DNA of 62,453 nt. Source: a virus (Duplodnaviria; Caudoviricetes). Positions 1 to 62,453 of the stretch are shown here, piece after piece. The translations under genes were made by a program, and so were the position numbers. The notes under the pieces are model-generated. The model had not been told where the DNA came from and made no database searches. It worked only from the letters and a program-made list of their open reading frames with translations. The DNA lies in IMG/VR virus record IMGVR_UViG_3300043436_001486, positions 1 to 62,453 of that record. One strand, given 5' to 3'. How positions within the stretch are numbered: the first letter of the stretch is position 1; every line of letters starts with the position of its first letter.

Positions 1-1884
1 AGTCAGACGGGGAGTAATAATCTGTTTTGGGATGCTGCTAATAGTAGGTTGGGGATTGGGACTAATACGCCTGCGTATAGATTAGATGCAAATGGTAATG
101 CAAGAATAAACGGAACATTAAATATAAATAATGGCAATGGGTTATTAATAAACCATATTTTAAATGCTACTACAAATGGCGACCAACAAACTGGACTTGG
201 AATAAATGTATCATTTTCAGATGCATCATTTACGGGAGTAAACCATTATGCTTTACAAATAGCAGGTTCAGGATATTCTCAACTAACTGCTAATGTAGGT
301 CAATTTAATTTACCAACAAACGGATTTGGGTTGCAAGTTGGTTGGAATAAATCTAATGGAGGAGGAGAAACTTCTTTATGGTATAATAAGTCTGCTGGTT
401 CTACTGGAGGACTTTATATTGGAGAAAATGTTAGCGGAACTGGTACATATTATTCAAGATGGTTTTCGGGTACAGGCAACCTACTCCTCCAAAACGGAGG
501 CACATTCACCGACAGCGGTCAGCGTTTGCAGGTGCAGGGGACTACGTTATTAGCAGGTGCAGTAACAATGAATGGTTCTGTAACAGGAACAGGAAACACT
601 TCTAATTACACCGTAACTGCATCAAGCAACTTAGCAAGGTCTAAAGCGATTATAAGTACTCTTATCTCATTAGCAAACAATGATACTCTTATTGGGTTGG
701 ATATTAATCCAACATTTTCCACTGGTTCATTTACGGGAATTAATAGGTTATCATTAAGGTCAAATGGAATTTCTATATTTGGAAATTCTGCTACTGGAAC
801 AGCTTCGGGCAGGGCAGATTTGGGTGTAACAATTAATTCTTTTATAGATAATTCTGCAATAGCAGTAACAAGTCAAACAGGTAATTCATTTCATATTGAA
901 AATACCGCACAATTAAATAATGTTTACGCTAACTTTTCAATGCGAGTTGATAATGGTGGAAACGGGTTATATTCAAATATTGTATTATTTAAAAGTGCTG
1001 CTTCAACAGGTAGTTTAAGGACATATATACAAGGTTCACATTATATGTCATTGTTCAGCACAGGCAACCTTCTTCTTCAAAATGGAGGAACTCATACAGA
1101 CGCAGGTTTCCGTCTCGATGTCAACGGAACTGCGAGGTATTCGGGTAGAATTACAAGTACAGTTACAAATGATTCCGCTTTGGTTATACAATCAAGTGGA
1201 TTTTTAACACTTGGCGAGTCTGGTCAAAATATAATGAGTGCAAGTGCTGCCTTATTAATAGGTGGAGGAACTACTGGGTTAGGTATAAGATATACTATTG
1301 GTGTTGTTATTGGAAATGGAGGTGTTGGATATCATTACCTAACAGATAACTATGCTTTGTTTTCAACACAAACTGGAGCAGTCAATTTGAGCAGCGGTAT
1401 TCCTGCAAGTGCGGTTTTAGAAGCACGTTCCACTACCAAAGGTTTCCTCCCACCTCGGATGACAAATGCACAGAGAACGGCAATAAGCAGTCCAGCAGTT
1501 GGTCTTATTGTGTATTGCACAGATGCGACTGAGGGATTGTATCAGTACATAAACAACGCATGGGTTAACCTTACGGGTGTTGTAACAAATAGGCAAACGG
1601 CATCTTATACACTTGCTCTTGGTGATAGCAATGATTTAGTTGAAATGAATGTGGCAACTGCTAATAACTTAACTGTTCCACTTAACTCATCAGTCACTTT
1701 TCCAATAGGTACAAAGATTGACATTGCTCAATACGGAGCAGGGCAGACAACAGTTGTGGCAACGGGTGGAGTGACTGTGAGAAGTGCAGGTGGTGCGTTG
1801 AAATTAGCGGTACAATATAGCGGTGCAACTTTGGTTAAGATTGGAACTGATGAGTGGTATTTATTCGGAGATATAACTGTATAA
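1..1884 (+). CDS. Tail fibre protein, 5'-truncated (frame open from base 1)
   Basis: Gly/Thr/Asn-rich repeats (LGIGTNTP..LDANG, GNLLLQNGGT x2, STTKGFLPPRMT); frame 1 reads SQTGSNNLFWD from base 1. Confidence 0.85.
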   Translation, partial: SQTGSNNLFWDAANSRLGIGTNTPAYRLDANGNARINGTLNINNGNGLLINHILNATTNGDQQTGLGINVSFSDASFTGVNHYALQIAGSGYSQLTANVGQFNLPTNGFGLQVGWNKSNGGGETSLWYNKSAGSTGGLYIGENVSGTGTYYSRWFSGTGNLLLQNGGTFTDSGQRLQVQGTTLLAGAVTMNGSVTGTGNTSNYTVTASSNLARSKAIISTLISLANNDTLIGLDINPTFSTGSFTGINRLSLRSNGISIFGNSATGTASGRADLGVTINSFIDNSAIAVTSQTGNSFHIENTAQLNNVYANFSMRVDNGGNGLYSNIVLFKSAASTGSLRTYIQGSHYMSLFSTGNLLLQNGGTHTDAGFRLDVNGTARYSGRITSTVTNDSALVIQSSGFLTLGESGQNIMSASAALLIGGGTTGLGIRYTIGVVIGNGGVGYHYLTDNYALFSTQTGAVNLSSGIPASAVLEARSTTKGFLPPRMTNAQRTAISSPAVGLIVYCTDATEGLYQYINNAWVNLTGVVTNRQTASYTLALGDSNDLVEMNVATANNLTVPLNSSVTFPIGTKIDIAQYGAGQTTVVATGGVTVRSAGGALKLAVQYSGATLVKIGTDEWYLFGDITV

Positions 1885-1885
1885 A

Positions 1886-2599
1886 ATGAGTTTAAACTTA
1901 GGAATCATAGCATCATCAAGAAGTAGTGGGATTTCCCCTGAGGCACCAATAGTTACATCTGGTTTGGTTGCGCATTATGATGCAGGTAACTCAACCTCTT
2001 ATGGAGGCATCGGTTCAACTTGGAATGACTTATCTGTAAATGCATTAAACGCTACACTTGTAAATAGTCCTGTATTTAACGTATTGAATGGTGGTAATTT
2101 TATTATAAGTCAAGTTCTAAATAACTATGTAACAGTTCCACATAATTCATTGTTTAATTTTACAACAGGTATAACTATATCTGTTTGGATTAAAACAACA
2201 AAATCTGTTGATGGATATATTGCGACTAAGGGAGAAAACTCATTTTTTTTATGCGTAGGTCCAGCAGGAACAACGGCAGGTAAAGCATCACTTTTTTTAC
2301 AAGGAACAGGTGGTGGTTGGGCACAATCGGCAACAACTGTATCAACTGGCAATTGGGTAAACATAACTGCAACTTGGGCAAGTAATACAACAAGGTTTTA
2401 CATAAACGGGGCATTAGATTCTACAAATACAAGAAGTGGAACAAGTTTATCAACTGGCACAAGTCCTGTTTATTTTTGTTGGAGAAATGTACCAATAATG
2501 AATGCAAATATTAGTATATACATGTTCTACAATAGAGCATTAAACGAAACAGAGGTATTACAAAACTTTAACGCAAGAAAATCAAGGTACGGACTATAA
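1886..2599 (+). CDS. LamG/concanavalin A-like lectin domain protein (receptor binding)
   Basis: GLVAHYDAGN..SY, TISVWIK, W.NITATW, FYINGAL, FYNRAL..EV motifs. Confidence 0.85.
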   Translation: MSLNLGIIASSRSSGISPEAPIVTSGLVAHYDAGNSTSYGGIGSTWNDLSVNALNATLVNSPVFNVLNGGNFIISQVLNNYVTVPHNSLFNFTTGITISVWIKTTKSVDGYIATKGENSFFLCVGPAGTTAGKASLFLQGTGGGWAQSATTVSTGNWVNITATWASNTTRFYINGALDSTNTRSGTSLSTGTSPVYFCWRNVPIMNANISIYMFYNRALNETEVLQNFNARKSRYGL

Positions 2600-2611
2600 A
2601 AAATAATAAAT

Positions 2612-2884
2612 ATGGCAAATATTCAACCCGTTAGTGTATGGTATAAAGGAGAAGAAAAAAATGCAAATGTATTTACTCTTTATTCTACTTATGATAACTT
2701 AATAGACAATGCAACATTCAAGTACAATTTAATTTCAGATAATGGAATTGATGGTTCTTTAATTTTATTAGTAGATGATTTATCTATCAATGGTGCAGAT
2801 TATGAGCAATGGGATGCAGAGGTAGATGCAAATGCTTGGATTTACAATTGGGCAGCAAGTAAGTTAAACCTAACAATTATATAA
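2612..2884 (+). CDS. Small tail-associated protein, paralogue of next gene
   Basis: Shares I.P..VW..GE.K.A and NAWIYNW.A.KLNL.I with 2887..3183. Confidence 0.6.
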   Translation: MANIQPVSVWYKGEEKNANVFTLYSTYDNLIDNATFKYNLISDNGIDGSLILLVDDLSINGADYEQWDAEVDANAWIYNWAASKLNLTII

Positions 2885-2886
2885 AA

Positions 2887-3183
2887 ATGGCAAAACAAAT
2901 CTCACCTATCAATGTATGGGTAAATGGCGAAAGCAAAGTAGCAGAGTATTTTCAAGTGACTTGCATCAATGACAACTACGAATCAAGTGCTACCAATTAT
3001 TGGCAGTTGTTCACCAAAGTTGTAGATGCTGAAGGTGTTGAATCTCAAGGCGAGCAAGTTGCTCAAGGCAATCTCACGATTCAGGGCGAGGACTACGTTT
3101 TGTGGGGTGACCAACCCGCAATGGCGATTAACGCTTGGATTTACAATTGGAGTGCAGAGAAGCTGAATCTTGAGATTCTCTAA
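2887..3183 (+). CDS. Small tail-associated protein, paralogue of previous gene
   Basis: Same shared motifs; common DNA gcttggatttacaattgg. Confidence 0.6.
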   Translation: MAKQISPINVWVNGESKVAEYFQVTCINDNYESSATNYWQLFTKVVDAEGVESQGEQVAQGNLTIQGEDYVLWGDQPAMAINAWIYNWSAEKLNLEIL

Positions 3184-3234
3184 GGCAAAAGACGAACTAC
3201 GGCCCTGCCAATACTGGTGGGGCTATACTCGTTT

Positions 3235-3489
3235 ATGAAGAGGCATACAAAGTTGTACATGGACTACTTCGGCTACGTAGCTGATGACGTAATCCTATGC
3301 GAAATCTGTGGCAGGAGAGCCCAAGACATACATCATGTTCATTGCAGAGGCATGGGTGGAAGTGACAAAAAAGACGAAATTTCCAACCTTATGGCCGTAT
3401 GCAGGGATTGCCATATAAAATTCGGTGACAAGAAACAGTACATAGACTACCTAACAGACATACACAATCAGCACTTAAAAAATAAGTAA
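3235..3489 (+). CDS. Small HNH endonuclease
   Basis: CEIC..DIHH..NL..VCRDCH; ATG at 3235 preferred over GTG at 3217. Confidence 0.8.
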   Translation: MKRHTKLYMDYFGYVADDVILCEICGRRAQDIHHVHCRGMGGSDKKDEISNLMAVCRDCHIKFGDKKQYIDYLTDIHNQHLKNK

Positions 3490-3499
3490 ATTTGCTATT

Positions 3500-6121
3500 A
3501 TGGCAATGAATAAGCAACGTAAAAGCTCAAACCTGCTGAACATACTAAACTATGACGATGCAGGTAATATAGTACTTAGAGACTACAGTCAGACTATTAG
3601 GTACAACTGGAACGGCACAATACACGCCTTTACGGGGCCCTTGAGCATCAGCTCAATAGCAGCTGCTGTGACGGACACAGACAGGTTCCTAGTCTCTGAC
3701 GGTGGTGTGCTTAAGTATAGGACGGGTGCTGAGGTATTGTCTGACATAGGTGCAATAGGCGGTAGCGGAACAGCAGGACAAGTTGCATATTGGAATGGAA
3801 CGAGTTCACAGACGGGTTCAAATAATTTGTTTTGGAATAGTGCAAATTCAAGATTAGGAATCGGTACTAATTCACCTTTATATAATTTGCATAATGTTGG
3901 AACATCTGCTTTTGATAATGGTGGAAGTGGAGATGCGATGGCAATTTTAAACAATGGTTACATTGTTTTAGGGTCAACAAGATTTAGAGCATTTGGTGCA
4001 ACTTTTCAATTTCAAGATGCTTCATTTAATACAAAAGTTTCATTTAATACTGGTGGTCAAGTAATTTTTAACACAGGTGGTAATGTTACAATAGGCACAC
4101 TAACCGATGGCGGTCAGCGTTTGCAGGTGCAGGGGACAACGTTGTTGAATGGTGCGACAACAATCAGCGGAAGTACAACTGCATCAAGTGCTATTGCAAG
4201 AGGTGGACTGCTGAACACTACCCTTGTCGCATCTGCAAACAATGATGTGCTTGTTGGTCTTGATGTAAACCCTACGTTTACAAATGGTGCGTTTACGGGG
4301 GTAAGTAATATTGCTCTTAGAGTTAATGGTTTTTTACAAGCGTCAAATTTTAAAACTACAATATCAGGAAATCCTAATCAATCTACAACAGTAATAATAG
4401 GAAGTGGTGTAGGGAATAATATTACCCAAGAAAATAATATATGTATAGGAGGAGTAAATAATGGTATAGGAAGAACAACTGCACAATCTTTAACAATCGG
4501 TGCAAATAATACAATAGTAGGACAAGGTTCTGCATCATATATAACAACTGGAAATCAAAATTCAGTTCTTGGAAGTAGGGCATTAGGTGGTAATAGTACA
4601 ACAATGTCCAGCAATATTGCATTAGGAGATGAGGCATTGCGTAATAATACTGGTAGTAACAACGTATCAGTAGGTGCTACATCAGCACTTAATGTAACAA
4701 GTGGAAGTGGCAATTTATTTTTAGGAGATAATGCTGCAAGGTTTCAAGCAAATGGTTCAACAAATCTTGCTCTTACTGGTAATAATAATATTTACATTGG
4801 TCAACAAGTAAGAGGATTTAACAACACAGACACAAATGCTATTGTAATAGGTAGCGTTGGTATTGGTTTAGGTTCTAACACAACAGTAATAGGCAATAGT
4901 TCAACAACGGATACTGCCATATATGGTAGGATGCTTGTAAACTATTCATCTCCTGTAATTGGTACTCATGCTCTCGATGTCAACGGCACTGCGAGGGTGA
5001 GAGAATACCTTTATATGTTACGTTCAGATGCTGCTACAACTGTTGCTGCTCTGACATTTCAGTCGGGAGGCACTATTGACATAGGAACTACATTTAGGGT
5101 ACTCTCAACAAATCGTTGGGATAATATAACAAGCAGTTCATCTTATATCCAAAATGGTTACACAACAAAAACATTTGTTACAACAAATGCGGCAAACGCA
5201 AGTTTTAGTTCATACGATTTTTCTGCTTCAAATGAATATCAACCAACGATTGCAAACTTATACACGCAAAAGTTGATAAATGGTGCTATGACAATTAATA
5301 GCACCGCTGGAACAAATAATTTTCATGGAATTTCTATATCTACAATAGATAATTCAGCATCAATTTCTAATAATGTGTATGCAGTATATGCTGATGCAAC
5401 ACTTGGAACAAATGCTTCAGCAAATCGTTGGGCGGGGTATTTTGTTGGGCGTGGGTATTTTAGTCAAGCATTATCAATCGGAACTAATTCTCCTTCTGCA
5501 TCAGCAATTCTACAAGCAGATTCCACTACTCGTGGATTCTTGCCACCTCGGATGACAAATGCACAAAAGAACGCAATCAGTAGTCCTGCGGCAGGGTTGG
5601 TAGTATATGACAATACAGACAACTACTTAAGCCTGTACAACGGAACTAACTGGCAGAATATTGTTTCTCCTAATTCTAGCGGTAACGTGCTTATAGGAAC
5701 TACTGCTGACCAAGGCTATCGCGTACAGATAACATCAGCAAGTGCAGACAGTCAACTAAACGTATGGGGAGCAGCATCTCCTTCAATCAGGCTTGACAAT
5801 GCAGCAAGTGGTGCAACACAAAGGTTTGTAATAGGATTAGCCACAGCTACAAATAACTTTATTCAAGGTGCAAATGCTGGAGACGTCTGTATGACACCCG
5901 GAACAAGCTCCGCATTAGTATTTGGAATGTGGCAAACCTCTAGCTCTAGTGAGGTTATGAGAATCTCAACATCCTCAAACGTGCTGATTGGGAAGAATAC
6001 AGACAGTGGGCAAAAGCTACAGGTGGTTGGCAAGGTAAACCTTACAAGCCTTCCAACATCAGCCACAGGACTTATGGCAGGCGACGTATGGAACAATGGG
6101 GGAGTCTTAAATATAGTCTAA
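3500..6121 (+). CDS. Tail fibre protein 2
   Basis: Same repeat modules as first fibre plus N..IG..AL trimeric-adhesin-like repeats; preceded by TAAATTTG box. Confidence 0.85.
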   Translation: MAMNKQRKSSNLLNILNYDDAGNIVLRDYSQTIRYNWNGTIHAFTGPLSISSIAAAVTDTDRFLVSDGGVLKYRTGAEVLSDIGAIGGSGTAGQVAYWNGTSSQTGSNNLFWNSANSRLGIGTNSPLYNLHNVGTSAFDNGGSGDAMAILNNGYIVLGSTRFRAFGATFQFQDASFNTKVSFNTGGQVIFNTGGNVTIGTLTDGGQRLQVQGTTLLNGATTISGSTTASSAIARGGLLNTTLVASANNDVLVGLDVNPTFTNGAFTGVSNIALRVNGFLQASNFKTTISGNPNQSTTVIIGSGVGNNITQENNICIGGVNNGIGRTTAQSLTIGANNTIVGQGSASYITTGNQNSVLGSRALGGNSTTMSSNIALGDEALRNNTGSNNVSVGATSALNVTSGSGNLFLGDNAARFQANGSTNLALTGNNNIYIGQQVRGFNNTDTNAIVIGSVGIGLGSNTTVIGNSSTTDTAIYGRMLVNYSSPVIGTHALDVNGTARVREYLYMLRSDAATTVAALTFQSGGTIDIGTTFRVLSTNRWDNITSSSSYIQNGYTTKTFVTTNAANASFSSYDFSASNEYQPTIANLYTQKLINGAMTINSTAGTNNFHGISISTIDNSASISNNVYAVYADATLGTNASANRWAGYFVGRGYFSQALSIGTNSPSASAILQADSTTRGFLPPRMTNAQKNAISSPAAGLVVYDNTDNYLSLYNGTNWQNIVSPNSSGNVLIGTTADQGYRVQITSASADSQLNVWGAASPSIRLDNAASGATQRFVIGLATATNNFIQGANAGDVCMTPGTSSALVFGMWQTSSSSEVMRISTSSNVLIGKNTDSGQKLQVVGKVNLTSLPTSATGLMAGDVWNNGGVLNIV

Positions 6122-6170
6122 TACGCTATATTTATTAAAATACTTATATTTGTACACAAATACACAAACA

Positions 6171-6605
6171 ATGGAAAAAGCAACACTTAAAATCGTTCAG
6201 TTTTACAATTTGGAAGCTGAATTGAATGGAACACAAAACCCGCAAACAGGCGAAAAGCTTACAAAAGGACTTCTGTCTGAAAGGCTTCAGCTTAAAACAA
6301 AGTACTGGCTGTCTGACTTGTCCAAGAAGGTAAAGGAACAAACAGACGCTTGTAACGAACTTAGAAACGACTTGATTAAGAAGTACGGAGAGGAGAAAGA
6401 TGGACAGATTTCTGTTCCTGTTTCTGTGAAAGAAGACGATAAGGACATTCTTAACCCCAATTTTGTTTCATTCCAGTCGGAATTTGAAGCGCTGCTAAAT
6501 GAGGAAAGGGAGATTGAGTATAAGCAGCTTTCTATTGACGACTTGGGTAGCATTGAAACAGAAGAAGTATATAACACTCTTTTCAGCTTGTTAAAATTTG
6601 ATTAA
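6171..6605 (+). CDS. Conserved phage protein downstream of tail fibres (DUF1617-like)
   Basis: R..LIKKYGE and F..EF..LL.E..EI motifs; TATATTTG at 6145-6152. Confidence 0.55.
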   Translation: MEKATLKIVQFYNLEAELNGTQNPQTGEKLTKGLLSERLQLKTKYWLSDLSKKVKEQTDACNELRNDLIKKYGEEKDGQISVPVSVKEDDKDILNPNFVSFQSEFEALLNEEREIEYKQLSIDDLGSIETEEVYNTLFSLLKFD

Positions 6606-6886
6606 TGGATTTGCAACTAAAGTTAGGTAAGATGGAAGAAAGACTAGATGAATTAGAAGTCAAAATTGACTTAATAGATGCTAAACTTTCTACAGTTATT
6701 GATGCTTTAGTTGGAAACAAAATCCTTAAGTCTGACGGTTTAGTCAGCAGATTGGAAAAGTTTGAAAAGGAGTTGCAGGAATTAAAAGAGTTTAAAAACA
6801 AAATACTCTACGGGGTGGCAGCTATTGTCAGCCTTGGAATAGCCTTAGATTTCTTTTTAAAAGCTTACCTCAATCTGAAAAAGTGA
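6605..6886 (+). CDS. Coiled-coil protein with C-terminal TM helix (lysis-module membrane protein)
   Basis: Heptad pattern followed by hydrophobic ILYGVAAIVSLGIALDFFL. Confidence 0.5.
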   Translation: MDLQLKLGKMEERLDELEVKIDLIDAKLSTVIDALVGNKILKSDGLVSRLEKFEKELQELKEFKNKILYGVAAIVSLGIALDFFLKAYLNLKK

Positions 6887-7482
6887 AATTAATCATACAA
6901 AACTCACGCAGCATTTTCGCCTTTCTTTTAGGCGCACTTGCTGCGTTTTATTTTAGAGGTTGCTTTCCTCAGCCAGCTACTCAAAAAATAGTTAAGGTTG
7001 ACGGCAAGAAATACGAAGTAATAGCATCTAAGTCCGACACAGAATACATTACCAAGACTGAAAAGAAGTATATTAAAGGCGAAGACATTTACCACGACAC
7101 TACAATACTGGTAGAAGTTCCTGCTGATGTAGACACGGCAGCGATTCTTTTAAACTTTTACGCTAAAAACGTATTTACAGACACTTTTGCTATTGAATAC
7201 GGGAAGTTTATAATAAGAGACACAGTACAATTTAACAAGGTTTTGGGGCGTTCTTACTACGCCGATTTGTTAGTTCCGGTTATAACTAATACCCAAATAG
7301 TAAAAGAAAGGCCTAAGGTACAGGTGTTTGCAGGAGTTGGTGCAGGGGTTTACAACTACAACATCAGCGAGGTTAGTGCGCATTTATTCCTAAAGACTAA
7401 GAAGAATACCCTGTTTGGTGTAGGTGCTGGGGCGTTTAATAACAAGATTAATTATAAGTTCAATATATTAAAAAAGTTATGA
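6883..7482 (+). CDS. Membrane-anchored protein or lipoprotein, possible spanin-type
   Basis: N-terminal hydrophobic helix ending FRG-C; DT-rich linker; C-terminal beta-strands. Confidence 0.45.
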   Translation: MKLIIQNSRSIFAFLLGALAAFYFRGCFPQPATQKIVKVDGKKYEVIASKSDTEYITKTEKKYIKGEDIYHDTTILVEVPADVDTAAILLNFYAKNVFTDTFAIEYGKFIIRDTVQFNKVLGRSYYADLLVPVITNTQIVKERPKVQVFAGVGAGVYNYNISEVSAHLFLKTKKNTLFGVGAGAFNNKINYKFNILKKL

Positions 7483-7724
7483 GTAAGGCAATACTTGAAT
7501 ATAACCTCTTAAATTCAGAGGATTTGGCATCTTATACCAGAGCTGTCAATGCCGACAAGATGGCTTCAGCGTTATTTGAGATTCAGTATAACATGCTTAG
7601 GAAGATTAGGCATATTATTGAGTCTAAGGATGTTGATTCTCATGATGCGCTAGATTTAGTTGCTACCGAGATGGCAAATATATTAAACGATTGCTATTTA
7701 AACGTAGAGGAGATTACACAATGA
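7479..7724 (+). CDS. Hypothetical protein
   Basis: Coupled ORF in operon. Confidence 0.6.
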   Translation: MSKAILEYNLLNSEDLASYTRAVNADKMASALFEIQYNMLRKIRHIIESKDVDSHDALDLVATEMANILNDCYLNVEEITQ

Positions 7725-7990
7725 GAAAAGAACACAAAAACCCAGAAGGAGGACTAACTGCAGCAGGCAGGGCATACTTCAAGAGGACTGAAGGCGCTAA
7801 CCTAAAAGCGCCCGTAAAAGAAGGAACTAACCCAAGAAGGGTTTCTTTCGCTGCTAGGTTTGCTTGCATGAAGGGCCCTATGGAAAAACCTAATGGCGAG
7901 CCTACCAGAAAAGCCTTAGCGTTGAAAGCTTGGGGATTTGGTAGTGTAGATGCAGCCAGAAATTTTGCAAACAAAAACAAAAAGAAATGA
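7721..7990 (+). CDS. Basic conserved phage protein (DUF6321-like)
   Basis: KNPEGGLTAAGR..NLKAPV..RRVSFAARF..PTRKALALKAW. Confidence 0.65.
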   Translation: MRKEHKNPEGGLTAAGRAYFKRTEGANLKAPVKEGTNPRRVSFAARFACMKGPMEKPNGEPTRKALALKAWGFGSVDAARNFANKNKKK

Positions 7991-8238
7991 TAAAGAACTT
8001 TATTTGGAGCCTATTGGCTGAAGATGGAAAGATTAGCAGCAAGAGATTTGCTGGTATTATGGCAACAGTTTTTCTGTGTGTAACCCTACTTTGGAATAGC
8101 TTCAGCGAAGAACATATTGCGCCTTCTACCATTCTTGTTGAGTGTGTAACGGCAGTAGCAATTGGTTCTCTTGGCATCTCAGCAGCACAAACAATATTTA
8201 AAAAGAAAGAAGATGGCAGTAGCGAAAAAGAAGGCTAG
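7987..8238 (+). CDS. Putative holin
   Basis: Two TM helices after SSKRF, charged C-terminus, upstream of endolysin. Confidence 0.65.
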   Translation: MIKNFIWSLLAEDGKISSKRFAGIMATVFLCVTLLWNSFSEEHIAPSTILVECVTAVAIGSLGISAAQTIFKKKEDGSSEKEG

Positions 8239-8485
8239 TCCTACACTAAACCCAATAACCAGCATAGTTAGCTTTGAGCAGTTCAAGAAGAGCCCTGTGG
8301 CAGCTGTTGCGTTCCTGTGCATATGCGGAATGTCTTTCCTGTACTACAGGGGAGAGTCTGAGAGGGAGAAGATGTGGAACATTGTAGCCGCACAGAATGA
8401 GAAGATTAGGAAGTCTGACAGCACCTCTGCTGCTGCCTTGTCTCAGATTCAAATACTGAAGAAGCTTAAGCAAATCCCAGAATGA
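8213..8485 (+). CDS. Single-TM lysis-module protein
   Basis: Hydrophobic PVAAVAFLCICGMSFLYY then coiled coil; start probably MAVAKKK. Confidence 0.45.
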   Translation: MAVAKKKASPTLNPITSIVSFEQFKKSPVAAVAFLCICGMSFLYYRGESEREKMWNIVAAQNEKIRKSDSTSAAALSQIQILKKLKQIPE

Positions 8486-8820
8486 TTAAGAACCTGTACA
8501 TAGCGTTTACAACAATAGCTTTAGGATACCTTCTAGTGAAGGAGCCAGAGGTTGTGACAGAAAATATTGTTGACGAATCTTCTCTGCGTGCTGACAGTTT
8601 GAAGTCTTTCTTGACGGCTTCGGACAACGCTATTTCCACAAAGATTGAGAAGACTGCGACTACAATAATCAGCCTAAAGGAAGAGGTTTCTGAACTGAAG
8701 GGGGTTATAAAACAAAAAGAAATACAAATAAATGAACTCAAGGGTACTATTTCTGAGTATACTTCTAACATTGGTGACAAGTTTAGCGTACTCGCAGCAT
8801 CTGAGGAAGCTGGGAAGTGA
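8482..8820 (+). CDS. i-spanin-like protein
   Basis: N-terminal TM plus coiled coil, overlaps next gene. Confidence 0.45.
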   Translation: MIKNLYIAFTTIALGYLLVKEPEVVTENIVDESSLRADSLKSFLTASDNAISTKIEKTATTIISLKEEVSELKGVIKQKEIQINELKGTISEYTSNIGDKFSVLAASEEAGK

Positions 8821-9154
8821 CACATTTGTCGTAATGACACTTAGTCAAGGTAAGAAGATGAACGAAAACTTCACTGCTCTTAGAGATAGTGTAAGATTTC
8901 TTGGCGTAAAATATGACTCTGTTGTTTCAAAGTTTGTAGTAGAAAAGCATATTTCAACAGACTCTATCAGCCTTATAAAGCAGAAATATATTCAATCAGA
9001 AAGCAAGTTTGACTCTCTTCAGTATAAATTCAACTATAACAAAGCCTTAATAGACGCAAGGGAAAAGGGTTGGGCAAAAGACAAATCAACGTACCAATTT
9101 TTCATATTTGCACCATACGTGCTATTATTAATTCTAAATCTAATTAACTTATGA
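8732..9154 (+). CDS. Overlapping spanin-partner-like protein
   Basis: Signal peptide, coiled coil, C-terminal TM; no lipobox Cys. Confidence 0.4.
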   Translation: MNSRVLFLSILLTLVTSLAYSQHLRKLGSDTFVVMTLSQGKKMNENFTALRDSVRFLGVKYDSVVSKFVVEKHISTDSISLIKQKYIQSESKFDSLQYKFNYNKALIDAREKGWAKDKSTYQFFIFAPYVLLLILNLINL

Positions 9155-9753
9155 TTAGCGCAACTAAGCTTTCTACTAAAGTACCAGCACCTGTAATGAT
9201 TGAGATTGCATCTATTATAGAAAGGTTTAATATGACAAACCCTTTGAGGCTTGCACACTTTCTTGCACAAGCTGCACATGAGTCTGGAAACTTTAAATTC
9301 CTAAAGGAAAACCTTAACTATTCAGCTGATAGCTTACTGAAAGTATTCCCTAAGTATTTTAAGGACAAGGCTACAGCTGACAAGTATGCTCGTAACCCAG
9401 AAAAGATTGCCAATAAGGTATATGCTTCAAGGATGGGGAATGGAGATGAGGCTTCTGGAGATGGATTTAAGTTTAGAGGAAGAGGTTATATTCAGCTGAC
9501 CGGAAAGGACAACTACAAAGCTTTTTCTAACTTCATTGGAGAGGATTGCGTAGCTAACCCAGACTTAGTTTCAGACAAGTACCCACTTGTCAGCGCTTCT
9601 TGGTTTTTTGACAAGAACAATCTTTGGACAATTTGTGACAAAGGTGCAACGGACGAGGTTGTTACAGCTGTAACTAAGCGAGTAAATGGCGGTACCCATG
9701 GGATTTTGGATAGATTGTCTAAATTCAAGTTATTTAACGAATCCCTTACTTGA
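9151..9753 (+). CDS. Endolysin, glycoside hydrolase family 19
   Basis: AHFLAQAAHESG, ENLNYS, DG.KFRGRGYIQLTGKDNY, TKRVNGG. Confidence 0.93.
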   Translation: MISATKLSTKVPAPVMIEIASIIERFNMTNPLRLAHFLAQAAHESGNFKFLKENLNYSADSLLKVFPKYFKDKATADKYARNPEKIANKVYASRMGNGDEASGDGFKFRGRGYIQLTGKDNYKAFSNFIGEDCVANPDLVSDKYPLVSASWFFDKNNLWTICDKGATDEVVTAVTKRVNGGTHGILDRLSKFKLFNESLT

Positions 9754-10082
9754 CAATAGAAAAAACCATACGCGAATCATTATATAGCACCTGCGTAAAG
9801 CGCAGCATATATACTATACTCCATACTAACTACTACAAAAGTAGTAAGACTGTTGAGATGGTAGCTGAAATTGAGGACTATGTAATAGAGTATGGAATAT
9901 TTATTGGAGGAATGTCTAAGGAGGGGTTTTTTATATGTGAAGATGTTGATGATGTTGTTTTAGCTTTCTGGCTGTCAATGATTGATGACTGGGACTTAGA
10001 GAATACAAGGCCAAGCAAGGTGTTTGTAAAAAAAGTAACTGACCTATATATTTTAGCATCTTCAATCTATTCCGATGATTAA
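9750..10082 (+). CDS. Hypothetical protein
   Basis: ORF in operon; start uncertain. Confidence 0.5.
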   Translation: MTIEKTIRESLYSTCVKRSIYTILHTNYYKSSKTVEMVAEIEDYVIEYGIFIGGMSKEGFFICEDVDDVVLAFWLSMIDDWDLENTRPSKVFVKKVTDLYILASSIYSDD

Positions 10083-11112
10083 TAAATTTAGGCCAAGACT
10101 TAGCAGCGATGAAGCTACTATTTTACAGGAATATAGGGAAAAGAAAAAAGAACATGAAGCACTATTAGAAGAGTGTAGGGTTAACGGAATACCTATTGAC
10201 AGCGTAAATTACTATTGGTATAAGAGTGAAAAATTCTCTTTAAACGTTAAAAATAACGTAAATCTGGATGATGTGCTGGCTGGTATACTAAGGGAGATGG
10301 TTAAGTATGCCCCGAAGTACCCAAAAATAGACTACAAAACTAGCAGCGACTACCACCTACTTGTAATAGACCCTGCCGACATACACATAAACAAGCTTGC
10401 GAAGGCTGTAGAGACGGGAGAGGAATATAACCATGACATTGCTTTCTCCAGAGTAAAAGAGGCTGTAATAGGCCTTATTTCGCGTTCTAGTGGGTACTCT
10501 ATAAACAAGGTGCTGATTGTAATAGGCAACGACATATTGCACGTAGACAGCAATAAGAATACTACAACAGCAGGAACTAGCCAAGATGTTTCAATGATGT
10601 GGTACGATGCGTTTAAGATGGCGCAAAAGCTTCTCGTTGAGTGCATAGAACTTCTGGTTCAAGTAGCTCCAACCCATGTAATATACAACCCGTCAAATCA
10701 CGACATGGCTTCTGGATTCTATTTGGCGCAGGTTATTGAGTCTTGGTTTTCCAATAGTAAAGATGTTACATTTGACATAGGCCCAGCACATAGGAAGTAC
10801 TTTAAATACTATAATAACCTAATAGGGACAACGCATGGCGACGGGGCAAAGGAATCAGACTTGGCGTTGCTGATGGCGCACGAAAGCAAGGACTGGACAG
10901 ATGCAAGGCATCGCTACTTTTACACCCATCACATTCACCATAAGAAGTCTAAGGATTATATGTCAGTAAATGTGGAGTCAATGCGTAGTCCTTCTGGCGC
11001 TGATAGCTGGCATCATCGCGCTGGATTTCAGCATGCACCTAAAGGAGTAGATGCATTCATTCACCACCCCATCCATGGTAGAGTTTCCACATTGTCTTAT
11101 ATTTTTCAGTAA
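10075..11112 (+). CDS. Calcineurin-like metallophosphoesterase
   Basis: DIH, GND..H.D, SNHD, HGD, HIHH motifs. Confidence 0.85.
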   Translation: MINKFRPRLSSDEATILQEYREKKKEHEALLEECRVNGIPIDSVNYYWYKSEKFSLNVKNNVNLDDVLAGILREMVKYAPKYPKIDYKTSSDYHLLVIDPADIHINKLAKAVETGEEYNHDIAFSRVKEAVIGLISRSSGYSINKVLIVIGNDILHVDSNKNTTTAGTSQDVSMMWYDAFKMAQKLLVECIELLVQVAPTHVIYNPSNHDMASGFYLAQVIESWFSNSKDVTFDIGPAHRKYFKYYNNLIGTTHGDGAKESDLALLMAHESKDWTDARHRYFYTHHIHHKKSKDYMSVNVESMRSPSGADSWHHRAGFQHAPKGVDAFIHHPIHGRVSTLSYIFQ

Positions 11113-11137
11113 GTTTGCTGTTCCCAAACAGAGAACT

Positions 11138-11302
11138 ATGAATCTGCCAGAGAAATTCTACGAACTAACTAAAGACAAGCAAGAAGAGGAAGCTAACAAG
11201 ATGACTGAAAAGTACTACAAGCTTGCTGAAAAATGGAGAAAGGTTGCAATACTTGTACGTATTGGCAAGATTCCATCAAACCCACTTAAAGATGTCAGCT
11301 GA
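11138..11302 (+). CDS. Small hypothetical protein
   Basis: MNLPEKFYEL start after TAAGTTTG box. Confidence 0.45.
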   Translation: MNLPEKFYELTKDKQEEEANKMTEKYYKLAEKWRKVAILVRIGKIPSNPLKDVS

Positions 11303-13234
11303 ATAGGATTCAATCATTGGTTGCTTTCTTTTAGCTACAGCATTAGCCTTGTTCTGCCCAGTCATAGTCAGTAGCATAATCATAAAGCTTACTACTGTGT
11401 CAAACTTAGTCCTATTGTCATGCCTATACCTCTTTAATTCCTCCAAAAGTTCTGGGTAGTATATTTTATGGCAATGGTGCTCAACGTAATTTATACAGTA
11501 CTCAAGCTGACGACTTAACGCAAAAGCATCAGCTGATGCTACACCTCTGTCTAAGAAGTTAGTCTTTGCTTTTCTGTCTGGGTTAATTACTGCGTCTGGT
11601 TTCTTTCCAAGCATAGGTAAGCAGTTAACCTCCATGACGTTTCCTTTTTGGAAGTATGGGTAGTAGTCATCTCCTGCATCCTTTTCTATAGTTACCGGAC
11701 AACCAAAGTACATTGCCCCCATCAGCATCTCTTTCCAGAGTAAGTCTTTCATCTTAGGCCTGCCATAATACCACGCAACAGGAAGGCCTGTGTCATCCTC
11801 GTTGGTTATGTCAAGCTTCTCTCCCCACCACGCTGATGCCATTGAGCCATCCCCAGAAACAATGTTATGCCTAAATGGGTCGCATCCTGCTCCGTAGGTA
11901 GCGGAAGCTCCGGGGTACATTACTCCATTCTTTATGATGAAATTATTAGGATTTTTAGGTAGCTTGTATATAACCCAACTACCAGCTGAATCATCTGAAA
12001 ATTGTACCTTATTCTCTCCGTCAATATAAAGCCTGCCTTTTCTTAGTGGTATACTATTCTCTTTTATGTAGTACTCCTGCTTTTCTATATTGTCAAGGTT
12101 GAAATGACAATCAACATCATTAAACTTGAAGGCCTCCATTTCACTTAATGGGTAGTCTCTAATGTCTTGGTCTTGCTTTGAACGCTTCCTTTCTTCAAGT
12201 ATATGCTCCTTAGCTTCTTCAGCTTTAGAAAATCCCCAGTCATCTATAAATCCTGCGTAACCTTCGTTTGCTGGTAGAAAATACCTAACAAGTCTGCTTG
12301 GTGTGTTTCTTCCATACCTAAACTGGTCTGAATCATCCCATAGTTTTTTGAACTCCTGCCCTCCAGAGTTAGGTGGATTAACTGTTGAAATCATCAGCGA
12401 GAATCCTACCTTCTTAGCTCCTTCTGTCAGCGTCTTCTTTGCAATGTTCCAATAGTCTTGAATAGGTATTTCTGTTGGCCATTTTGAACTTTCGTCAATG
12501 ATTAGCCTACTCCATCTTCCGGAATCAAAAGAGTTCAGCGCTGTATTCCTCCATTCAATAAATGAATTAAGTCCTTCCCTTCTGTTGAATAAACCCTTCT
12601 TTACAGACTTCTTCTTACTTGGTTTAACAAAGGTTAGTTTCTTTTTCGGGTCTTCAGAACCGTCTGTTCTTGGCTGAAGAAATGATGGCATTGCTCTAAA
12701 TCCGTACACTACCATGTTCTGAAATAAATCTTCAGAGTCTTTACCCGTCTTGCTAATGATGCCACACCTTACATTTTCAGCAGCAGTTGCAGCCTTTGTT
12801 ATAATACACGAAGCTTGGGATGTAGCACCTTCCCTTCTTTTCTTTACTCGTATAATTCCTAGAATATTCGGGTCAAGCAAACATTCGTTATAGAACAAAA
12901 AGAACTTCCTGTCAGCTTCTCTATATTCTGGATTGCTGCCACTCTCAAGTGCCCAGAAGTTAAGGTAGAAATAGTAGTCTCCAGTTATGTAGGTAGGTGT
13001 TCCTTTGTTAAAGAACCAATACCCATTGGTAACTCTGTCCCACTCTCTTTTAATGAACTCTATATGACTTTCTTCGTATATAGGATTACCGTCTTCATCG
13101 TACTCCAAGTCATCAAATGATTCTGGTATTTCAACACGTTCAAAGCGCTGCTTCTTCTTGCCATAACCGTCTATTGTAGATGCAGGTGGGCATTGCGGAA
13201 ACGTTGCCTCAATTCCATAAATCAGCTCTATCAT
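11276..13234 (-). CDS. terL: Terminase large subunit
   Basis: YITGDYYFYLN, K.RREGAT Walker-A variant, LIIDESSKW Walker B, GCDP nuclease, FD.VVS. Confidence 0.9.
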   Translation of the reverse strand: MIELIYGIEATFPQCPPASTIDGYGKKKQRFERVEIPESFDDLEYDEDGNPIYEESHIEFIKREWDRVTNGYWFFNKGTPTYITGDYYFYLNFWALESGSNPEYREADRKFFLFYNECLLDPNILGIIRVKKRREGATSQASCIITKAATAAENVRCGIISKTGKDSEDLFQNMVVYGFRAMPSFLQPRTDGSEDPKKKLTFVKPSKKKSVKKGLFNRREGLNSFIEWRNTALNSFDSGRWSRLIIDESSKWPTEIPIQDYWNIAKKTLTEGAKKVGFSLMISTVNPPNSGGQEFKKLWDDSDQFRYGRNTPSRLVRYFLPANEGYAGFIDDWGFSKAEEAKEHILEERKRSKQDQDIRDYPLSEMEAFKFNDVDCHFNLDNIEKQEYYIKENSIPLRKGRLYIDGENKVQFSDDSAGSWVIYKLPKNPNNFIIKNGVMYPGASATYGAGCDPFRHNIVSGDGSMASAWWGEKLDITNEDDTGLPVAWYYGRPKMKDLLWKEMLMGAMYFGCPVTIEKDAGDDYYPYFQKGNVMEVNCLPMLGKKPDAVINPDRKAKTNFLDRGVASADAFALSRQLEYCINYVEHHCHKIYYPELLEELKRYRHDNRTKFDTVVSFMIMLLTMTGQNKANAVAKRKQPMIESYSADIFKWV

Positions 13235-13869
13235 TTAAAGTATTTTTGAATTACAAACTCTTCTCCATATTTTTTATAATCAATATATGGCTTAACAGAC
13301 TTTATTCCAAACTCTCTTATCCATACGCACATATTCTTTTTTATACCGCCTATAGTAATAAATACAGAATTTCTCTTATTCAGCGATTGTTCATTTTTTG
13401 GAATCCAAGTGCAATTTTCTGGAGAATAGTTTCCATTTACGTTTATTCTTTCTATAGATAAACCTTCTTTATACCCATTATTAAATGCCCAATCCTTAAA
13501 AGACTCAAAAGATTTAACCCATTCATTACACACCATAATGCCTCTTCCTCCGTAATTATGATACTCTGAATTTGTTTTTCTATAACATCTATCAATCATT
13601 TTATGAAATAACATATAAATCTTTGTGCTAGACATCATGTGAGAAGCGTTTCTGTCTATAAGCTGCTCTCTGTGTATGCATCCGCAGCTCCTAGTATTTT
13701 TATTTTTCAAACACGCCTTTCTTACATAAAACTTATTTCCGCAATCGCATTTTACGTAACAATAAATTTCATGCCCTTTCTTAAATCCATCTTCTAGAAC
13801 AATTAGCTTTTCAAACCTATTGCCAGATATGTCTACAAAATGCCCATTCCTTTTTAATAGCTTTTCCAT
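13231..13869 (-). mobile_element. Free-standing HNH-type homing endonuclease gene inserted at the terL start
   Basis: CDCG/SCGC, YGGRGI.VC.EW, SIERINVNGNYSPENC.W..EQ..N; flanked by a duplicated terL start. Confidence 0.8.
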
Positions 13870-13887
13870 AGAGCAAATATAAGTAAT

Positions 13888-13920
13888 TTACGGCAAACCA
13901 TAAATCAGCTCAATCGCCAT
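13888..13920 (-). pseudogene. Orphaned terL start (MAIELIYGLP*)
   Basis: 17/18 nt identical to current terL start (13215-13232 vs 13898-13915). Confidence 0.8.
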
Positions 13921-13929
13921 ATATTATAT

Positions 13930-14745
13930 TTAATCTGTGCAAAAACCTGCTTGACATCCAGAGCCCGTACCAAAGTCAAATTCAGATTGTAGTGCTATTT
14001 TTTTTATAGTCTCGTAGTTCATTTCCTTCTTCCATTTCTTGTTTTCTCCCTCTTGATTAGCAAACCATTGCATCTTTTTCTCATTGTCATCCCAATTTTT
14101 ACGCAGTTGCTGAAGTGGTTTATGAAAGCAACCAACACAATTGGAGTCACTTGGGAAGAATAAGCCGCTTTGGTTTGCCCATTTGACTACTTTTGGGTGA
14201 ATAACTTTATTTTCAATAAGCGGAAATGACGCCTCTCTCCATTCTATTTCTTCCCATTTATTGCGTGTACCTCTTTTGCCCACTATTCCTTTAAATGAGT
14301 TTCTGATGTTGTCGGCACGTTCCATTTCATCATATCTTATGCCTATGTTCATCTTAACCTTCTCATTGATGTTCTTAAACCACCAGTCAAATATTGGCCG
14401 CATTTTTAGTTCAGTTGTGCAGAATCTCCACATCATATTTGGTAGACCATTTCCTCCTGTTGCCTTCCTATTTACTAGCTCAAAACTATTCCCAGAAACC
14501 CAAGTAATTTCTTTTCCTATCAATTGCTCAAGGTCACGCATTGCATAAAGTGTGGCATCATCTTCAGCAGTTGCGATGAAATCTTTACCTATCTTATCAC
14601 TTGCATACTTTACAAGTTCTTTGTCTGATGGTTTACAATTATCATCTTCTATGGTAACAAGAGCAAAAATATTGTAATCAGCAGGATAATGAACCGCCAT
14701 ATACGATGAAGTCTTACCTCCACTTAATGAATTAATTGAAATCAT
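13930..14745 (-). CDS. PAPS-reductase-family (PP-loop) protein
   Basis: SLSGGKTS, RFCTTELK..P, IGIR.DE..R, SNCVGC, C-terminal C..GFC. Confidence 0.8.
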   Translation of the reverse strand: MISINSLSGGKTSSYMAVHYPADYNIFALVTIEDDNCKPSDKELVKYASDKIGKDFIATAEDDATLYAMRDLEQLIGKEITWVSGNSFELVNRKATGGNGLPNMMWRFCTTELKMRPIFDWWFKNINEKVKMNIGIRYDEMERADNIRNSFKGIVGKRGTRNKWEEIEWREASFPLIENKVIHPKVVKWANQSGLFFPSDSNCVGCFHKPLQQLRKNWDDNEKKMQWFANQEGENKKWKKEMNYETIKKIALQSEFDFGTGSGCQAGFCTD

Positions 14746-14748
14746 ACT

Positions 14749-15105
14749 TTAGTATAAAAATTCTATTATAGGTACAAGTACTCCTTTTGAACTATTCTCA
14801 TCTCCTCCTTCCTTAAATCCATTAATAGCATGGTATTTCTTTACAAGAGCCTTTAGCTTTTCTACTGGAACTATAATAGCTGAACCGGATGCCTCAATCT
14901 TATACACCCAGAACTCTGCTGTTGTAGTGCTGATGCCAGATGCTTTTCCTCTTGAGAAGACTTCTATAAACACATTGCCAGTCCTATGCGCCATTGAATC
15001 TACTTTAACTTCAGCTTTAATCTTTCCGTTAAATAAATCGTTGGCCCAGTCTTCCGTCAATGTGCCTATATGCAAGTCGTATGTAAAGCTACTAGAGTAT
15101 TTCAT
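14749..15105 (-). CDS. PD-(D/E)XK-like nuclease-fold protein
   Basis: EVKVD..TGNVFIE..SGI..T.A.FW..GGD..S.G.LVP. Confidence 0.55.
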   Translation of the reverse strand: MKYSSSFTYDLHIGTLTEDWANDLFNGKIKAEVKVDSMAHRTGNVFIEVFSRGKASGISTTTAEFWVYKIEASGSAIIVPVEKLKALVKKYHAINGFKEGGDENSSKGVLVPIIEFLY

Positions 15106-15389
15106 CAGAAGGGAAGCTGGTCTACATCATCAAAAGATGGCTTAGGTGCTGAATATGCTGCCTGTGGGGCAGCCTTTGCTCCATCTGGTTTCCATGTGTC
15201 AATAGTAATTTCCACATCCTTACCATACTTGTCTGGTTCAGACTTAAGGTTAATGTTCAGCTTAATAAACTTGTTACCATTAAACTCTTGTACATATTCA
15301 GCAAACTTTTCTGGGTTTACTGTTACTTGTAACCAAGTGTCTGACTTTTTCTTACCGCTGCCGCAGTAAATCTTCTTTTGCTTTTCCAT
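15105..15389 (-). CDS. Putative single-stranded DNA-binding protein
   Basis: Small beta domain, flexible linker, acidic tail DDVDQLPF. Confidence 0.55.
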   Translation of the reverse strand: MEKQKKIYCGSGKKKSDTWLQVTVNPEKFAEYVQEFNGNKFIKLNINLKSEPDKYGKDVEITIDTWKPDGAKAAPQAAYSAPKPSFDDVDQLPF

Positions 15390-15407
15390 TGTTTTGTTTT
15401 TTAATTA

Positions 15408-15569
15408 TTAAAATTCGTATAAACTCTTGTATTCTTTGTTCTGTTCTCTTTTTTTCTTCTTATACCCGTTAACGCACTCCTTGCAATAAGACATCAGCCC
15501 GTTCAACTTCAGCTTGTTTCTTGTAAAATACTTTTCTTCTTTATTTGCTTTACACTTTGCGCAAACCAT
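15408..15569 (-). CDS. Small zinc-finger protein (not in ORF track)
   Basis: MVCAKC...SYCKEC, 53 aa. Confidence 0.55.
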   Translation of the reverse strand: MVCAKCKANKEEKYFTRNKLKLNGLMSYCKECVNGYKKKKREQNKEYKSLYEF

Positions 15570-15579
15570 ACTTTACATA

Positions 15580-15975
15580 TTATAAATGAGTCATCTCTGA
15601 TTTAAGGTAGCTTAATGCAGTCCTCAATCTGTCGCTCGTGTAGTGACTTTCTTTAATAAGTAATCTAATCAGCGTTAAATAAAAGTTTGTACTACCTATT
15701 TCATTGTTAAGGATTATTCTTTTCTCCGCTGCTCCTCTTGTTTCCATGTCTAGTACTGCTAACTTCTTCATAGCAAGCTTGTCATTAAGAAACTCAAGCA
15801 TTGCTTCACATTCAGCAGCTGTTGCTGCTATGTTGTTGATTTCTCCTAATTGCTGAAGTACTGACATTGGATTGGTAAAGTCTACCTTGTTTGCTATTAC
15901 CTTCTGTACTGCTCCGTGCATTTCTTTAGCAGCGGTGAATCTTTTCTCTAACGAATCATCATCAAATGTTCTCAT
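15580..15975 (-). CDS. Hypothetical helical protein
   Basis: ORF in operon. Confidence 0.55.
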   Translation of the reverse strand: MRTFDDDSLEKRFTAAKEMHGAVQKVIANKVDFTNPMSVLQQLGEINNIAATAAECEAMLEFLNDKLAMKKLAVLDMETRGAAEKRIILNNEIGSTNFYLTLIRLLIKESHYTSDRLRTALSYLKSEMTHL

Positions 15976-16012
15976 GTTGTTTGTGTGTTAATGCAAGTTA
16001 CAAATAATCAGC

Positions 16013-16423
16013 TTATTTTTTCTTCCGTTTTTTGCCATTCATTCTCTTAAGCTTCTCTTTACTTTTTGCTTCATTTTTCTTTTTATAATACTCTTCACTA
16101 TTTTCTAGCTTAACTTGGAATGGTTTGTAATCAACTGGAACGCATCTTTTTTTTGTTTCTTTTTTTGTCTTGTTTGTTATTAAAAAATCCTTAGAAGTTT
16201 TTCCTTTATGCTCGTTCTTATGACATCTTTCACATAGTGTAATAAGCTGACTTCCGCTGTACTCCCAAGGCATTAGTCCGTTTATATAAACCTTGTGATG
16301 AACTTGTAATAACCTTGTTGATTCGCATATTTTACATTTGAATTTGTCTCTTTTCTTTATTGATAAAGAAAGTTCCTTCCATCTTAAGTCATAGAGAAGA
16401 ACTTTGTACTGCTCCTTTGTCAC
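16013..16423 (-). CDS. HNH endonuclease
   Basis: W...RD.F.C.IC..LQVHH..LITLCERCH..EH. Confidence 0.8.
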   Translation of the reverse strand: MTKEQYKVLLYDLRWKELSLSIKKRDKFKCKICESTRLLQVHHKVYINGLMPWEYSGSQLITLCERCHKNEHKGKTSKDFLITNKTKKETKKRCVPVDYKPFQVKLENSEEYYKKKNEAKSKEKLKRMNGKKRKKK

Positions 16424-16868
16424 ATATTTCTTTAAAAGGGTTTGAAGAAATTCCTCCTAATTCAGCTGATTCGTCTTGCAAAAACTCTATTCTACTCTTC
16501 TTGTCCGACTGCCAGAATATGTAAGGGTTTAAGTAATAATGTCCTTTACCATACTTAGTTAGCGCTCCTGCATTACACAATTCTTCTATACATCTGTAGT
16601 ATGTTGCAATGCTTATTGGATTAGAGTTGTTATTTTTTAAGTAAGAAACAAACTTTAAATGCCCTTTAGAACTTACGATAACGCCATTCATTGTATTCGC
16701 CTCAGCAAGCAAGTAAAAAAGCAATTTCCAGCTTGTGCCACCATCAATATTCAGCGCAATCTTTACAAATGACTTGTAAACTTGCGTAAAGTCTTCATCA
16801 ATTTCAAAATAACCCTTCTTTGTAACGGTTATTGTTTTCTGCGTGTTAAAGTATATTCTCTTACTCAT
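16389..16868 (-). CDS. RepL-like winged-helix replication/maintenance protein
   Basis: F.QVY, S.ATYYR.I.EL, GHYYLNPYIFW. Confidence 0.65.
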   Translation of the reverse strand: MSKRIYFNTQKTITVTKKGYFEIDEDFTQVYKSFVKIALNIDGGTSWKLLFYLLAEANTMNGVIVSSKGHLKFVSYLKNNNSNPISIATYYRCIEELCNAGALTKYGKGHYYLNPYIFWQSDKKSRIEFLQDESAELGGISSNPFKEICDKGAVQSSSL

Positions 16869-17013
16869 GTTTGATTAGTTAATGCAAATGTAATCATTTA
16901 TAATAGTAATGCAAAATATATTATAATCAGCTATTTATAATATTATGCGTTAATATATAAATAAATAGAGAAAAAGTTCTAATGAATTGATTGTCAACAA
17001 TTTAAGTAAAAAA

Positions 17014-17076
17014 GTAGTCTCATCTGGTGAGAGTTGTACTATCACGTGGTGAGAGTTGTACTATCATCTGGTGATA
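17014..17076. repeat. 22-bp tandem iterons (about 2.6 copies), candidate origin or operator
   Basis: ctcatctggtgagagttgtact / atcacgtggtgagagttgtact / atcatctggtgata, next to AT-rich 16890-16975. Confidence 0.7.
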
Positions 17077-17179
17077 ACGTTTGCTATTTTTTTAGCCAAA
17101 TCAGCTGTCTCTATTGCGAAATATGCAAGTATGAATACAGGTATGCTAACAACAAAGAAGTATACAATCTGCAGTACTC

Positions 17180-17341
17180 TCATAGGAACTCATTTATAAG
17201 TGCGTGCTTATGCTCTCCACACCTCCTGCACTTTCCTATTGCTGATGCCCCATGAATCCAAGAAATCCTCCATTTGTGGCCAAATAAACTGCAAAGTAGT
17301 TTTTTAATCATGTGTGAAAGGCTAAGTAGTTTGTTGCTCAT
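17180..17341 (-). CDS. DUF1660-like small Zn-binding phage protein (not in ORF track)
   Basis: KKLLCSLFGHKW...CRRCG. Confidence 0.55.
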   Translation of the reverse strand: MSNKLLSLSHMIKKLLCSLFGHKWRISWIHGASAIGKCRRCGEHKHALINEFL

Positions 17342-17344
17342 ATT

Positions 17345-18375
17345 TTACTTTATTTTAGTGCCATCTGGGTTAGTTCCCTTGTCATTGAACTTCTGGTACT
17401 CATATACTGGGTATACCTCGTCAAATAATTCTTGTCCTGCCCATACCCCACTTACCATCTCAAAACTCCACACACCATCAGCAATCTTCCACCTTGCGTT
17501 CTTCCTCTGCTGATTCTTCTTTATGTACTCTGCTATGCTGTGCGTTACCATTTACTATGTCTTTTAGCTGATTAAATATGTCTTCAGAATGTTCTCCCCA
17601 GTACATCTTGCAGGTACTATTTTCAAATGGAGGAACTGAAAAATAAGCCTGCCATAATTCATTTGCCTTTGCCGTAAACCTATAGCAGCTTTCTTTTACT
17701 GGGCAAAACATACCCGTACATTTAGTTATATCACTCATTTTAATCTTTTTTTAATGTCTGATTGGGAGTAGTTTAGTCCAAGAGAAATCCTGTCCTTGTC
17801 TTGTATTTCGTTCATTTCCAGCTTTTTAATAACGTATTCATACTGATGGGTATGCCTTAATTCATCTATTATAAAGTGTAAAGTTCGCTTTCTTTCATCA
17901 TCATAGGTAGTTCTCTCTAAGAAATCATGCAGGTAGTCTCTCTTTCCGTCTCCAATACTGTCCTCTGTGTACATAAAATTAGTTTTTTGTTCCGCAATGT
18001 GGGCATAAAGGAATAGATTTTTTACCCTTGTAAATAGTCTGGGTAAATAGCTTCTTGCAGTTTTTACACTTTAGCCAAACCATCTACAAACTTTTTAATG
18101 ATTAATTCAAGTTCATCCTGCTGCTCTCTTTCTAAACTCATCATCAGCCTAAGAACCTCGTCATACCTAAGTGTGTCAATAGTCTTTAGCACAGACGGGT
18201 CTGTCTTTAACTGCATAGCTTTTACAATCCAATGAAACTTGTTAGCTATGGATGCTATATTCTGCCTAACATACTTGTCAATTCTCTTGTCAATAACCAA
18301 ATCATCAGCATACATAAATCCATTTACCGCACTAACATAAACCATGAATAGGTTTTCTCTTTGGCTTTCAGTCAT
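17345..18375 (-). other. Four small hypothetical CDS (17345-17551, 17478-17738, 17735-17974, 18064-18375)
   Basis: Tightly packed co-directional ORFs; 17478-17738 has the conserved DITKC.G..CP....CYR motif. Confidence 0.55.
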
Positions 18376-18384
18376 AATTATTGT

Positions 18385-20232
18385 TTAAAATGATGAATCT
18401 TCTAAGTCTAAATCCTCTTCTCTCTCCTTGTCAATAAGCTTCTTGTCCATTCTTAGGTAGTCCCTTTCAAATGGAAGGTGTCCGTATTCATCCGTAAATT
18501 CTACTCCGTTGTGCATTTTTATACGTATGGATTCTCCGTTCTTAGTAACTCCTCCACCCGTAAACTCTGCTGTCCTATGCTTTACAATCTTTAGCTCGTT
18601 AATCATCCAGCTTTCCGGGTCTTGCGTATTCCTATTCATTACAATGAATATGTCAGTCTTATTTACCAGAACTGCGCCACCATCAGCATCAGCAGGGTAA
18701 GGCATTGGCTGATTACCGTCCTTATTCCTTTGCCTCTGGCTTTCACTCCTTGTATGTACAGAAAGTAGTACAGTTATGTTTGTCCTCTTGGTAAACAGAA
18801 GCATATTGGTGTACATTTCCATCTCATGCTCATACTTAGAGGCCTTTCCGCTCATTTTAAGTGAGTTTACTGGGTCTATCAGTAGGCCTTTTACGGCATG
18901 AAACTTAGAAACCGATTCAGCGTACTCCAGAATCTCCTCATAATCATGCATCTTGTCGTTGTTAATGAAGAAAATTCTGTCATTAACCCACTTCATTGCC
19001 TGCTGAAAGAAGTCTTCTGGGCAGTCTTTAATCTTTGAGCCTACATAAAACTCTACGAATCTCATCTTAACGGATGCTACCTTGTTCTCTCCCGTATAAA
19101 CTACCCAGCACCAATCATACTTCAGCGCTGAAAGGAATATAAGCCACAAAGTAACTTGTGTTTTACCCGTAGAAGTATGGCTTAGAATCGCATAGAACTG
19201 CCCTTCATTGAGAAGTAAATGCTTGTCCATGTCTTCATACCCAAATGGTTTACCCATTGGAATTAAGCCTGCTCTGTACTTCCTAATGAACTCTTCATCA
19301 GCTCTGTTGTTTGAGAGGAAAGAAAGTTCATCCTCAATAGCACCTACCTCATGCCAAACTTCCTGCTCATACCTATCAATGTCGCTGATTGGCATATACC
19401 TTCCAGCCTTAATGCCATCTCTTACGGCCTTTAGCTCTGTCTCCTGCTCATCATGGGCAAACTTCTGCATTACCTCATACTCCAGAACCATCGTCCCAAT
19501 GTACTCCTCTACAATACCGCCAGAAATCAGCCCGCCGACAAGGTACGCTGATTTGATTACAGCATTGTGCCTACTTCCTTGTTCAGCTACCCTAATCATC
19601 TTAGCAGCAACCCCAAGCCTTTTGTAGTCTGTGAATCCAGAAGTCATAGTAACGCCCTGCGTAACTACCTTCTCTGTTAATTCAAAGAATACTTGGGAGT
19701 TTTCGTTTATGTAAATGTCTGGGTCATAGCTGAAGAACAGAACCCTTGACGGGTTTCTTGCAGTCGGGTCAAATACAGGGTAGCGTTTTAGTAGTGCAGT
19801 ATAGTGTTCATCATGCCTATTACCATCAGCAATCTTAATCAGTCCATGCAGTCCGGTGCCCGAAGGGGAAGTCCATAAGGCATAAATATACGGGTCTTTA
19901 TGCACCTCCGCCTTATACTTCTGAATATCTACATCATCAATGTCAAATGGCAATAGCTTTGAGTGTTCAGAAAGGGAGTCATCAGTCCTATATGACTTGT
20001 AATAACTACCATCTTCCCTCTCTTTTATGACTTGAATGTCAAACTTTCCAGCAAATAGAACGCAAGGGAGTGTCATTTTTAAATCCCTAATTCGGGAATC
20101 ATCCGACTCAGCCCTTATTTTTTCTATTAAATCTTTCTGGTTGCCGTTCCTTATGCCATCAAGGACAGTAGGAAGCTCAATGTAATACGGGTTTTCAACA
20201 TCCTTAAAAGACCTAAATACTGTTACCTTCAT
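18385..20232 (-). CDS. Primase-helicase (BT4734/VirE N-terminal-like domain plus SF4 DnaB-like helicase)
   Basis: LK..LP.V.F.G.F, FDIDD, SPSG.G.HG, R..FFSYDPD; TSTGKT Walker A, LIDP Walker B. Confidence 0.8.
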   Translation of the reverse strand: MKVTVFRSFKDVENPYYIELPTVLDGIRNGNQKDLIEKIRAESDDSRIRDLKMTLPCVLFAGKFDIQVIKEREDGSYYKSYRTDDSLSEHSKLLPFDIDDVDIQKYKAEVHKDPYIYALWTSPSGTGLHGLIKIADGNRHDEHYTALLKRYPVFDPTARNPSRVLFFSYDPDIYINENSQVFFELTEKVVTQGVTMTSGFTDYKRLGVAAKMIRVAEQGSRHNAVIKSAYLVGGLISGGIVEEYIGTMVLEYEVMQKFAHDEQETELKAVRDGIKAGRYMPISDIDRYEQEVWHEVGAIEDELSFLSNNRADEEFIRKYRAGLIPMGKPFGYEDMDKHLLLNEGQFYAILSHTSTGKTQVTLWLIFLSALKYDWCWVVYTGENKVASVKMRFVEFYVGSKIKDCPEDFFQQAMKWVNDRIFFINNDKMHDYEEILEYAESVSKFHAVKGLLIDPVNSLKMSGKASKYEHEMEMYTNMLLFTKRTNITVLLSVHTRSESQRQRNKDGNQPMPYPADADGGAVLVNKTDIFIVMNRNTQDPESWMINELKIVKHRTAEFTGGGVTKNGESIRIKMHNGVEFTDEYGHLPFERDYLRMDKKLIDKEREEDLDLEDSSF

Positions 20233-20659
20233 CTAAGTTTTTTTTCTCGTAAAAATCCGCTATGTCTTTGTCAAATGCCGCTATGAGAACTTGTAATCTT
20301 TCATCATACTTCAAGTGCCCGTTAATCTTATTGAGGTGGTATATAACCCCAGAATGGTCTGCAACATTAACGTATTGGGAAATCCTTTGAAGGGAAAGCC
20401 TTGAGTATTTATTTAACAAATACACAGCAACCTGCCTTGCCTCTACTACTCCCCTAGTTCTATTCTTTTTTGAAATCTCTACTCCTAACTTTCTTTGAAC
20501 TAAGTCAACAATGAAGTACGGCTCTATAATACTTGCTGAATTATTAATCCTTGAGACTACTCCGCAGTCAACCCCAAGTTCTATTGCCAGCGCATAGGCC
20601 TCTTCTATTTTTCTCAAAATATGTTTGACTACCTCTATCCTAAGTGTGTTATTTTCCAT
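20213..20659 (-). CDS. DnaA C-terminal (domain IV)-like HTH protein
   Basis: RTR.VV.ARQVAVYL...LSLQ.I...DHS.VIY. Confidence 0.75.
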   Translation of the reverse strand: MENNTLRIEVVKHILRKIEEAYALAIELGVDCGVVSRINNSASIIEPYFIVDLVQRKLGVEISKKNRTRGVVEARQVAVYLLNKYSRLSLQRISQYVNVADHSGVIYHLNKINGHLKYDERLQVLIAAFDKDIADFYEKKNLDEGNSI

Positions 20660-20921
20660 TGTTATATTTTTCTTCGTAATATTCCTCTTTACTATAATGC
20701 GGTAAGTTGGGGTGGCTTATAGGTGTTTCTTGTCCATCGGAAAATGCTTTCATTATATGCTCTTTCTCCATTGCTTTTGCTTCTGCTATGTCATCCTGAG
20801 ATAGGTAACCTTGCCTATGGTGGTATCTTAGTGCCAACCATTCAACTGCTGTTAAGTTTTTAAGTATTCCAATATTCATATCGGCATTACTTGTTTGTGT
20901 TATTTTTATTTGTTGTGCCAT
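20649..20921 (-). CDS. Hypothetical protein
   Basis: TAVEWL..AKAMEKE.I..A motif common in Bacteroidota phages. Confidence 0.55.
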   Translation of the reverse strand: MAQQIKITQTSNADMNIGILKNLTAVEWLALRYHHRQGYLSQDDIAEAKAMEKEHIMKAFSDGQETPISHPNLPHYSKEEYYEEKYNNGK

Positions 20922-20924
20922 AGT

Positions 20925-21167
20925 TTATAGTTTTTCGTATGTTGCTTCAAAGATGTCGGGTTTGCAAGGGTAAAATTCACCTTTAATTCCTTTGATTATG
21001 TAGTCTCCTTTGCTTGCTAACATATTACCTTCCAAGGTTTCTATTACTACGCCTGTTAAAGGATGCCATTTTAATTTATCTCCACAGAACTCCACTAATA
21101 CATCTGTATTATCTGCTGTTAATTGGATAGCTTCAATTACTACTGGTTTCTTTCTGTATTGTGCCAT
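20925..21167 (-). CDS. Conserved phage protein (PGDYG-like)
   Basis: YRKKPVVIEAIQ..TLEG.M.A..GDYIIKG..GEFYPCKPDIF..TYE. Confidence 0.75.
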   Translation of the reverse strand: MAQYRKKPVVIEAIQLTADNTDVLVEFCGDKLKWHPLTGVVIETLEGNMLASKGDYIIKGIKGEFYPCKPDIFEATYEKL

Positions 21168-21339
21168 AGTTTATTTGTTTAAAATATTCTGTACAAATCT
21201 GAATACTCGTCAGCCTTCTTATGCTTGGAAATCTTTTCACACACCTTGCAGTATGTTGCCAGCTTGTCTACTCTTGTGAGGCTTTTAAAGAACTCATCAG
21301 CGGGCTTAACCAACTTGCATTTAGGACATTTCTTTTCCT

Positions 21340-21795
21340 TCATTTTGCAAGTGTAATTTTATAAGATGTTGTACTTGTTTTTGTAGGGCCAATAGCAGCT
21401 TCTCCATTCTCGTCAACAAGTGTATGTCCAGCAGGTATTTTCTTTAGTAAATCCTCTCTTTGCTTAAGTGCTGATGTTGATTCATCATTCCTTGCTTTCA
21501 GTTCAGCCCATGTAGAATCTCCAGAATAATCATACTTAACTCCCGTTTCAGCAGTTTCAATCTTGGCATCATAAATATTTACTTTCCCCCCTTGGTATTT
21601 ATAAAGCTCGTCAATCGTGTATTTATTTAGCCTTTCTCTGGCATCTTTAACGAACTCTTCAATAACTTTAAGCTGTAAGGCTACATCAATAGCATTTACT
21701 TCTCCGTTGTCAACTTGCTGAATAAGTATGTCTGACGCAATCTTGATGTCAGACTTGGTAGGTTTAAGGTTTTGTAGTTGTAGTTCCATTTTCAA
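21340..21795 (-). CDS. Hypothetical protein in recombination module
   Basis: ETGVKYDYS motif, coiled coil. Confidence 0.55.
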   Translation of the reverse strand: MKMELQLQNLKPTKSDIKIASDILIQQVDNGEVNAIDVALQLKVIEEFVKDARERLNKYTIDELYKYQGGKVNIYDAKIETAETGVKYDYSGDSTWAELKARNDESTSALKQREDLLKKIPAGHTLVDENGEAAIGPTKTSTTSYKITLAK

Positions 21796-21973
21796 TGTTT
21801 GTAGTGCGAATAATTGTTATTTCTGGTTGTGAAGTTCCATCAAGTACCCTTTCGTAAAATTCCATAGCCTTCTCGCTATTGTGGGACAATGAACCCGTTA
21901 CATACTCTCCATCAATACTTGTGTAGTACCAAATGACTTCTCCCTTTTTTTCTTTAACAAAATCTATTCTCAT
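21764..21973 (-). CDS. Small hypothetical protein
   Basis: Coupled to ERF gene. Confidence 0.55.
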   Translation of the reverse strand: MRIDFVKEKKGEVIWYYTSIDGEYVTGSLSHNSEKAMEFYERVLDGTSQPEITIIRTTNIENGTTTTKP

Positions 21974-22506
21974 GGTTTGGTGTTTAATTGTTCTTTAACT
22001 TCTTTAGAAAGCTTATACTTCTTCTCTACATCAGCAATGCTTCCGCCCTCCAGAACGTACTTGTGTGCTGCATCAAACTGCGTAGTGCCTTTGTTTAACC
22101 ACGGCTTACCATCGTCTTTCTTCTCCTCATGCGTGTTTGTTTCATCAGCATCCTTTGTGTCATCAATGGCAAACATTCCATTAAGGGCATACTTTCTGGC
22201 ATAGGATGAAGACGCGCCCGTAATCTGGCTGTCAGACATTCCCTTCTGCGTTTCTGGTTCTCTTGCAAAGGCTGAAACTGAAATAGAATCTGTACCATTG
22301 GAAACTTTGACAGTCGCCTTTACATATACCCTGTCGCCAATAATAGCCATGTCATCGCTGATTGTCAGTATGCAGTTATGCTTAAATAGTAAAGGCTTAA
22401 CGGCCTCAAGGATGTCTTCTGCGTTTCTGTACTTGTAGCCTCCAAACTTGTTGAATTGGGACTTAGGTGCTTTAAGTTCGTTCTGAATGTGTACTAATTC
22501 TTTCAT
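21970..22506 (-). CDS. erf: ERF-family single-strand annealing recombinase
   Basis: IQ.ELKAPK.Q.N.FG.Y.YR..EDILEAVKP; Q.TGA.SSYARKYAL.G.F.ID. Confidence 0.9.
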   Translation of the reverse strand: MKELVHIQNELKAPKSQFNKFGGYKYRNAEDILEAVKPLLFKHNCILTISDDMAIIGDRVYVKATVKVSNGTDSISVSAFAREPETQKGMSDSQITGASSSYARKYALNGMFAIDDTKDADETNTHEEKKDDGKPWLNKGTTQFDAAHKYVLEGGSIADVEKKYKLSKEVKEQLNTKP

Positions 22507-24788
22507 TGTTTATGTGCTTTTGGGTTTGATGTTATTCCATATTCGTAAAATGCAGAAAGGATTTTTACCTCTAATTCTTGGTTAACTTCCTCTATCTGTT
22601 TCTCATTTAGCGAATCGTGAAAATACTCACGAATGTATTTCTGTACCTTTTCAATTACATTGTCTTGTACTTGTTTCATAATTCTATGTGTGGTGTTGGT
22701 GGGAAATATTCTGCTGATGGTAGATTCTTTTCAGCATTGTTTACAATGCCTTTTACTCTTTGGTATATGTTTTCATCATGCCATATTGCGTGATGAACTT
22801 TAGCTATGAATACCATTCTGTCTGGTTCACTCATTCTTGCAAATGATGAAATGTTTTCTAAGATTTCTTTCATAAATTTAAGGTTTAACGATTGTTATAA
22901 CTGGCTTTTTCTTATTCCAATAGTGTTTTGCGTGCTTGATGCATCCGCATTGGCAGGTATATATTTCGTGCCTATACCTTTCAGCCTTGTGCAGACTTCT
23001 TATCTCCCACTTGTGCGGCTTGCTCGTTGTAATCTTCAAGAGTACTTGAAAAAACCCCAATAATGAATAATGGGAAAGGGAGTTTTGATTTGTCTTTCTT
23101 TGGCAACTTGTTCCAATCGTACTTGAGGGAATCGTAGTTTCTTGCTGTAAATTCATAAACTGCTTTTAAGGTTTGTTGTGCGTTCATTTTATTTGTTTAA
23201 TTTGTGTTCAATAGCATCAGCCAAGCTTAGTATTCCGTCAAGCAAAAATTCAAGGATGGTTGCCATGAGTATTAGCAAGAACCAAGCTGTCATTGGCAAT
23301 GCCAATACGATTAGTAGTAATATTTTCTTCATAATTTTAAGGTTGTGTGCAATTTAATAACTTGTTAGTTAATTGCCAAAATTATTTTCAGATTCAATCC
23401 AGCTATGGATTTGCTCAACTATGACACCAATGTGTTCTTTAGTCAATAACTTGGTAATGTCAATTTCTGGCAGTCCAATGAATCCCATTGTAATCTTCTG
23501 AATTTCTATGGTAACGTAGTCAAATTGGCTTACATTCCCATTAAACTCCCTTAATTCATTACTTTCTTCAATCGTGTAATGTGCGTCTATTGAGAACTTG
23601 TCTCCGTATGCAAGTGCTATTGTCTTCATAATTCTATTTCTAATGTTGTTAAGTATGTTGGGGAAAGTCTGCCATTCTCTTCGGCCACTCCTCTGTAATC
23701 GTAAATTCTTTCATCAGCCCACTTTCCATGACTGTCTTCATGTATGTTGATGAATCCTATTTCAGTTTCTACCAATGCGAATAAGTCATATTCGTGTTCT
23801 GTTGCAGTATAATCCCCGTTTTCGTACCAAGTCTGGCAAACTCCGTTAATCCATCCAATAATAACATGTCCTTTAATAGCATCAAGATTGTGTCCGCAAA
23901 CTTGAACAGCAAGTCCGCTACGCGTAACGCAATCGTAATCTGATGGCATACCTGCCTTGTATTTTACTTTTTTGTAGTTCATATTTCTGAATATTTAGGG
24001 TATCTCCCGTTTTTTGTAATGTTTATTTGTATTTCCTTAACCCTTCTGTCATCTGTTATGTCAAGGGAAAGTTTTGAGAATGTGTAGACGCATCGCTGCC
24101 CTTCATGGTATATTTCTATTGGCACTTCATCAAGTCCATACTTGTCATCTAACATCTTCAGCTGATTAAGTAATGCTTTTGCTGTCATAGGTTAATTAGT
24201 TCAATTATTTCCTCTGTGGATTCTATGGCAAATATTTTACTTGCCGAACCCTGCAAGTCTATTATTGAACCAGAACCATTCCTTGAAATTTGCAGGATTA
24301 ATGCTGAATTAATCCATTCATTGCCATACGTTGTTGTTACTTTAATAATCTTCATTGTTTTCAAATTTTTCGGTTTCGTTTTTGTAATATAATGCTATCC
24401 CTATCAGCCTATTAACAAGCTGCCATTCTGTTTCCATTGCTATTTTCATAGCATCTTCAACATTTTCTATTTCATCTCCTGCAAGTTCCATAATTGCTCT
24501 TACCATTAATTGTCTGTCCATTGTATTAAATTGTGTTGTCAGCTAATTTGTGTCCAATAATGTTATAAAGTTCAGCAGTTGGCCACCCTCCATTTTCTTC
24601 TATTGCCATGTAATCCAATGTGTCATGCTGAATGTCCTGCATGGTAAAGGTATTGTCAGTTGCACTAAGCCTAAAGTTTTCTATTATAATACTTTCAGCT
24701 TGTTCATAATTTTCAGCTTCAAATTGGTGGTATTCCCTAACCCAAATCGTGCATTTTCTGTCAATGTGAAATTCAAATTTGTCCATGT

Positions 24789-24836
24789 TGTAAATTTAGT
24801 TGTGTTTATTGTTAAAAAGTGTTAATGGGTTGTTAA
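24789..24836 (-). promoter_or_regulatory. Early promoter cassette, shortened copy
   Basis: Three TTAACA boxes then TAAATTTA. Confidence 0.5.
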
Positions 24837-25276
24837 AGCTGTCCTTCTTCAGCAAATGAATAATAGCTGTCTTCCGTTAGGATTATATGGTCAAGCAAAT
24901 TAATGTCAAATAGCTTACATGCCCCATTAATCTTGTCTGTCATGCTTTTGTCATTGGCTGATGGTTTGAGGTTCCCAGATGGATGGTTATGGGCCACAAT
25001 TAAGCTTGATGCTGAACTTTGCAGTGCCATTGTCATAATTACCTTAACATCGCATACCACTCCAGAAAATCCTCCTGCACCTACCTTATAATAGCCTATA
25101 ACTTTATGTGCCCTATTTAGGCATACCAAAATAAATTCCTCTGTCCATTGAATTGTGTCAGCATTAAATACGTTTCTTAGAACTTGTACAATGTCATCCG
25201 AATTTTTTATGTAAAATTCATCTCCCTTTGTAGCTTTTACTTTAATCTTAAGTTCTGGCAATTTAATTTTTTTCAT
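24833..25276 (-). CDS. RadC-like JAB domain protein
   Basis: E.F....LNR, AHNHPSGN..PS..D, LLDHII. Confidence 0.88.
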   Translation of the reverse strand: MKKIKLPELKIKVKATKGDEFYIKNSDDIVQVLRNVFNADTIQWTEEFILVCLNRAHKVIGYYKVGAGGFSGVVCDVKVIMTMALQSSASSLIVAHNHPSGNLKPSANDKSMTDKINGACKLFDINLLDHIILTEDSYYSFAEEGQL

Positions 25277-25490
25277 GTGTTATGTGGTTTGAAGGTCGTA
25301 TAAAAGATTGTCAATATATTGCTCATGTGCAATTACCTGCATAATCTGGGTGCGTTCCTCTAAGTTAATCCGGCATAGGTGCTGTAAGTATTCAATAAAA
25401 TTCCAATGCGTGTAATTTTCTGCCTTGTATTGGGCAAAGTACTTGTTTGTCAGTTCTTCTAATTTTTTCATGTGTGTTTGTGTTTAGATT

Positions 25491-25546
25491 GTAAAGGTAT
25501 TCGCTGAATTGTTAAAATGTTGTCAAGGTGTTGTTAAAGAGTGTTA
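25491..25546 (-). promoter_or_regulatory. Early promoter cassette
   Basis: TTAACA..TTAACA..TTGACA..TTTAACA..TACCTTTA. Confidence 0.65.
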
Positions 25547-25739
25547 ATTTTCATATTCGCAATATATTTCTTCCTTGCCATCAACTATCTGCATTACTTC
25601 AATGTATAAAAATCCATGCTTATTAAATATTTCAGCATCCTTCATGCAGTATTCAAGCCTGACGTATGGGCCATACCTTCTGGATGCCCCAATTTCTCTG
25701 TCTTGTTCGTTTCTAATTGCGTTAATATAGTAGTTCATA

Positions 25740-26339
25740 TTAGTAAATTTTTCCATCTTCTGTAAATTCGTATTCGTTTATTTCAAGTTGTTCGGCTATA
25801 TATTCATCGCTGAAATAATATTCGTATGCTTCTGAAATTCTGTCTAAAACTTCTTCCATGTGGTTTGAGAACTTAACTTCAGCATAGTACAATATTTTCG
25901 TTTCTTCATAGCTGAATATGTAGTCGCAATGATTTTCTTCAAAGTTTATTTTTGTGTCTGGATAACGGCCTTTTGTGGCTCTAATCGTGAAATAAACTTT
26001 ATCATGCATCCCTTCGGGTATTTCAAGCCATTCCATGAACATTTTTTCATTGTTTATGACTATTCCATTACTTGCGTCTAAATGCCTATTTCTGTCAAGG
26101 TCATAAAATACTTTTCTACTTCCACTATTCCCAATAATTGGCTTACCATAATCAGCATAGGATGGGCAAAGGTCTACAATTTCTGTATGTCTTGGCTCGT
26201 ATAAATAGCAGTCATCAAGTGCATATTCGCTGAACGTATTATACTTGTATAATCTTTCCCTATATTCTTCAATGGCTTTACTTTGTGCATCCTTTGACAA
26301 TTCGTTGAATTGGTAAATATTTAGTTCTATGGTTTTCAT
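25740..26339 (-). CDS. Acidic early protein, possible anti-restriction factor
   Basis: Y.F.ELS..AQ.KA and EY..SDE.I.E....NEYEF.EDG motifs. Confidence 0.5.
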   Translation of the reverse strand: MKTIELNIYQFNELSKDAQSKAIEEYRERLYKYNTFSEYALDDCYLYEPRHTEIVDLCPSYADYGKPIIGNSGSRKVFYDLDRNRHLDASNGIVINNEKMFMEWLEIPEGMHDKVYFTIRATKGRYPDTKINFEENHCDYIFSYEETKILYYAEVKFSNHMEEVLDRISEAYEYYFSDEYIAEQLEINEYEFTEDGKIY

Positions 26340-27900
26340 GTTATAATTTTATAAATTGGCAATAATTTTTAATTTCTGACAAGTCGATACGGCCATACAT
26401 TCGGCTTGAATAATATCCCTGCATCCTATACCTTTCAATCCAATTTGTAAGGCTATTTAGGGCCTCTTTCTGGCTTTTATAATACGGCTTGTCAAATTCT
26501 ATTGTGAATCCGTCTGGGCTTAAAATTTGGTACTTTGCCATGCTTATTTTTTAAATGCTTTATTCCATTCTTCAATCATTAAGTTTTGCAGTTCCCGAAG
26601 TTCAGCAAGGGTATTGCCCACAAACTGCTCAAAACTATAATGGATGCCATGTATTTTGTCCTGCATTGTCTGGATGTTGCAAATAATTTGCATAGCTTCG
26701 GCTTGTTGCTCAAATGACATTTTTTTAAATTTGTTCATGGTTTATTGTTTTAAATTTCAGCAGAAAATTGACATTGTCCTTCCCTTTCAATACATTCCTC
26801 AATCTTTTTGCCAAGTTTATAGTCGGCATATTCGCTAAGCATCCTATCCGTTATTCCTGCTTCATCAAGTTCTGAATCCGCGTAACCATTTCTTTCGGCA
26901 AAAAATTCTTCAATCTTCTGTAAATTTTCTCCCAAAATTTCCTCAATCCTTTTTAATTCATCTTTTACTTCCTGCAAATTGTCTTCTTCAAAATAGTATT
27001 CAATGCAACTTGGTTCACATTCAGCATCTGCCGAAAATCTTGATGCTGCATCGCTTGGCTGAACACCAAACCAAAATTTGCCGTTAATATCTCCGTTATA
27101 ATACCTTCCCATGATTGTGTTTTTTAGTGTGTTATTAAAATTTAAGTATTTGTAGGTAGTTTTGATATGCTTCATCATAAGTGAGTGCCCAAATCCTATA
27201 CCCGTCAATAATGAATAGCTTTTTTTCCATGATTGTGTTTTTTAGTATGTTATTAATTTTGTTTCCAAATTTCTCCTAACTGCTCAAATGTTTTCCAAGA
27301 TTCCAATACATTTTTGCCATATCTGGGTTTTTTGATGCAAATGTTAATGTACTTCATTTCTGAACGTTTTTTTGCATTGCGTTCTATTGTTTCAGCATCT
27401 TTCCATGAATCGCATACAACAATAAACTTGTTTGTCTTGTTTTCAGCCATGCCCCACCCACTAAAAAATTTGTCTGTCATGGTTACATAAATAGGCAACT
27501 TTTCTAATTTTACAATGGCTGAATCTGGGCACAATTCAAGCCTGCAAATTTCTTCCCTTGCTTGTTGTTCGTTGTTTGAGTAAACATAAATAACTGCATG
27601 GCCTTTGTCATGTTTTACTTTTGCTTTGTACTTAATCATTTCAAAAAATTTAAGGTTAAAAAATTGCAGGTTTTCGGGTTAGCCTGCATCCCATTAGGGT
27701 TAGTTAAAGAAAATAAATTCAACGCACTCCGCGTGTTCATCCATTCCCATGTCTTGAAAAGTTGTATAGCATCCATCAGCATCAGAAACAAAAACAAGGT
27801 TACAAACTTCTGAAACGATGGTTTTTCCGTAAATTTCAATGGCTTCTTTTAGTGTGGCTTTGCTCATTTTTTTTTGTTTTAGTGTGTTATTGTTTAGAAT

Positions 27901-27958
27901 GTAAAAATAGCTGATGAATTGTTAAATTGTTCACAATGGTATGTTAATCAGTTGTTAA
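27901..27958 (-). promoter_or_regulatory. Early promoter cassette
   Basis: TTAACA..TTAACA..ATTGTGAAC..TTTAACA..TATTTTTA. Confidence 0.65.
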
Positions 27959-28330
27959 GATGCCATGTTCATTAATCAAAAAAATTATGTTGTATATCTG
28001 GCTTTTATATGCGTGTCTGTCCATTAATTCCTCTTCAAATTTCTGAATGTTTATATAATACAAATTATTGTCCAATACATAATTAACGGCATCATTTATA
28101 TTTTTGAATGTTTCTACTTTCATATTATTCGGCTTCAAATGTTTGTAAATAATCAGCATTTAATTCTTCTTCCTCTCTGAAAAAACTGGCTGTGTTCATC
28201 CAAGATTGTGCCATGTGTTTATCAACTTCCTTTGTGCTGTTTGTGTCTTTTACTTTGTAGGCCGTAACTACATGGCAATTTTCATGTCTTAATTTCCAAA
28301 GTGAGTATTTCATTTTTATAAATTTTAAGG

Positions 28331-28612
28331 TTAAAAATATTTGTAAGAAATAACGGCTTCAGTATTGCACCGGCTTAATGTTAGGTAATAACCCGAAAAG
28401 TAGCTAAGGCCATAAATTCCATGTGTAAAGTTGCTGTCCGTCCGCATGAACATGTCAAGCGGTAAGGCTGTTTTGTCGCTACCTTCCTTCAGTATTACAT
28501 AGCTTGTTGAATGTGCGTCGGATTCTTCCCTATCTTCTAAAATTTCGGCTTGTAAATTTTCTGGTAGTTCGCTAAAGTCAAAAATATGTGAACGATTGTA
28601 ATTTCTGGTCAT
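28331..28612 (-). CDS. Early protein, paralogue A
   Basis: MTRNYNR...RTD.NFTHGI...SYFSGY.LT.S.C...YKYF. Confidence 0.65.
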   Translation of the reverse strand: MTRNYNRSHIFDFSELPENLQAEILEDREESDAHSTSYVILKEGSDKTALPLDMFMRTDSNFTHGIYGLSYFSGYYLTLSRCNTEAVISYKYF

Positions 28613-29019
28613 GGTAAAAAATTTAAGGTTTTAAAATTGGCCCGAATTTCACGGGCCTAAATTCTGGGTTATTCGGCTTCTTCGTATGGTTCAAAGGTTT
28701 CTGCTTCGTGGTAGGTAGGGAAAAAATATTCTTCGCCATTGTCAAAGTTAGTAACCAAATATTCTACTTCACGGCCCAACATTGAACAAATGGAAATCCC
28801 ATTTTCTAAGGCAATGTAAACGTAACCCGAATTTGAATTGAAGCCAACCTCCAAAATTTCCTCTCCTGCTGAATAGTCAGAATAGGCAATAAAGCATAAG
28901 CCAAGCCCGTGGGCTTCGCAACATGCAACATAATTTGAATGGAATCCGTTGAACTGAATCTTTGAGCCCGTGTAATAATTTGAAATAGACATAAATTAAG
29001 GTTTTTGTTGTTATAAAAA

Positions 29020-29078
29020 GTAAAGGTAAAAGGCTGAATGTTAAAATGTTCACAATGGATTACTAAAGGTTTGTTAAA
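29020..29078 (-). promoter_or_regulatory. Early promoter cassette
   Basis: TTAACA..TTTAGTA..ATTGTGAAC..TTTAACA..TACCTTTA. Confidence 0.65.
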
Positions 29079-29153
29079 TACTATCAGCAAAACAAAGGAG
29101 TAAACAAAGGGCAATGATGCAAATGATTTGAAGGGTTAATTTTTTCATGTGCT

Positions 29154-29429
29154 TTAAAAATATTTATACGCCAAAACGCCATTCATTCCGCACTTGCTGA
29201 ATGTTAGAAAATATCCCGAAAAATAGCTGTCCAAAAAAATGCCATGAGTGAAATTGCCATCTGTACGAATAAACGCACTTAATGGAATGGCTTTGTCGTT
29301 TTCTTCATCTATTGCATACAAAGTATTTTCGGCATCGTCTGGGCTGAAAATATTTAATACTTCGGCTTGTTGCGTTTCTGAAAGTTGAAAAAATAAATAA
29401 AAATTAGTTCTGTTGTAGTTTCTGGTCAT
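29154..29429 (-). CDS. Early protein, paralogue B
   Basis: Same motifs as 28331..28612. Confidence 0.65.
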   Translation of the reverse strand: MTRNYNRTNFYLFFQLSETQQAEVLNIFSPDDAENTLYAIDEENDKAIPLSAFIRTDGNFTHGIFLDSYFSGYFLTFSKCGMNGVLAYKYF

Positions 29430-29691
29430 GTTGTAAAATTTAAGGTATAAAAAATTAGTTATTTATGAAACGTATTTCGTTATTCTGCTTAACTGCTAAT
29501 TTATTTTTAATAAGTCTGTTAATTTCTCCAATGCTAACCCTTCCGCTAACTTTTCCATTAAGCAGGGAAAATAAAGAACTAAAATTTTTTGCATCTCTCA
29601 AATATTGAAACCCTGCAAAATTTATGGTTTTGCCGTTTTTTTCTATTGTAACAATCCACATTGTTTTATTCATGTCGTTTGGTTTAGAATT

Positions 29692-29748
29692 CAAAAATAC
29701 AAGGCCAAACGTTAAAATAGTGCCAATGCCTTGTTAAAGGGTTGTTAA
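29692..29748 (-). promoter_or_regulatory. Early promoter cassette (first in transcription order)
   Basis: TTAACA..TTAACA..ATTGGCAC..TTTAAC..TATTTTTG. Confidence 0.65.
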
Positions 29749-30530
29749 TACTAACAAATTTCTGGTAGTTGTGTATGGATTGAAATAAGGCGAAATAAAG
29801 CAGGGAATTAACAAAGCAGGGTAAACAATTAGGCGAAGGGTTTAACGGCCTGCAATGGGTTGGTATTACTTTACATTATGTTTCTGGGTATTACCTTCAG
29901 CACATGAGCAGGAAAGGGAGTACAAAATTATTTTATCTGGTTAATTAGATTTTTTGTTTTATCCCTGCAAAGGTTGGGAGGGTTGCATCTGGGCATGATT
30001 AGGGGAATAGGGATATGGGGCAATCCCTACTAAACAAGTAGACTTCTCTTTGTTAAAGAAAAGTTAAAACGTAAACGTTAAAGAAACGTTAAAGAAATTT
30101 ATAGCATGGTACACGGGTTAGGGAAATGGACTTGCACCCCAGGGGGTGGTGACTGGCGCGGAGGGGAGTACCCCAACTACAAACTTATCTACCACTACTA
30201 CACCCATACCTACCCCATTTATACGTCAGCGCATACAATTTGCTCATCAGCACATTGCATATATTCATCAGCATATAAATACAATTGTATAGATGTAATA
30301 TATACTAATATAGAAACGCTATAACTCGTTGATAATCATAACTAATTATTCTACAGGGTTAGAATCGTTTTGTATGAAATTAGAATACACTCAATAATCA
30401 GCGTTTATTATGTGTTTACATGCTTAATAATTATAAGAAGGAAACTCCATAACATGCTGATAATCAATCATAGTATTCCGAAATACTGGAAAAAATTTGG
30501 ATAATACTGGAAAAGTAGTATATTTGCTAT

Positions 30531-30992
30531 ATGAAACATGAGGCGTATTTGACTAGTCCGTATAAGTACATGAAGATTGAGGAGAGGGCATTTGCTACGA
30601 AACAAAATGAGGAGATTACGACTAATGTGGAGACTGGGGAGATGTTCGTAATGAAGAGGATTCCTAAGAATAAGATTGTACCACATGACGCATTGGTGTA
30701 CACTAAGCTATTCCAAGAATCAATACATCAGCTTTGTTCTCTTGGCGCAGCGTCACTGAAGATTCTGCTCTACTCAATTGCTAACGTTAAACCTTTTTCT
30801 GAGACAGTTGTACTGAATGGCCCGGACGTAATGCTATATTGCAACATCAGCAAAAGTTCGTTTTACGATGGAGTTATAGAGTTATTGGACAGGAAGATTC
30901 TGTGTAAGAAACTTGGTTCTAATATTGAGTTCTGGTTTGACCCGAATATATTTTTTAATGGTAACAGAGTAAAAGTTAGTAATAAGTTATGA
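30531..30992 (+). CDS. Second RepL-like winged-helix protein
   Basis: YTKLF, SKSSFY.GV.EL, FWFDPNIFFNG.R; TATATTTG 4 nt before ATG. Confidence 0.65.
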   Translation: MKHEAYLTSPYKYMKIEERAFATKQNEEITTNVETGEMFVMKRIPKNKIVPHDALVYTKLFQESIHQLCSLGAASLKILLYSIANVKPFSETVVLNGPDVMLYCNISKSSFYDGVIELLDRKILCKKLGSNIEFWFDPNIFFNGNRVKVSNKL

Positions 30993-31456
30993 AATACACA
31001 ATAGAGATTATAGTAGGAGACAAGCTGATTGAAAGGATAATTGAGTGCGACTACCTAAATACTGTAGATGGAGTTTACGACTTTATAATACTAGGAGGCT
31101 ATTGGGAGTGTGAGTGTGGGACAAAACATAGCTTAAATAAAAGTGTTGGTAGCTATCCAAAAAATATGACAATTATTAAAAATGTAGAGCAATGACATGC
31201 TATATTTGTGCTAATCCAGCTGAAAATTCTATTAGGGTACACGATTCTGTGACATTCTCTTATTGTGACGTACACCGTAATAGCGTAATACTGGGTATAA
31301 GCAATTTCGTTCTTACTGGTACACTAGACAGGCTAGAGGGTTTCAAGGAATCGTACATGACTAAGCACAAAGGTTCAGCATATAGGGAGTTTGAAAAGTG
31401 TAAAAGGATAGGTGAGATGATGGAAAATTACGATAGTAGTGTTACAGAACAGGCTT

Positions 31457-31585
31457 TATGACGGATTTGTCATACAAAAATACTATTGCAGTATGGGTAA
31501 AATAGAAGCTGCAAGGCCCGTAGGGGATTATCCTCCTTGACGGGTAGTGTGACGGTATGTCACGGGTTGGGTACTCGATTCCAAC
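31457..31585 (+). ncRNA. Candidate structured RNA (five consecutive hairpins)
   Basis: Stems tatgac/gtcata, ttgcag/ctgcaa, cccgt/acggg, gtgac/gtcac, gttgg/ccaac. Confidence 0.4.
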
Positions 31586-31588
31586 ATC

Positions 31589-31658
31589 AGCTGAGTAGCT
31601 CAATGGTAGAGCACCCTATGGTTGAAAGGGAGATTACGGTTCAATTCCGTACCAGCTA
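31589..31658 (+). tRNA. Degenerate tRNA-like gene (anticodon unclear, possibly GTT)
   Basis: D-arm tagctcaatggtagagc, T-arm tacgg-ttcaatt-ccgta; bulged acceptor stem, non-canonical anticodon loop. Confidence 0.6.
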
Positions 31659-31968
31659 CAAGATACATTTGGCTGATTATAAATTTTTATATTTAGCCAA
31701 AAGTCAACCTGACATAAATAATATAATATGCTAAAAAGAGCTTATAATCAAGGTTACGAAGATGCTAAACTTGGACATGTAAACGATGCTGATGAGTATG
31801 TGGCACAGGCAGAGTACATGCTTGAGGACTATATTGAGAATACCGCCATAGCGGAGTGCGATAAAATGTGGGGGTTTGGAAGCGGTATGGAAGACGCTTT
31901 TATAATGGGAGCTAAGTGGGCATTAAAGAACGCATAAATGGAATATTTGTGCCGTTTTATAACACATC

Positions 31969-32038
31969 AGCGCTGTAACTTAAAGGCAAAGGCTGGGTTC
32001 ATAGCTCGGTTACTCCCGTTCGATTCGGGACGGCGCTA
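31969..32038 (+). tRNA. tRNA with CAT anticodon (Met or Ile2), atypical
   Basis: Acceptor agcgctg/cggcgct, loop tt-CAT-ag, T-arm tcccg-ttcgatt-cggga. Confidence 0.7.
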
Positions 32039-32076
32039 CAATAAACAAATGTGTTTATTTTTTTAGGTATAAGTAA

Positions 32077-32439
32077 ATGCATGAGTTTAATATGACAACA
32101 ATATACGGACAGGTACCCAGTAAAAGCAACGGGTATAGGATTATCAGCATCAGGGGGCACGGTTCGCTGGCCAAAACCAAGGAGCTGAAGGAGTATGAAA
32201 GCAACTTTGCCCTACAATATAAAAGACATAATAAAATTTTAGGTAACTTTGAAGTGGAGGTAGATGTTTACTTTCGGAGCAACAGGAGTGATTTGGATGG
32301 CATGTTCAAGGTTTTCCTAGACTGCCTGCAAAAAGTGGAAGCAATAGACAACGACAGGTATTGCATGAAGATTGTAGCCAGAAAGTTCGTGGACAAGGAG
32401 AATCCTAGGCTTGAATTTAAAATAACAAAGATTGAGTAA
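32077..32439 (+). CDS. rusA: RusA-like Holliday junction resolvase
   Basis: PSKSN, D.DG..K..LD.L....DND motif. Confidence 0.8.
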   Translation: MHEFNMTTIYGQVPSKSNGYRIISIRGHGSLAKTKELKEYESNFALQYKRHNKILGNFEVEVDVYFRSNRSDLDGMFKVFLDCLQKVEAIDNDRYCMKIVARKFVDKENPRLEFKITKIE

Positions 32440-34140
32440 TGGCTAGAATTAAAATTAAAAAACCATCCACGATTACTAAAAAAAATATTCCAACTAATCT
32501 TTTAAAAAAAGACAAAGGAGGGAGAACGTTTATTGAAACGGCAAGCCAATTTGTTCCGGGATATGAAACATATTTAGACGTAAAGGATATTGTTGTTGGA
32601 GCTGCTAAGGGGGACAAGAAAAGGATGAATCAAGGAGTTGTTGGACTTGGACAACCATTTGCTGGGAAGGCAATGTCTGGAGCGTTGGATTACGCAACAG
32701 AAAAGACATTGGGGAAGTCAGCCGCCGACAAAAATCAAGAAAAAAGGGAGGGGATTCTTGATATGACAACAAACGAAAGAATTGCGCTTTACAAAAAATA
32801 TGGTAGAGGTGGGTACGATAAAGCAAAGAGCGAGCAGAATACTAAACCTATTGCTAAAAAATAAAGAATGGCAAAGGCAAAAGCAACTGGTTCGGTAATA
32901 AAACGTACTTTCGGGAAGCGGAAGAAGGGTAAAGCTAAGAAGTCAAAAAATAAACACGACAGAAAATGAAAAAAATTAAACTAAAGAAGAGTAAAACAGA
33001 AAAGTTTCCAGACATGAGTGGAGATGGAAAGGTTACTAAAAAAGACGTATTAATAGCTAAAGGAGTTTTACCTAAAAAAAAGAAATAACATGCCACAAGA
33101 AAAAAGAAAATTAACAGAAGCTGAAGTTGGAATGGCGAAGTCTTTGACTAAGCTGAAAACTCCTATGACTAAGAAAGAAGAACTGCAAGCTGTAATACAG
33201 AGGGCAAAACTCTTGAGAGAGAATAAGGAGCTGAATAAAGGAATGAAGCCTAAATATACGGGCAAGGACATGACTCCAGTAATGATGGTAAAGCAATACG
33301 AGAAGTCAGCTGCCCAGAAAAAACTGGACAAGCCAACTGAAGCAAAAAGAATTGTAGGAGTATTCTCAATGAAGAAAAAATGAGCGTAGCCGTTAAGACT
33401 AAGCCTGCATTGTGGGAGTCAGCTAAACAGGAAGCTAAGAGCAGGATGGGTGGCAAGCATTCCGCTAGGGCAATGCAGTTAGCGGTTTCAATATATAAGA
33501 AGAAGGGCGGAGGCTACAAAGGAGAGAAGAGTGAGTCTAATAAACTGTCAAAGTGGAGTAAGCAAGACTGGAAAACATCTTCCGGAAAACCTTCGGAGGG
33601 CAAAAGAAGGTACTTGCCAAGTAAGGCATGGTCGGCACTATCAGCGGCTCAAAAAGCTGCTACCAATAGAGCAAAGGCTAAAGGAGGCAAAGAGGGGAAG
33701 CAGTTTGTTGCACAGCCTAAGTCGGTAGCTGACATAACTAAAAAGTATAGGTAATGTGTCCAATACACATCATAGAATTAGATGCAGAAGGATTTTGTAG
33801 TATTTGTTTACAAGAAAGCAATAAATAATGGCAAAGATTAGGCTAAATAAAAAGCTGGAGAAAATGTATGAACATCATGAAGAAATGATGGACTGCATTG
33901 AAGACGCTGAAGAAGAAGTCGGGCTTAAGAAGTTTGAGGAAGAGACAGAAAAGAAAGAGGAAGAACTTAAAAAAGCTGCATTTGCTATTGCTGTAGCTAA
34001 AATGAAAATGTATGGCAAAAATAAAAATGAAAAAGCCTATTGAGTACAACACAATTGTACCAAGGCCTAAAGACAGGACGCAAAAGGGAGAACTAATTGT
34101 TGGAAAACAATTTGTAGTTAAACCTGTTGCTAAATTAAAG
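32439..34140 (+). other. Cluster of small Lys-rich late proteins (32439-32864, 32868-32969, 32966-33088, 33090-33383, 33828-34043)
   Basis: Very basic short ORFs; 32966-33088 has EF-hand-like DMSGDGKVTKKD. Confidence 0.55.
33380..33754 (+). CDS. Basic conserved phage protein (DUF5872-like)
   Basis: SARAMQLA...YKK.GGGY, WSKQDW.T..GKPS, RYLP..AW..LS. Confidence 0.65.
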   Translation: MSVAVKTKPALWESAKQEAKSRMGGKHSARAMQLAVSIYKKKGGGYKGEKSESNKLSKWSKQDWKTSSGKPSEGKRRYLPSKAWSALSAAQKAATNRAKAKGGKEGKQFVAQPKSVADITKKYR

Positions 34141-34409
34141 TGAGCGCACTAAACACACAAACCGGAGGAGAGCATTATAAAAAATATGCAATCCAGCCTA
34201 TAGAGTTCATCAGCGCAAACAACCTTGATTACTTTCAAGGTAATGTGCTGAAGTACTTATGTAGGCATAAGGACAAGAATGGAGCAGAAGACATAAAGAA
34301 AGCTATTCACTACCTTGAACTTATTTTAGAATTACAATACACAAACCATGAGAGCAAAACGCAAACATCTAATTGTCAAAGCGAACCCGGAACAGAAGGA
34401 GTCGCATGA
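34140..34409 (+). CDS. DUF3310 (SaV-like) protein
   Basis: GGEHY...IQPIEFI..GNVLKY..R...KNG.ED..KA..YL. Confidence 0.85.
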   Translation: MSALNTQTGGEHYKKYAIQPIEFISANNLDYFQGNVLKYLCRHKDKNGAEDIKKAIHYLELILELQYTNHESKTQTSNCQSEPGTEGVA

Positions 34410-34926
34410 AATCCAAATGCCAGACGGCAGTACAATCAGCATTTATTTAGGTAGGAAGTTCGGAGAAAACAACAGAGAAGTTTACCCTAACGTGTGTGAA
34501 ATCATCAGTGTTGGGGATGAGGTAAGTGGAGTTTCCGTAGGAGACAAAATAATCCTGCACCACAATATTGTTACAAACGAGGCTACCCACATCAAGAAAG
34601 AGGACGGGTATGTTTACATGGGCATACCAGCAGACGGACTGGTTTACGCCAAAATTCAAGAAGACGGAACGCTGATTCCTCTATTCAGAAATCTTATAGG
34701 AGAAAGAATCGTAAAGGAAAAAGTTTCTCAGTTTGAATACGAAGACAAGACTGAGCAATTCAAGTTCAAGGTTCTTGCAGTACCAGAAGACTACACAGAC
34801 GTAGCAGCAGGAGACACAATACTAGCGTATAAGTACTCCGACTATGAAATGGTTTACCATCACAAGAACAGGGAATGTAGGGCTATCAGAATAGCTGCTG
34901 ATGACATCCTTGGAATATTCAACTAA
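34348..34926 (+). CDS. GroES-like co-chaperonin (tandem domains)
   Basis: IISVG..V.GV.VGD.I..HHN; position in head module. Confidence 0.6.
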   Translation: MRAKRKHLIVKANPEQKESHEIQMPDGSTISIYLGRKFGENNREVYPNVCEIISVGDEVSGVSVGDKIILHHNIVTNEATHIKKEDGYVYMGIPADGLVYAKIQEDGTLIPLFRNLIGERIVKEKVSQFEYEDKTEQFKFKVLAVPEDYTDVAAGDTILAYKYSDYEMVYHHKNRECRAIRIAADDILGIFN

Positions 34927-34927
34927 C

Positions 34928-35242
34928 ATGGAAGACAGAATAAAACAGCTTGAGCAGGAGATTCTTCTGTACAAGCAGGATGGTATGCATGCGCTATACT
35001 TTTCCCTAAATCGTAAAATGAACGAGTTGGCATCCTCCATGAATGGGTTTACTCTTGACTTCAAAAGTGACGACAAGTCTTTTGACAGGTTCCAGAAAGT
35101 CACTGGTTCTGTAAAAGACATGGTAGAATCAGCTGCTTGGTTAAGGAATAATTACATGAAAATGTCGGAAGAAGAGGCAAGAGAGGCTGAAAAGAAAGGA
35201 ATACCACTTATTGAATTACTCGCTAAAGGCAATAAGAAATGA
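34928..35242 (+). CDS. Helical protein, candidate terminase small subunit
   Basis: Position between GroES-like gene and portal; inference only. Confidence 0.35.
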   Translation: MEDRIKQLEQEILLYKQDGMHALYFSLNRKMNELASSMNGFTLDFKSDDKSFDRFQKVTGSVKDMVESAAWLRNNYMKMSEEEAREAEKKGIPLIELLAKGNKK

Positions 35243-36000
35243 GTATAGGAAGAAAAATAAGCCACAAGGGGTTAGACTTAAAGTTTACCATAGACACCAG
35301 CGCTCTTGTTGACAAAATAAAAGACCAGTATAAACCTGTAGTTGACAATCTCAAGAAGCTTCTGGCCAAAAGAGACGAGTACATTTCCCGTATTCATAGA
35401 ATGACAAAAGACCCAGACACTACCATATTTATGTTTACGAATGGTTTAAGGGTAGCAAGAAAAGCAAGGAAAGCGTTTGGGTACAGCGAAAAACAATACA
35501 TGGCACTTTCTTTTATGTCAAGTACCAATATGTGCAGGGAGGAGTACTTGTCAAGGTTTTTGAATAAAATAGGCTACTCCAAAATAACCAAAATGGAGCT
35601 GGAGCATTTAGTTCTGGATGGGAGAATAGTTAAGCTGCAAAGACAATACTACGCCATTACGGACAAAGGCAAGAGTGTAGTCAACTCAATATACGCAGCA
35701 TACAGACAAGACTTGGATTTCTACATAAAGAATAAAAAAGTTCCAAGGAAGACATCCATAAGAAACAATCCAGTCAAATATACAGAGGCTGAAAGAGAAA
35801 GGCGGTCTCAGGCATACAAGCTGATGATGCGTCCATTCTGGGACGGAGGCTACAAGGTTATGCCAAAAGACAGGGACATGAGAGTTAAGTACCTGCTTGG
35901 ATGGATTGAAAAAAAGAAGACTGCTGGATTCTTTGTAGACGACGTATACATGAGACTAGTTGAGAAATGGAGCGGCAATCCCACTCCAGTAAAGCTATAG
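35239..36000 (+). CDS. Winged-helix (MarR-like) DNA-binding protein
   Basis: L..L...G.I......Y.IT.KGK motif. Confidence 0.5.
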   Translation: MSIGRKISHKGLDLKFTIDTSALVDKIKDQYKPVVDNLKKLLAKRDEYISRIHRMTKDPDTTIFMFTNGLRVARKARKAFGYSEKQYMALSFMSSTNMCREEYLSRFLNKIGYSKITKMELEHLVLDGRIVKLQRQYYAITDKGKSVVNSIYAAYRQDLDFYIKNKKVPRKTSIRNNPVKYTEAERERRSQAYKLMMRPFWDGGYKVMPKDRDMRVKYLLGWIEKKKTAGFFVDDVYMRLVEKWSGNPTPVKL

Positions 36001-36041
36001 TCGGCTAAATAAACTATATTTGTCGTAATAAACGGAATAAT

Positions 36042-38396
36042 ATGCAGTTCTCAAGTATGGATGAACTCCTTAGTATGTCTATGGACGCTCCTTCAAAGAA
36101 AAGAAGGATGGAGTACGGATTAAAGGTAGCGCAAGGTATATTTAATTCAGCTGACAGGAATACCGATGGGTATTATGGGAAGCGCTATAGGCAATGGAGA
36201 GCAAACAGAGACTTCAGCTATGGTACAAATAGCATGAAGGAGTTCATGGACTTGATGCGTATTGAGGGGAATCAGTCATATATTAATCTTGACTGGACAC
36301 CAATTAAGATTGCCCCTAAGTTCGTAGAAATACTTCTTGGTGGATTTATGAATAGGAAAGAGGTTCCTTCCGTTACAGCTGTTGACGACATGAGCACCAG
36401 CGCTAAGGAAGAGGAGAAGCAAGAGGCTAAGTTCCGCATGGAAAATAAGGAAAAAATCATGCAGATTGAGGCGGAGATGGGCGAAAAGATTGAAACACAG
36501 AAGTATATTCCAGAAGACGAAGACGATTTGGCCCTGTATTTTGATTTAGAGTACAGGCTTCCAGAAGAAATATTGTTTGAGCAGCGTATTAAGAAAGTAT
36601 TTGACAATAACGACTATCCCGTAATGAAGCGCAAGATTCTAAGGGATTTGATTGACACCAACTTTGCTTGGACTAAACTTAGTTACGACCCGAATGACAA
36701 CATAAAAATCAGCATACCGAAGCCAGACAACATGATTTATAACGTGTTTGAGTCTGACAGCGGCAGGGACATTTCATACGTTGGGGAAGTTTACCCAATG
36801 AAAATCTCCGTACTTAGGCGTAAGTACAATGTAGACGAAGAGACTTTGTTCAAGCTTGCACAAAAAGCATCTAGGGAGCTGAAGAGAAGCGAGAATCTGT
36901 ATTGGAAGGACTCATACAAGTATACAGAGATTCGCCCTTATGACGACTATTCCGTACTAATTTTTGACTTTGAAGTTAAAAGCGTAGACGTAGAGTATTC
37001 GGTAAAGACTGAAAACAAGTTTGGGAATATGCTGGTTGTCCCAAAACAAGGAAAGCCAGTAGCGCCTAAAGGACAAGAGATTGTTGGAGAGGTTATTGAG
37101 ACAAAGCGGATGAACATATACCAAGGAATTTGGGTATGCGACACCGACATCATGCTGAAGTGGGAAATTAGTCCTAATCAAATTAGGCCTTACCAAAACG
37201 GAGTTGACGTATTTTTCTCTTATTCAGTCATCAGCCCTAACGCAACAGGTTCTCTAATCCCATCAATGATTGAAAGGGCGCTTGGCCCAATAAGGCAAAT
37301 GGTTCTTATTCGCCTTAAGATGCAGCAGCTGATTGCTACAATGAGGCCAGACGGCTACATGATTGACATTTCTGGATTAAGAGATGTTGACTTGGGCTTA
37401 GGAGATTCTGTAGAGCCGCTGAAGCTGATGAAGATTTGGGACCAAACTGGTAGAGTGTATTATGATTCTACTGGAGATGACGGAGAAAGAAAGTCTCCTC
37501 CCATTACTCCGCTTCCGTCTAACCAGAACGTTTCAATGCTGAATACTTTGGTTGCGCAGTATAACTTTGAACTGGAAAGACTTAGGGAAGAGATGGGCAT
37601 TTCTGAATACAGAGACGGTTCATCAATACCAGCAAAGACTGGACTCGGTGTAATGCAGCAGCAGGTTCAATCATCTAACAACGCAACAGAATACATTTAT
37701 CAATCTTGCGTACATCTTCTTGAAGAGACTGGAATGAAGATTTCTATGATGCTTTGGGATTCAATAGTCCTAAAGGCTAAGAAGTTTAAGGAGTTTGAGG
37801 GTTATGAGATGAGCCTTTTGGACATGACTTTTGACGTAAGAGTTAACATGATTAATGACGACCAGAGCCGTGCTGAATTAACGCAGTTAATGAATACTGC
37901 ACTTGCTGCTGGCATGATTACCTATGAGCAAGCCTTTAAAATTAAGCATATTGAAGATGTAAAGCTTGCCGAGTTGTACTTAGCAAGAAGCATGAAGAAG
38001 GCCAAGAAAGAAGCGCAAGAGACTGCCCAACAGAACGCACAGATGAACGCACAGATTCAGCAAGAATCAGCTGCCGCTAAAGCGCAGGGAGATGCACAAC
38101 TGGAGCAAATGATGGCAGAAAGCAAGATTGCGGTTAATAGAAGTAAGAATGACGGAGACAAAGAAATAGAATTAATTAAGTTTGCTACCACAATGTACGC
38201 TTCAGCAGTAGGCAAAGGAATTGAACTTCCTGCCGAAATCAAACAGTTTGCTGACACCATTTTGGGCAACGCAATTCAGCCACAAATGCAAGAACAAGCA
38301 GCACAACAAGCTGCAATGGAACAGCAAATGATGGCAGAAGAGCAACCAATGGAAGTTACAGAGGAGCAAATTACGGAAGAAATGCCTCCCCAATAA
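36042..38396 (+). CDS. Portal protein
   Basis: SYINLDWTPI.I.PKFV.I, QTG..Y, E.MGI...RDGS, Q-rich C-terminal barrel; TATATTTG at 36015. Confidence 0.85.
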   Translation: MQFSSMDELLSMSMDAPSKKRRMEYGLKVAQGIFNSADRNTDGYYGKRYRQWRANRDFSYGTNSMKEFMDLMRIEGNQSYINLDWTPIKIAPKFVEILLGGFMNRKEVPSVTAVDDMSTSAKEEEKQEAKFRMENKEKIMQIEAEMGEKIETQKYIPEDEDDLALYFDLEYRLPEEILFEQRIKKVFDNNDYPVMKRKILRDLIDTNFAWTKLSYDPNDNIKISIPKPDNMIYNVFESDSGRDISYVGEVYPMKISVLRRKYNVDEETLFKLAQKASRELKRSENLYWKDSYKYTEIRPYDDYSVLIFDFEVKSVDVEYSVKTENKFGNMLVVPKQGKPVAPKGQEIVGEVIETKRMNIYQGIWVCDTDIMLKWEISPNQIRPYQNGVDVFFSYSVISPNATGSLIPSMIERALGPIRQMVLIRLKMQQLIATMRPDGYMIDISGLRDVDLGLGDSVEPLKLMKIWDQTGRVYYDSTGDDGERKSPPITPLPSNQNVSMLNTLVAQYNFELERLREEMGISEYRDGSSIPAKTGLGVMQQQVQSSNNATEYIYQSCVHLLEETGMKISMMLWDSIVLKAKKFKEFEGYEMSLLDMTFDVRVNMINDDQSRAELTQLMNTALAAGMITYEQAFKIKHIEDVKLAELYLARSMKKAKKEAQETAQQNAQMNAQIQQESAAAKAQGDAQLEQMMAESKIAVNRSKNDGDKEIELIKFATTMYASAVGKGIELPAEIKQFADTILGNAIQPQMQEQAAQQAAMEQQMMAEEQPMEVTEEQITEEMPPQ

Positions 38397-38453
38397 ATAG
38401 TTTGTGTGTGTTTCATGGTTACGGGCGAGGTTTATACCTTGCCCTCTTTTTTT
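38397..38453 (+). ncRNA. Antisense-plus-hairpin element 1 / terminator
   Basis: gggcgagg-tttata-ccttgccc plus T-tract, preceded by tttgtgtgtgtttcatggtt. Confidence 0.55.
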
Positions 38454-38524
38454 GTTAGTAAAAAAATTATTATATATTTGCTTAGTAGTTTAAGGACAAG
38501 TAAATCCTAAAAACAATAATAAAT

Positions 38525-39745
38525 ATGGAAATAGTAGACATTGTGCAAGAATACGCACAAACACAAGAACCAACGCCACAAACTCAAGAAACACAAACAG
38601 AAAGCTCTTTAACAAATGAAACGACAACTACGGAGGTTTCTTCTGCTCCTGCTCCTGAAAGTGTTACCAACGAATCGGCTTACGAATCGCTGCTATCGGG
38701 TAAAACTAACATAAGCGAAGAGCAAACACTAGAGCCAACTACAGAACAATCAGCTGATGTTATTCAAATGAACGCAGCTGATGTTCAAAGTGAAGACGCT
38801 AGTGGAATGGAAGATGTTATTGATGAGGACGACTTCATCAAAAGCAAAACCGAAGGAAAGTTTTCTTCATGGGAGGAAGTGTACGAAGCTTTAGAGCAGC
38901 AGGCACAACCCAAGTTTGAAAATGAATTGTCAGAAGCCGTCTACAATATGCTTCTTGAGGGCAAGACAGAGGAAATTTTTGAAATTCTAGGCACAAAACA
39001 ATTTGCTGATGATGTTCAAAACCTTCCAGACGAAGATGTCCTTAAAGCATATATCAAGGTTAACAACCCAGATTTTGACGACAATGACGTAGAAGACGAA
39101 TTTAACGAATCTTATTCTATTGATGAGTACCAGTTTGACGAATCAAAGCTTAAGAGGGAACAAAAAAAGCTGTCCCAGCGCATTAAAAACGATGTGCAAG
39201 ACGCAAAGCAGTTCTTTGAGAATCTAGCTCAGGACATAAAACTTCCTGAATTGTCTAGGCGACAAGTGGAACAAGCGCCACAAGAAGATGCAGAAATGGA
39301 CGCAATGATTCAAGAACAAAGGTCATTGTATCTTAACTCACTTAATGGCGTAGAATCCAGAATTGGCACGTTGCCTTTCCAATGGAGAGACGACAAAGCT
39401 AATATGTCTGTCAATGGTAAGTTTGACATCCCTGCGCAGGAGTTGTCAAAATACAGGCAGGCAGCAGAGAACCTTGAAGACTATCAAGTAAACAGGTACT
39501 ACAAAGACGGTCAGTACCAGTCAGACAAGATGGTTAAGGAACTTTACATAGCCGACAATTTTGACAAAATCCTAAATTCAGCTATTTCACAAGCGGTTAA
39601 TCAAACCCGTTTAGAGATGCTGAAGCAGAGCAAAAACATTCAATCAGAACAGTTTACGTCTGGTACATTTAAACCAAATGCAGCGGATGACGAGAGAGCA
39701 ATGCTTGACCAGTTATTCATGGGACATTTAAGACGACAGAGTTAA
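38525..39745 (+). CDS. Capsid scaffolding protein
   Basis: Very acidic, between portal and MCP. Confidence 0.7.
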   Translation: MEIVDIVQEYAQTQEPTPQTQETQTESSLTNETTTTEVSSAPAPESVTNESAYESLLSGKTNISEEQTLEPTTEQSADVIQMNAADVQSEDASGMEDVIDEDDFIKSKTEGKFSSWEEVYEALEQQAQPKFENELSEAVYNMLLEGKTEEIFEILGTKQFADDVQNLPDEDVLKAYIKVNNPDFDDNDVEDEFNESYSIDEYQFDESKLKREQKKLSQRIKNDVQDAKQFFENLAQDIKLPELSRRQVEQAPQEDAEMDAMIQEQRSLYLNSLNGVESRIGTLPFQWRDDKANMSVNGKFDIPAQELSKYRQAAENLEDYQVNRYYKDGQYQSDKMVKELYIADNFDKILNSAISQAVNQTRLEMLKQSKNIQSEQFTSGTFKPNAADDERAMLDQLFMGHLRRQS

Positions 39746-39766
39746 TAACTTTTAAAAACAAATAAA

Positions 39767-41179
39767 ATGCCTAATTCATTCCCAGCATATAGCCAAGGCG
39801 CTATATCAAGTTCGGCAACAAACAGAGCTTTGTTGAACGACTTAAATATTTTTGACCGTTCTTTCGAGAAGAATCTCGTTAGAAAATACGGCGCAGAGAA
39901 CTACGCTATCGTACAGATGGCCCTCGGTAATTCAGTTACTGAAGCCAAAAGCGACAACCGTTTGTTCTACCATTATGAGAAGCGTGGATTGCACCAAGCA
40001 GTTTCAGTAAAGGCAGCAGTTGTTGCACCAGCAGCAGGCGCTAACGTTACTGTAACCATTGGTAGCTCTTCTGCAACCACTTTTGCAAATGACCCTTCTT
40101 ACTACAGCTCATCACTTCCTCTTCGCCCCGGTGAAGTTGTTCGTATCATGACTTCTGGTATTGAAGGTCAAGTTGTTTCAGTTTCTACTGGAGCTTATCC
40201 TTTGACTGCTGTAATTCGTCCTCTTGTTGCAGCTCAAGCTTTTGTTTCAGCTGGTTCCGCCAACCTCCTTGCATCTGATTTCTTGATGCTTCGTGGTGCT
40301 GTTAACATCGGTGAAGGCTCTACAGTTCTTAATGGCATGTCTCCAATCTTGGATAAGATTGAGAACACCACTACAGAGCACAGGGACGACTTTACCATCA
40401 CTGACAGGGCTTCAATCGAGAAGAACGAAGTTGATTTCGGTAACGGAAACTTCTACTACTACTACCTCGCCCAAGACGACATGAACAGGCGTTACATGAA
40501 CAACGCTTTCTTCAAAATCATGGAAGGTGTTGCCGTAGATAACATTACCGGTACTGTTGGTACAACTGGTGTTATTCCTCGTGTAGCTGCTGGTGGTAGC
40601 ACTATTCAGTACACTTCTGGCCAGTTTGGTGGTTCTACTGGAACTGACATGTCTAATATGCAGACAATCACTCGTTCTTTGAACTTCTACGGCGGTTCTG
40701 GAGAGTATCATTTCTTGCAAGACATCTATCAGCGCCAAGAGGTTAACAACCTTCTGTTTGGTAAGTACGCTAACGGCGCCATCTCTTATGGTTCTGTAGG
40801 CGGAAGCCAAGAAGCTGCTGCGTCTTATGGATTTAGCTCCTTTATGATTGATGGTTACACTTTCCACTTCTTCTTGAACAACATGTTCAGCCCAGAAGCT
40901 GTGTACCATATCAATCCGGGTTCTTTGACTCCTGAGAAGCGCAACTATGGTGTATTGATTCCTCAAAAAATCAACAGCGATGCTAAGACTGGTAAGCAGT
41001 TCCCAAGCTTCCAAATTGTATTCCAAGAGGTTAACGGACAAAGGATTTTGACTACCGAAACTGGTATGCTTGCTCCACAGAACAAGACTACTACGGCTAA
41101 TAAAACCTTGAGCATGTTGTCCTATCCTGGAGTTCGCGTGTTCGCGGCAAACCAGTACGCCATAGTCGAAGGCGTGTAG
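39767..41179 (+). CDS. Major capsid protein
   Basis: Position, size and highly biased codon usage; GT.G.IP and YGF.SF...GY.F motifs. Confidence 0.85.
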   Translation: MPNSFPAYSQGAISSSATNRALLNDLNIFDRSFEKNLVRKYGAENYAIVQMALGNSVTEAKSDNRLFYHYEKRGLHQAVSVKAAVVAPAAGANVTVTIGSSSATTFANDPSYYSSSLPLRPGEVVRIMTSGIEGQVVSVSTGAYPLTAVIRPLVAAQAFVSAGSANLLASDFLMLRGAVNIGEGSTVLNGMSPILDKIENTTTEHRDDFTITDRASIEKNEVDFGNGNFYYYYLAQDDMNRRYMNNAFFKIMEGVAVDNITGTVGTTGVIPRVAAGGSTIQYTSGQFGGSTGTDMSNMQTITRSLNFYGGSGEYHFLQDIYQRQEVNNLLFGKYANGAISYGSVGGSQEAAASYGFSSFMIDGYTFHFFLNNMFSPEAVYHINPGSLTPEKRNYGVLIPQKINSDAKTGKQFPSFQIVFQEVNGQRILTTETGMLAPQNKTTTANKTLSMLSYPGVRVFAANQYAIVEGV

Positions 41180-41215
41180 AACTACTTGATAATCAATTAG
41201 TTATACTACATAAAG

Positions 41216-41247
41216 AAATCCCTGCCATTAATTTGGCGGGGATTCTT
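41216..41247. terminator. Hairpin between convergent MCP and GIY-YIG genes
   Basis: aatccctgcca-ttaatt-tggcggggatt. Confidence 0.6.
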
Positions 41248-42097
41248 ATTTATAGCTTATCATATATCTTCCGTAAGCAATACGATTTTTCTTTATCGAA
41301 TTAACTATATGAGGAGCCTTACCCTTTATTTTGTTGCATAATTCTGTTATAGAATTTGAACTAAATTCTTCTCCAGATATTATGTCTTTTATAATAAGTG
41401 GCTTTATGCACTCATTATTGTACCTCCTGCGAATCTCATCGTAAATTCCTTCTATTACATTTTCTTTGTAAATAAATACATATCCTTTTACTGTCTTGCT
41501 TTTGTTATGAAGAGAGTTCTTAATCAGCATTTTCGGTATTCCCATTTGCATTTCTATTTCCATTGCTGATGGGTATTCGGCAATAAATCCGTTTTTGTCA
41601 TATACCATTACTGGTTTAGTTTGTTCAGCATAGTGCTCTCTTAATTTTACCTTTGCGGAATCTTTCATTTTTTTACCTTTCTTAATGTCTGAAAAGTATT
41701 TCAAATGCTCTTCGTCCCATTTTAATCCAGTTCTTCCTTTCATCTTGTCCTTGGCTTCCTGCGTATGCTTGTAGCCTATAGGACTTCCTGCTTTTCTGGC
41801 TATGTTAAATCCATTGTCGTCAAATGGCTGAAAAATGTCAAGGTATAGTTGCTCTACCTTCAGCAAGTCTTCCTTCTCGCAGGCGTGTACAGCGCTGAAT
41901 GTTAGGTGTTCTATTCCGTACTTATTTGCAAAATTCTTCAGCTTAGGATTGCACCCTTCGTTATGAGTTATTTTCTTCTTGTGAACAGCGTACCTTTGCT
42001 TGAATGATGTTGCGCTTCCTATGTACACTCTTGCGTCAATGTCGTTTGTTATAACGTAGATTCCTGTTTTTGACTTAAGGTTGTTTATGTAGTTCAT
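41246..42097 (-). mobile_element. GIY-YIG homing endonuclease with NUMOD repeats
   Basis: GIYVI...VYIGSA...R...H, E..Y.D, GFNI, GYKHT.E.K.KM; own TATATTTG 4 nt before ATG 42097. Confidence 0.88.
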
Positions 42098-42170
42098 ATT
42101 GCAAATATACAAACTCCTAGTTAACTAAAGAATTATTTCTTATTTAATTAAATATTTTTAGCTTTGTTAA

Positions 42171-42225
42171 GCATGACGTGTTTAGTGTTTAATTGTTTAA
42201 GGCTGGGTTTCTACCCGGCCTTTTT
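42171..42225 (+). ncRNA. Stand-alone small RNA candidate (element 2)
   Basis: TAGCTTTG -7 box at 42159-42166, then about 30-nt antisense segment, ggctggg-tttcta-cccggcc and T5. Confidence 0.6.
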
Positions 42226-42236
42226 ATATTAAAGTT

Positions 42237-42265
42237 TGGCACGTTGTTTGCAATAAGTATATTTG
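42237..42265 (+). promoter_or_regulatory. Sigma54-consensus site adjacent to a TATATTTG box
   Basis: TGGCAC-gttgt-TTGCA at 42237-42252; TATATTTG at 42258-42265. Confidence 0.45.
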
Positions 42266-42295
42266 TAACAAGTTATTTAACTAAAAACAATAATT

Positions 42296-43219
42296 ATGTC
42301 GAAAGCAACATCCGAGTTGGCAAGTACACCAACTCAAGGGACGCAGCCTTCTTTAAGTTTTAAGAAAGCTACTACCAAAAAAGCAAAGAAGAAACCAGAC
42401 ATGTACGTATTTAGGCTGGTTTACGAACATCCAAAGATGTATGAGGGTTCTAGCATTTTTCCTCCAAGGTTTACTGTAACTAATCAAGACAATGTTTTGT
42501 TTAATTACGGTACAGAAGATGAGCCAGATTTTAGGCCAAGGCAAATTAGGTACTTGGATGGATTCCCTACAATCTTTGTAGACGAGCAAGAAGAAAAAAG
42601 TAACATTACTGATTCTGTTACGGGAAATCCAAAGAATGTCATCAGCTTTGACAACGGGCACTTAACCGTACCAGCATGGAATAAGCCTTTGTATGACTTT
42701 CTTATGGCATCTAACCAATGCGAGCAGAATAAAAATAAACTAAAGCAAGTTAAAAATACATTTAGGCTGCTTGATTTTGCTAACTCTGACGTTGACGTTG
42801 TAGAGATTGGCAAGAGAAAAGACTTAGCTTATGACATGGCCCGTAACGCCTCACTTGATGAGATGATTCCACACGCAAAATTCCTAGGTATTTCATTCGT
42901 TCACGCATCAACTGGAGAAGAGAGAGATTGGGATGCGGTACGTGAAGATTATAAATCAAAAGCGCTTGAAAATCCAGAAAACTTCCTTTTATTTGCAAAC
43001 AACCCAAGAATTAAGACAATCTTCTTGATTGAGAAGGCGCTTGAAAGAGGGGTTATTACGACAAATCTGGTAAAGGGGCAGCTACATTGGTTAAGTTCAA
43101 AGCAGCTGATTACTCCACTAGACACAAGTAAAAATGTAAAAGAAGCTATTGCTGACTTTGCTACAACTGAAGAAGGGGATTCTTTTCTCAGGACACTCAA
43201 AGTTCAGTTAAGTCTGTAA
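42296..43219 (+). CDS. Conserved virion/head-module protein
   Basis: R.IRY.....IFVDEQ..I.F..G.L.V motif; follows MCP. Confidence 0.6.
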   Translation: MSKATSELASTPTQGTQPSLSFKKATTKKAKKKPDMYVFRLVYEHPKMYEGSSIFPPRFTVTNQDNVLFNYGTEDEPDFRPRQIRYLDGFPTIFVDEQEEKSNITDSVTGNPKNVISFDNGHLTVPAWNKPLYDFLMASNQCEQNKNKLKQVKNTFRLLDFANSDVDVVEIGKRKDLAYDMARNASLDEMIPHAKFLGISFVHASTGEERDWDAVREDYKSKALENPENFLLFANNPRIKTIFLIEKALERGVITTNLVKGQLHWLSSKQLITPLDTSKNVKEAIADFATTEEGDSFLRTLKVQLSL

Positions 43220-43274
43220 CGTTCATAAATTTAAGGTTAACGAGGCTGGGTTTCTACCTAGCCTCTTTTTTTTT
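43220..43274 (+). ncRNA. Antisense-plus-hairpin element 3 / terminator
   Basis: gttcataaatttaaggtt then gaggctggg-tttcta-cctagcctc and T9. Confidence 0.6.
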
Positions 43275-43299
43275 CTTATATTTGTATAAATTAGCATGC

Positions 43300-43965
43300 A
43301 TGAATGTCAATGATGTCTATAGTTTAATGCGATTCATTGCAAGAAAGAATCAGCTGACGAGTTTGTCTCCAGCTGAATTTCAGTATGCGTTTAATGCAGG
43401 TAGTAGAAATTATTACGATTTTTTAGTTGGTAGAATAGAGCAATACAGGTACGACAAGCCAACGCCTAGGGTTGGACTTTCAATGACAGACAATGTAGTC
43501 AGCAGGCTTTCTCCTTTCATGGTAAGCGCAACTCCTGCCGTTGCTTCTGGTTCTGTTACTAAGCCAGCAGGATTTAATAAGCTGCTTTCAATGAACACGC
43601 CTACAAACTTTTCAATGAAAAGGTTTGAGCAGAACAGGCTTGCCGAAAGATTGCAGGATTCTATAGACCCCGTAAACGAAGCAAATGCATTTTACGTTGA
43701 AGAGTCAAGCGTATGGAAGGTATACCCTACAACACTCGCTAGTGTTACAATAAAGTACCTTACCTTGCCTACGGACATCGTATGGGCATTTACTCTTGAC
43801 GGAAGCGGAAGGCCTGTGTATAACCCCGTAGGAAGCGTTAATCCGCAATGGTATGACAATGACATTGATGAGGTTGTTGGCAGAGCGCTGAAAATACTTG
43901 GGGTGTCGATTAAAGAAGGAGCATTACTTAATTACGGCCAACAGGTCATACAATCTGGAGAATAA
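43300..43965 (+). CDS. Tail tubular/ring (adaptor) protein
   Basis: L.P.EF..AFN, I.Y...P, A..ILG..IKE; position. Confidence 0.65.
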   Translation: MNVNDVYSLMRFIARKNQLTSLSPAEFQYAFNAGSRNYYDFLVGRIEQYRYDKPTPRVGLSMTDNVVSRLSPFMVSATPAVASGSVTKPAGFNKLLSMNTPTNFSMKRFEQNRLAERLQDSIDPVNEANAFYVEESSVWKVYPTTLASVTIKYLTLPTDIVWAFTLDGSGRPVYNPVGSVNPQWYDNDIDEVVGRALKILGVSIKEGALLNYGQQVIQSGE

Positions 43966-44603
43966 TGGCAAGTACAACAAGGAAGCAGCTTATTGACAGA
44001 ATACTCCGCTATTACTACGACGGGGTTCCAGATGAGGCTGCCACTATTACAGAAAATGAAGTAGACTTATACATAAATGACGCAATAGCTTCAGTTATGA
44101 ATAAGCAGGCTATGGACGCATATAATATTACAGGTATTATGTCCGTTCCAGAAGGCTATGTTACTACTTATACAATCAGCACTCCTTCTCTAAATGACAG
44201 CACAGGATTTTATACGTCTTCAATACCGCATCCTCCAATGGGACTTCCCGGAGATTCTGGTGTTGTTGGTGTATATTTTGGTGGAGGAATGGGGCAGAGC
44301 AAACCAGTCTTGTATGTAGCTCCACATGAAGTGGACTATTTTATGTTCATGCCAAAGCCTCCTCAAGCAGCATTTTACTGGATTGAGGGTTCTACTATTT
44401 ACTTTTGGGCCAGAACAGACTTGACTAGAACTAATGACACTATTTATATAAGGATGGCGACTAACGTTCAAGGGAATAATGCAACTGTTTTAAATATTCC
44501 TCCAGACGCAATTGACTTGGTATTTAGTTCTGTAATCCAGAAGCTGATGCCAAGAAAAGGAATAGTGCAAGATTTGATTAATGACGGAAGCGAAATAGCA
44601 TAA
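43965..44603 (+). CDS. Tail ring protein
   Basis: Position and size; ends D..NDG. Confidence 0.55.
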   Translation: MASTTRKQLIDRILRYYYDGVPDEAATITENEVDLYINDAIASVMNKQAMDAYNITGIMSVPEGYVTTYTISTPSLNDSTGFYTSSIPHPPMGLPGDSGVVGVYFGGGMGQSKPVLYVAPHEVDYFMFMPKPPQAAFYWIEGSTIYFWARTDLTRTNDTIYIRMATNVQGNNATVLNIPPDAIDLVFSSVIQKLMPRKGIVQDLINDGSEIA

Positions 44604-44613
44604 AAAATAAGCA

Positions 44614-45390
44614 ATGCCAATAGAAAATCAAATAGAAAGAGATGTTAAGCTGTCGGATTGCGTAATGATGTACATTGACGAGAGCAAGCAAACCACTAGA
44701 GAATTTAGGAGGTTGTGGGCGTTGGCGTTTCGTGGATTGACTGACATAGGACTTGATGTTTCTTGGACACCTAAGACAACGCTGATTAATGTTAACGCTA
44801 ACCTTACTGCTGACGTACCTACAGACTTTATTGACTGGGTAAAAATTGGCGTATTTAATTCACTTGGAGAAGTTGCTACACTCAGGGTAAACGAGCAGCT
44901 TACAACATATAGAGACATTGTTTCTACAAGGCTAACCGACATTCAATCAGAAGTTGGACAAGATGCAAACTATTTGCAATACCCATATTGGTTAGGTGGA
45001 TGGGACGACAATGGCTACGAGCATTATTTCGGAGCTGGCAGTTCACTTGTTCAAGCAGGAGAGTGCAGGTTTGACAAAGCAAATAACTTGATTGTACTAG
45101 ACCCGCACTTCGCATATACGCAAGTAGTTTTGGAATACATCAGCAGTCCTATTATGGATGACGATTATTCTGTTGACTTGAAATGTCAAGAAGCGCTGAT
45201 TGCATGGCTGAGGTTTAAGGACATTCAAAGCTTGCCTTCTAACAGGATGGTAAACATCAGCGAAAAGCAGTTTAGGCAAAGGGAATACTTCCTTCAAAAG
45301 AAACTAGCAAGGAAGAGGGTTAAGCCGTTTAGGACACAAGTTTCTGAGCAGTATAGTAGAGAATCACAGAGGTTAGCCGTAAAGGGATAA
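44614..45390 (+). CDS. Tail ring protein
   Basis: P.DFIDWVKI, LEYIS, EAL.A motifs; position. Confidence 0.55.
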   Translation: MPIENQIERDVKLSDCVMMYIDESKQTTREFRRLWALAFRGLTDIGLDVSWTPKTTLINVNANLTADVPTDFIDWVKIGVFNSLGEVATLRVNEQLTTYRDIVSTRLTDIQSEVGQDANYLQYPYWLGGWDDNGYEHYFGAGSSLVQAGECRFDKANNLIVLDPHFAYTQVVLEYISSPIMDDDYSVDLKCQEALIAWLRFKDIQSLPSNRMVNISEKQFRQREYFLQKKLARKRVKPFRTQVSEQYSRESQRLAVKG

Positions 45391-45401
45391 AAACATAAAT
45401 A

Positions 45402-48400
45402 ATGCCTGTAACTGAAAAGCAGTTTTCTGGAGTAATGAACTTGGATGACAATAATGACGTATTGCCATCAGCGCATCATAAAGAAGCGAGGAATATTGTA
45501 TTTAGGGGAAACGGCAACACTCAAATTGCACAAAGTATTCCGGGCAATAGGCTGATTGCAAATACTCTTCCGGCAGGAACTAACTCTTGTATAGGACATT
45601 ATTACGACCAGTTAAACAACAGGGTATTTTATTTCAATTATAACTCTAACGGTAATCATGGTATTTACTTTTACAATACCGTGGCTAAGACTGTTTCTAG
45701 GCTATTTGAGTCTGGACTTGACAGCGTAGGCGACATACTTAACTTTACACTTACAGAACCAATTACTTCCATAAATATTATATATGGAGATGCATACAAT
45801 GTTACTCTTGATTCAGAAGGCGATGTTCTTTATTGGGTTGATTCGCTTGGAAGGCCGTCAAAATTAAACATTGGAAGAAAGATTGCTGGCGTTTACAATC
45901 TATATGAGCGTTCTTTTCTTGATGTGGCAAAGGCTCCGCCAACAATGCCGATTAAATGCGCCTATGAAAACGACAACAATGTAACGAGCAATAATCTTAA
46001 GAACGCATTATTTCAGTTTATATACAGGTGGGTTTATGATGACGGAGAAAAGTCTGTATGGAGTACAGGAAGTGAAGTTCCGTTGCCATTGTTTTCTCAA
46101 AGCCAAGACGTTTCTGCTGACCAGAAGAAAAACTCAAGAATAAACTTATATTTTTCTACAGGAGACAGAACGGTAAGAAAAATAGAACTTGCAGTAAGAA
46201 GGGCGACAGATGGAGTTGTTTCCGACTACGCATTAATAACATCCGTCAATAAATCGGAAGTCGGGCTAAATCCAAGCAACACTGTATACAATTATTTATT
46301 CTATAATAATTCATCGTTAACGCCATTAGACGTTGCTGAACAAACCCTACTACAAGATTATGTTCCAAGAGAGGCGAAAGCACAAGAGCTTCTCAATGGA
46401 AACACTCTTATTTATGGCGGAATCAGAGAAGGCTACGATGCAATAATAGACCCTACGTCCGTATTTACTACTAATACATCTTCTGAATTTAATAAAATAA
46501 ACGGATTATTATTCTTTGCTTCTCAGAACGGAGTTTCTTCTTATGGAAACTCTACCGACATACGAATAATCCTTACCGGCGCAGGAGTTAATGATGGCTC
46601 TAATATTCCAACAACTGTAGTTTCTGCTAATGGAGCTACTTTTAGAATTAAGATGATGGATTCAGCTGGAGTTGAATACCCCATTACATACGCTAGCTCT
46701 ACGGACAATATAAATACAATACTTACAGGTATTGCATCTTTAGCATCTGGGCTTGGGTTTACCACAAATATTGTAGGCAATCAACTTGTTATTGGACAAG
46801 CTGGAGCTCAAAACTGGCTACAATCATCATACGCAACTACTACATATTCAGCTACTGCATTTTCTACTACGTTTAAAACAAACGTACTACATGCTCATCT
46901 AAATTCAGCTGATTATAAGTACGGAATAGTTTACTACGATTCTAAAGGAAGAACAAACGGGGTAGTAAAATCAGACGGATTAAAGGTTACTACAGTAAGA
47001 GATGGAGGAGGAAATACAATTCCGTATGTAGACATTACCATTAGCAGCACCCCTCCGGACTGGGCATACTACTACCACATTGTAAGAACAGACAACCTAA
47101 CATATAGTAAAAATCTACAATGGGTTACTAATAGGGCGTTCTATAATCCAGTAATTTTTGCAAATTCACCAACAAATTCCCGTATTGTTTATTTGGGGAT
47201 TTCTAATATGAGCCAATATAACGAGGAGATTCAAGCAACTTCAGGCTATATTGGGTACGATTATGCTCCCGGAGACAGGGTTAAGTTTCTTGAAAAGATT
47301 AGCCTAAACGGAGCTATTAACTCCTATAATACTGGAGTAGAAAAAGATTTTGAAATTATAGGATTAGAGGCAAACCCTAATATTAATGGGTATGTTGCCA
47401 CTGGTAATTATATTAAAATAAAATACCCGTCTTCTTTTGTTGACGCAACATTTGAGTTTTTTAAGCCTACTGACACAGGCGTAGTTATACCTACTGTTTT
47501 GCTTGCCGAAGACTTTCAGAATTATAAAATTCAGATTTACAACACCAAGCAATCAAGTGGGAATGAAACATATTTTGAGGTAGGAGAGCAATATGCAATA
47601 GGAAAGCCTGCTACCGCAAACCGTTACCATGTAGGACAATACCAGTCTCAAAAAACAGCACAAGCGGCTGGAATAAGGCTTGCGTCAGCTGACAACTTCT
47701 TTAGGTACAGAAACGTACCAATAGGCGCAAACTATCAATTCTCGGCAGGGCCTTACACGCAAAACGATGGAGCAGGATTTGCTGCCCAGTTTTCAACAGT
47801 AGTAATAAACGTATGGAACTCGGTAAATACTCCATATACAATAGACGCAACGGCGTATGAAATAAAATCTCAAGTTCTTCCTGCAAGCGCATGTAGCTTG
47901 GCAGCTGCAAACTACCCGAATAACTTAACTCCTGATTACTTATTCTTAAATAAGTCTGCTGCCGCAATGACAGTAAGAGTAAAGGGAGTACTGAAGGCTA
48001 GCACGATTACTGCAAAAAATCAGTATGTAGTACTTCATGCTAAAGTTGTTGACGCAGGTGGCGCTATAGTAACTACAGTTATTCCACGTGGAACAATCAG
48101 CACAACAAATGAGGAATATGAATTTCCTTTTGATGCTAAAATACAAGTAGGAATTAACTCTAAATTATTTTTAATTACAGAGTGTTCTCCTGCTGCATCA
48201 AATTCATTACTCGTTGGCGCCTTTAATATAGAAGTTAGTGTTTTACGAAATGCGGAAATAAAGACAATTGAACCTAGTTTCAGCGATGTAATTAAGCTTG
48301 AGTTGAATAACGACTCAAGGCCTCTCATATATGACGAAAATTCAAAAAATGCATTCTACCCAACACTTGTTAGGTATAGTCTTCCAAGGAATGTCGGAAC

Positions 48401-49412
48401 GCTGACTAACCAAACGAATAGGTTTTTCCCTGCAAATATGGACGAATATGACAGGCAGAAGGGCACTATTCAGCGGTTTAAAATAAGAGGAAGCCAATTA
48501 AGGGTGTTCCAAAACAGAGGCGTTGGGGTTGCAGGGGTATTAGAGAATATGATTTTTAACGCTGATGGTGGAGAGAATCTAATCCAGACTAATAAGATTC
48601 TTAACCAAATTCATTACTACCAAGGAGATTATGGTATTGGAACATTGCAAACTTCACTCGTTTCTTCTTCTAATGCAGAGTATTTTGTAGACCCTGTTAG
48701 GGGCTACCAAGTTAGGTTGTCGCAAGACGGATTTACTCCTATTTCAGAACTATACAAAGCCCAGTATTATATTACAGATTTAGCTAATAAGTATACAACA
48801 AACAAGAATGGTACACTTGGCGGTTATGCTAAAGTTCTTGGAACGTATAACTTCTTTGAAGAGGAATACGTTTCTGTGTTCCAAGGGTATACTGGGCAAC
48901 CAAATACTACGATGGCATTTAACGAGTATAGAAACTGCTATACATCGTTTTATGACTATGCTCCAGAGGCTATAACATCTGTAGAAGGAAGTACTATTAC
49001 TTTTAAAAACGGAGGATTGTACCTTCACGACAATACAGCAAACTATACCACATTTTACGGAGTCCAAAGCGCTACATCTATTACATTTGTATTCAATGAG
49101 CAGGGCTTGATGAAGAAAGATTTTAATTCAATTACCCTTGATTCAGTTCCTGCTGCATGGACATCAGCATCTACTAATGACATTCAAACATCTCTTGGAC
49201 AGAACAGCAATCTTGTTACTTCCGACTATGAATTGAATGAAGGTTTTTACCACGCTGGATTTATGAGAGACAATAATAGCATCGGAGGATTAATTAACGG
49301 GGATTACCTTAAGGGAGCGTGGATGCAGATTAAACTAAGTAACACAAGTAACAATTTAGTATATTTGTCTGGATTATATGTAAATTATACTCCGAGTCAA
49401 AGGAACTTTTAA
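45402..49412 (+). CDS. Tail nozzle/stabilisation protein (P22 gp10-like)
   Basis: G.MN.DD, P..AKAQE..GN.LIYG, YKYGIVYYD..GR, DYGI, RLS.DG.TPIS, TSFYDY.PE, G..LKG. Confidence 0.75.
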   Translation: MPVTEKQFSGVMNLDDNNDVLPSAHHKEARNIVFRGNGNTQIAQSIPGNRLIANTLPAGTNSCIGHYYDQLNNRVFYFNYNSNGNHGIYFYNTVAKTVSRLFESGLDSVGDILNFTLTEPITSINIIYGDAYNVTLDSEGDVLYWVDSLGRPSKLNIGRKIAGVYNLYERSFLDVAKAPPTMPIKCAYENDNNVTSNNLKNALFQFIYRWVYDDGEKSVWSTGSEVPLPLFSQSQDVSADQKKNSRINLYFSTGDRTVRKIELAVRRATDGVVSDYALITSVNKSEVGLNPSNTVYNYLFYNNSSLTPLDVAEQTLLQDYVPREAKAQELLNGNTLIYGGIREGYDAIIDPTSVFTTNTSSEFNKINGLLFFASQNGVSSYGNSTDIRIILTGAGVNDGSNIPTTVVSANGATFRIKMMDSAGVEYPITYASSTDNINTILTGIASLASGLGFTTNIVGNQLVIGQAGAQNWLQSSYATTTYSATAFSTTFKTNVLHAHLNSADYKYGIVYYDSKGRTNGVVKSDGLKVTTVRDGGGNTIPYVDITISSTPPDWAYYYHIVRTDNLTYSKNLQWVTNRAFYNPVIFANSPTNSRIVYLGISNMSQYNEEIQATSGYIGYDYAPGDRVKFLEKISLNGAINSYNTGVEKDFEIIGLEANPNINGYVATGNYIKIKYPSSFVDATFEFFKPTDTGVVIPTVLLAEDFQNYKIQIYNTKQSSGNETYFEVGEQYAIGKPATANRYHVGQYQSQKTAQAAGIRLASADNFFRYRNVPIGANYQFSAGPYTQNDGAGFAAQFSTVVINVWNSVNTPYTIDATAYEIKSQVLPASACSLAAANYPNNLTPDYLFLNKSAAAMTVRVKGVLKASTITAKNQYVVLHAKVVDAGGAIVTTVIPRGTISTTNEEYEFPFDAKIQVGINSKLFLITECSPAASNSLLVGAFNIEVSVLRNAEIKTIEPSFSDVIKLELNNDSRPLIYDENSKNAFYPTLVRYSLPRNVGTLTNQTNRFFPANMDEYDRQKGTIQRFKIRGSQLRVFQNRGVGVAGVLENMIFNADGGENLIQTNKILNQIHYYQGDYGIGTLQTSLVSSSNAEYFVDPVRGYQVRLSQDGFTPISELYKAQYYITDLANKYTTNKNGTLGGYAKVLGTYNFFEEEYVSVFQGYTGQPNTTMAFNEYRNCYTSFYDYAPEAITSVEGSTITFKNGGLYLHDNTANYTTFYGVQSATSITFVFNEQGLMKKDFNSITLDSVPAAWTSASTNDIQTSLGQNSNLVTSDYELNEGFYHAGFMRDNNSIGGLINGDYLKGAWMQIKLSNTSNNLVYLSGLYVNYTPSQRNF

Positions 49413-49422
49413 ATAGTATATT

Positions 49423-50118
49423 ATGATAGGGGAAATATTAGGGGCAGCACAAAAATCAATTGGTACTGCAATCGGATTAGGGCAAGCTGTTAGCGGAATG
49501 ATTGGGCAAAGGAAGGCAAAGAAAGAGTTCCTTCAGTCATTTGACAAGCAGCGTACATATAAAGCAGACCCAGAAGTTCAAAAAATGCTTGAAATGCGTA
49601 GAGGCAGACTTGGAATGGGGCTAGGTTCAGCGTCTAAGCAAATGGCTGAACAAGGAATTGCTTCTTCAGCAGCACAAGCAACATCAGCAGCCCAGCAAAT
49701 GGGAAGAGGTGCTGGGCTTTCCGCAATTGGCGCAATTCAAAAACAATCTCAAAGAGGAGCTACTCAATTGGCCGCAATGGACGAACAGGCAAGAGAACAA
49801 AACCTTGCAGGATTTGAAAGAGCAGCAGGAGCAGCAAGTTCTGAAAGAGCAAGGCAATTTGCTTCTGAATCAGAAAAAGAGCAAGCTAGGACAGCCATTA
49901 AAGGGGAACAACTTGCTGCAAAAAGAGCAGCAGTTTCTCAAGGATTAAGCGGAGCTATTGGAAGCGCTACTGGAGTTGCAATGAGCGGAGATGATTCTAC
50001 ATTCTCTCCAAACGCTAAGAGACTTGCAAAAAGAGCGACTAGAAAAGTAACAAGGATGGGAAGGCCTGCAATGTCTGGAGACGTCAGCGCTGCGGAGGCT
50101 GGAATGTTTCCGGGATAA
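49423..50118 (+). CDS. Ejection/cargo protein (Ala/Gly/Gln-rich)
   Basis: Composition and position after nozzle. Confidence 0.6.
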   Translation: MIGEILGAAQKSIGTAIGLGQAVSGMIGQRKAKKEFLQSFDKQRTYKADPEVQKMLEMRRGRLGMGLGSASKQMAEQGIASSAAQATSAAQQMGRGAGLSAIGAIQKQSQRGATQLAAMDEQAREQNLAGFERAAGAASSERARQFASESEKEQARTAIKGEQLAAKRAAVSQGLSGAIGSATGVAMSGDDSTFSPNAKRLAKRATRKVTRMGRPAMSGDVSAAEAGMFPG

Positions 50119-50134
50119 AATGTAAATAATAAAT

Positions 50135-51781
50135 ATGGCACAAGCTATTTCAGAAAGACTTCTTCAGCGGGCACTAGGGCCCATAGATTTGTCATACGCT
50201 TATCAGAAAATAGACGCAGTTTCTAGGCAGTTAGCTGCTGAAGATAGGCTAAGGAAGCAAGAAGCAGCCAAGCAGTATTATACTGAGATGGCTACTATGA
50301 ATAAGGATAGGGTTGGAATTAGGGCAATTGACACTCCAGAGATTTCTAAACAATATAGCGAATGGTCTAATTTGGGCAAAAAACTATCAAGCAACCCAAG
50401 ATTAATTACAAAAAACCCAGAAGAATACGGAAGACTAAAGTCAGAGCAAGACGCATTAGAAAGTAAGTTGCTGACAAATATAAGAGCAAGCAAAGAGTTG
50501 GGGAAGCAAGAGGTGAAGGACTTGGAGGACATGCTTAATCCAAAAAATATAGACTACTACGAGCCCGGTGCTGCTACGTTGTATAGGCAAGATGTTATTA
50601 ATCAGCCAATTTCAGCAATTATAGCAAGCGGCTCAAATGACAAGGCAAGGTATTTTGCTAAAGCAATCAATGGAGACGAATTTTATAAGGCATCGCAACA
50701 AGCAATTCCATCTGAAGGAGTTCAAAAAAACTATAAAATAGCAGACCCTACTTTTAAGGATGCATTTGGAAGAACAAGGCAGATTGAGTACGGAGACATG
50801 CCGCTTGAGGCAAAGATTAAAAATGTGCTTACTGACAGGCTTTACTTGCTAAAAGGCAGGGTGGGAACTTTTGCAAACCAAGAGTTAGACAAGGCAATAG
50901 CATCTAAGGACTTTGACAATGTGGTTGCGAGATATAATAGTTTTTACGACCCTGCAAATAAAGATGGTTATATTAAATACGGAATACCCGGAACCCCAGC
51001 TCTAAAATTTGACAACACAGTTCCTAAAACAGAGTTGTTTGTAAACTATTTGACAGCTAGGGAAGTTATGAATAGGCTTCCATTGGGAGTTGTGACACAG
51101 GCAAAGTTTGGAGACAAAGAAGGTATTGATTACAGAAACAGGCTTGCAGAGAGTAGGGCGCTTACAGCTTTTAATAGAGGTCAAGCGGTGAAGGAGAATA
51201 CAAACATATATTCACCGCAGCAGGAAATAGAGGCAATAGCAGCAGCTGAATTAGGGCCACAAACAAGACAAGCGGCAATAGACTTTACAGAAAAGTACAA
51301 TACGATGTTTAGCGGTGAGAAGATTTTCCCATTTGTAGCAGCAGAAGCATCTACGCTTGTAGGAACTCCATACGAAACATCGCTTGACTTAGTAAGGTCA
51401 GCTTTTGAAAAAAAGAATAAATTGATTATTGTTGCAGGAGACAACAGCGTAACCGCAAACAGAAAGAAAGAAGAGCTTGCAAGGTTAATAAATATAAAAA
51501 ATAAAGAGTACGGAGTACCACCGGTAACAGGAAAAGACTTGACGGATGGCAAAGTGTTCGTAAAGCAAATACCCGTAGCAGGAGGAGAGCCTACTGTAAT
51601 TGTTTATCCAATCAGAGATAAACAAGCTGTAGCAGAACTTAGCAACGGGGTAATACTTTCTCAAATGACTCCAGAGCAAAAGAGGCAGTATGTACAAACT
51701 GGATTTAGCGGAGGGCAAACTCAAGCAAAACCAAAAACAGTTCAGCAAACAGCAGGAAAGAAAAATATTAAAGGATTTTAA
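50135..51781 (+). CDS. Ejection/cargo protein
   Basis: Helical, Cys-free, position. Confidence 0.55.
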   Translation: MAQAISERLLQRALGPIDLSYAYQKIDAVSRQLAAEDRLRKQEAAKQYYTEMATMNKDRVGIRAIDTPEISKQYSEWSNLGKKLSSNPRLITKNPEEYGRLKSEQDALESKLLTNIRASKELGKQEVKDLEDMLNPKNIDYYEPGAATLYRQDVINQPISAIIASGSNDKARYFAKAINGDEFYKASQQAIPSEGVQKNYKIADPTFKDAFGRTRQIEYGDMPLEAKIKNVLTDRLYLLKGRVGTFANQELDKAIASKDFDNVVARYNSFYDPANKDGYIKYGIPGTPALKFDNTVPKTELFVNYLTAREVMNRLPLGVVTQAKFGDKEGIDYRNRLAESRALTAFNRGQAVKENTNIYSPQQEIEAIAAAELGPQTRQAAIDFTEKYNTMFSGEKIFPFVAAEASTLVGTPYETSLDLVRSAFEKKNKLIIVAGDNSVTANRKKEELARLINIKNKEYGVPPVTGKDLTDGKVFVKQIPVAGGEPTVIVYPIRDKQAVAELSNGVILSQMTPEQKRQYVQTGFSGGQTQAKPKTVQQTAGKKNIKGF

Positions 51782-51784
51782 AGA

Positions 51785-54700
51785 ATGGTAAATTCTACAG
51801 ACCCTACAGAAAAAGTTAAGCTATTATACGATGCTGTTTCCAAGGACTATAATCTTGGAAGCTTTGATGAATTTAAGGCAAAGCTTGGAGATTCAGCAAA
51901 AAGAAAAGCATTTTACGATGGAGTTGGGGCTGAATACAATCTTGGTTCATATAGTGATTTTGAGAAAAAGGTAATGCCCACTTCAGCAGAAAAGTTTGGA
52001 CCACTTCCTGCGCAAACCAAAATAGCAGGTGAGCTACCTTCTTTTCAGCAGCAGGTTGAACAAGCTAGGCCTCTACCTAAATACCAAAAAGCCGTAGACG
52101 ATGACAGAAGTGCACTTGGAAAATGGGCGGCAACAACTTGGAATAATTTTATAAGCGGGCCAGAAAGCCTTGTGGCTGGATTGGTAGCGAGGACAGCTTC
52201 AGCTGACCCGTACGTAGGGCTTCAAGCAACAGTAACAGAAGCAATAACCGGGAAAAAACCAAAAACGGCTGGAGAGGTTATTAAAGAGTTTAAAGAAGCT
52301 CCGCAGAGACAAAAAGAATTTAAGGAAGAAGTTTACAAAAAAATAGGAGATGTAGCAGGACTTGTAAAGTCGGATTACGTAACCCCAGAAGAGCAGCAGA
52401 AAATTTCAGAAATAGACTTTACCAAAAGAAGTTTTTCCGAAAATGCAATTGCGCTTTTAGCTAGCGGAGGTAGACTTGCATTTGACATACCAGTTGGAAT
52501 AGCTACTGGAGGTTCTTCTTACTACCTTCAGTCATACGGAGAAAGCGTAAGGGATTATGACGAAATGGTGAAAAAGGGGCAGTTTGAATCAAATCCTTTA
52601 GCCAGAGAAGCCTACGGGAATACTGTAGGATTGGTAAATGCGTATTTGGAAAAGTTTGCATTGGACAAAATATTTGGTGCAGGCCCAGCACTTAAGAACA
52701 TACAGAAAAAAGCCGTAGCAAATGTATTTGGCAAAATAGCAAAAAGCGGAACTAATATTACTGGCAATGCTACAGAAAAATTAGTAGAAGCTGAAATTAG
52801 GGCACTATCAGCAAATATAAAATCTAGGGGAGCAAAGGCTGCATATTCAGCAGCTGTTGAAGGTGGCACAGAGGGACTGCAAACCGCATTGTCAGAAGGC
52901 GCTAAGATTATTACAAATAAAATACAAGGAGAAGAGGTATATAACCAAAAAGAAATTGCTGACAATATATTAAAAAATATATTTAACGCATCTGTTGCTG
53001 GTGGAATATATGGTACTCCAATGGGAATTATTTCCTCTTTTGGAAAGAATGTAAATAGCAGCGTTCTTAAGGACATTGCAAATGCTAAGACGGATGAAGA
53101 CTTTGCAAAGATTGACAATGACTTAGAAGAGGTATTTGTAGCAAATAATTACAGCCCAGAAGAGAGAGAGGCGGTTTCCGCAATAGCAAAGAACTACGCA
53201 AGAATAAAGCAAAAGCTTCCTCCAATTACTCCTCCAGAAGTCCAAGAGAAGGTAATACCGCTGATTGAACAAAGAGACAAGATTGACGAAGAGCTTACGG
53301 CAAAAAAAGAAAATGCCTCAAACTTGGATGAAGCCGTAGTTGCTGATGAAACAGCTGACATAGAAATGCTTGAAGAAAAAAGAGCATCAATCAATGACGA
53401 GATTAGGTCTGAAGTTGCAGGTACAGAGTTTAAATACTTTGAGCAAGACGGAAAGTTCTTCAAGCAATTAGGAGAGAATCAGCCAGAAGAAATTACTAAG
53501 GCAAGATTTGACATAGAATCAATAAGGCAAGAAGACAAGCAATTAGCGCAGGACGAAGAAGATGCGCCTACAGTTCTTGACATGATGGACAAGCCTGTTA
53601 TTATTAATGGAGAAAGAGCTACATTGTCACAAGAAGGACAGACTGTAATTGCAAAAATTGTAGGCAAGCCTAGGATTATTGAGATTGGGAATATTGACGA
53701 AATAGGCAATCAAAAACTTTCAGACGTTGGATTAACGCAAGAAGAATCAGCAGTTACGCTAAGCGACACAGGGGGTATAGTTGTAAGAGGAGTTGAGTTT
53801 GTGAACCTATTTACAGACCCATTAGCGGCAATCAATAGAGATGCTAATGGAAATGTTGTCTCGGTTAATTTAGAGACAGCAGATGGCAAGAAAAGGACTT
53901 TCAGAGGTACTACAGCTGATGATGTAGCATACCAAATAACTTTAAAGAAAATAACCGAAGACAATGAAACAAGACAACAATTTGAAGACTTCGTTGAAGC
54001 CAACGAATCAATCAAGCAAGAACTCGAATCTGGACAAGTTGCAGAAGCTCCCGTTGAAGCAGCGCCTGTCGTTGCTGAACAAGTTCCTGTTGTCGCAGAA
54101 GAAGAAGTAGCGCCTGCTAATGAAGTTGAAAGGCTAAGGGCAGAAGAGCAAAAAGAACTGCTTGCTGCAATACCGAATATTGAAGAATATAAAGTTAATG
54201 GTGTTGTTGACAGGAATAAAATAACCAACGAGGAAGACAAGAAGAAGTTTGACGAAATATACAACAGGTACGACAAACTTATAACTCCACTCCTTAAAGC
54301 AGAGCAACCCGTTTCAGAGGTTCAGCCAGTTGTGGAAGAGGCTCCTGTTGTACAAGAAACTGTACAAGAAGCTCCAGTAGAAAAACCTGCTGAAAAGAAG
54401 CCTAAAATGGTTACTCAAACAGGATTGCTTGTTCCTGCAAATGGAAGAGTTGTAATGGTTGGAGAAGCTAACCCAGATTTCCAGAATACTTTTATTATTC
54501 TTGGAGAAGACACTACTATTGAAATGCCTAACGGGGAGACAAGAGATGCTACGTTTGCTGTTGTGGAAATGGATGACATACTAGCTTCGCATGATGAAAA
54601 TTCCTTTAACGACACAGATGGCTACCCAAGTCAGAACGGGATGAACGCAAACCCAAGAAACTATAAGACAGACGCTGTTGCGATGGACAAGGTTAATAGG

Positions 54701-55936
54701 GACGCTAATAACCTAAAGCCGTCTATTGTTATTTCAGATTCAGCAACCCCAGAAACAGGAGTGCCTATTATTACTACAGATGGTATTGTAGTTTCTGGTA
54801 ACGGAAGGACAATGGCAATAAAACTTTCTGAAAGAATTGCTCCAGAAAAATACGCTGAATATAGAAAGAACCTAGAGAAGAGGGCTGCAAAATTTGGTAT
54901 TGACGCTGCCGAGGTAAGGCAAATGAGTAATCCAGTATTGGTTAAAGTGGACACAAAGATTAAAGAATATTCCATAAAAGAACTTGACGCATATAACCAA
55001 AAGGCACAAAAGGGAGAAAGCCCTGTAGACAAAGCTATTAAGAGGGCCGGAATAATTACTGCTAATCAGCGCCTAAAAGACGGAATATTAAGAATTATTG
55101 AAGGGTACAATACAATGTCAGAATTGTTTGACAATAAGGCTGATAGGAGTGCAATCATAGATTTATTTGAAGCAAACGGAATAATAACCGCGCAGGAAAG
55201 AAGTGAATACGTTGGAGCAAACAAGGAGCTGACAGAAGATGGCAAGGACTTGGTAAATGATGTACTTATTGCTACTATAATCAGCCCAGAGGTAATGAGA
55301 GCGACAGACAATGTAAAAAGTTTTAAAAAGAATATTGTCAACGCGCTTCCGCTACTTACAGAAAATTACAGGAACAAAGACTACAGTCTTGAAGAGCTAA
55401 TCAACAATGCCATACTTTTACAATCAGACATGGTTTCAAGAGGGTTTAAGCTTAATGAGTTTTATGACTTTATAAGCCAGACTCAAATGGGAAGGCCGCA
55501 CAATCCAGATGTAGTTGTAATGAACAGGATGATTGCAGAAGGGCCGAACAAGTTTAAGGAGTTTGTTAGAAAATACAATGTTGCAGCAGAAACATCAGGA
55601 GGTGGCATGTTTGCATCAGAGGCACTAACTAGAGAGCAAGCATTAGGGCAATTAGCCAAAACAGAAGACAAAATATCAGAAAATGAAAGGAAAATCATTG
55701 CTAGTCTTGCAGGCATCTATGCAGAGTATGAACGAGGGCAACAAGCAGGAGCTGCTAAAGTATTTGAGCAACCCATCGTTGAACAAGTTACGGAGCAAGA
55801 AGCCGCAGACTTCCCAGAGTTCGTCAACGGAGAGTTCACAAACCCCAAATTCGAGCAGCAGTACCAAACAGAAAAAACCACAGCCTTCGGCTTCACCGAA
55901 ACAAGGGAGCAGTTCGTTGCTAGGAAGTTTTGCTAA
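51785..55936 (+). CDS. Large ejection protein with DdrB-like ParB-superfamily domain
   Basis: AVVE.DD..ASHD...YP.....N.R.Y...PII..DG.VVSGNGRTMA at about 54.5-55.0 kb. Confidence 0.7.
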   Translation: MVNSTDPTEKVKLLYDAVSKDYNLGSFDEFKAKLGDSAKRKAFYDGVGAEYNLGSYSDFEKKVMPTSAEKFGPLPAQTKIAGELPSFQQQVEQARPLPKYQKAVDDDRSALGKWAATTWNNFISGPESLVAGLVARTASADPYVGLQATVTEAITGKKPKTAGEVIKEFKEAPQRQKEFKEEVYKKIGDVAGLVKSDYVTPEEQQKISEIDFTKRSFSENAIALLASGGRLAFDIPVGIATGGSSYYLQSYGESVRDYDEMVKKGQFESNPLAREAYGNTVGLVNAYLEKFALDKIFGAGPALKNIQKKAVANVFGKIAKSGTNITGNATEKLVEAEIRALSANIKSRGAKAAYSAAVEGGTEGLQTALSEGAKIITNKIQGEEVYNQKEIADNILKNIFNASVAGGIYGTPMGIISSFGKNVNSSVLKDIANAKTDEDFAKIDNDLEEVFVANNYSPEEREAVSAIAKNYARIKQKLPPITPPEVQEKVIPLIEQRDKIDEELTAKKENASNLDEAVVADETADIEMLEEKRASINDEIRSEVAGTEFKYFEQDGKFFKQLGENQPEEITKARFDIESIRQEDKQLAQDEEDAPTVLDMMDKPVIINGERATLSQEGQTVIAKIVGKPRIIEIGNIDEIGNQKLSDVGLTQEESAVTLSDTGGIVVRGVEFVNLFTDPLAAINRDANGNVVSVNLETADGKKRTFRGTTADDVAYQITLKKITEDNETRQQFEDFVEANESIKQELESGQVAEAPVEAAPVVAEQVPVVAEEEVAPANEVERLRAEEQKELLAAIPNIEEYKVNGVVDRNKITNEEDKKKFDEIYNRYDKLITPLLKAEQPVSEVQPVVEEAPVVQETVQEAPVEKPAEKKPKMVTQTGLLVPANGRVVMVGEANPDFQNTFIILGEDTTIEMPNGETRDATFAVVEMDDILASHDENSFNDTDGYPSQNGMNANPRNYKTDAVAMDKVNRDANNLKPSIVISDSATPETGVPIITTDGIVVSGNGRTMAIKLSERIAPEKYAEYRKNLEKRAAKFGIDAAEVRQMSNPVLVKVDTKIKEYSIKELDAYNQKAQKGESPVDKAIKRAGIITANQRLKDGILRIIEGYNTMSELFDNKADRSAIIDLFEANGIITAQERSEYVGANKELTEDGKDLVNDVLIATIISPEVMRATDNVKSFKKNIVNALPLLTENYRNKDYSLEELINNAILLQSDMVSRGFKLNEFYDFISQTQMGRPHNPDVVVMNRMIAEGPNKFKEFVRKYNVAAETSGGGMFASEALTREQALGQLAKTEDKISENERKIIASLAGIYAEYERGQQAGAAKVFEQPIVEQVTEQEAADFPEFVNGEFTNPKFEQQYQTEKTTAFGFTETREQFVARKFC
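53964..54110 (+). CDS. Overprinted +1-frame basic peptide (48 aa)
   Basis: MKQDNNLKTSLKPTNQ...LLNKFLLSQKKK; local codon shift in host gene. Confidence 0.4.
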   Translation: MKQDNNLKTSLKPTNQSSKNSNLDKLQKLPLKQRLSLLNKFLLSQKKK

Positions 55937-55964
55937 TAAGGTTAAATCATTTATAAAAAAATAA
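55683..55964 (+). CDS. Overprinted +1-frame Ser/Lys-rich protein (93 aa)
   Basis: Codon shift to TTC/GTC/ATC in host gene; stop 3 nt before next ATG. Confidence 0.45.
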   Translation: MKGKSLLVLQASMQSMNEGNKQELLKYLSNPSLNKLRSKKPQTSQSSSTESSQTPNSSSSTKQKKPQPSASPKQGSSSLLGSFANKVKSFIKK

Positions 55965-55967
55965 AAC

Positions 55968-56120
55968 ATGCCACTTAAAAAACCAACCAGCAGAAGCAAG
56001 AAAGCTGTACAAAGTGCAGTTTCGGCTAACATTAGGGAGCTTAAGCAGTCTAAGACAAAGCGTCCAATGAAACAAGTCATAGCAATTGCCCTTCAATCAG
56101 CAGGAGTAAAAAAGAAGTAA
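55968..56120 (+). CDS. Small basic protein (not in ORF track)
   Basis: MPLKK..S.K...SANIREL....RP.KQ.IAIAL..AG. Confidence 0.65.
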   Translation: MPLKKPTSRSKKAVQSAVSANIRELKQSKTKRPMKQVIAIALQSAGVKKK

Positions 56121-56121
56121 T

Positions 56122-59100
56122 ATGTCACTTTGCCCAAATAAGAGTTCAAAAGAGTGGAAAGATTTGTCAGCAGGCCTTACAGAAAGGCTTGCAGGTAAAT
56201 CAGCTAAAGAAATAGACGCAGTAGCGCACGTTGCCTATATACTAAAAGGGGACGGGAGTATTCCTGCTGTAGACGAAGCGGTAGTTCTTTTGACTAAAAA
56301 TGGCAAAAAACAATTTACCGAAACTGTAAAAACTGCATCAAAGGCATTTAAGTTAGGCGCTGAAGAAGCCAGAAAAGAAGCATTTCTTGCAGGGCAAATG
56401 AGGCAGGGAAGAGACATGGCCCCGAAGATTAGGGCATTAGAAGAAAAGCTTGCTGAAGGTAAAATAACAGAAGCTGAATACAAGGAAAGGATTAAGGAGT
56501 TAGAATACGAAGGAAGATTTAAAGAGGCGGAAGCAAAGCTTGCTGCTGAAATAGAAGGCAAGAAGGCTGGTAGAAAAGAAGGAGTAAAAGAACAGACTGC
56601 TTTCCAGAAAGAGTTTTCAAAGAGAATCAGCGACTTTATTAAAACATCCGAGAAGCTAAGGGGCGTACTTTCTCCAAAGCAAGTTGAATCAGTAGTAAGA
56701 AAAGCTGCTTCTGTTGGAACTAGCGACAAAGCAATGATGAAGTTTACTCAATACTTTGAAAAGGTTGTTTCAAACGCTAACTACGACAAAGATTTGAGTA
56801 CTGGAATCTCCCTTCAGAAGAAACTGGTCAAGCCATTTGCCGAAGCTGCTGCGCTTGTCAAAAGGATGAAAAACCTCCCATTAGAGTATTTGAGCGCTGA
56901 GGAATTAACAAGGTTTAATGAACTTGCATCAGCATACGTAGCATCTACTGTAGCGCCAACATCTTCTGGCTATAGGGCATTTGATGTATCGGCAACGGAG
57001 AAGCTATTTAAGCCTATTGAAGACGCAGTAAATGATGCTATAACAGCTGATGTTGAAGCGGCTTACGGGGTAATCGGATTGACTAACGAAGAGGCTTTAG
57101 TTCTTGATGAGTTTATGTCTTCAGAAGACATGGACATGTTCCTTAAAAACTTGGCAGAAGCAAAAAAGAAAACATTAAGGACTAACTTGGAAAAGGTAGC
57201 GGACTACTCTCTTCTAGGACTAAAGGAAAAGCTTGATGCAAGTTCAGCAGAACTTGAGCAAGAGTATGGGAAAGATTTTGTAGAAAAGTTAAGGAGAATT
57301 TCTGAAGTAAACCCTGCTACAATAGCAGACAATAATCAGCTTGCTGAATTAATAAAAACAGTAGACAACGTAATAGTAAATAACTCTAATGCAAACGTAG
57401 GAAATGCTTTAGCTATTGTTCAAGCATCTGTAAATATAAAAAAATTAGAAATCGCAACAAGTCGTGTTATTAAATTCGTGGCAGGAGGTGTTGCTAAATT
57501 CTACTACGACACACCAATTGTGCTACAGAGAATATTTGGCAACACAGAAGTGGAGTCGGAAGTTATAAGGCTTACAGAAAAAGATGCCGTTATTCTTGCT
57601 TCAACATCTGCAGAAAAAGATGTTCTAAAGTTGGCGGATGATTATAAAAAATTTAGAAAAAAAATAGGGCTAGACAACTCTGCCGAAACAGACATCACTA
57701 TAGGGGTATATGCTGATTTAATAAATGTAAAAACAGGCTCAGAAGATTATGATTTCTTAAATAATAAGGCGCAATTAGAACAATCAATAGAAGAATCCAT
57801 AAAAGGCGCAGACCCGGAAGACAAATATATAGGAGAGCTTGCAAAATTCATATACGACTCTTCCGTAAAAGAAAGCAATACGCTTGCTGATTTTAAAAAG
57901 AAATATTCAGCAATGCACTCAAAAGAGGTTAAAGCTGCTGAATGGGGAACTGAAAATATATGGAATAAATATGGTAGCGAGTTTAAGGCGCATGCCGAAG
58001 AAGACTTAAATGAAACATTTGATGCCGATGGAAGAAAGAATTATTTTCCTAGAAGCTATAAAAGAGTTAAAAAAGGCGGGGAAGAATTTGACATTAATGA
58101 AAGTATATTTATTAATAATACATTAAAGCCAAAAGAAACAGGAAGAAGTAAGGAAAGGAAGCTAATTAATACTTTGCCAAAAAACAAAGTAGTTGACTAC
58201 AGATTTGAATATAATACATTTAAAACGCTACAAGAGCAGTTATTTACGTCAAGGTCACATCTAGCAGCAAAGACATTTCACTATATGTCAAGAAATGATG
58301 CTGCAATGGAAAAGTCTTTTGGAGGAAATGAAAATCAAGCAACTTATGTAAACACATATAAAAAACAATATGATTTATTTCGTTTTGGCAAAAAGGTTAC
58401 AGATGAGGTTTTTAAATCAACATTTTTTGCAGCAACAAGAATTGCAAAAGACCTTGGTTCTTCAATAGTTCTTGGAACTCCTGCGCAAGTTGTGAAACAG
58501 GCAACTCCCTTAGTTTTGGCAATTGTAAGAAATAGGAAATATACCGTAGAGGTATTGTCTAGTAATGTTTCTCCTAATATTAAATTATTTGACTTAGCTC
58601 CAGTTGGAGCAGCTGGTATTCAGATGGGGGCTGCAGGTAGGTCAGAAGGGGTTGAGGCGCTGGCGTATTCAAAAACTAAACGAGGGGCTAAAAAATTAAT
58701 TTCAAACATAACGGACATTACTGGAAAAATAAGAGAACTTACGCTAACGCCACTTACTAATACCGATGTTTATGTGAGAAAGAAAACATTTGCCGCGTAT
58801 TACCTTAAATACATGAATGATGTTGCAAAAATAAAAACATCAGCAAAGGACTTAGAAACCGAGCACGAAAGAATAAATGAAGACAGAAGGATGGCTTTAG
58901 CTTATGCGCAACAGTCTATTGACAAAACGCAGGCTACTACAGTAAAAGAGCTTCAGTCTGAATTTAAAAGAAATGATAATGCAGATTTCGTAAGAGAGCT
59001 TGTAAAAAATTGGATTTTCCCATTTAATAATTTCAGCTCAAATACAAAGGCAAGAACTACTGACGACATGCAAAAAATTATTTATGGTAATGATTTGCAA

Positions 59101-59889
59101 AAATCGGAAGCGAAAAAAGACCTTAATGGCTCAATCCTAGAAATGGCTGCATATCAAGCAGTTAATGTGTTTATTGTTGCTGGAATATACAGATTTGGCG
59201 CAAAGGAGATTTTAAAAAACATATTCGACATTGAAGATGATGAAGAGTTTTTTGAATCTTTTTCAAAATCATTTAAGAAGTGGTACACGTTAGTTGTAAA
59301 AGATTTTACAACAGGTGGGTTAGGTACTGGAACAGAAGAGTCCGGCATGAAGGTATTGAATAGAAGCACCTACTTTGTTCTTAAGGCTTTTGGAGCGACG
59401 GAAAAGGATTATTTTACATGGCTAAAAGACGAGCCAACATTTCAGCCAACATATAAGCCGCCAACAGACGATGGGTTTGGATTTCTTGACTTTATAGGAG
59501 CATACGGAATACCTTTTGAAACAATAGGCGCATCAGTTGAGGATATTTCTGCTGGCGTTACTGGAGTAGCTAAGGCTACAAGAACTATTGAAACTAGAAA
59601 AAGTAAGGTAAAGCAAGAGGGCTACAATCTAAATATTACTACAAATGACGTTGATTTAACCAAAGAGCAAAGAAGATTTTTCTTGTTTATGGGTATTGCA
59701 AACGGAATTTCTGGTTTAACTGGACTTCAAGATGCTGAAATAATGAGGGCAGGAGAAAGGCTTAAATCAAGTATTAAGAGAGAAGAAAGGATGAGGCAAT
59801 ATCCTAAAAGGCGCTCATCCGGAGGTGGTGCGAAAGGTGGAATAAAAACTCCTAAAGCTGGAACTGGCGGTCTGAAGACAGGTCGCTAA
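56122..59889 (+). CDS. Large ejection/cargo protein
   Basis: 1255 aa helical, N-terminal CPN.SS.EW..L, NYFPR. Confidence 0.6.
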   Translation: MSLCPNKSSKEWKDLSAGLTERLAGKSAKEIDAVAHVAYILKGDGSIPAVDEAVVLLTKNGKKQFTETVKTASKAFKLGAEEARKEAFLAGQMRQGRDMAPKIRALEEKLAEGKITEAEYKERIKELEYEGRFKEAEAKLAAEIEGKKAGRKEGVKEQTAFQKEFSKRISDFIKTSEKLRGVLSPKQVESVVRKAASVGTSDKAMMKFTQYFEKVVSNANYDKDLSTGISLQKKLVKPFAEAAALVKRMKNLPLEYLSAEELTRFNELASAYVASTVAPTSSGYRAFDVSATEKLFKPIEDAVNDAITADVEAAYGVIGLTNEEALVLDEFMSSEDMDMFLKNLAEAKKKTLRTNLEKVADYSLLGLKEKLDASSAELEQEYGKDFVEKLRRISEVNPATIADNNQLAELIKTVDNVIVNNSNANVGNALAIVQASVNIKKLEIATSRVIKFVAGGVAKFYYDTPIVLQRIFGNTEVESEVIRLTEKDAVILASTSAEKDVLKLADDYKKFRKKIGLDNSAETDITIGVYADLINVKTGSEDYDFLNNKAQLEQSIEESIKGADPEDKYIGELAKFIYDSSVKESNTLADFKKKYSAMHSKEVKAAEWGTENIWNKYGSEFKAHAEEDLNETFDADGRKNYFPRSYKRVKKGGEEFDINESIFINNTLKPKETGRSKERKLINTLPKNKVVDYRFEYNTFKTLQEQLFTSRSHLAAKTFHYMSRNDAAMEKSFGGNENQATYVNTYKKQYDLFRFGKKVTDEVFKSTFFAATRIAKDLGSSIVLGTPAQVVKQATPLVLAIVRNRKYTVEVLSSNVSPNIKLFDLAPVGAAGIQMGAAGRSEGVEALAYSKTKRGAKKLISNITDITGKIRELTLTPLTNTDVYVRKKTFAAYYLKYMNDVAKIKTSAKDLETEHERINEDRRMALAYAQQSIDKTQATTVKELQSEFKRNDNADFVRELVKNWIFPFNNFSSNTKARTTDDMQKIIYGNDLQKSEAKKDLNGSILEMAAYQAVNVFIVAGIYRFGAKEILKNIFDIEDDEEFFESFSKSFKKWYTLVVKDFTTGGLGTGTEESGMKVLNRSTYFVLKAFGATEKDYFTWLKDEPTFQPTYKPPTDDGFGFLDFIGAYGIPFETIGASVEDISAGVTGVAKATRTIETRKSKVKQEGYNLNITTNDVDLTKEQRRFFLFMGIANGISGLTGLQDAEIMRAGERLKSSIKREERMRQYPKRRSSGGGAKGGIKTPKAGTGGLKTGR

Positions 59890-59918
59890 TATTCATTATA
59901 TTTGTAAAAACATAGACT

Positions 59919-60458
59919 ATGCCTTTTATAGCAAATTATACGGTGGCTCAAGGACTTAATTGCAGCCAATTAGTCATAACAGACACCTCAAGTTACGCTT
60001 CAGAGGCTAAAGTTACCTTTACTTATAGGAGGCTATACCTATATAAAGCTGATGGTACTACCATTAAATTTCCTTCTGGAAGTGTTACAGACTACATAAA
60101 TTTTAGTTTTGCAGGCTACCCTACAGACCAGATTACAATTACAGGGATTGACCAAGACTACGGACTAAGAATTGTCATGGAACTCAATTCATCAGCACCA
60201 CAAGTAGGTAGTATATACACAAAATCTTCAGTAGCAGCACTTACTTGCTATACAAATACTGCGCTTTATAACGTTGCTCAAATAGCAGCAACTTCTCCAA
60301 TAAGGCTGAACGACCCGACATTTTACGAAAGTTGGAGTCAATTGCAGACAGAAAAAGACGCTGCTGTAGTAGCCGCTACTTACGGAGACCAGTTTAGTGC
60401 TGATGCTGCCCTTAAGAGAGCGAAAAATCTTATAAACCAAAGTTCAATCAAGTTCTAA
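59919..60458 (+). CDS. Tail hub/structural protein
   Basis: ITDTS.Y motif; TATATTTG at 59897. Confidence 0.5.
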   Translation: MPFIANYTVAQGLNCSQLVITDTSSYASEAKVTFTYRRLYLYKADGTTIKFPSGSVTDYINFSFAGYPTDQITITGIDQDYGLRIVMELNSSAPQVGSIYTKSSVAALTCYTNTALYNVAQIAATSPIRLNDPTFYESWSQLQTEKDAAVVAATYGDQFSADAALKRAKNLINQSSIKF

Positions 60459-61006
60459 TGATTTCAAATCAACTTGTAACTGATTATATTAAGTGGGCGG
60501 ATGTTTCCATATTCCTTGCTTCTGACGACTACCAGAAGCAGCGCTACTATGAGTGGAAGGATGAGACGCAGAAGGTTCGTGTAATATATTTAGTTAACGA
60601 GGTTCTTAAGTGGGGACAGCCCTACTTAGTTGGAACAGAAGGGTATGACGAGGTAGCGACTTATTCATACGCTTTAATTGGACAATGGTTATTAGAGGCT
60701 GCTACTATTGCATCTACAGGAACTGGACTAGTAATTGGAACTCCCGTAATACCCACCTCAACGGCAGGCGCAGCAGGAACAATAACAGTAACAGTTGGCG
60801 CATTGGGAAGTCCAATACCAGCCAATACCAACCAGTATACCAACCCAATAATGTCAAATAGGACTATTATTGTAATAGTTGACAATGTTGTAATACAGCC
60901 AAACCTGCCTTCTGGATTTACCTACACATTTAACAACGCAACAGGAACTATAATATTCAGCCTTAATTTGAGTGTTAATCAAGTTCTTACTGTAATATAT
61001 ATATAA
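60458..61006 (+). CDS. Tail structural protein
   Basis: C-terminal YTFN..TGTI.F...L...Q.L.V.Y domain. Confidence 0.5.
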   Translation: MISNQLVTDYIKWADVSIFLASDDYQKQRYYEWKDETQKVRVIYLVNEVLKWGQPYLVGTEGYDEVATYSYALIGQWLLEAATIASTGTGLVIGTPVIPTSTAGAAGTITVTVGALGSPIPANTNQYTNPIMSNRTIIVIVDNVVIQPNLPSGFTYTFNNATGTIIFSLNLSVNQVLTVIYI

Positions 61007-61007
61007 A

Positions 61008-62453
61008 ATGGTAACACAAAGTATTCCCTTAGTTGCTGACTTAAGAACTCAGAACAGAAACATAGGTACAATCTATTTGGCTACTGGACTTGTTACAGAA
61101 GGGGACACAGGCGGTGGAATATACTTTTGGAATCCAGCAAGCACAAATGCTGATGACGGGTTTTACTACATTCAAGTTACTGGCGTTGCTACGGGCAGGT
61201 GGGTAAGAATTTACGCAGGTTCTAATATATACAATACAGACGGTTCTTTATTAGACAATAGGGATGTTACACTCAATGGCAGCTACCTAAGTTTTATAGG
61301 TAGTTCGTCAACTACAAAATTCAATGCTGATGGTAGTGTTACCGTTGGCAGCCTTTCTGGAGTTAGCTCAAGAATAGTTGTAGCCAACGCAATAGGAACT
61401 TTAGGCACTCAAGCTTTTGTTCCGGGAACTACAATTAGGTTTGTAGAGAAGTTTACAACTACAGCTGGGCAGACCATTTTTAACACAGTAAACACACTAT
61501 ACAACGACTTATTTGACGTATTTCTTAATGGAGTTAAACTGAATGATGACTCATTTAACTATACTGCAAACCAAATAGTCCTTGATGACGCTTCTTATGT
61601 AGGTGACATCATTGACGTAATAGGCTTCAGCAGCGCTACAGTATATGCAACACTTCCTTCCCAAGTTGGCAATGCTGGTAAATACCTGACTACTGACGGA
61701 ACTAATTTAAGCTGGGCAGCTATTACGGGAGGATTTGTTCCGTACACAGGCGCAACTGCAACCGTTGACTTGGGCGATAACGACTTGGAAGCGGGTTCAG
61801 TATTCGTAGAAGGCGCTTCTGGAGCAGGTGGTGCATTAAGAATAAAACAGTTTGCGAGTTCTGCTGCGAACTTAGATGGTTATTCTACAATAAGCACTTT
61901 AAATACAGGAGTATTTTATTTTACAGCTGCTACTACTTCGCCAAATTTTAAAAACTTTGTCTTAAACCCAAGTGGTTTAACTGATAATACTCTTAGGACA
62001 TATACCTTGCCAAACCTTAGTGGTACATTGGCATTATTAAGTGATATTACACCTGGTCTTACTTCTGTTGGACTTTCTATGCCTTCAGCATTTGCGGTCA
62101 GCAATTCACCTCTAACGAGCAATGGAACGATAGCAGTTACAGGTGCAGGTACATCGTCACAATATGTCAGAGGTGACGGTCAACTTGCAAACTTCCCTAC
62201 CAATGGCGGTGGCGGTTCATCAGTTAATTACTATTTGAATGGTTCTGTAACTCAAGGAACATTTGGAGGTGATACTTACTATGAAATGAGTAAGACACCT
62301 GTGCTTGGTGCAGGAACTAACTTTACAAGGACAAACGCACAAGGGAATGGATATATCGCATCATTTATAACTGATGCAGGAGACCCATCACTTTTGAACA
62401 TACCTGGAGGAAATTGGAATATAGAGTTTTATTTTCAATCAAGTGCATCTGGC
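61008..62453 (+). CDS. Tail fibre/spike protein, 3'-truncated (not in ORF track)
   Basis: Open frame MVTQSIPLVADLR..GD.GGG.Y.W...DDG..GRW; VFLNGVKL, LPSQ.GNAGKYLTTDG, VPYTGAT..VDLG. Confidence 0.8.
   Translation, partial: MVTQSIPLVADLRTQNRNIGTIYLATGLVTEGDTGGGIYFWNPASTNADDGFYYIQVTGVATGRWVRIYAGSNIYNTDGSLLDNRDVTLNGSYLSFIGSSSTTKFNADGSVTVGSLSGVSSRIVVANAIGTLGTQAFVPGTTIRFVEKFTTTAGQTIFNTVNTLYNDLFDVFLNGVKLNDDSFNYTANQIVLDDASYVGDIIDVIGFSSATVYATLPSQVGNAGKYLTTDGTNLSWAAITGGFVPYTGATATVDLGDNDLEAGSVFVEGASGAGGALRIKQFASSAANLDGYSTISTLNTGVFYFTAATTSPNFKNFVLNPSGLTDNTLRTYTLPNLSGTLALLSDITPGLTSVGLSMPSAFAVSNSPLTSNGTIAVTGAGTSSQYVRGDGQLANFPTNGGGGSSVNYYLNGSVTQGTFGGDTYYEMSKTPVLGAGTNFTRTNAQGNGYIASFITDAGDPSLLNIPGGNWNIEFYFQSSASG

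Follow-up and report, generated by a model that had tools for sequence, protein, structure and literature searches.

The closest described systems are the FopS/GibS sRNAs of Bacteroides thetaiotaomicron, for which pairing next to start codons with a resulting block to initiation has been validated experimentally, and in the case of FopS-10 start-region pairing was shown to abolish in vitro translation (PMC11697453). As published, the 70% consensus FopS seed reads TTTTTCAT...ATTTAAGGTTAAC and is followed by a terminator, and the targets are the start codons of mRNAs for exported and outer-membrane proteins, with SusC-like start regions (PMC11697453). The same account describes binding of the protein RbpB to the single-stranded 5′ part of FopS, the 5′ seed region being the RbpB CLIP footprint in B. 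thetaiotaomicron, and it notes the sequence in one Caudovirales phage; 9 of the 14 members it describes are intergenic and one is derived from a 3′ UTR, and the family includes intergenic genes with a sigma-ABfr promoter that puts the seed at the 5′ end (PMC11697453).

We analysed a 62,453-nt stretch of DNA from a freshwater, Bacteroidota-type phage (positions 1 to 62,453 of IMG/VR record IMGVR_UViG_3300043436_001486; hereafter the window), in which a preliminary description had proposed a three-member family of short RNAs. The design proved real. Coordinates and sequences checked out for three + strand hairpins with U-tracts (38423-38453, 42199-42227 and 43242-43274), all of which share GGTTT(C/A)TACC at the top of the hairpin and are preceded by a G/T-rich tract that includes CAT; the motif GGTTT[CA]TACC occurs three times in the window, always on the + strand and each time at one of the elements. 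A covariance model built from 11 element-1 homologues only (R1) retrieved both of the others, scoring 41.3 bits at element 2 (E 7e-7) and 30.5 bits at element 3 (E 2e-4), with the next-best match in the window at E 0.89. Outside the window, R1 recovered elements 2 and 3 in the relatives G002 and L048 and element 3 in G001, the E values for elements 2 and 3 ranging from 7e-7 to 6e-4 across the window and these three genomes. The fold z-scores of the elements were -3.4 to -4.0, with the seeds mostly unpaired in the folds.

On sequence criteria, the elements are foremost intrinsic terminators of late transcripts, with the GC-rich stem-loop, U-tract, transcribed strand and position downstream of a gene that define a Rho-independent terminator. 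This reading follows from the stop codons that directly precede elements 1 and 3, from covariation in the stem of element 1 and from the Bacteroidota-type promoters that come next, and also from the scarcity of such sites, because these are the only strong hairpin and T-tract sites in the genome and full-consensus promoters lie after elements 1 and 2. If a terminator-like hairpin is defined by a stem of 7 or more pairs, 4 or more GC pairs and 6 or more T in 9, the window contains four in total, every one of them on the + strand and within 38.4-43.3 kb. The fourth, T1 (41217..41244, +), follows the virion-protein gene 39767-41179, has a loop (TTAATT) different from that of the family and served as a non-family internal control; R1 gave no match there. 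A homing endonuclease gene (41246..42097, −; PHROG matches to phrog_314 and others) lies between T1 and the element 2 promoter and, judged from related phages, is an insertion at that place: in G001, G002, L032, L047 and L049, element 2 comes directly after T1 in an intergenic layout.

Element 1 belongs to the portal gene's 3′ UTR (stop codon 38394-38396) and consists of a seed tract (38397..38422, +), with the core TTTCATGGTTAC at 38411-38422, and a terminator hairpin with U-tract (38423..38453, +), the hairpin reading GGGCGAGGT-TTAT-ACCTTGCCC (38423-38444) before the T-tract, with its TTAT loop closed by T-A and G-C. Compensatory changes were counted on this stem. Of its cells, 96.1% were paired (slid controls, 31-60%), 5 of the 11 pairs had changed on both sides and 19 cells were so changed, a score reached by 0 of 500 shuffles, and by this count the stem is maintained by compensatory change in relatives. 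TTTCATGG and T28, by comparison, do not vary among the distinct homologues (11 of 11) although the stems differ, and the tract resembles the FopS 5′ seed GUGUUUUUCAUGGUA. A strict element-1 pattern matched 25 viral contigs, 23 of them at hairpins, and 10 bacterial contigs, none at a hairpin. Directly after element 1 comes a Bacteroidota-type promoter (38451..38480, +; TTTG-N-TATATTTG) for the genes at 38525-41179. Metatranscriptome contigs from three runs begin at 38494-38500, which is a weak hint of this promoter; one unstranded contig (38395-38943) crosses element 1, and none covers elements 2 and 3.

Element 3 is likewise placed in a 3′ UTR, that of gene 42296-43219 (stop codon 43217-43219). 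Its seed tract (43220..43241, +) has TTCAT at 43222-43226 and TTTAAGGTTAAC at 43230-43241, and it is followed by a terminator hairpin with a run of 9 U (43242..43274, +; hairpin 43242-43265, GAGGCTGGGT-TTCT-ACCTAGCCTC with loop TTCT, then the T-tract) and by a -7 box at 43277-43284. Element 2 differs in having promoter-like boxes of its own: a candidate -7 box, TAGCTTTG (42159..42166, +), is preceded by a -33-like TTTC at 42136-42139 with a 19-nt spacer. Of 11 element-2 variants, 10 have a TAnnTTT[GA] box at a distance of 23-39 nt upstream of the hairpin, 7 of these 10 also having a -33 TTT[GC] at 19-21 nt, and in most lineages the box is absent from elements 1 and 3. Element 2, with conserved promoter-like boxes to itself, looks like a separate gene whose RNA would be about 60 nt long; the predicted stand-alone RNA of ~57 nt (42171..42227, +) comprises a seed (42171-42198; CATG ... 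GTGTTTAAT ... TTTAAGG), a hairpin (42199-42222; AAGGCTGGGT-TTCT-ACCCGGCCTT) and a U-tract (42223-42227). The idea of three short RNAs therefore held in part, since such boxes are found for element 2 only and elements 1 and 3 are late mRNA 3′ UTRs with terminators.

The Bacteroidota sigma-ABfr-type promoter consensus is TTTG / TAnnTTTG. Full-consensus sites (TTTG, an 18-22 nt spacer and TAnnTTTG) occur at only three places on the + strand, among them 38451-38480 and a site directly after element 2 (42235..42265, +), which precedes gene 42296-43219 and is conserved in relatives; by sequence, both of these are sigma-ABfr-type promoters.

The resemblance to FopS/GibS lies in a seed, predicted to be single-stranded, directly before a Rho-independent terminator and, in part and going by the published consensus, in the seed motifs UUUUUCAU(A/G)GU and AUUUAAGGUUAA in the same order. 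Each element matches the FopS seed in part, element 3 through UUCAU and AUUUAAGGUUAAC, element 1 through GUGUGUUUCAUGGUUA only and element 2 through CAUG and UUUAAGG, with a terminator following in every case. The Rfam model RF04319 (BTncRNA_FopS) aligned end to end with element 3, but the score of 25.7 bits (E 0.003 per genome) is far below the gathering cut-off of 56 bits (real FopS genes, as positive controls, score 69-82 bits), and we do not class the elements as FopS members. The model gave no match to elements 1 and 2 at E up to 10 and none to the loci of seven relatives, and R1 in turn failed to find real FopS genes (best, 10.9 bits). Unlike FopS, the phage elements have shorter seeds, with elements 1 and 3 each keeping part of the bipartite seed, and a conserved U-UUCU-A hairpin top; two of the three are promoterless and sit in late-gene 3′ UTRs, a sigma-ABfr-type promoter with the seed at the 5′ end being predicted for element 2 only, and they come from freshwater phages, whereas FopS comes from gut Bacteroidaceae. 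The anti-start design proposed earlier has in FopS/GibS a Bacteroides precedent of the same layout (PMC11697453). Common descent is here inseparable from convergence on the same start-region motif.

In the enterobacterial 3′-UTR-derived sRNAs CpxQ, SroC and DapZ, the seed immediately precedes the terminator of the parental mRNA; processing releases some sRNAs of this type, others are made from an internal promoter, and they depend on Hfq and RNase E. The phage seeds, too, lie just upstream of the parent mRNA's own terminator, but the parent mRNAs here are those of phage structural genes. Phage antisense or trans RNAs that occlude start regions include sar of P22, which is cis-antisense, and c4 of P1/P7, which arises by processing of its own operon's leader, and a lambda-encoded sRNA has reportedly been described in a 2024 preprint (10.1101/2024.10.31.621285). 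All of these share with our proposal a phage RNA that controls translation of phage or host mRNA in the lytic programme, but none of them is known to be a multi-copy seed on late-gene terminators or a mimic of a host sRNA family, as is proposed for the elements described here.

The sequences to which the seeds are complementary lie at the start regions of leftward genes. We confirmed that element 3 (43222-43238) is identical over 17 of 17 nt to 22869-22885 and over 16 of 17 to 23328-23344, and that both sites are starts of leftward ORFs, the first (22869..22885, −; AACCTTAAATTTATGAA) of a 65-aa ORF (22676-22873), to which the seed is a 17/17 complement, and the second (23328..23344, −) of a 47-aa ORF (23189-23332). 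The product of the 47-aa ORF looks like a membrane peptide. The candidate target of element 2 (21971..21992, −) is the start region of a 69-aa ORF (21764-21973) whose ATG overlaps the stop codon of the Erf gene; we rejected the site as the start of Erf itself. The match of 42180-42197 to 21975-21992 was upheld at 17/18 (by eye), with an ungapped score of 15. In all of this the tract CAT aligns with the ATG of leftward genes, as the preliminary description had it. Of the further leaders listed there, those at 27641 and 28614 matched element 3 with three mismatches, and those at 28992 and 29429 shared only 8-mers.

We compared these matches with shuffled controls, taking the best same-strand ungapped match per tract in the window. 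Element 3 scored 17, reached by 0 of 300 shuffles, and the score of element 2 was reached by a fraction of 0.010; element 1, already credited with weaker matches only, was at chance level (score 10, fraction 0.88), as was a control tract before the 41217 terminator (fraction 0.64). With up to three mismatches, element 3 had 8 matches against 1.1 expected, and 8 was reached by 0 of 100 shuffles. Duplex energies against start regions (60 shuffles each) gave fractions of 0.02, 0.13 and 0.18 for elements 3, 2 and 1, the element 3 duplex with 22869..22885 having -20.3 kcal/mol (reached by a fraction of 0.02 of shuffled guides). Start matches thus exceeded shuffles for element 3 by identity and energy and for element 2 by sequence identity only, and not for element 1. 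The median seed duplex energy was more negative against leftward than against rightward starts in 6 of 6 comparisons, with the control tract showing the opposite. AACCTTAAA occurs 8 times in the window, on one strand only, and six of these lie 3-10 nt before leftward ATGs. Real gene starts account for 29 of the 82 viral matches to the start-region pattern and for 10 of 13 non-FopS matches from four Bacteroidota genomes. The finding that top matches fall at gene starts is partly built in, the seeds being TIR complements by composition, and an exact 17-nt repeat alone is not rare in the phage genome, which contains 4 such pairs.

A function for the upstream tracts is suggested by their conservation in relatives (TTTCATGG..; TTTCAT..TTTAAGGTT). 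TTCAT lies within 38 nt upstream of the hairpin in 11 of 11 element-1, 6 of 9 element-3 and 3 of 11 element-2 variants, as compared with 4.3% of 7,454 background windows and 0 of 10 T1 terminators. CAT is lost in L004, G002 and the element 3 of G001; TAT stands in its place in one relative with a 100%-identical protein. Covariation of the guides with early-gene leaders was not seen. In G001, a 96%-complete relative, elements 2 and 3 matched nothing beyond chance (fractions 0.46 and 0.51); element 1 alone had a 14-nt match, at the start of a leftward 131-aa ORF, and by duplex energy no G001 element beat shuffled guides (fractions 0.22-0.83). Nor did the elements of G002 and G003 match anything beyond chance in genomes whose early regions are incomplete. 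The guides had been called variable, but each position retains its own conserved seed of the FopS R1/R1′ type.

We somewhat favor the interpretation that the elements are phage-encoded anti-start RNAs of a FopS-like kind, joined to late terminators. By sequence and comparison, each element closes one late transcription unit (that of the portal, a short one and that of gene 42296-43219) and precedes a Bacteroidota-type promoter for the next. The 20-30 nt upstream of each hairpin would then form a single-stranded seed of the FopS/GibS R1/R1′ kind (UUUUCAU(G/A)G.. and ..UUUAAGGUUAA), complementary to the Bacteroidota/phage start-region type (UU)AACCUUAAA-N-AUGAAA. The promoter of element 2 would give a ~57-nt RNA with the seed at the 5′ end, and abundant late mRNAs would carry elements 1 and 3 or release them by cleavage as 3′-UTR-derived sRNAs. 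In the late phase of infection, pairing of these RNAs across the start codons of mRNAs with that start region would block initiation, as was shown in vitro for FopS-10. As targets we propose a number of small phage genes that run leftward and are presumed to be early, and probably also host mRNAs that encode exported or outer-membrane proteins; the late phage genes have another type of leader and would be spared.

The principal alternative, unlikely but to be taken seriously, is that the elements are terminators only and that the tract serves termination efficiency, 3′-end protection or the binding of an RbpB-type host RRM protein, which in this last version would be recruited or titrated by abundant late mRNAs. 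The terminator features are solid, the duplex-energy tests were mostly not significant, and this explanation accounts for seed conservation without covarying targets; moreover, the FopS 5′ seed region is itself the reported RbpB footprint (PMC11697453). Nothing in the analysis supports the protein once envisaged as binding the loop; in FopS, RbpB binds the single-stranded 5′ part. However, T1 works in the same genomes without such a tract, the tract is a specific complement of a real start-region type, CAT included, and the extended matches of 14-17 nt fall exactly on leftward start codons.

For element 2, the short transcript of lambda PR′-tR′ provides the model for a different role, that of a promoter-proximal terminated leader, not trans-acting, which is read through only with a phage antiterminator. 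The promoter boxes, the terminator within 23-39 nt and the conserved position upstream of a late gene are as this would predict, but the full-consensus promoter at 42235-42265, between terminator and gene, makes read-through unneeded, the seed and hairpin design is common to the 3′-UTR elements, and no antiterminator gene was found among the 28 ORFs scanned, so that we consider it quite improbable. The most improbable proposal is that the − strand is the meaningful one, with tracts that represent start-region modules (hairpin, AACC leader, ATG) left as rearrangement relics or driving tiny antisense ORFs: elements 2 and 3 do read there as hairpin, leader and ATG plus 8-9 codons, the elements resemble junctions at 28622 in the window and 559 in G001, and RF04319 weakly matches the + strand opposite several leftward start regions, but G-U pairs leave the hairpins valid on the + strand only (the element 1 stem contains 13 G-U cells, which the other strand would turn into A-C mismatches), the + strand is also where the U-tracts lie, no − strand promoter box was seen by eye around the elements, CAT is conserved across lineages with 76-99% portal identity, which argues against a relic, and the mini-ORFs on the opposite strand range in length between 1 and 48 codons among homologues, so no protein is conserved.

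Taken together, the proposal of anti-start RNAs on late terminators stood in part, the family and the anti-start sense being supported and the free-standing status of elements 1 and 3, guide-target covariation and the loop binder not. A broader possibility, which we put forward tentatively, is that freshwater Bacteroidota phages of one widespread group have fused host-sRNA-like anti-start seeds to the terminators of their most highly expressed late genes as a means of early-gene and host-export shut-off. If so, late transcription would flood the cell with RNAs occluding (UU)AACCUUAAA-N-AUGAAA start regions, turning off phage early genes and the synthesis of host exported and outer-membrane proteins at once while late genes escape. 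This would constitute an RNA-only switch from early to late expression and to host shut-off, in a phylum that, to our knowledge, has neither Shine-Dalgarno-led initiation nor Hfq.

The three + strand elements of the window (element 1, 38397-38453; element 2, 42171-42227; element 3, 43220-43274), each a hairpin with a U-tract behind a U/G-rich seed tract, were found in the sequence where the preliminary description had placed them. Each forms a G+C-rich hairpin of 9-10 bp with G-U/UUNU/A-C at its top and a T-tract behind it, and the three copies of GGTTT[CA]TACC in the whole genome are these three elements. By our criteria for a strong hairpin plus T-tract, the genome has four sites, all in the 38.4-43.3 kb interval of the + strand; the fourth, T1 (41217-41244), has a different loop and served as an internal control. 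Element 1 begins directly behind the stop codon of the portal gene, and element 3 behind that of gene 42296-43219.

The window (62,453 bp, 38% G+C) is a complete virus record, rated 100%, with two gene blocks. The rightward block extends from 30.5 to 62.4 kb and on into 1-11.1 kb and carries the portal gene (36042-38396) and the virion and tail genes; the leftward block, from 29.4 to 11.3 kb, carries Erf and primase/helicase, with the large terminase at its far end. Judging from this gene content, the rightward block is probably late and the leftward block early. The full consensus of the Bacteroidota promoter is TTTG, 18-22 nt, TAnnTTTG. It occurs at just three + strand sites in the window (30496, 38451 and 42235), two of which lie directly 3′ of elements 1 and 2; element 3 has a −7 box on its 3′ side. 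This promoter type is named in PMC11697453. A search of the window with Rfam at gathering thresholds returned nothing except one tRNA; the phage carries tRNA-Asn(GTT) (31588-31659) and tRNA-Met(CAT) (31969-32039), of which that threshold reports only the first. Megablast of 38000-44000 against GenBank phages gave no match, and Pfam gave no family for nine proteins encoded by late genes near the elements and by candidate target open reading frames (ORFs). The longest internal repeats (4093-4143 versus 498-548, 51 nt at 90% identity; 27227-27256 versus 27109-27138, 30 nt at 97%) bear no relation to the elements.

We collected relatives through the portal gene (27 loci) and gene 42296 (10 loci), with protein identities to the window of 60-100%, and found that the stems vary freely among them while pairing is kept. 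In an alignment of 11 distinct element-1 sequences, 96.1% of cells are paired and both sides have changed in 5 of 11 pairs; none of 500 shuffles attains the covariation score, and slid controls pair in 31-60%. Because the 13 G-U cells of this alignment would be A-C on the − strand, the hairpin is under selection as a + strand RNA. The indexed lake and freshwater metagenome runs include DNA near-identical to 38300-43400, and metatranscriptome contigs from four runs span 38.5-41.1 kb together with some of 42.3-43.2 kb; elements 2 and 3 and the homing-endonuclease stretch lie outside these contigs, which is no evidence of absence. Contigs from three runs start at 38494-38500, just past the promoter behind element 1, and one contig spans element 1, but since the contigs carry no strand information and derive from 90-99% relatives, these starts are a weak hint only. 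We concluded that the elements are late-gene terminators.

We considered whether the loop could supply the next promoter's −33 box; judged by eye, it does not do so in elements 1-3. The fit is limited to T1 and the element 2 promoter of the relative genome G002 (20-nt spacer), where TTTG within the T1 loop stands 20 nt before the element 2 −7 box. T1 has a conserved loop of its own, (CC)ATTAATTTGG, seen in the window (41217-41244), in locus L008 (at 5832) and in the T1 of the 96%-complete relative G001, and this loop may also serve as a −33 box.

The elements form a family. R1, a covariance model built from element-1 homologues alone, scored element 2 of the window at 41.3 bits (E 7e-7) and element 3 at 30.5 bits (E 2e-4), with no other match in the window below E 0.89; it also detected the matching elements in G002 and L048, as well as element 3 of G001. 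The tract directly 5′ of the hairpin is better conserved than the stem, and neither TTTCATGG nor the loop top varies among the 11 element-1 sequences. TTCAT lies at most 38 nt upstream in 11/11 element-1, 6/9 element-3 and 3/11 element-2 variants, compared with 0/10 T1 terminators and a background of 4.3% of 7,454 windows. The variants were classed by hand through synteny, with element 3 of G002 added separately because of a C-A mismatch in its stem; many of these sequences are related, so that the counts are not independent events. The loop TT[ACT][TC] is present in 11/11 element-1, 8/9 element-3, 6/11 element-2 and 2/10 T1 variants. Mimicry of an anticodon loop (UUCAUAA in a hairpin loop) was dismissed, the upstream stems being weak and unconserved. 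ORFs opened on the opposite strand by these CATs run for 1 to 48 codons, and thus no protein explains the conservation of the seed tract. Of the 25 viral contigs matched by a strict element-1 pattern, 23 have stems; in 185,579 species genomes the pattern gave 10 matches, none with a stem, hence no host-encoded copy and no clue to the host. In this form, the design therefore appears phage specific. In another group of viral contigs (L210, L224, L229 and L230) the design occurs in tandem, an element-1-like unit standing right behind the T-tract of a prior hairpin that also ends in TTCTAC.

Element 2 looks like a small RNA gene of its own. A TAnnTTT[GA] box lies 23-39 nt 5′ of its hairpin in 10 of 11 variants, with TTT[GC] 19-21 nt further upstream in 7 of those 10; in the window these promoter-like boxes are at 42159-42166 and 42136-42139 (+). 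Their positions predict an RNA of ~57 nt starting near 42171, in agreement with the span originally proposed. The next gene has a full-consensus promoter of its own (42235-42265), which makes a leader role for element 2 unnecessary. We also considered a small protein encoded by element 2 and rejected it by eye, the frame having 19 codons in the window and 6 in G002 and being unconserved. A homing endonuclease gene (41246-42097, −; GIY-YIG/HNH PHROG matches) separates T1 from the promoter boxes; in relatives without it, element 2 lies 40-70 nt 3′ of T1. T1 is directly followed by element 2 in G001, G002, L032, L047 and L049, and L010 has a different sequence at the breakpoint.

The matches of the seeds to leftward gene starts that had been described (17/17 and 16/17 for element 3, 17/18 for element 2) are real, and the ATGs concerned open ORFs of 65, 47 and 69 aa. 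Against dinucleotide shuffles, the best match is exceptional for element 3 (0/300), borderline for element 2 (0.010) and ordinary for element 1 (0.88). The start of the 69-aa ORF overlaps the Erf stop codon in an ATGA (21970-21973), and the element 2 match consequently lies within the end of the Erf coding region. The genome contains four exact 17-nt repeats, so a 17-mer is by itself unconvincing; the element 3 match convinces because AACCTTAAA recurs ahead of leftward ATGs in a strand-consistent manner, with eight copies, all on one strand, six of which stand 3-10 nt 5′ of such ATGs. The complement of the seed, (TT)AACCTTAAA-N-ATGAAA, is a genuine type of start region. Placed 2-11 nt before ATGAAA, (TT)AACCTTAAA recurs as a leader of leftward genes in the window (21763-28630, −) and of genes in many viral contigs (loci L062-L141) and in four Bacteroidota genomes. 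Its users in the phage are leftward genes of small size, located at 22.8-23.3 kb and 27.6-28.6 kb; none of the rightward gene starts inspected has it. Among 82 matches to the start pattern on viral contigs, 29 open ORFs of at least 60 aa and 9 have a terminator-like hairpin behind them, and seven contigs carry true FopS genes. The four Bacteroidota genomes gave 22 matches versus 2 for the reversed control; 10 of the 13 non-FopS matches examined open ORFs of at least 169 aa, several with signal-peptide-like N termini (by eye).

Median seed duplex energy was more negative against leftward than against rightward start regions in all six comparisons, whereas the control tract showed the opposite trend; counting against the model, element 3 alone beats shuffled guides by energy (0.02). 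Pairing of the seeds with the start of their own or the next late gene was rejected, as such duplexes do not rank with the best ones for late genes and none exceeds shuffles. In G001, a 14-nt match of element 1 spans the start of a 131-aa leftward ORF, and the matches of elements 2 and 3 do not rise above chance. CAT is missing in some close relatives. The anticipated covariation between guides and targets thus yielded no clean case, and the seeds behave like anti-start sequences of a generic kind that now and then have a long match.

Such seeds resemble those of FopS and GibS, Bacteroides small RNAs (sRNAs) that block translation at start codons. In PMC11697453, FopS is described as conserved within the Bacteroidaceae, with mention of a lone Caudovirales phage copy; the members in Bacteroides thetaiotaomicron are intergenic (nine), antisense (four) or 3′-UTR derived (one); FopS-10 completely blocks translation of its target in vitro; and RbpB, an RRM protein, binds the FopS seed region and counteracts this block. 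The 70% consensus seed given there includes TTTTTCAT..ATTTAAGGTTAAC. Element 3 contains TTCAT and AAATTTAAGGTTAAC, and its homologues in L048 and G003 have the two motifs 8-9 nt apart, as in FopS; element 1 has GTGTGTTTCATGGTTA, whereas FopS starts with GUGUUUUUCAUGGUA. The alignment of element 3 to the Rfam FopS model, RF04319, takes in the whole element and scores 25.7 bits (E 1 across 4,227 families; E 0.003 per genome), far below the model's 56-bit cut-off and below the 69-82 bits of real FopS genes (seven IMG/VR contigs and a Prevotella genome). RF04319 did not match elements 1 or 2 or seven relatives' loci, and R1 fails to detect real FopS genes. On paper, the elements therefore operate in the manner of FopS, but family membership is not established; convergence on the same target motif would be just as probable as descent. 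The true FopS contigs (L064, L073, L095, L097, L115, L134 and L119) may be phages, prophages or host fragments; tRNA genes stand close to FopS in L073 and L097 (within ~0.3-0.6 kb), and one lies further off in L115 (~6 kb); the Prevotella genome (L197) has three tandem copies. Among the papers listed on FopS and on phage-encoded small RNAs in Bacteroidota, none describes such phage elements in its title or opening abstract lines.

Taken together, the elements are late-gene terminators with conserved FopS/GibS-like anti-start seeds. One of them resembles a stand-alone small RNA gene. The observation in the preliminary description is borne out, and its interpretation is supported in part. In the likeliest mechanism, which we consider somewhat likelier to be right than wrong, RNAs made late would occlude the start codons of early phage mRNAs, host mRNAs or both. 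Sequence and comparison demonstrate the terminator role and the conservation; we infer the base-pairing role, targets, processing and timing. To our knowledge, sRNA regulation in Bacteroidota has been worked out solely in gut Bacteroides. Even on a minimal reading, the late units of this phage group are mapped, with their promoters, terminators and conserved terminator top. If the mechanism is true, start-codon-occluding seed-plus-terminator RNAs would reach into environmental Bacteroidota phages, phages would be seen to copy or converge on a host sRNA design, and the system would offer a simple model of temporal control and host shut-off in a phylum with non-textbook translation initiation.
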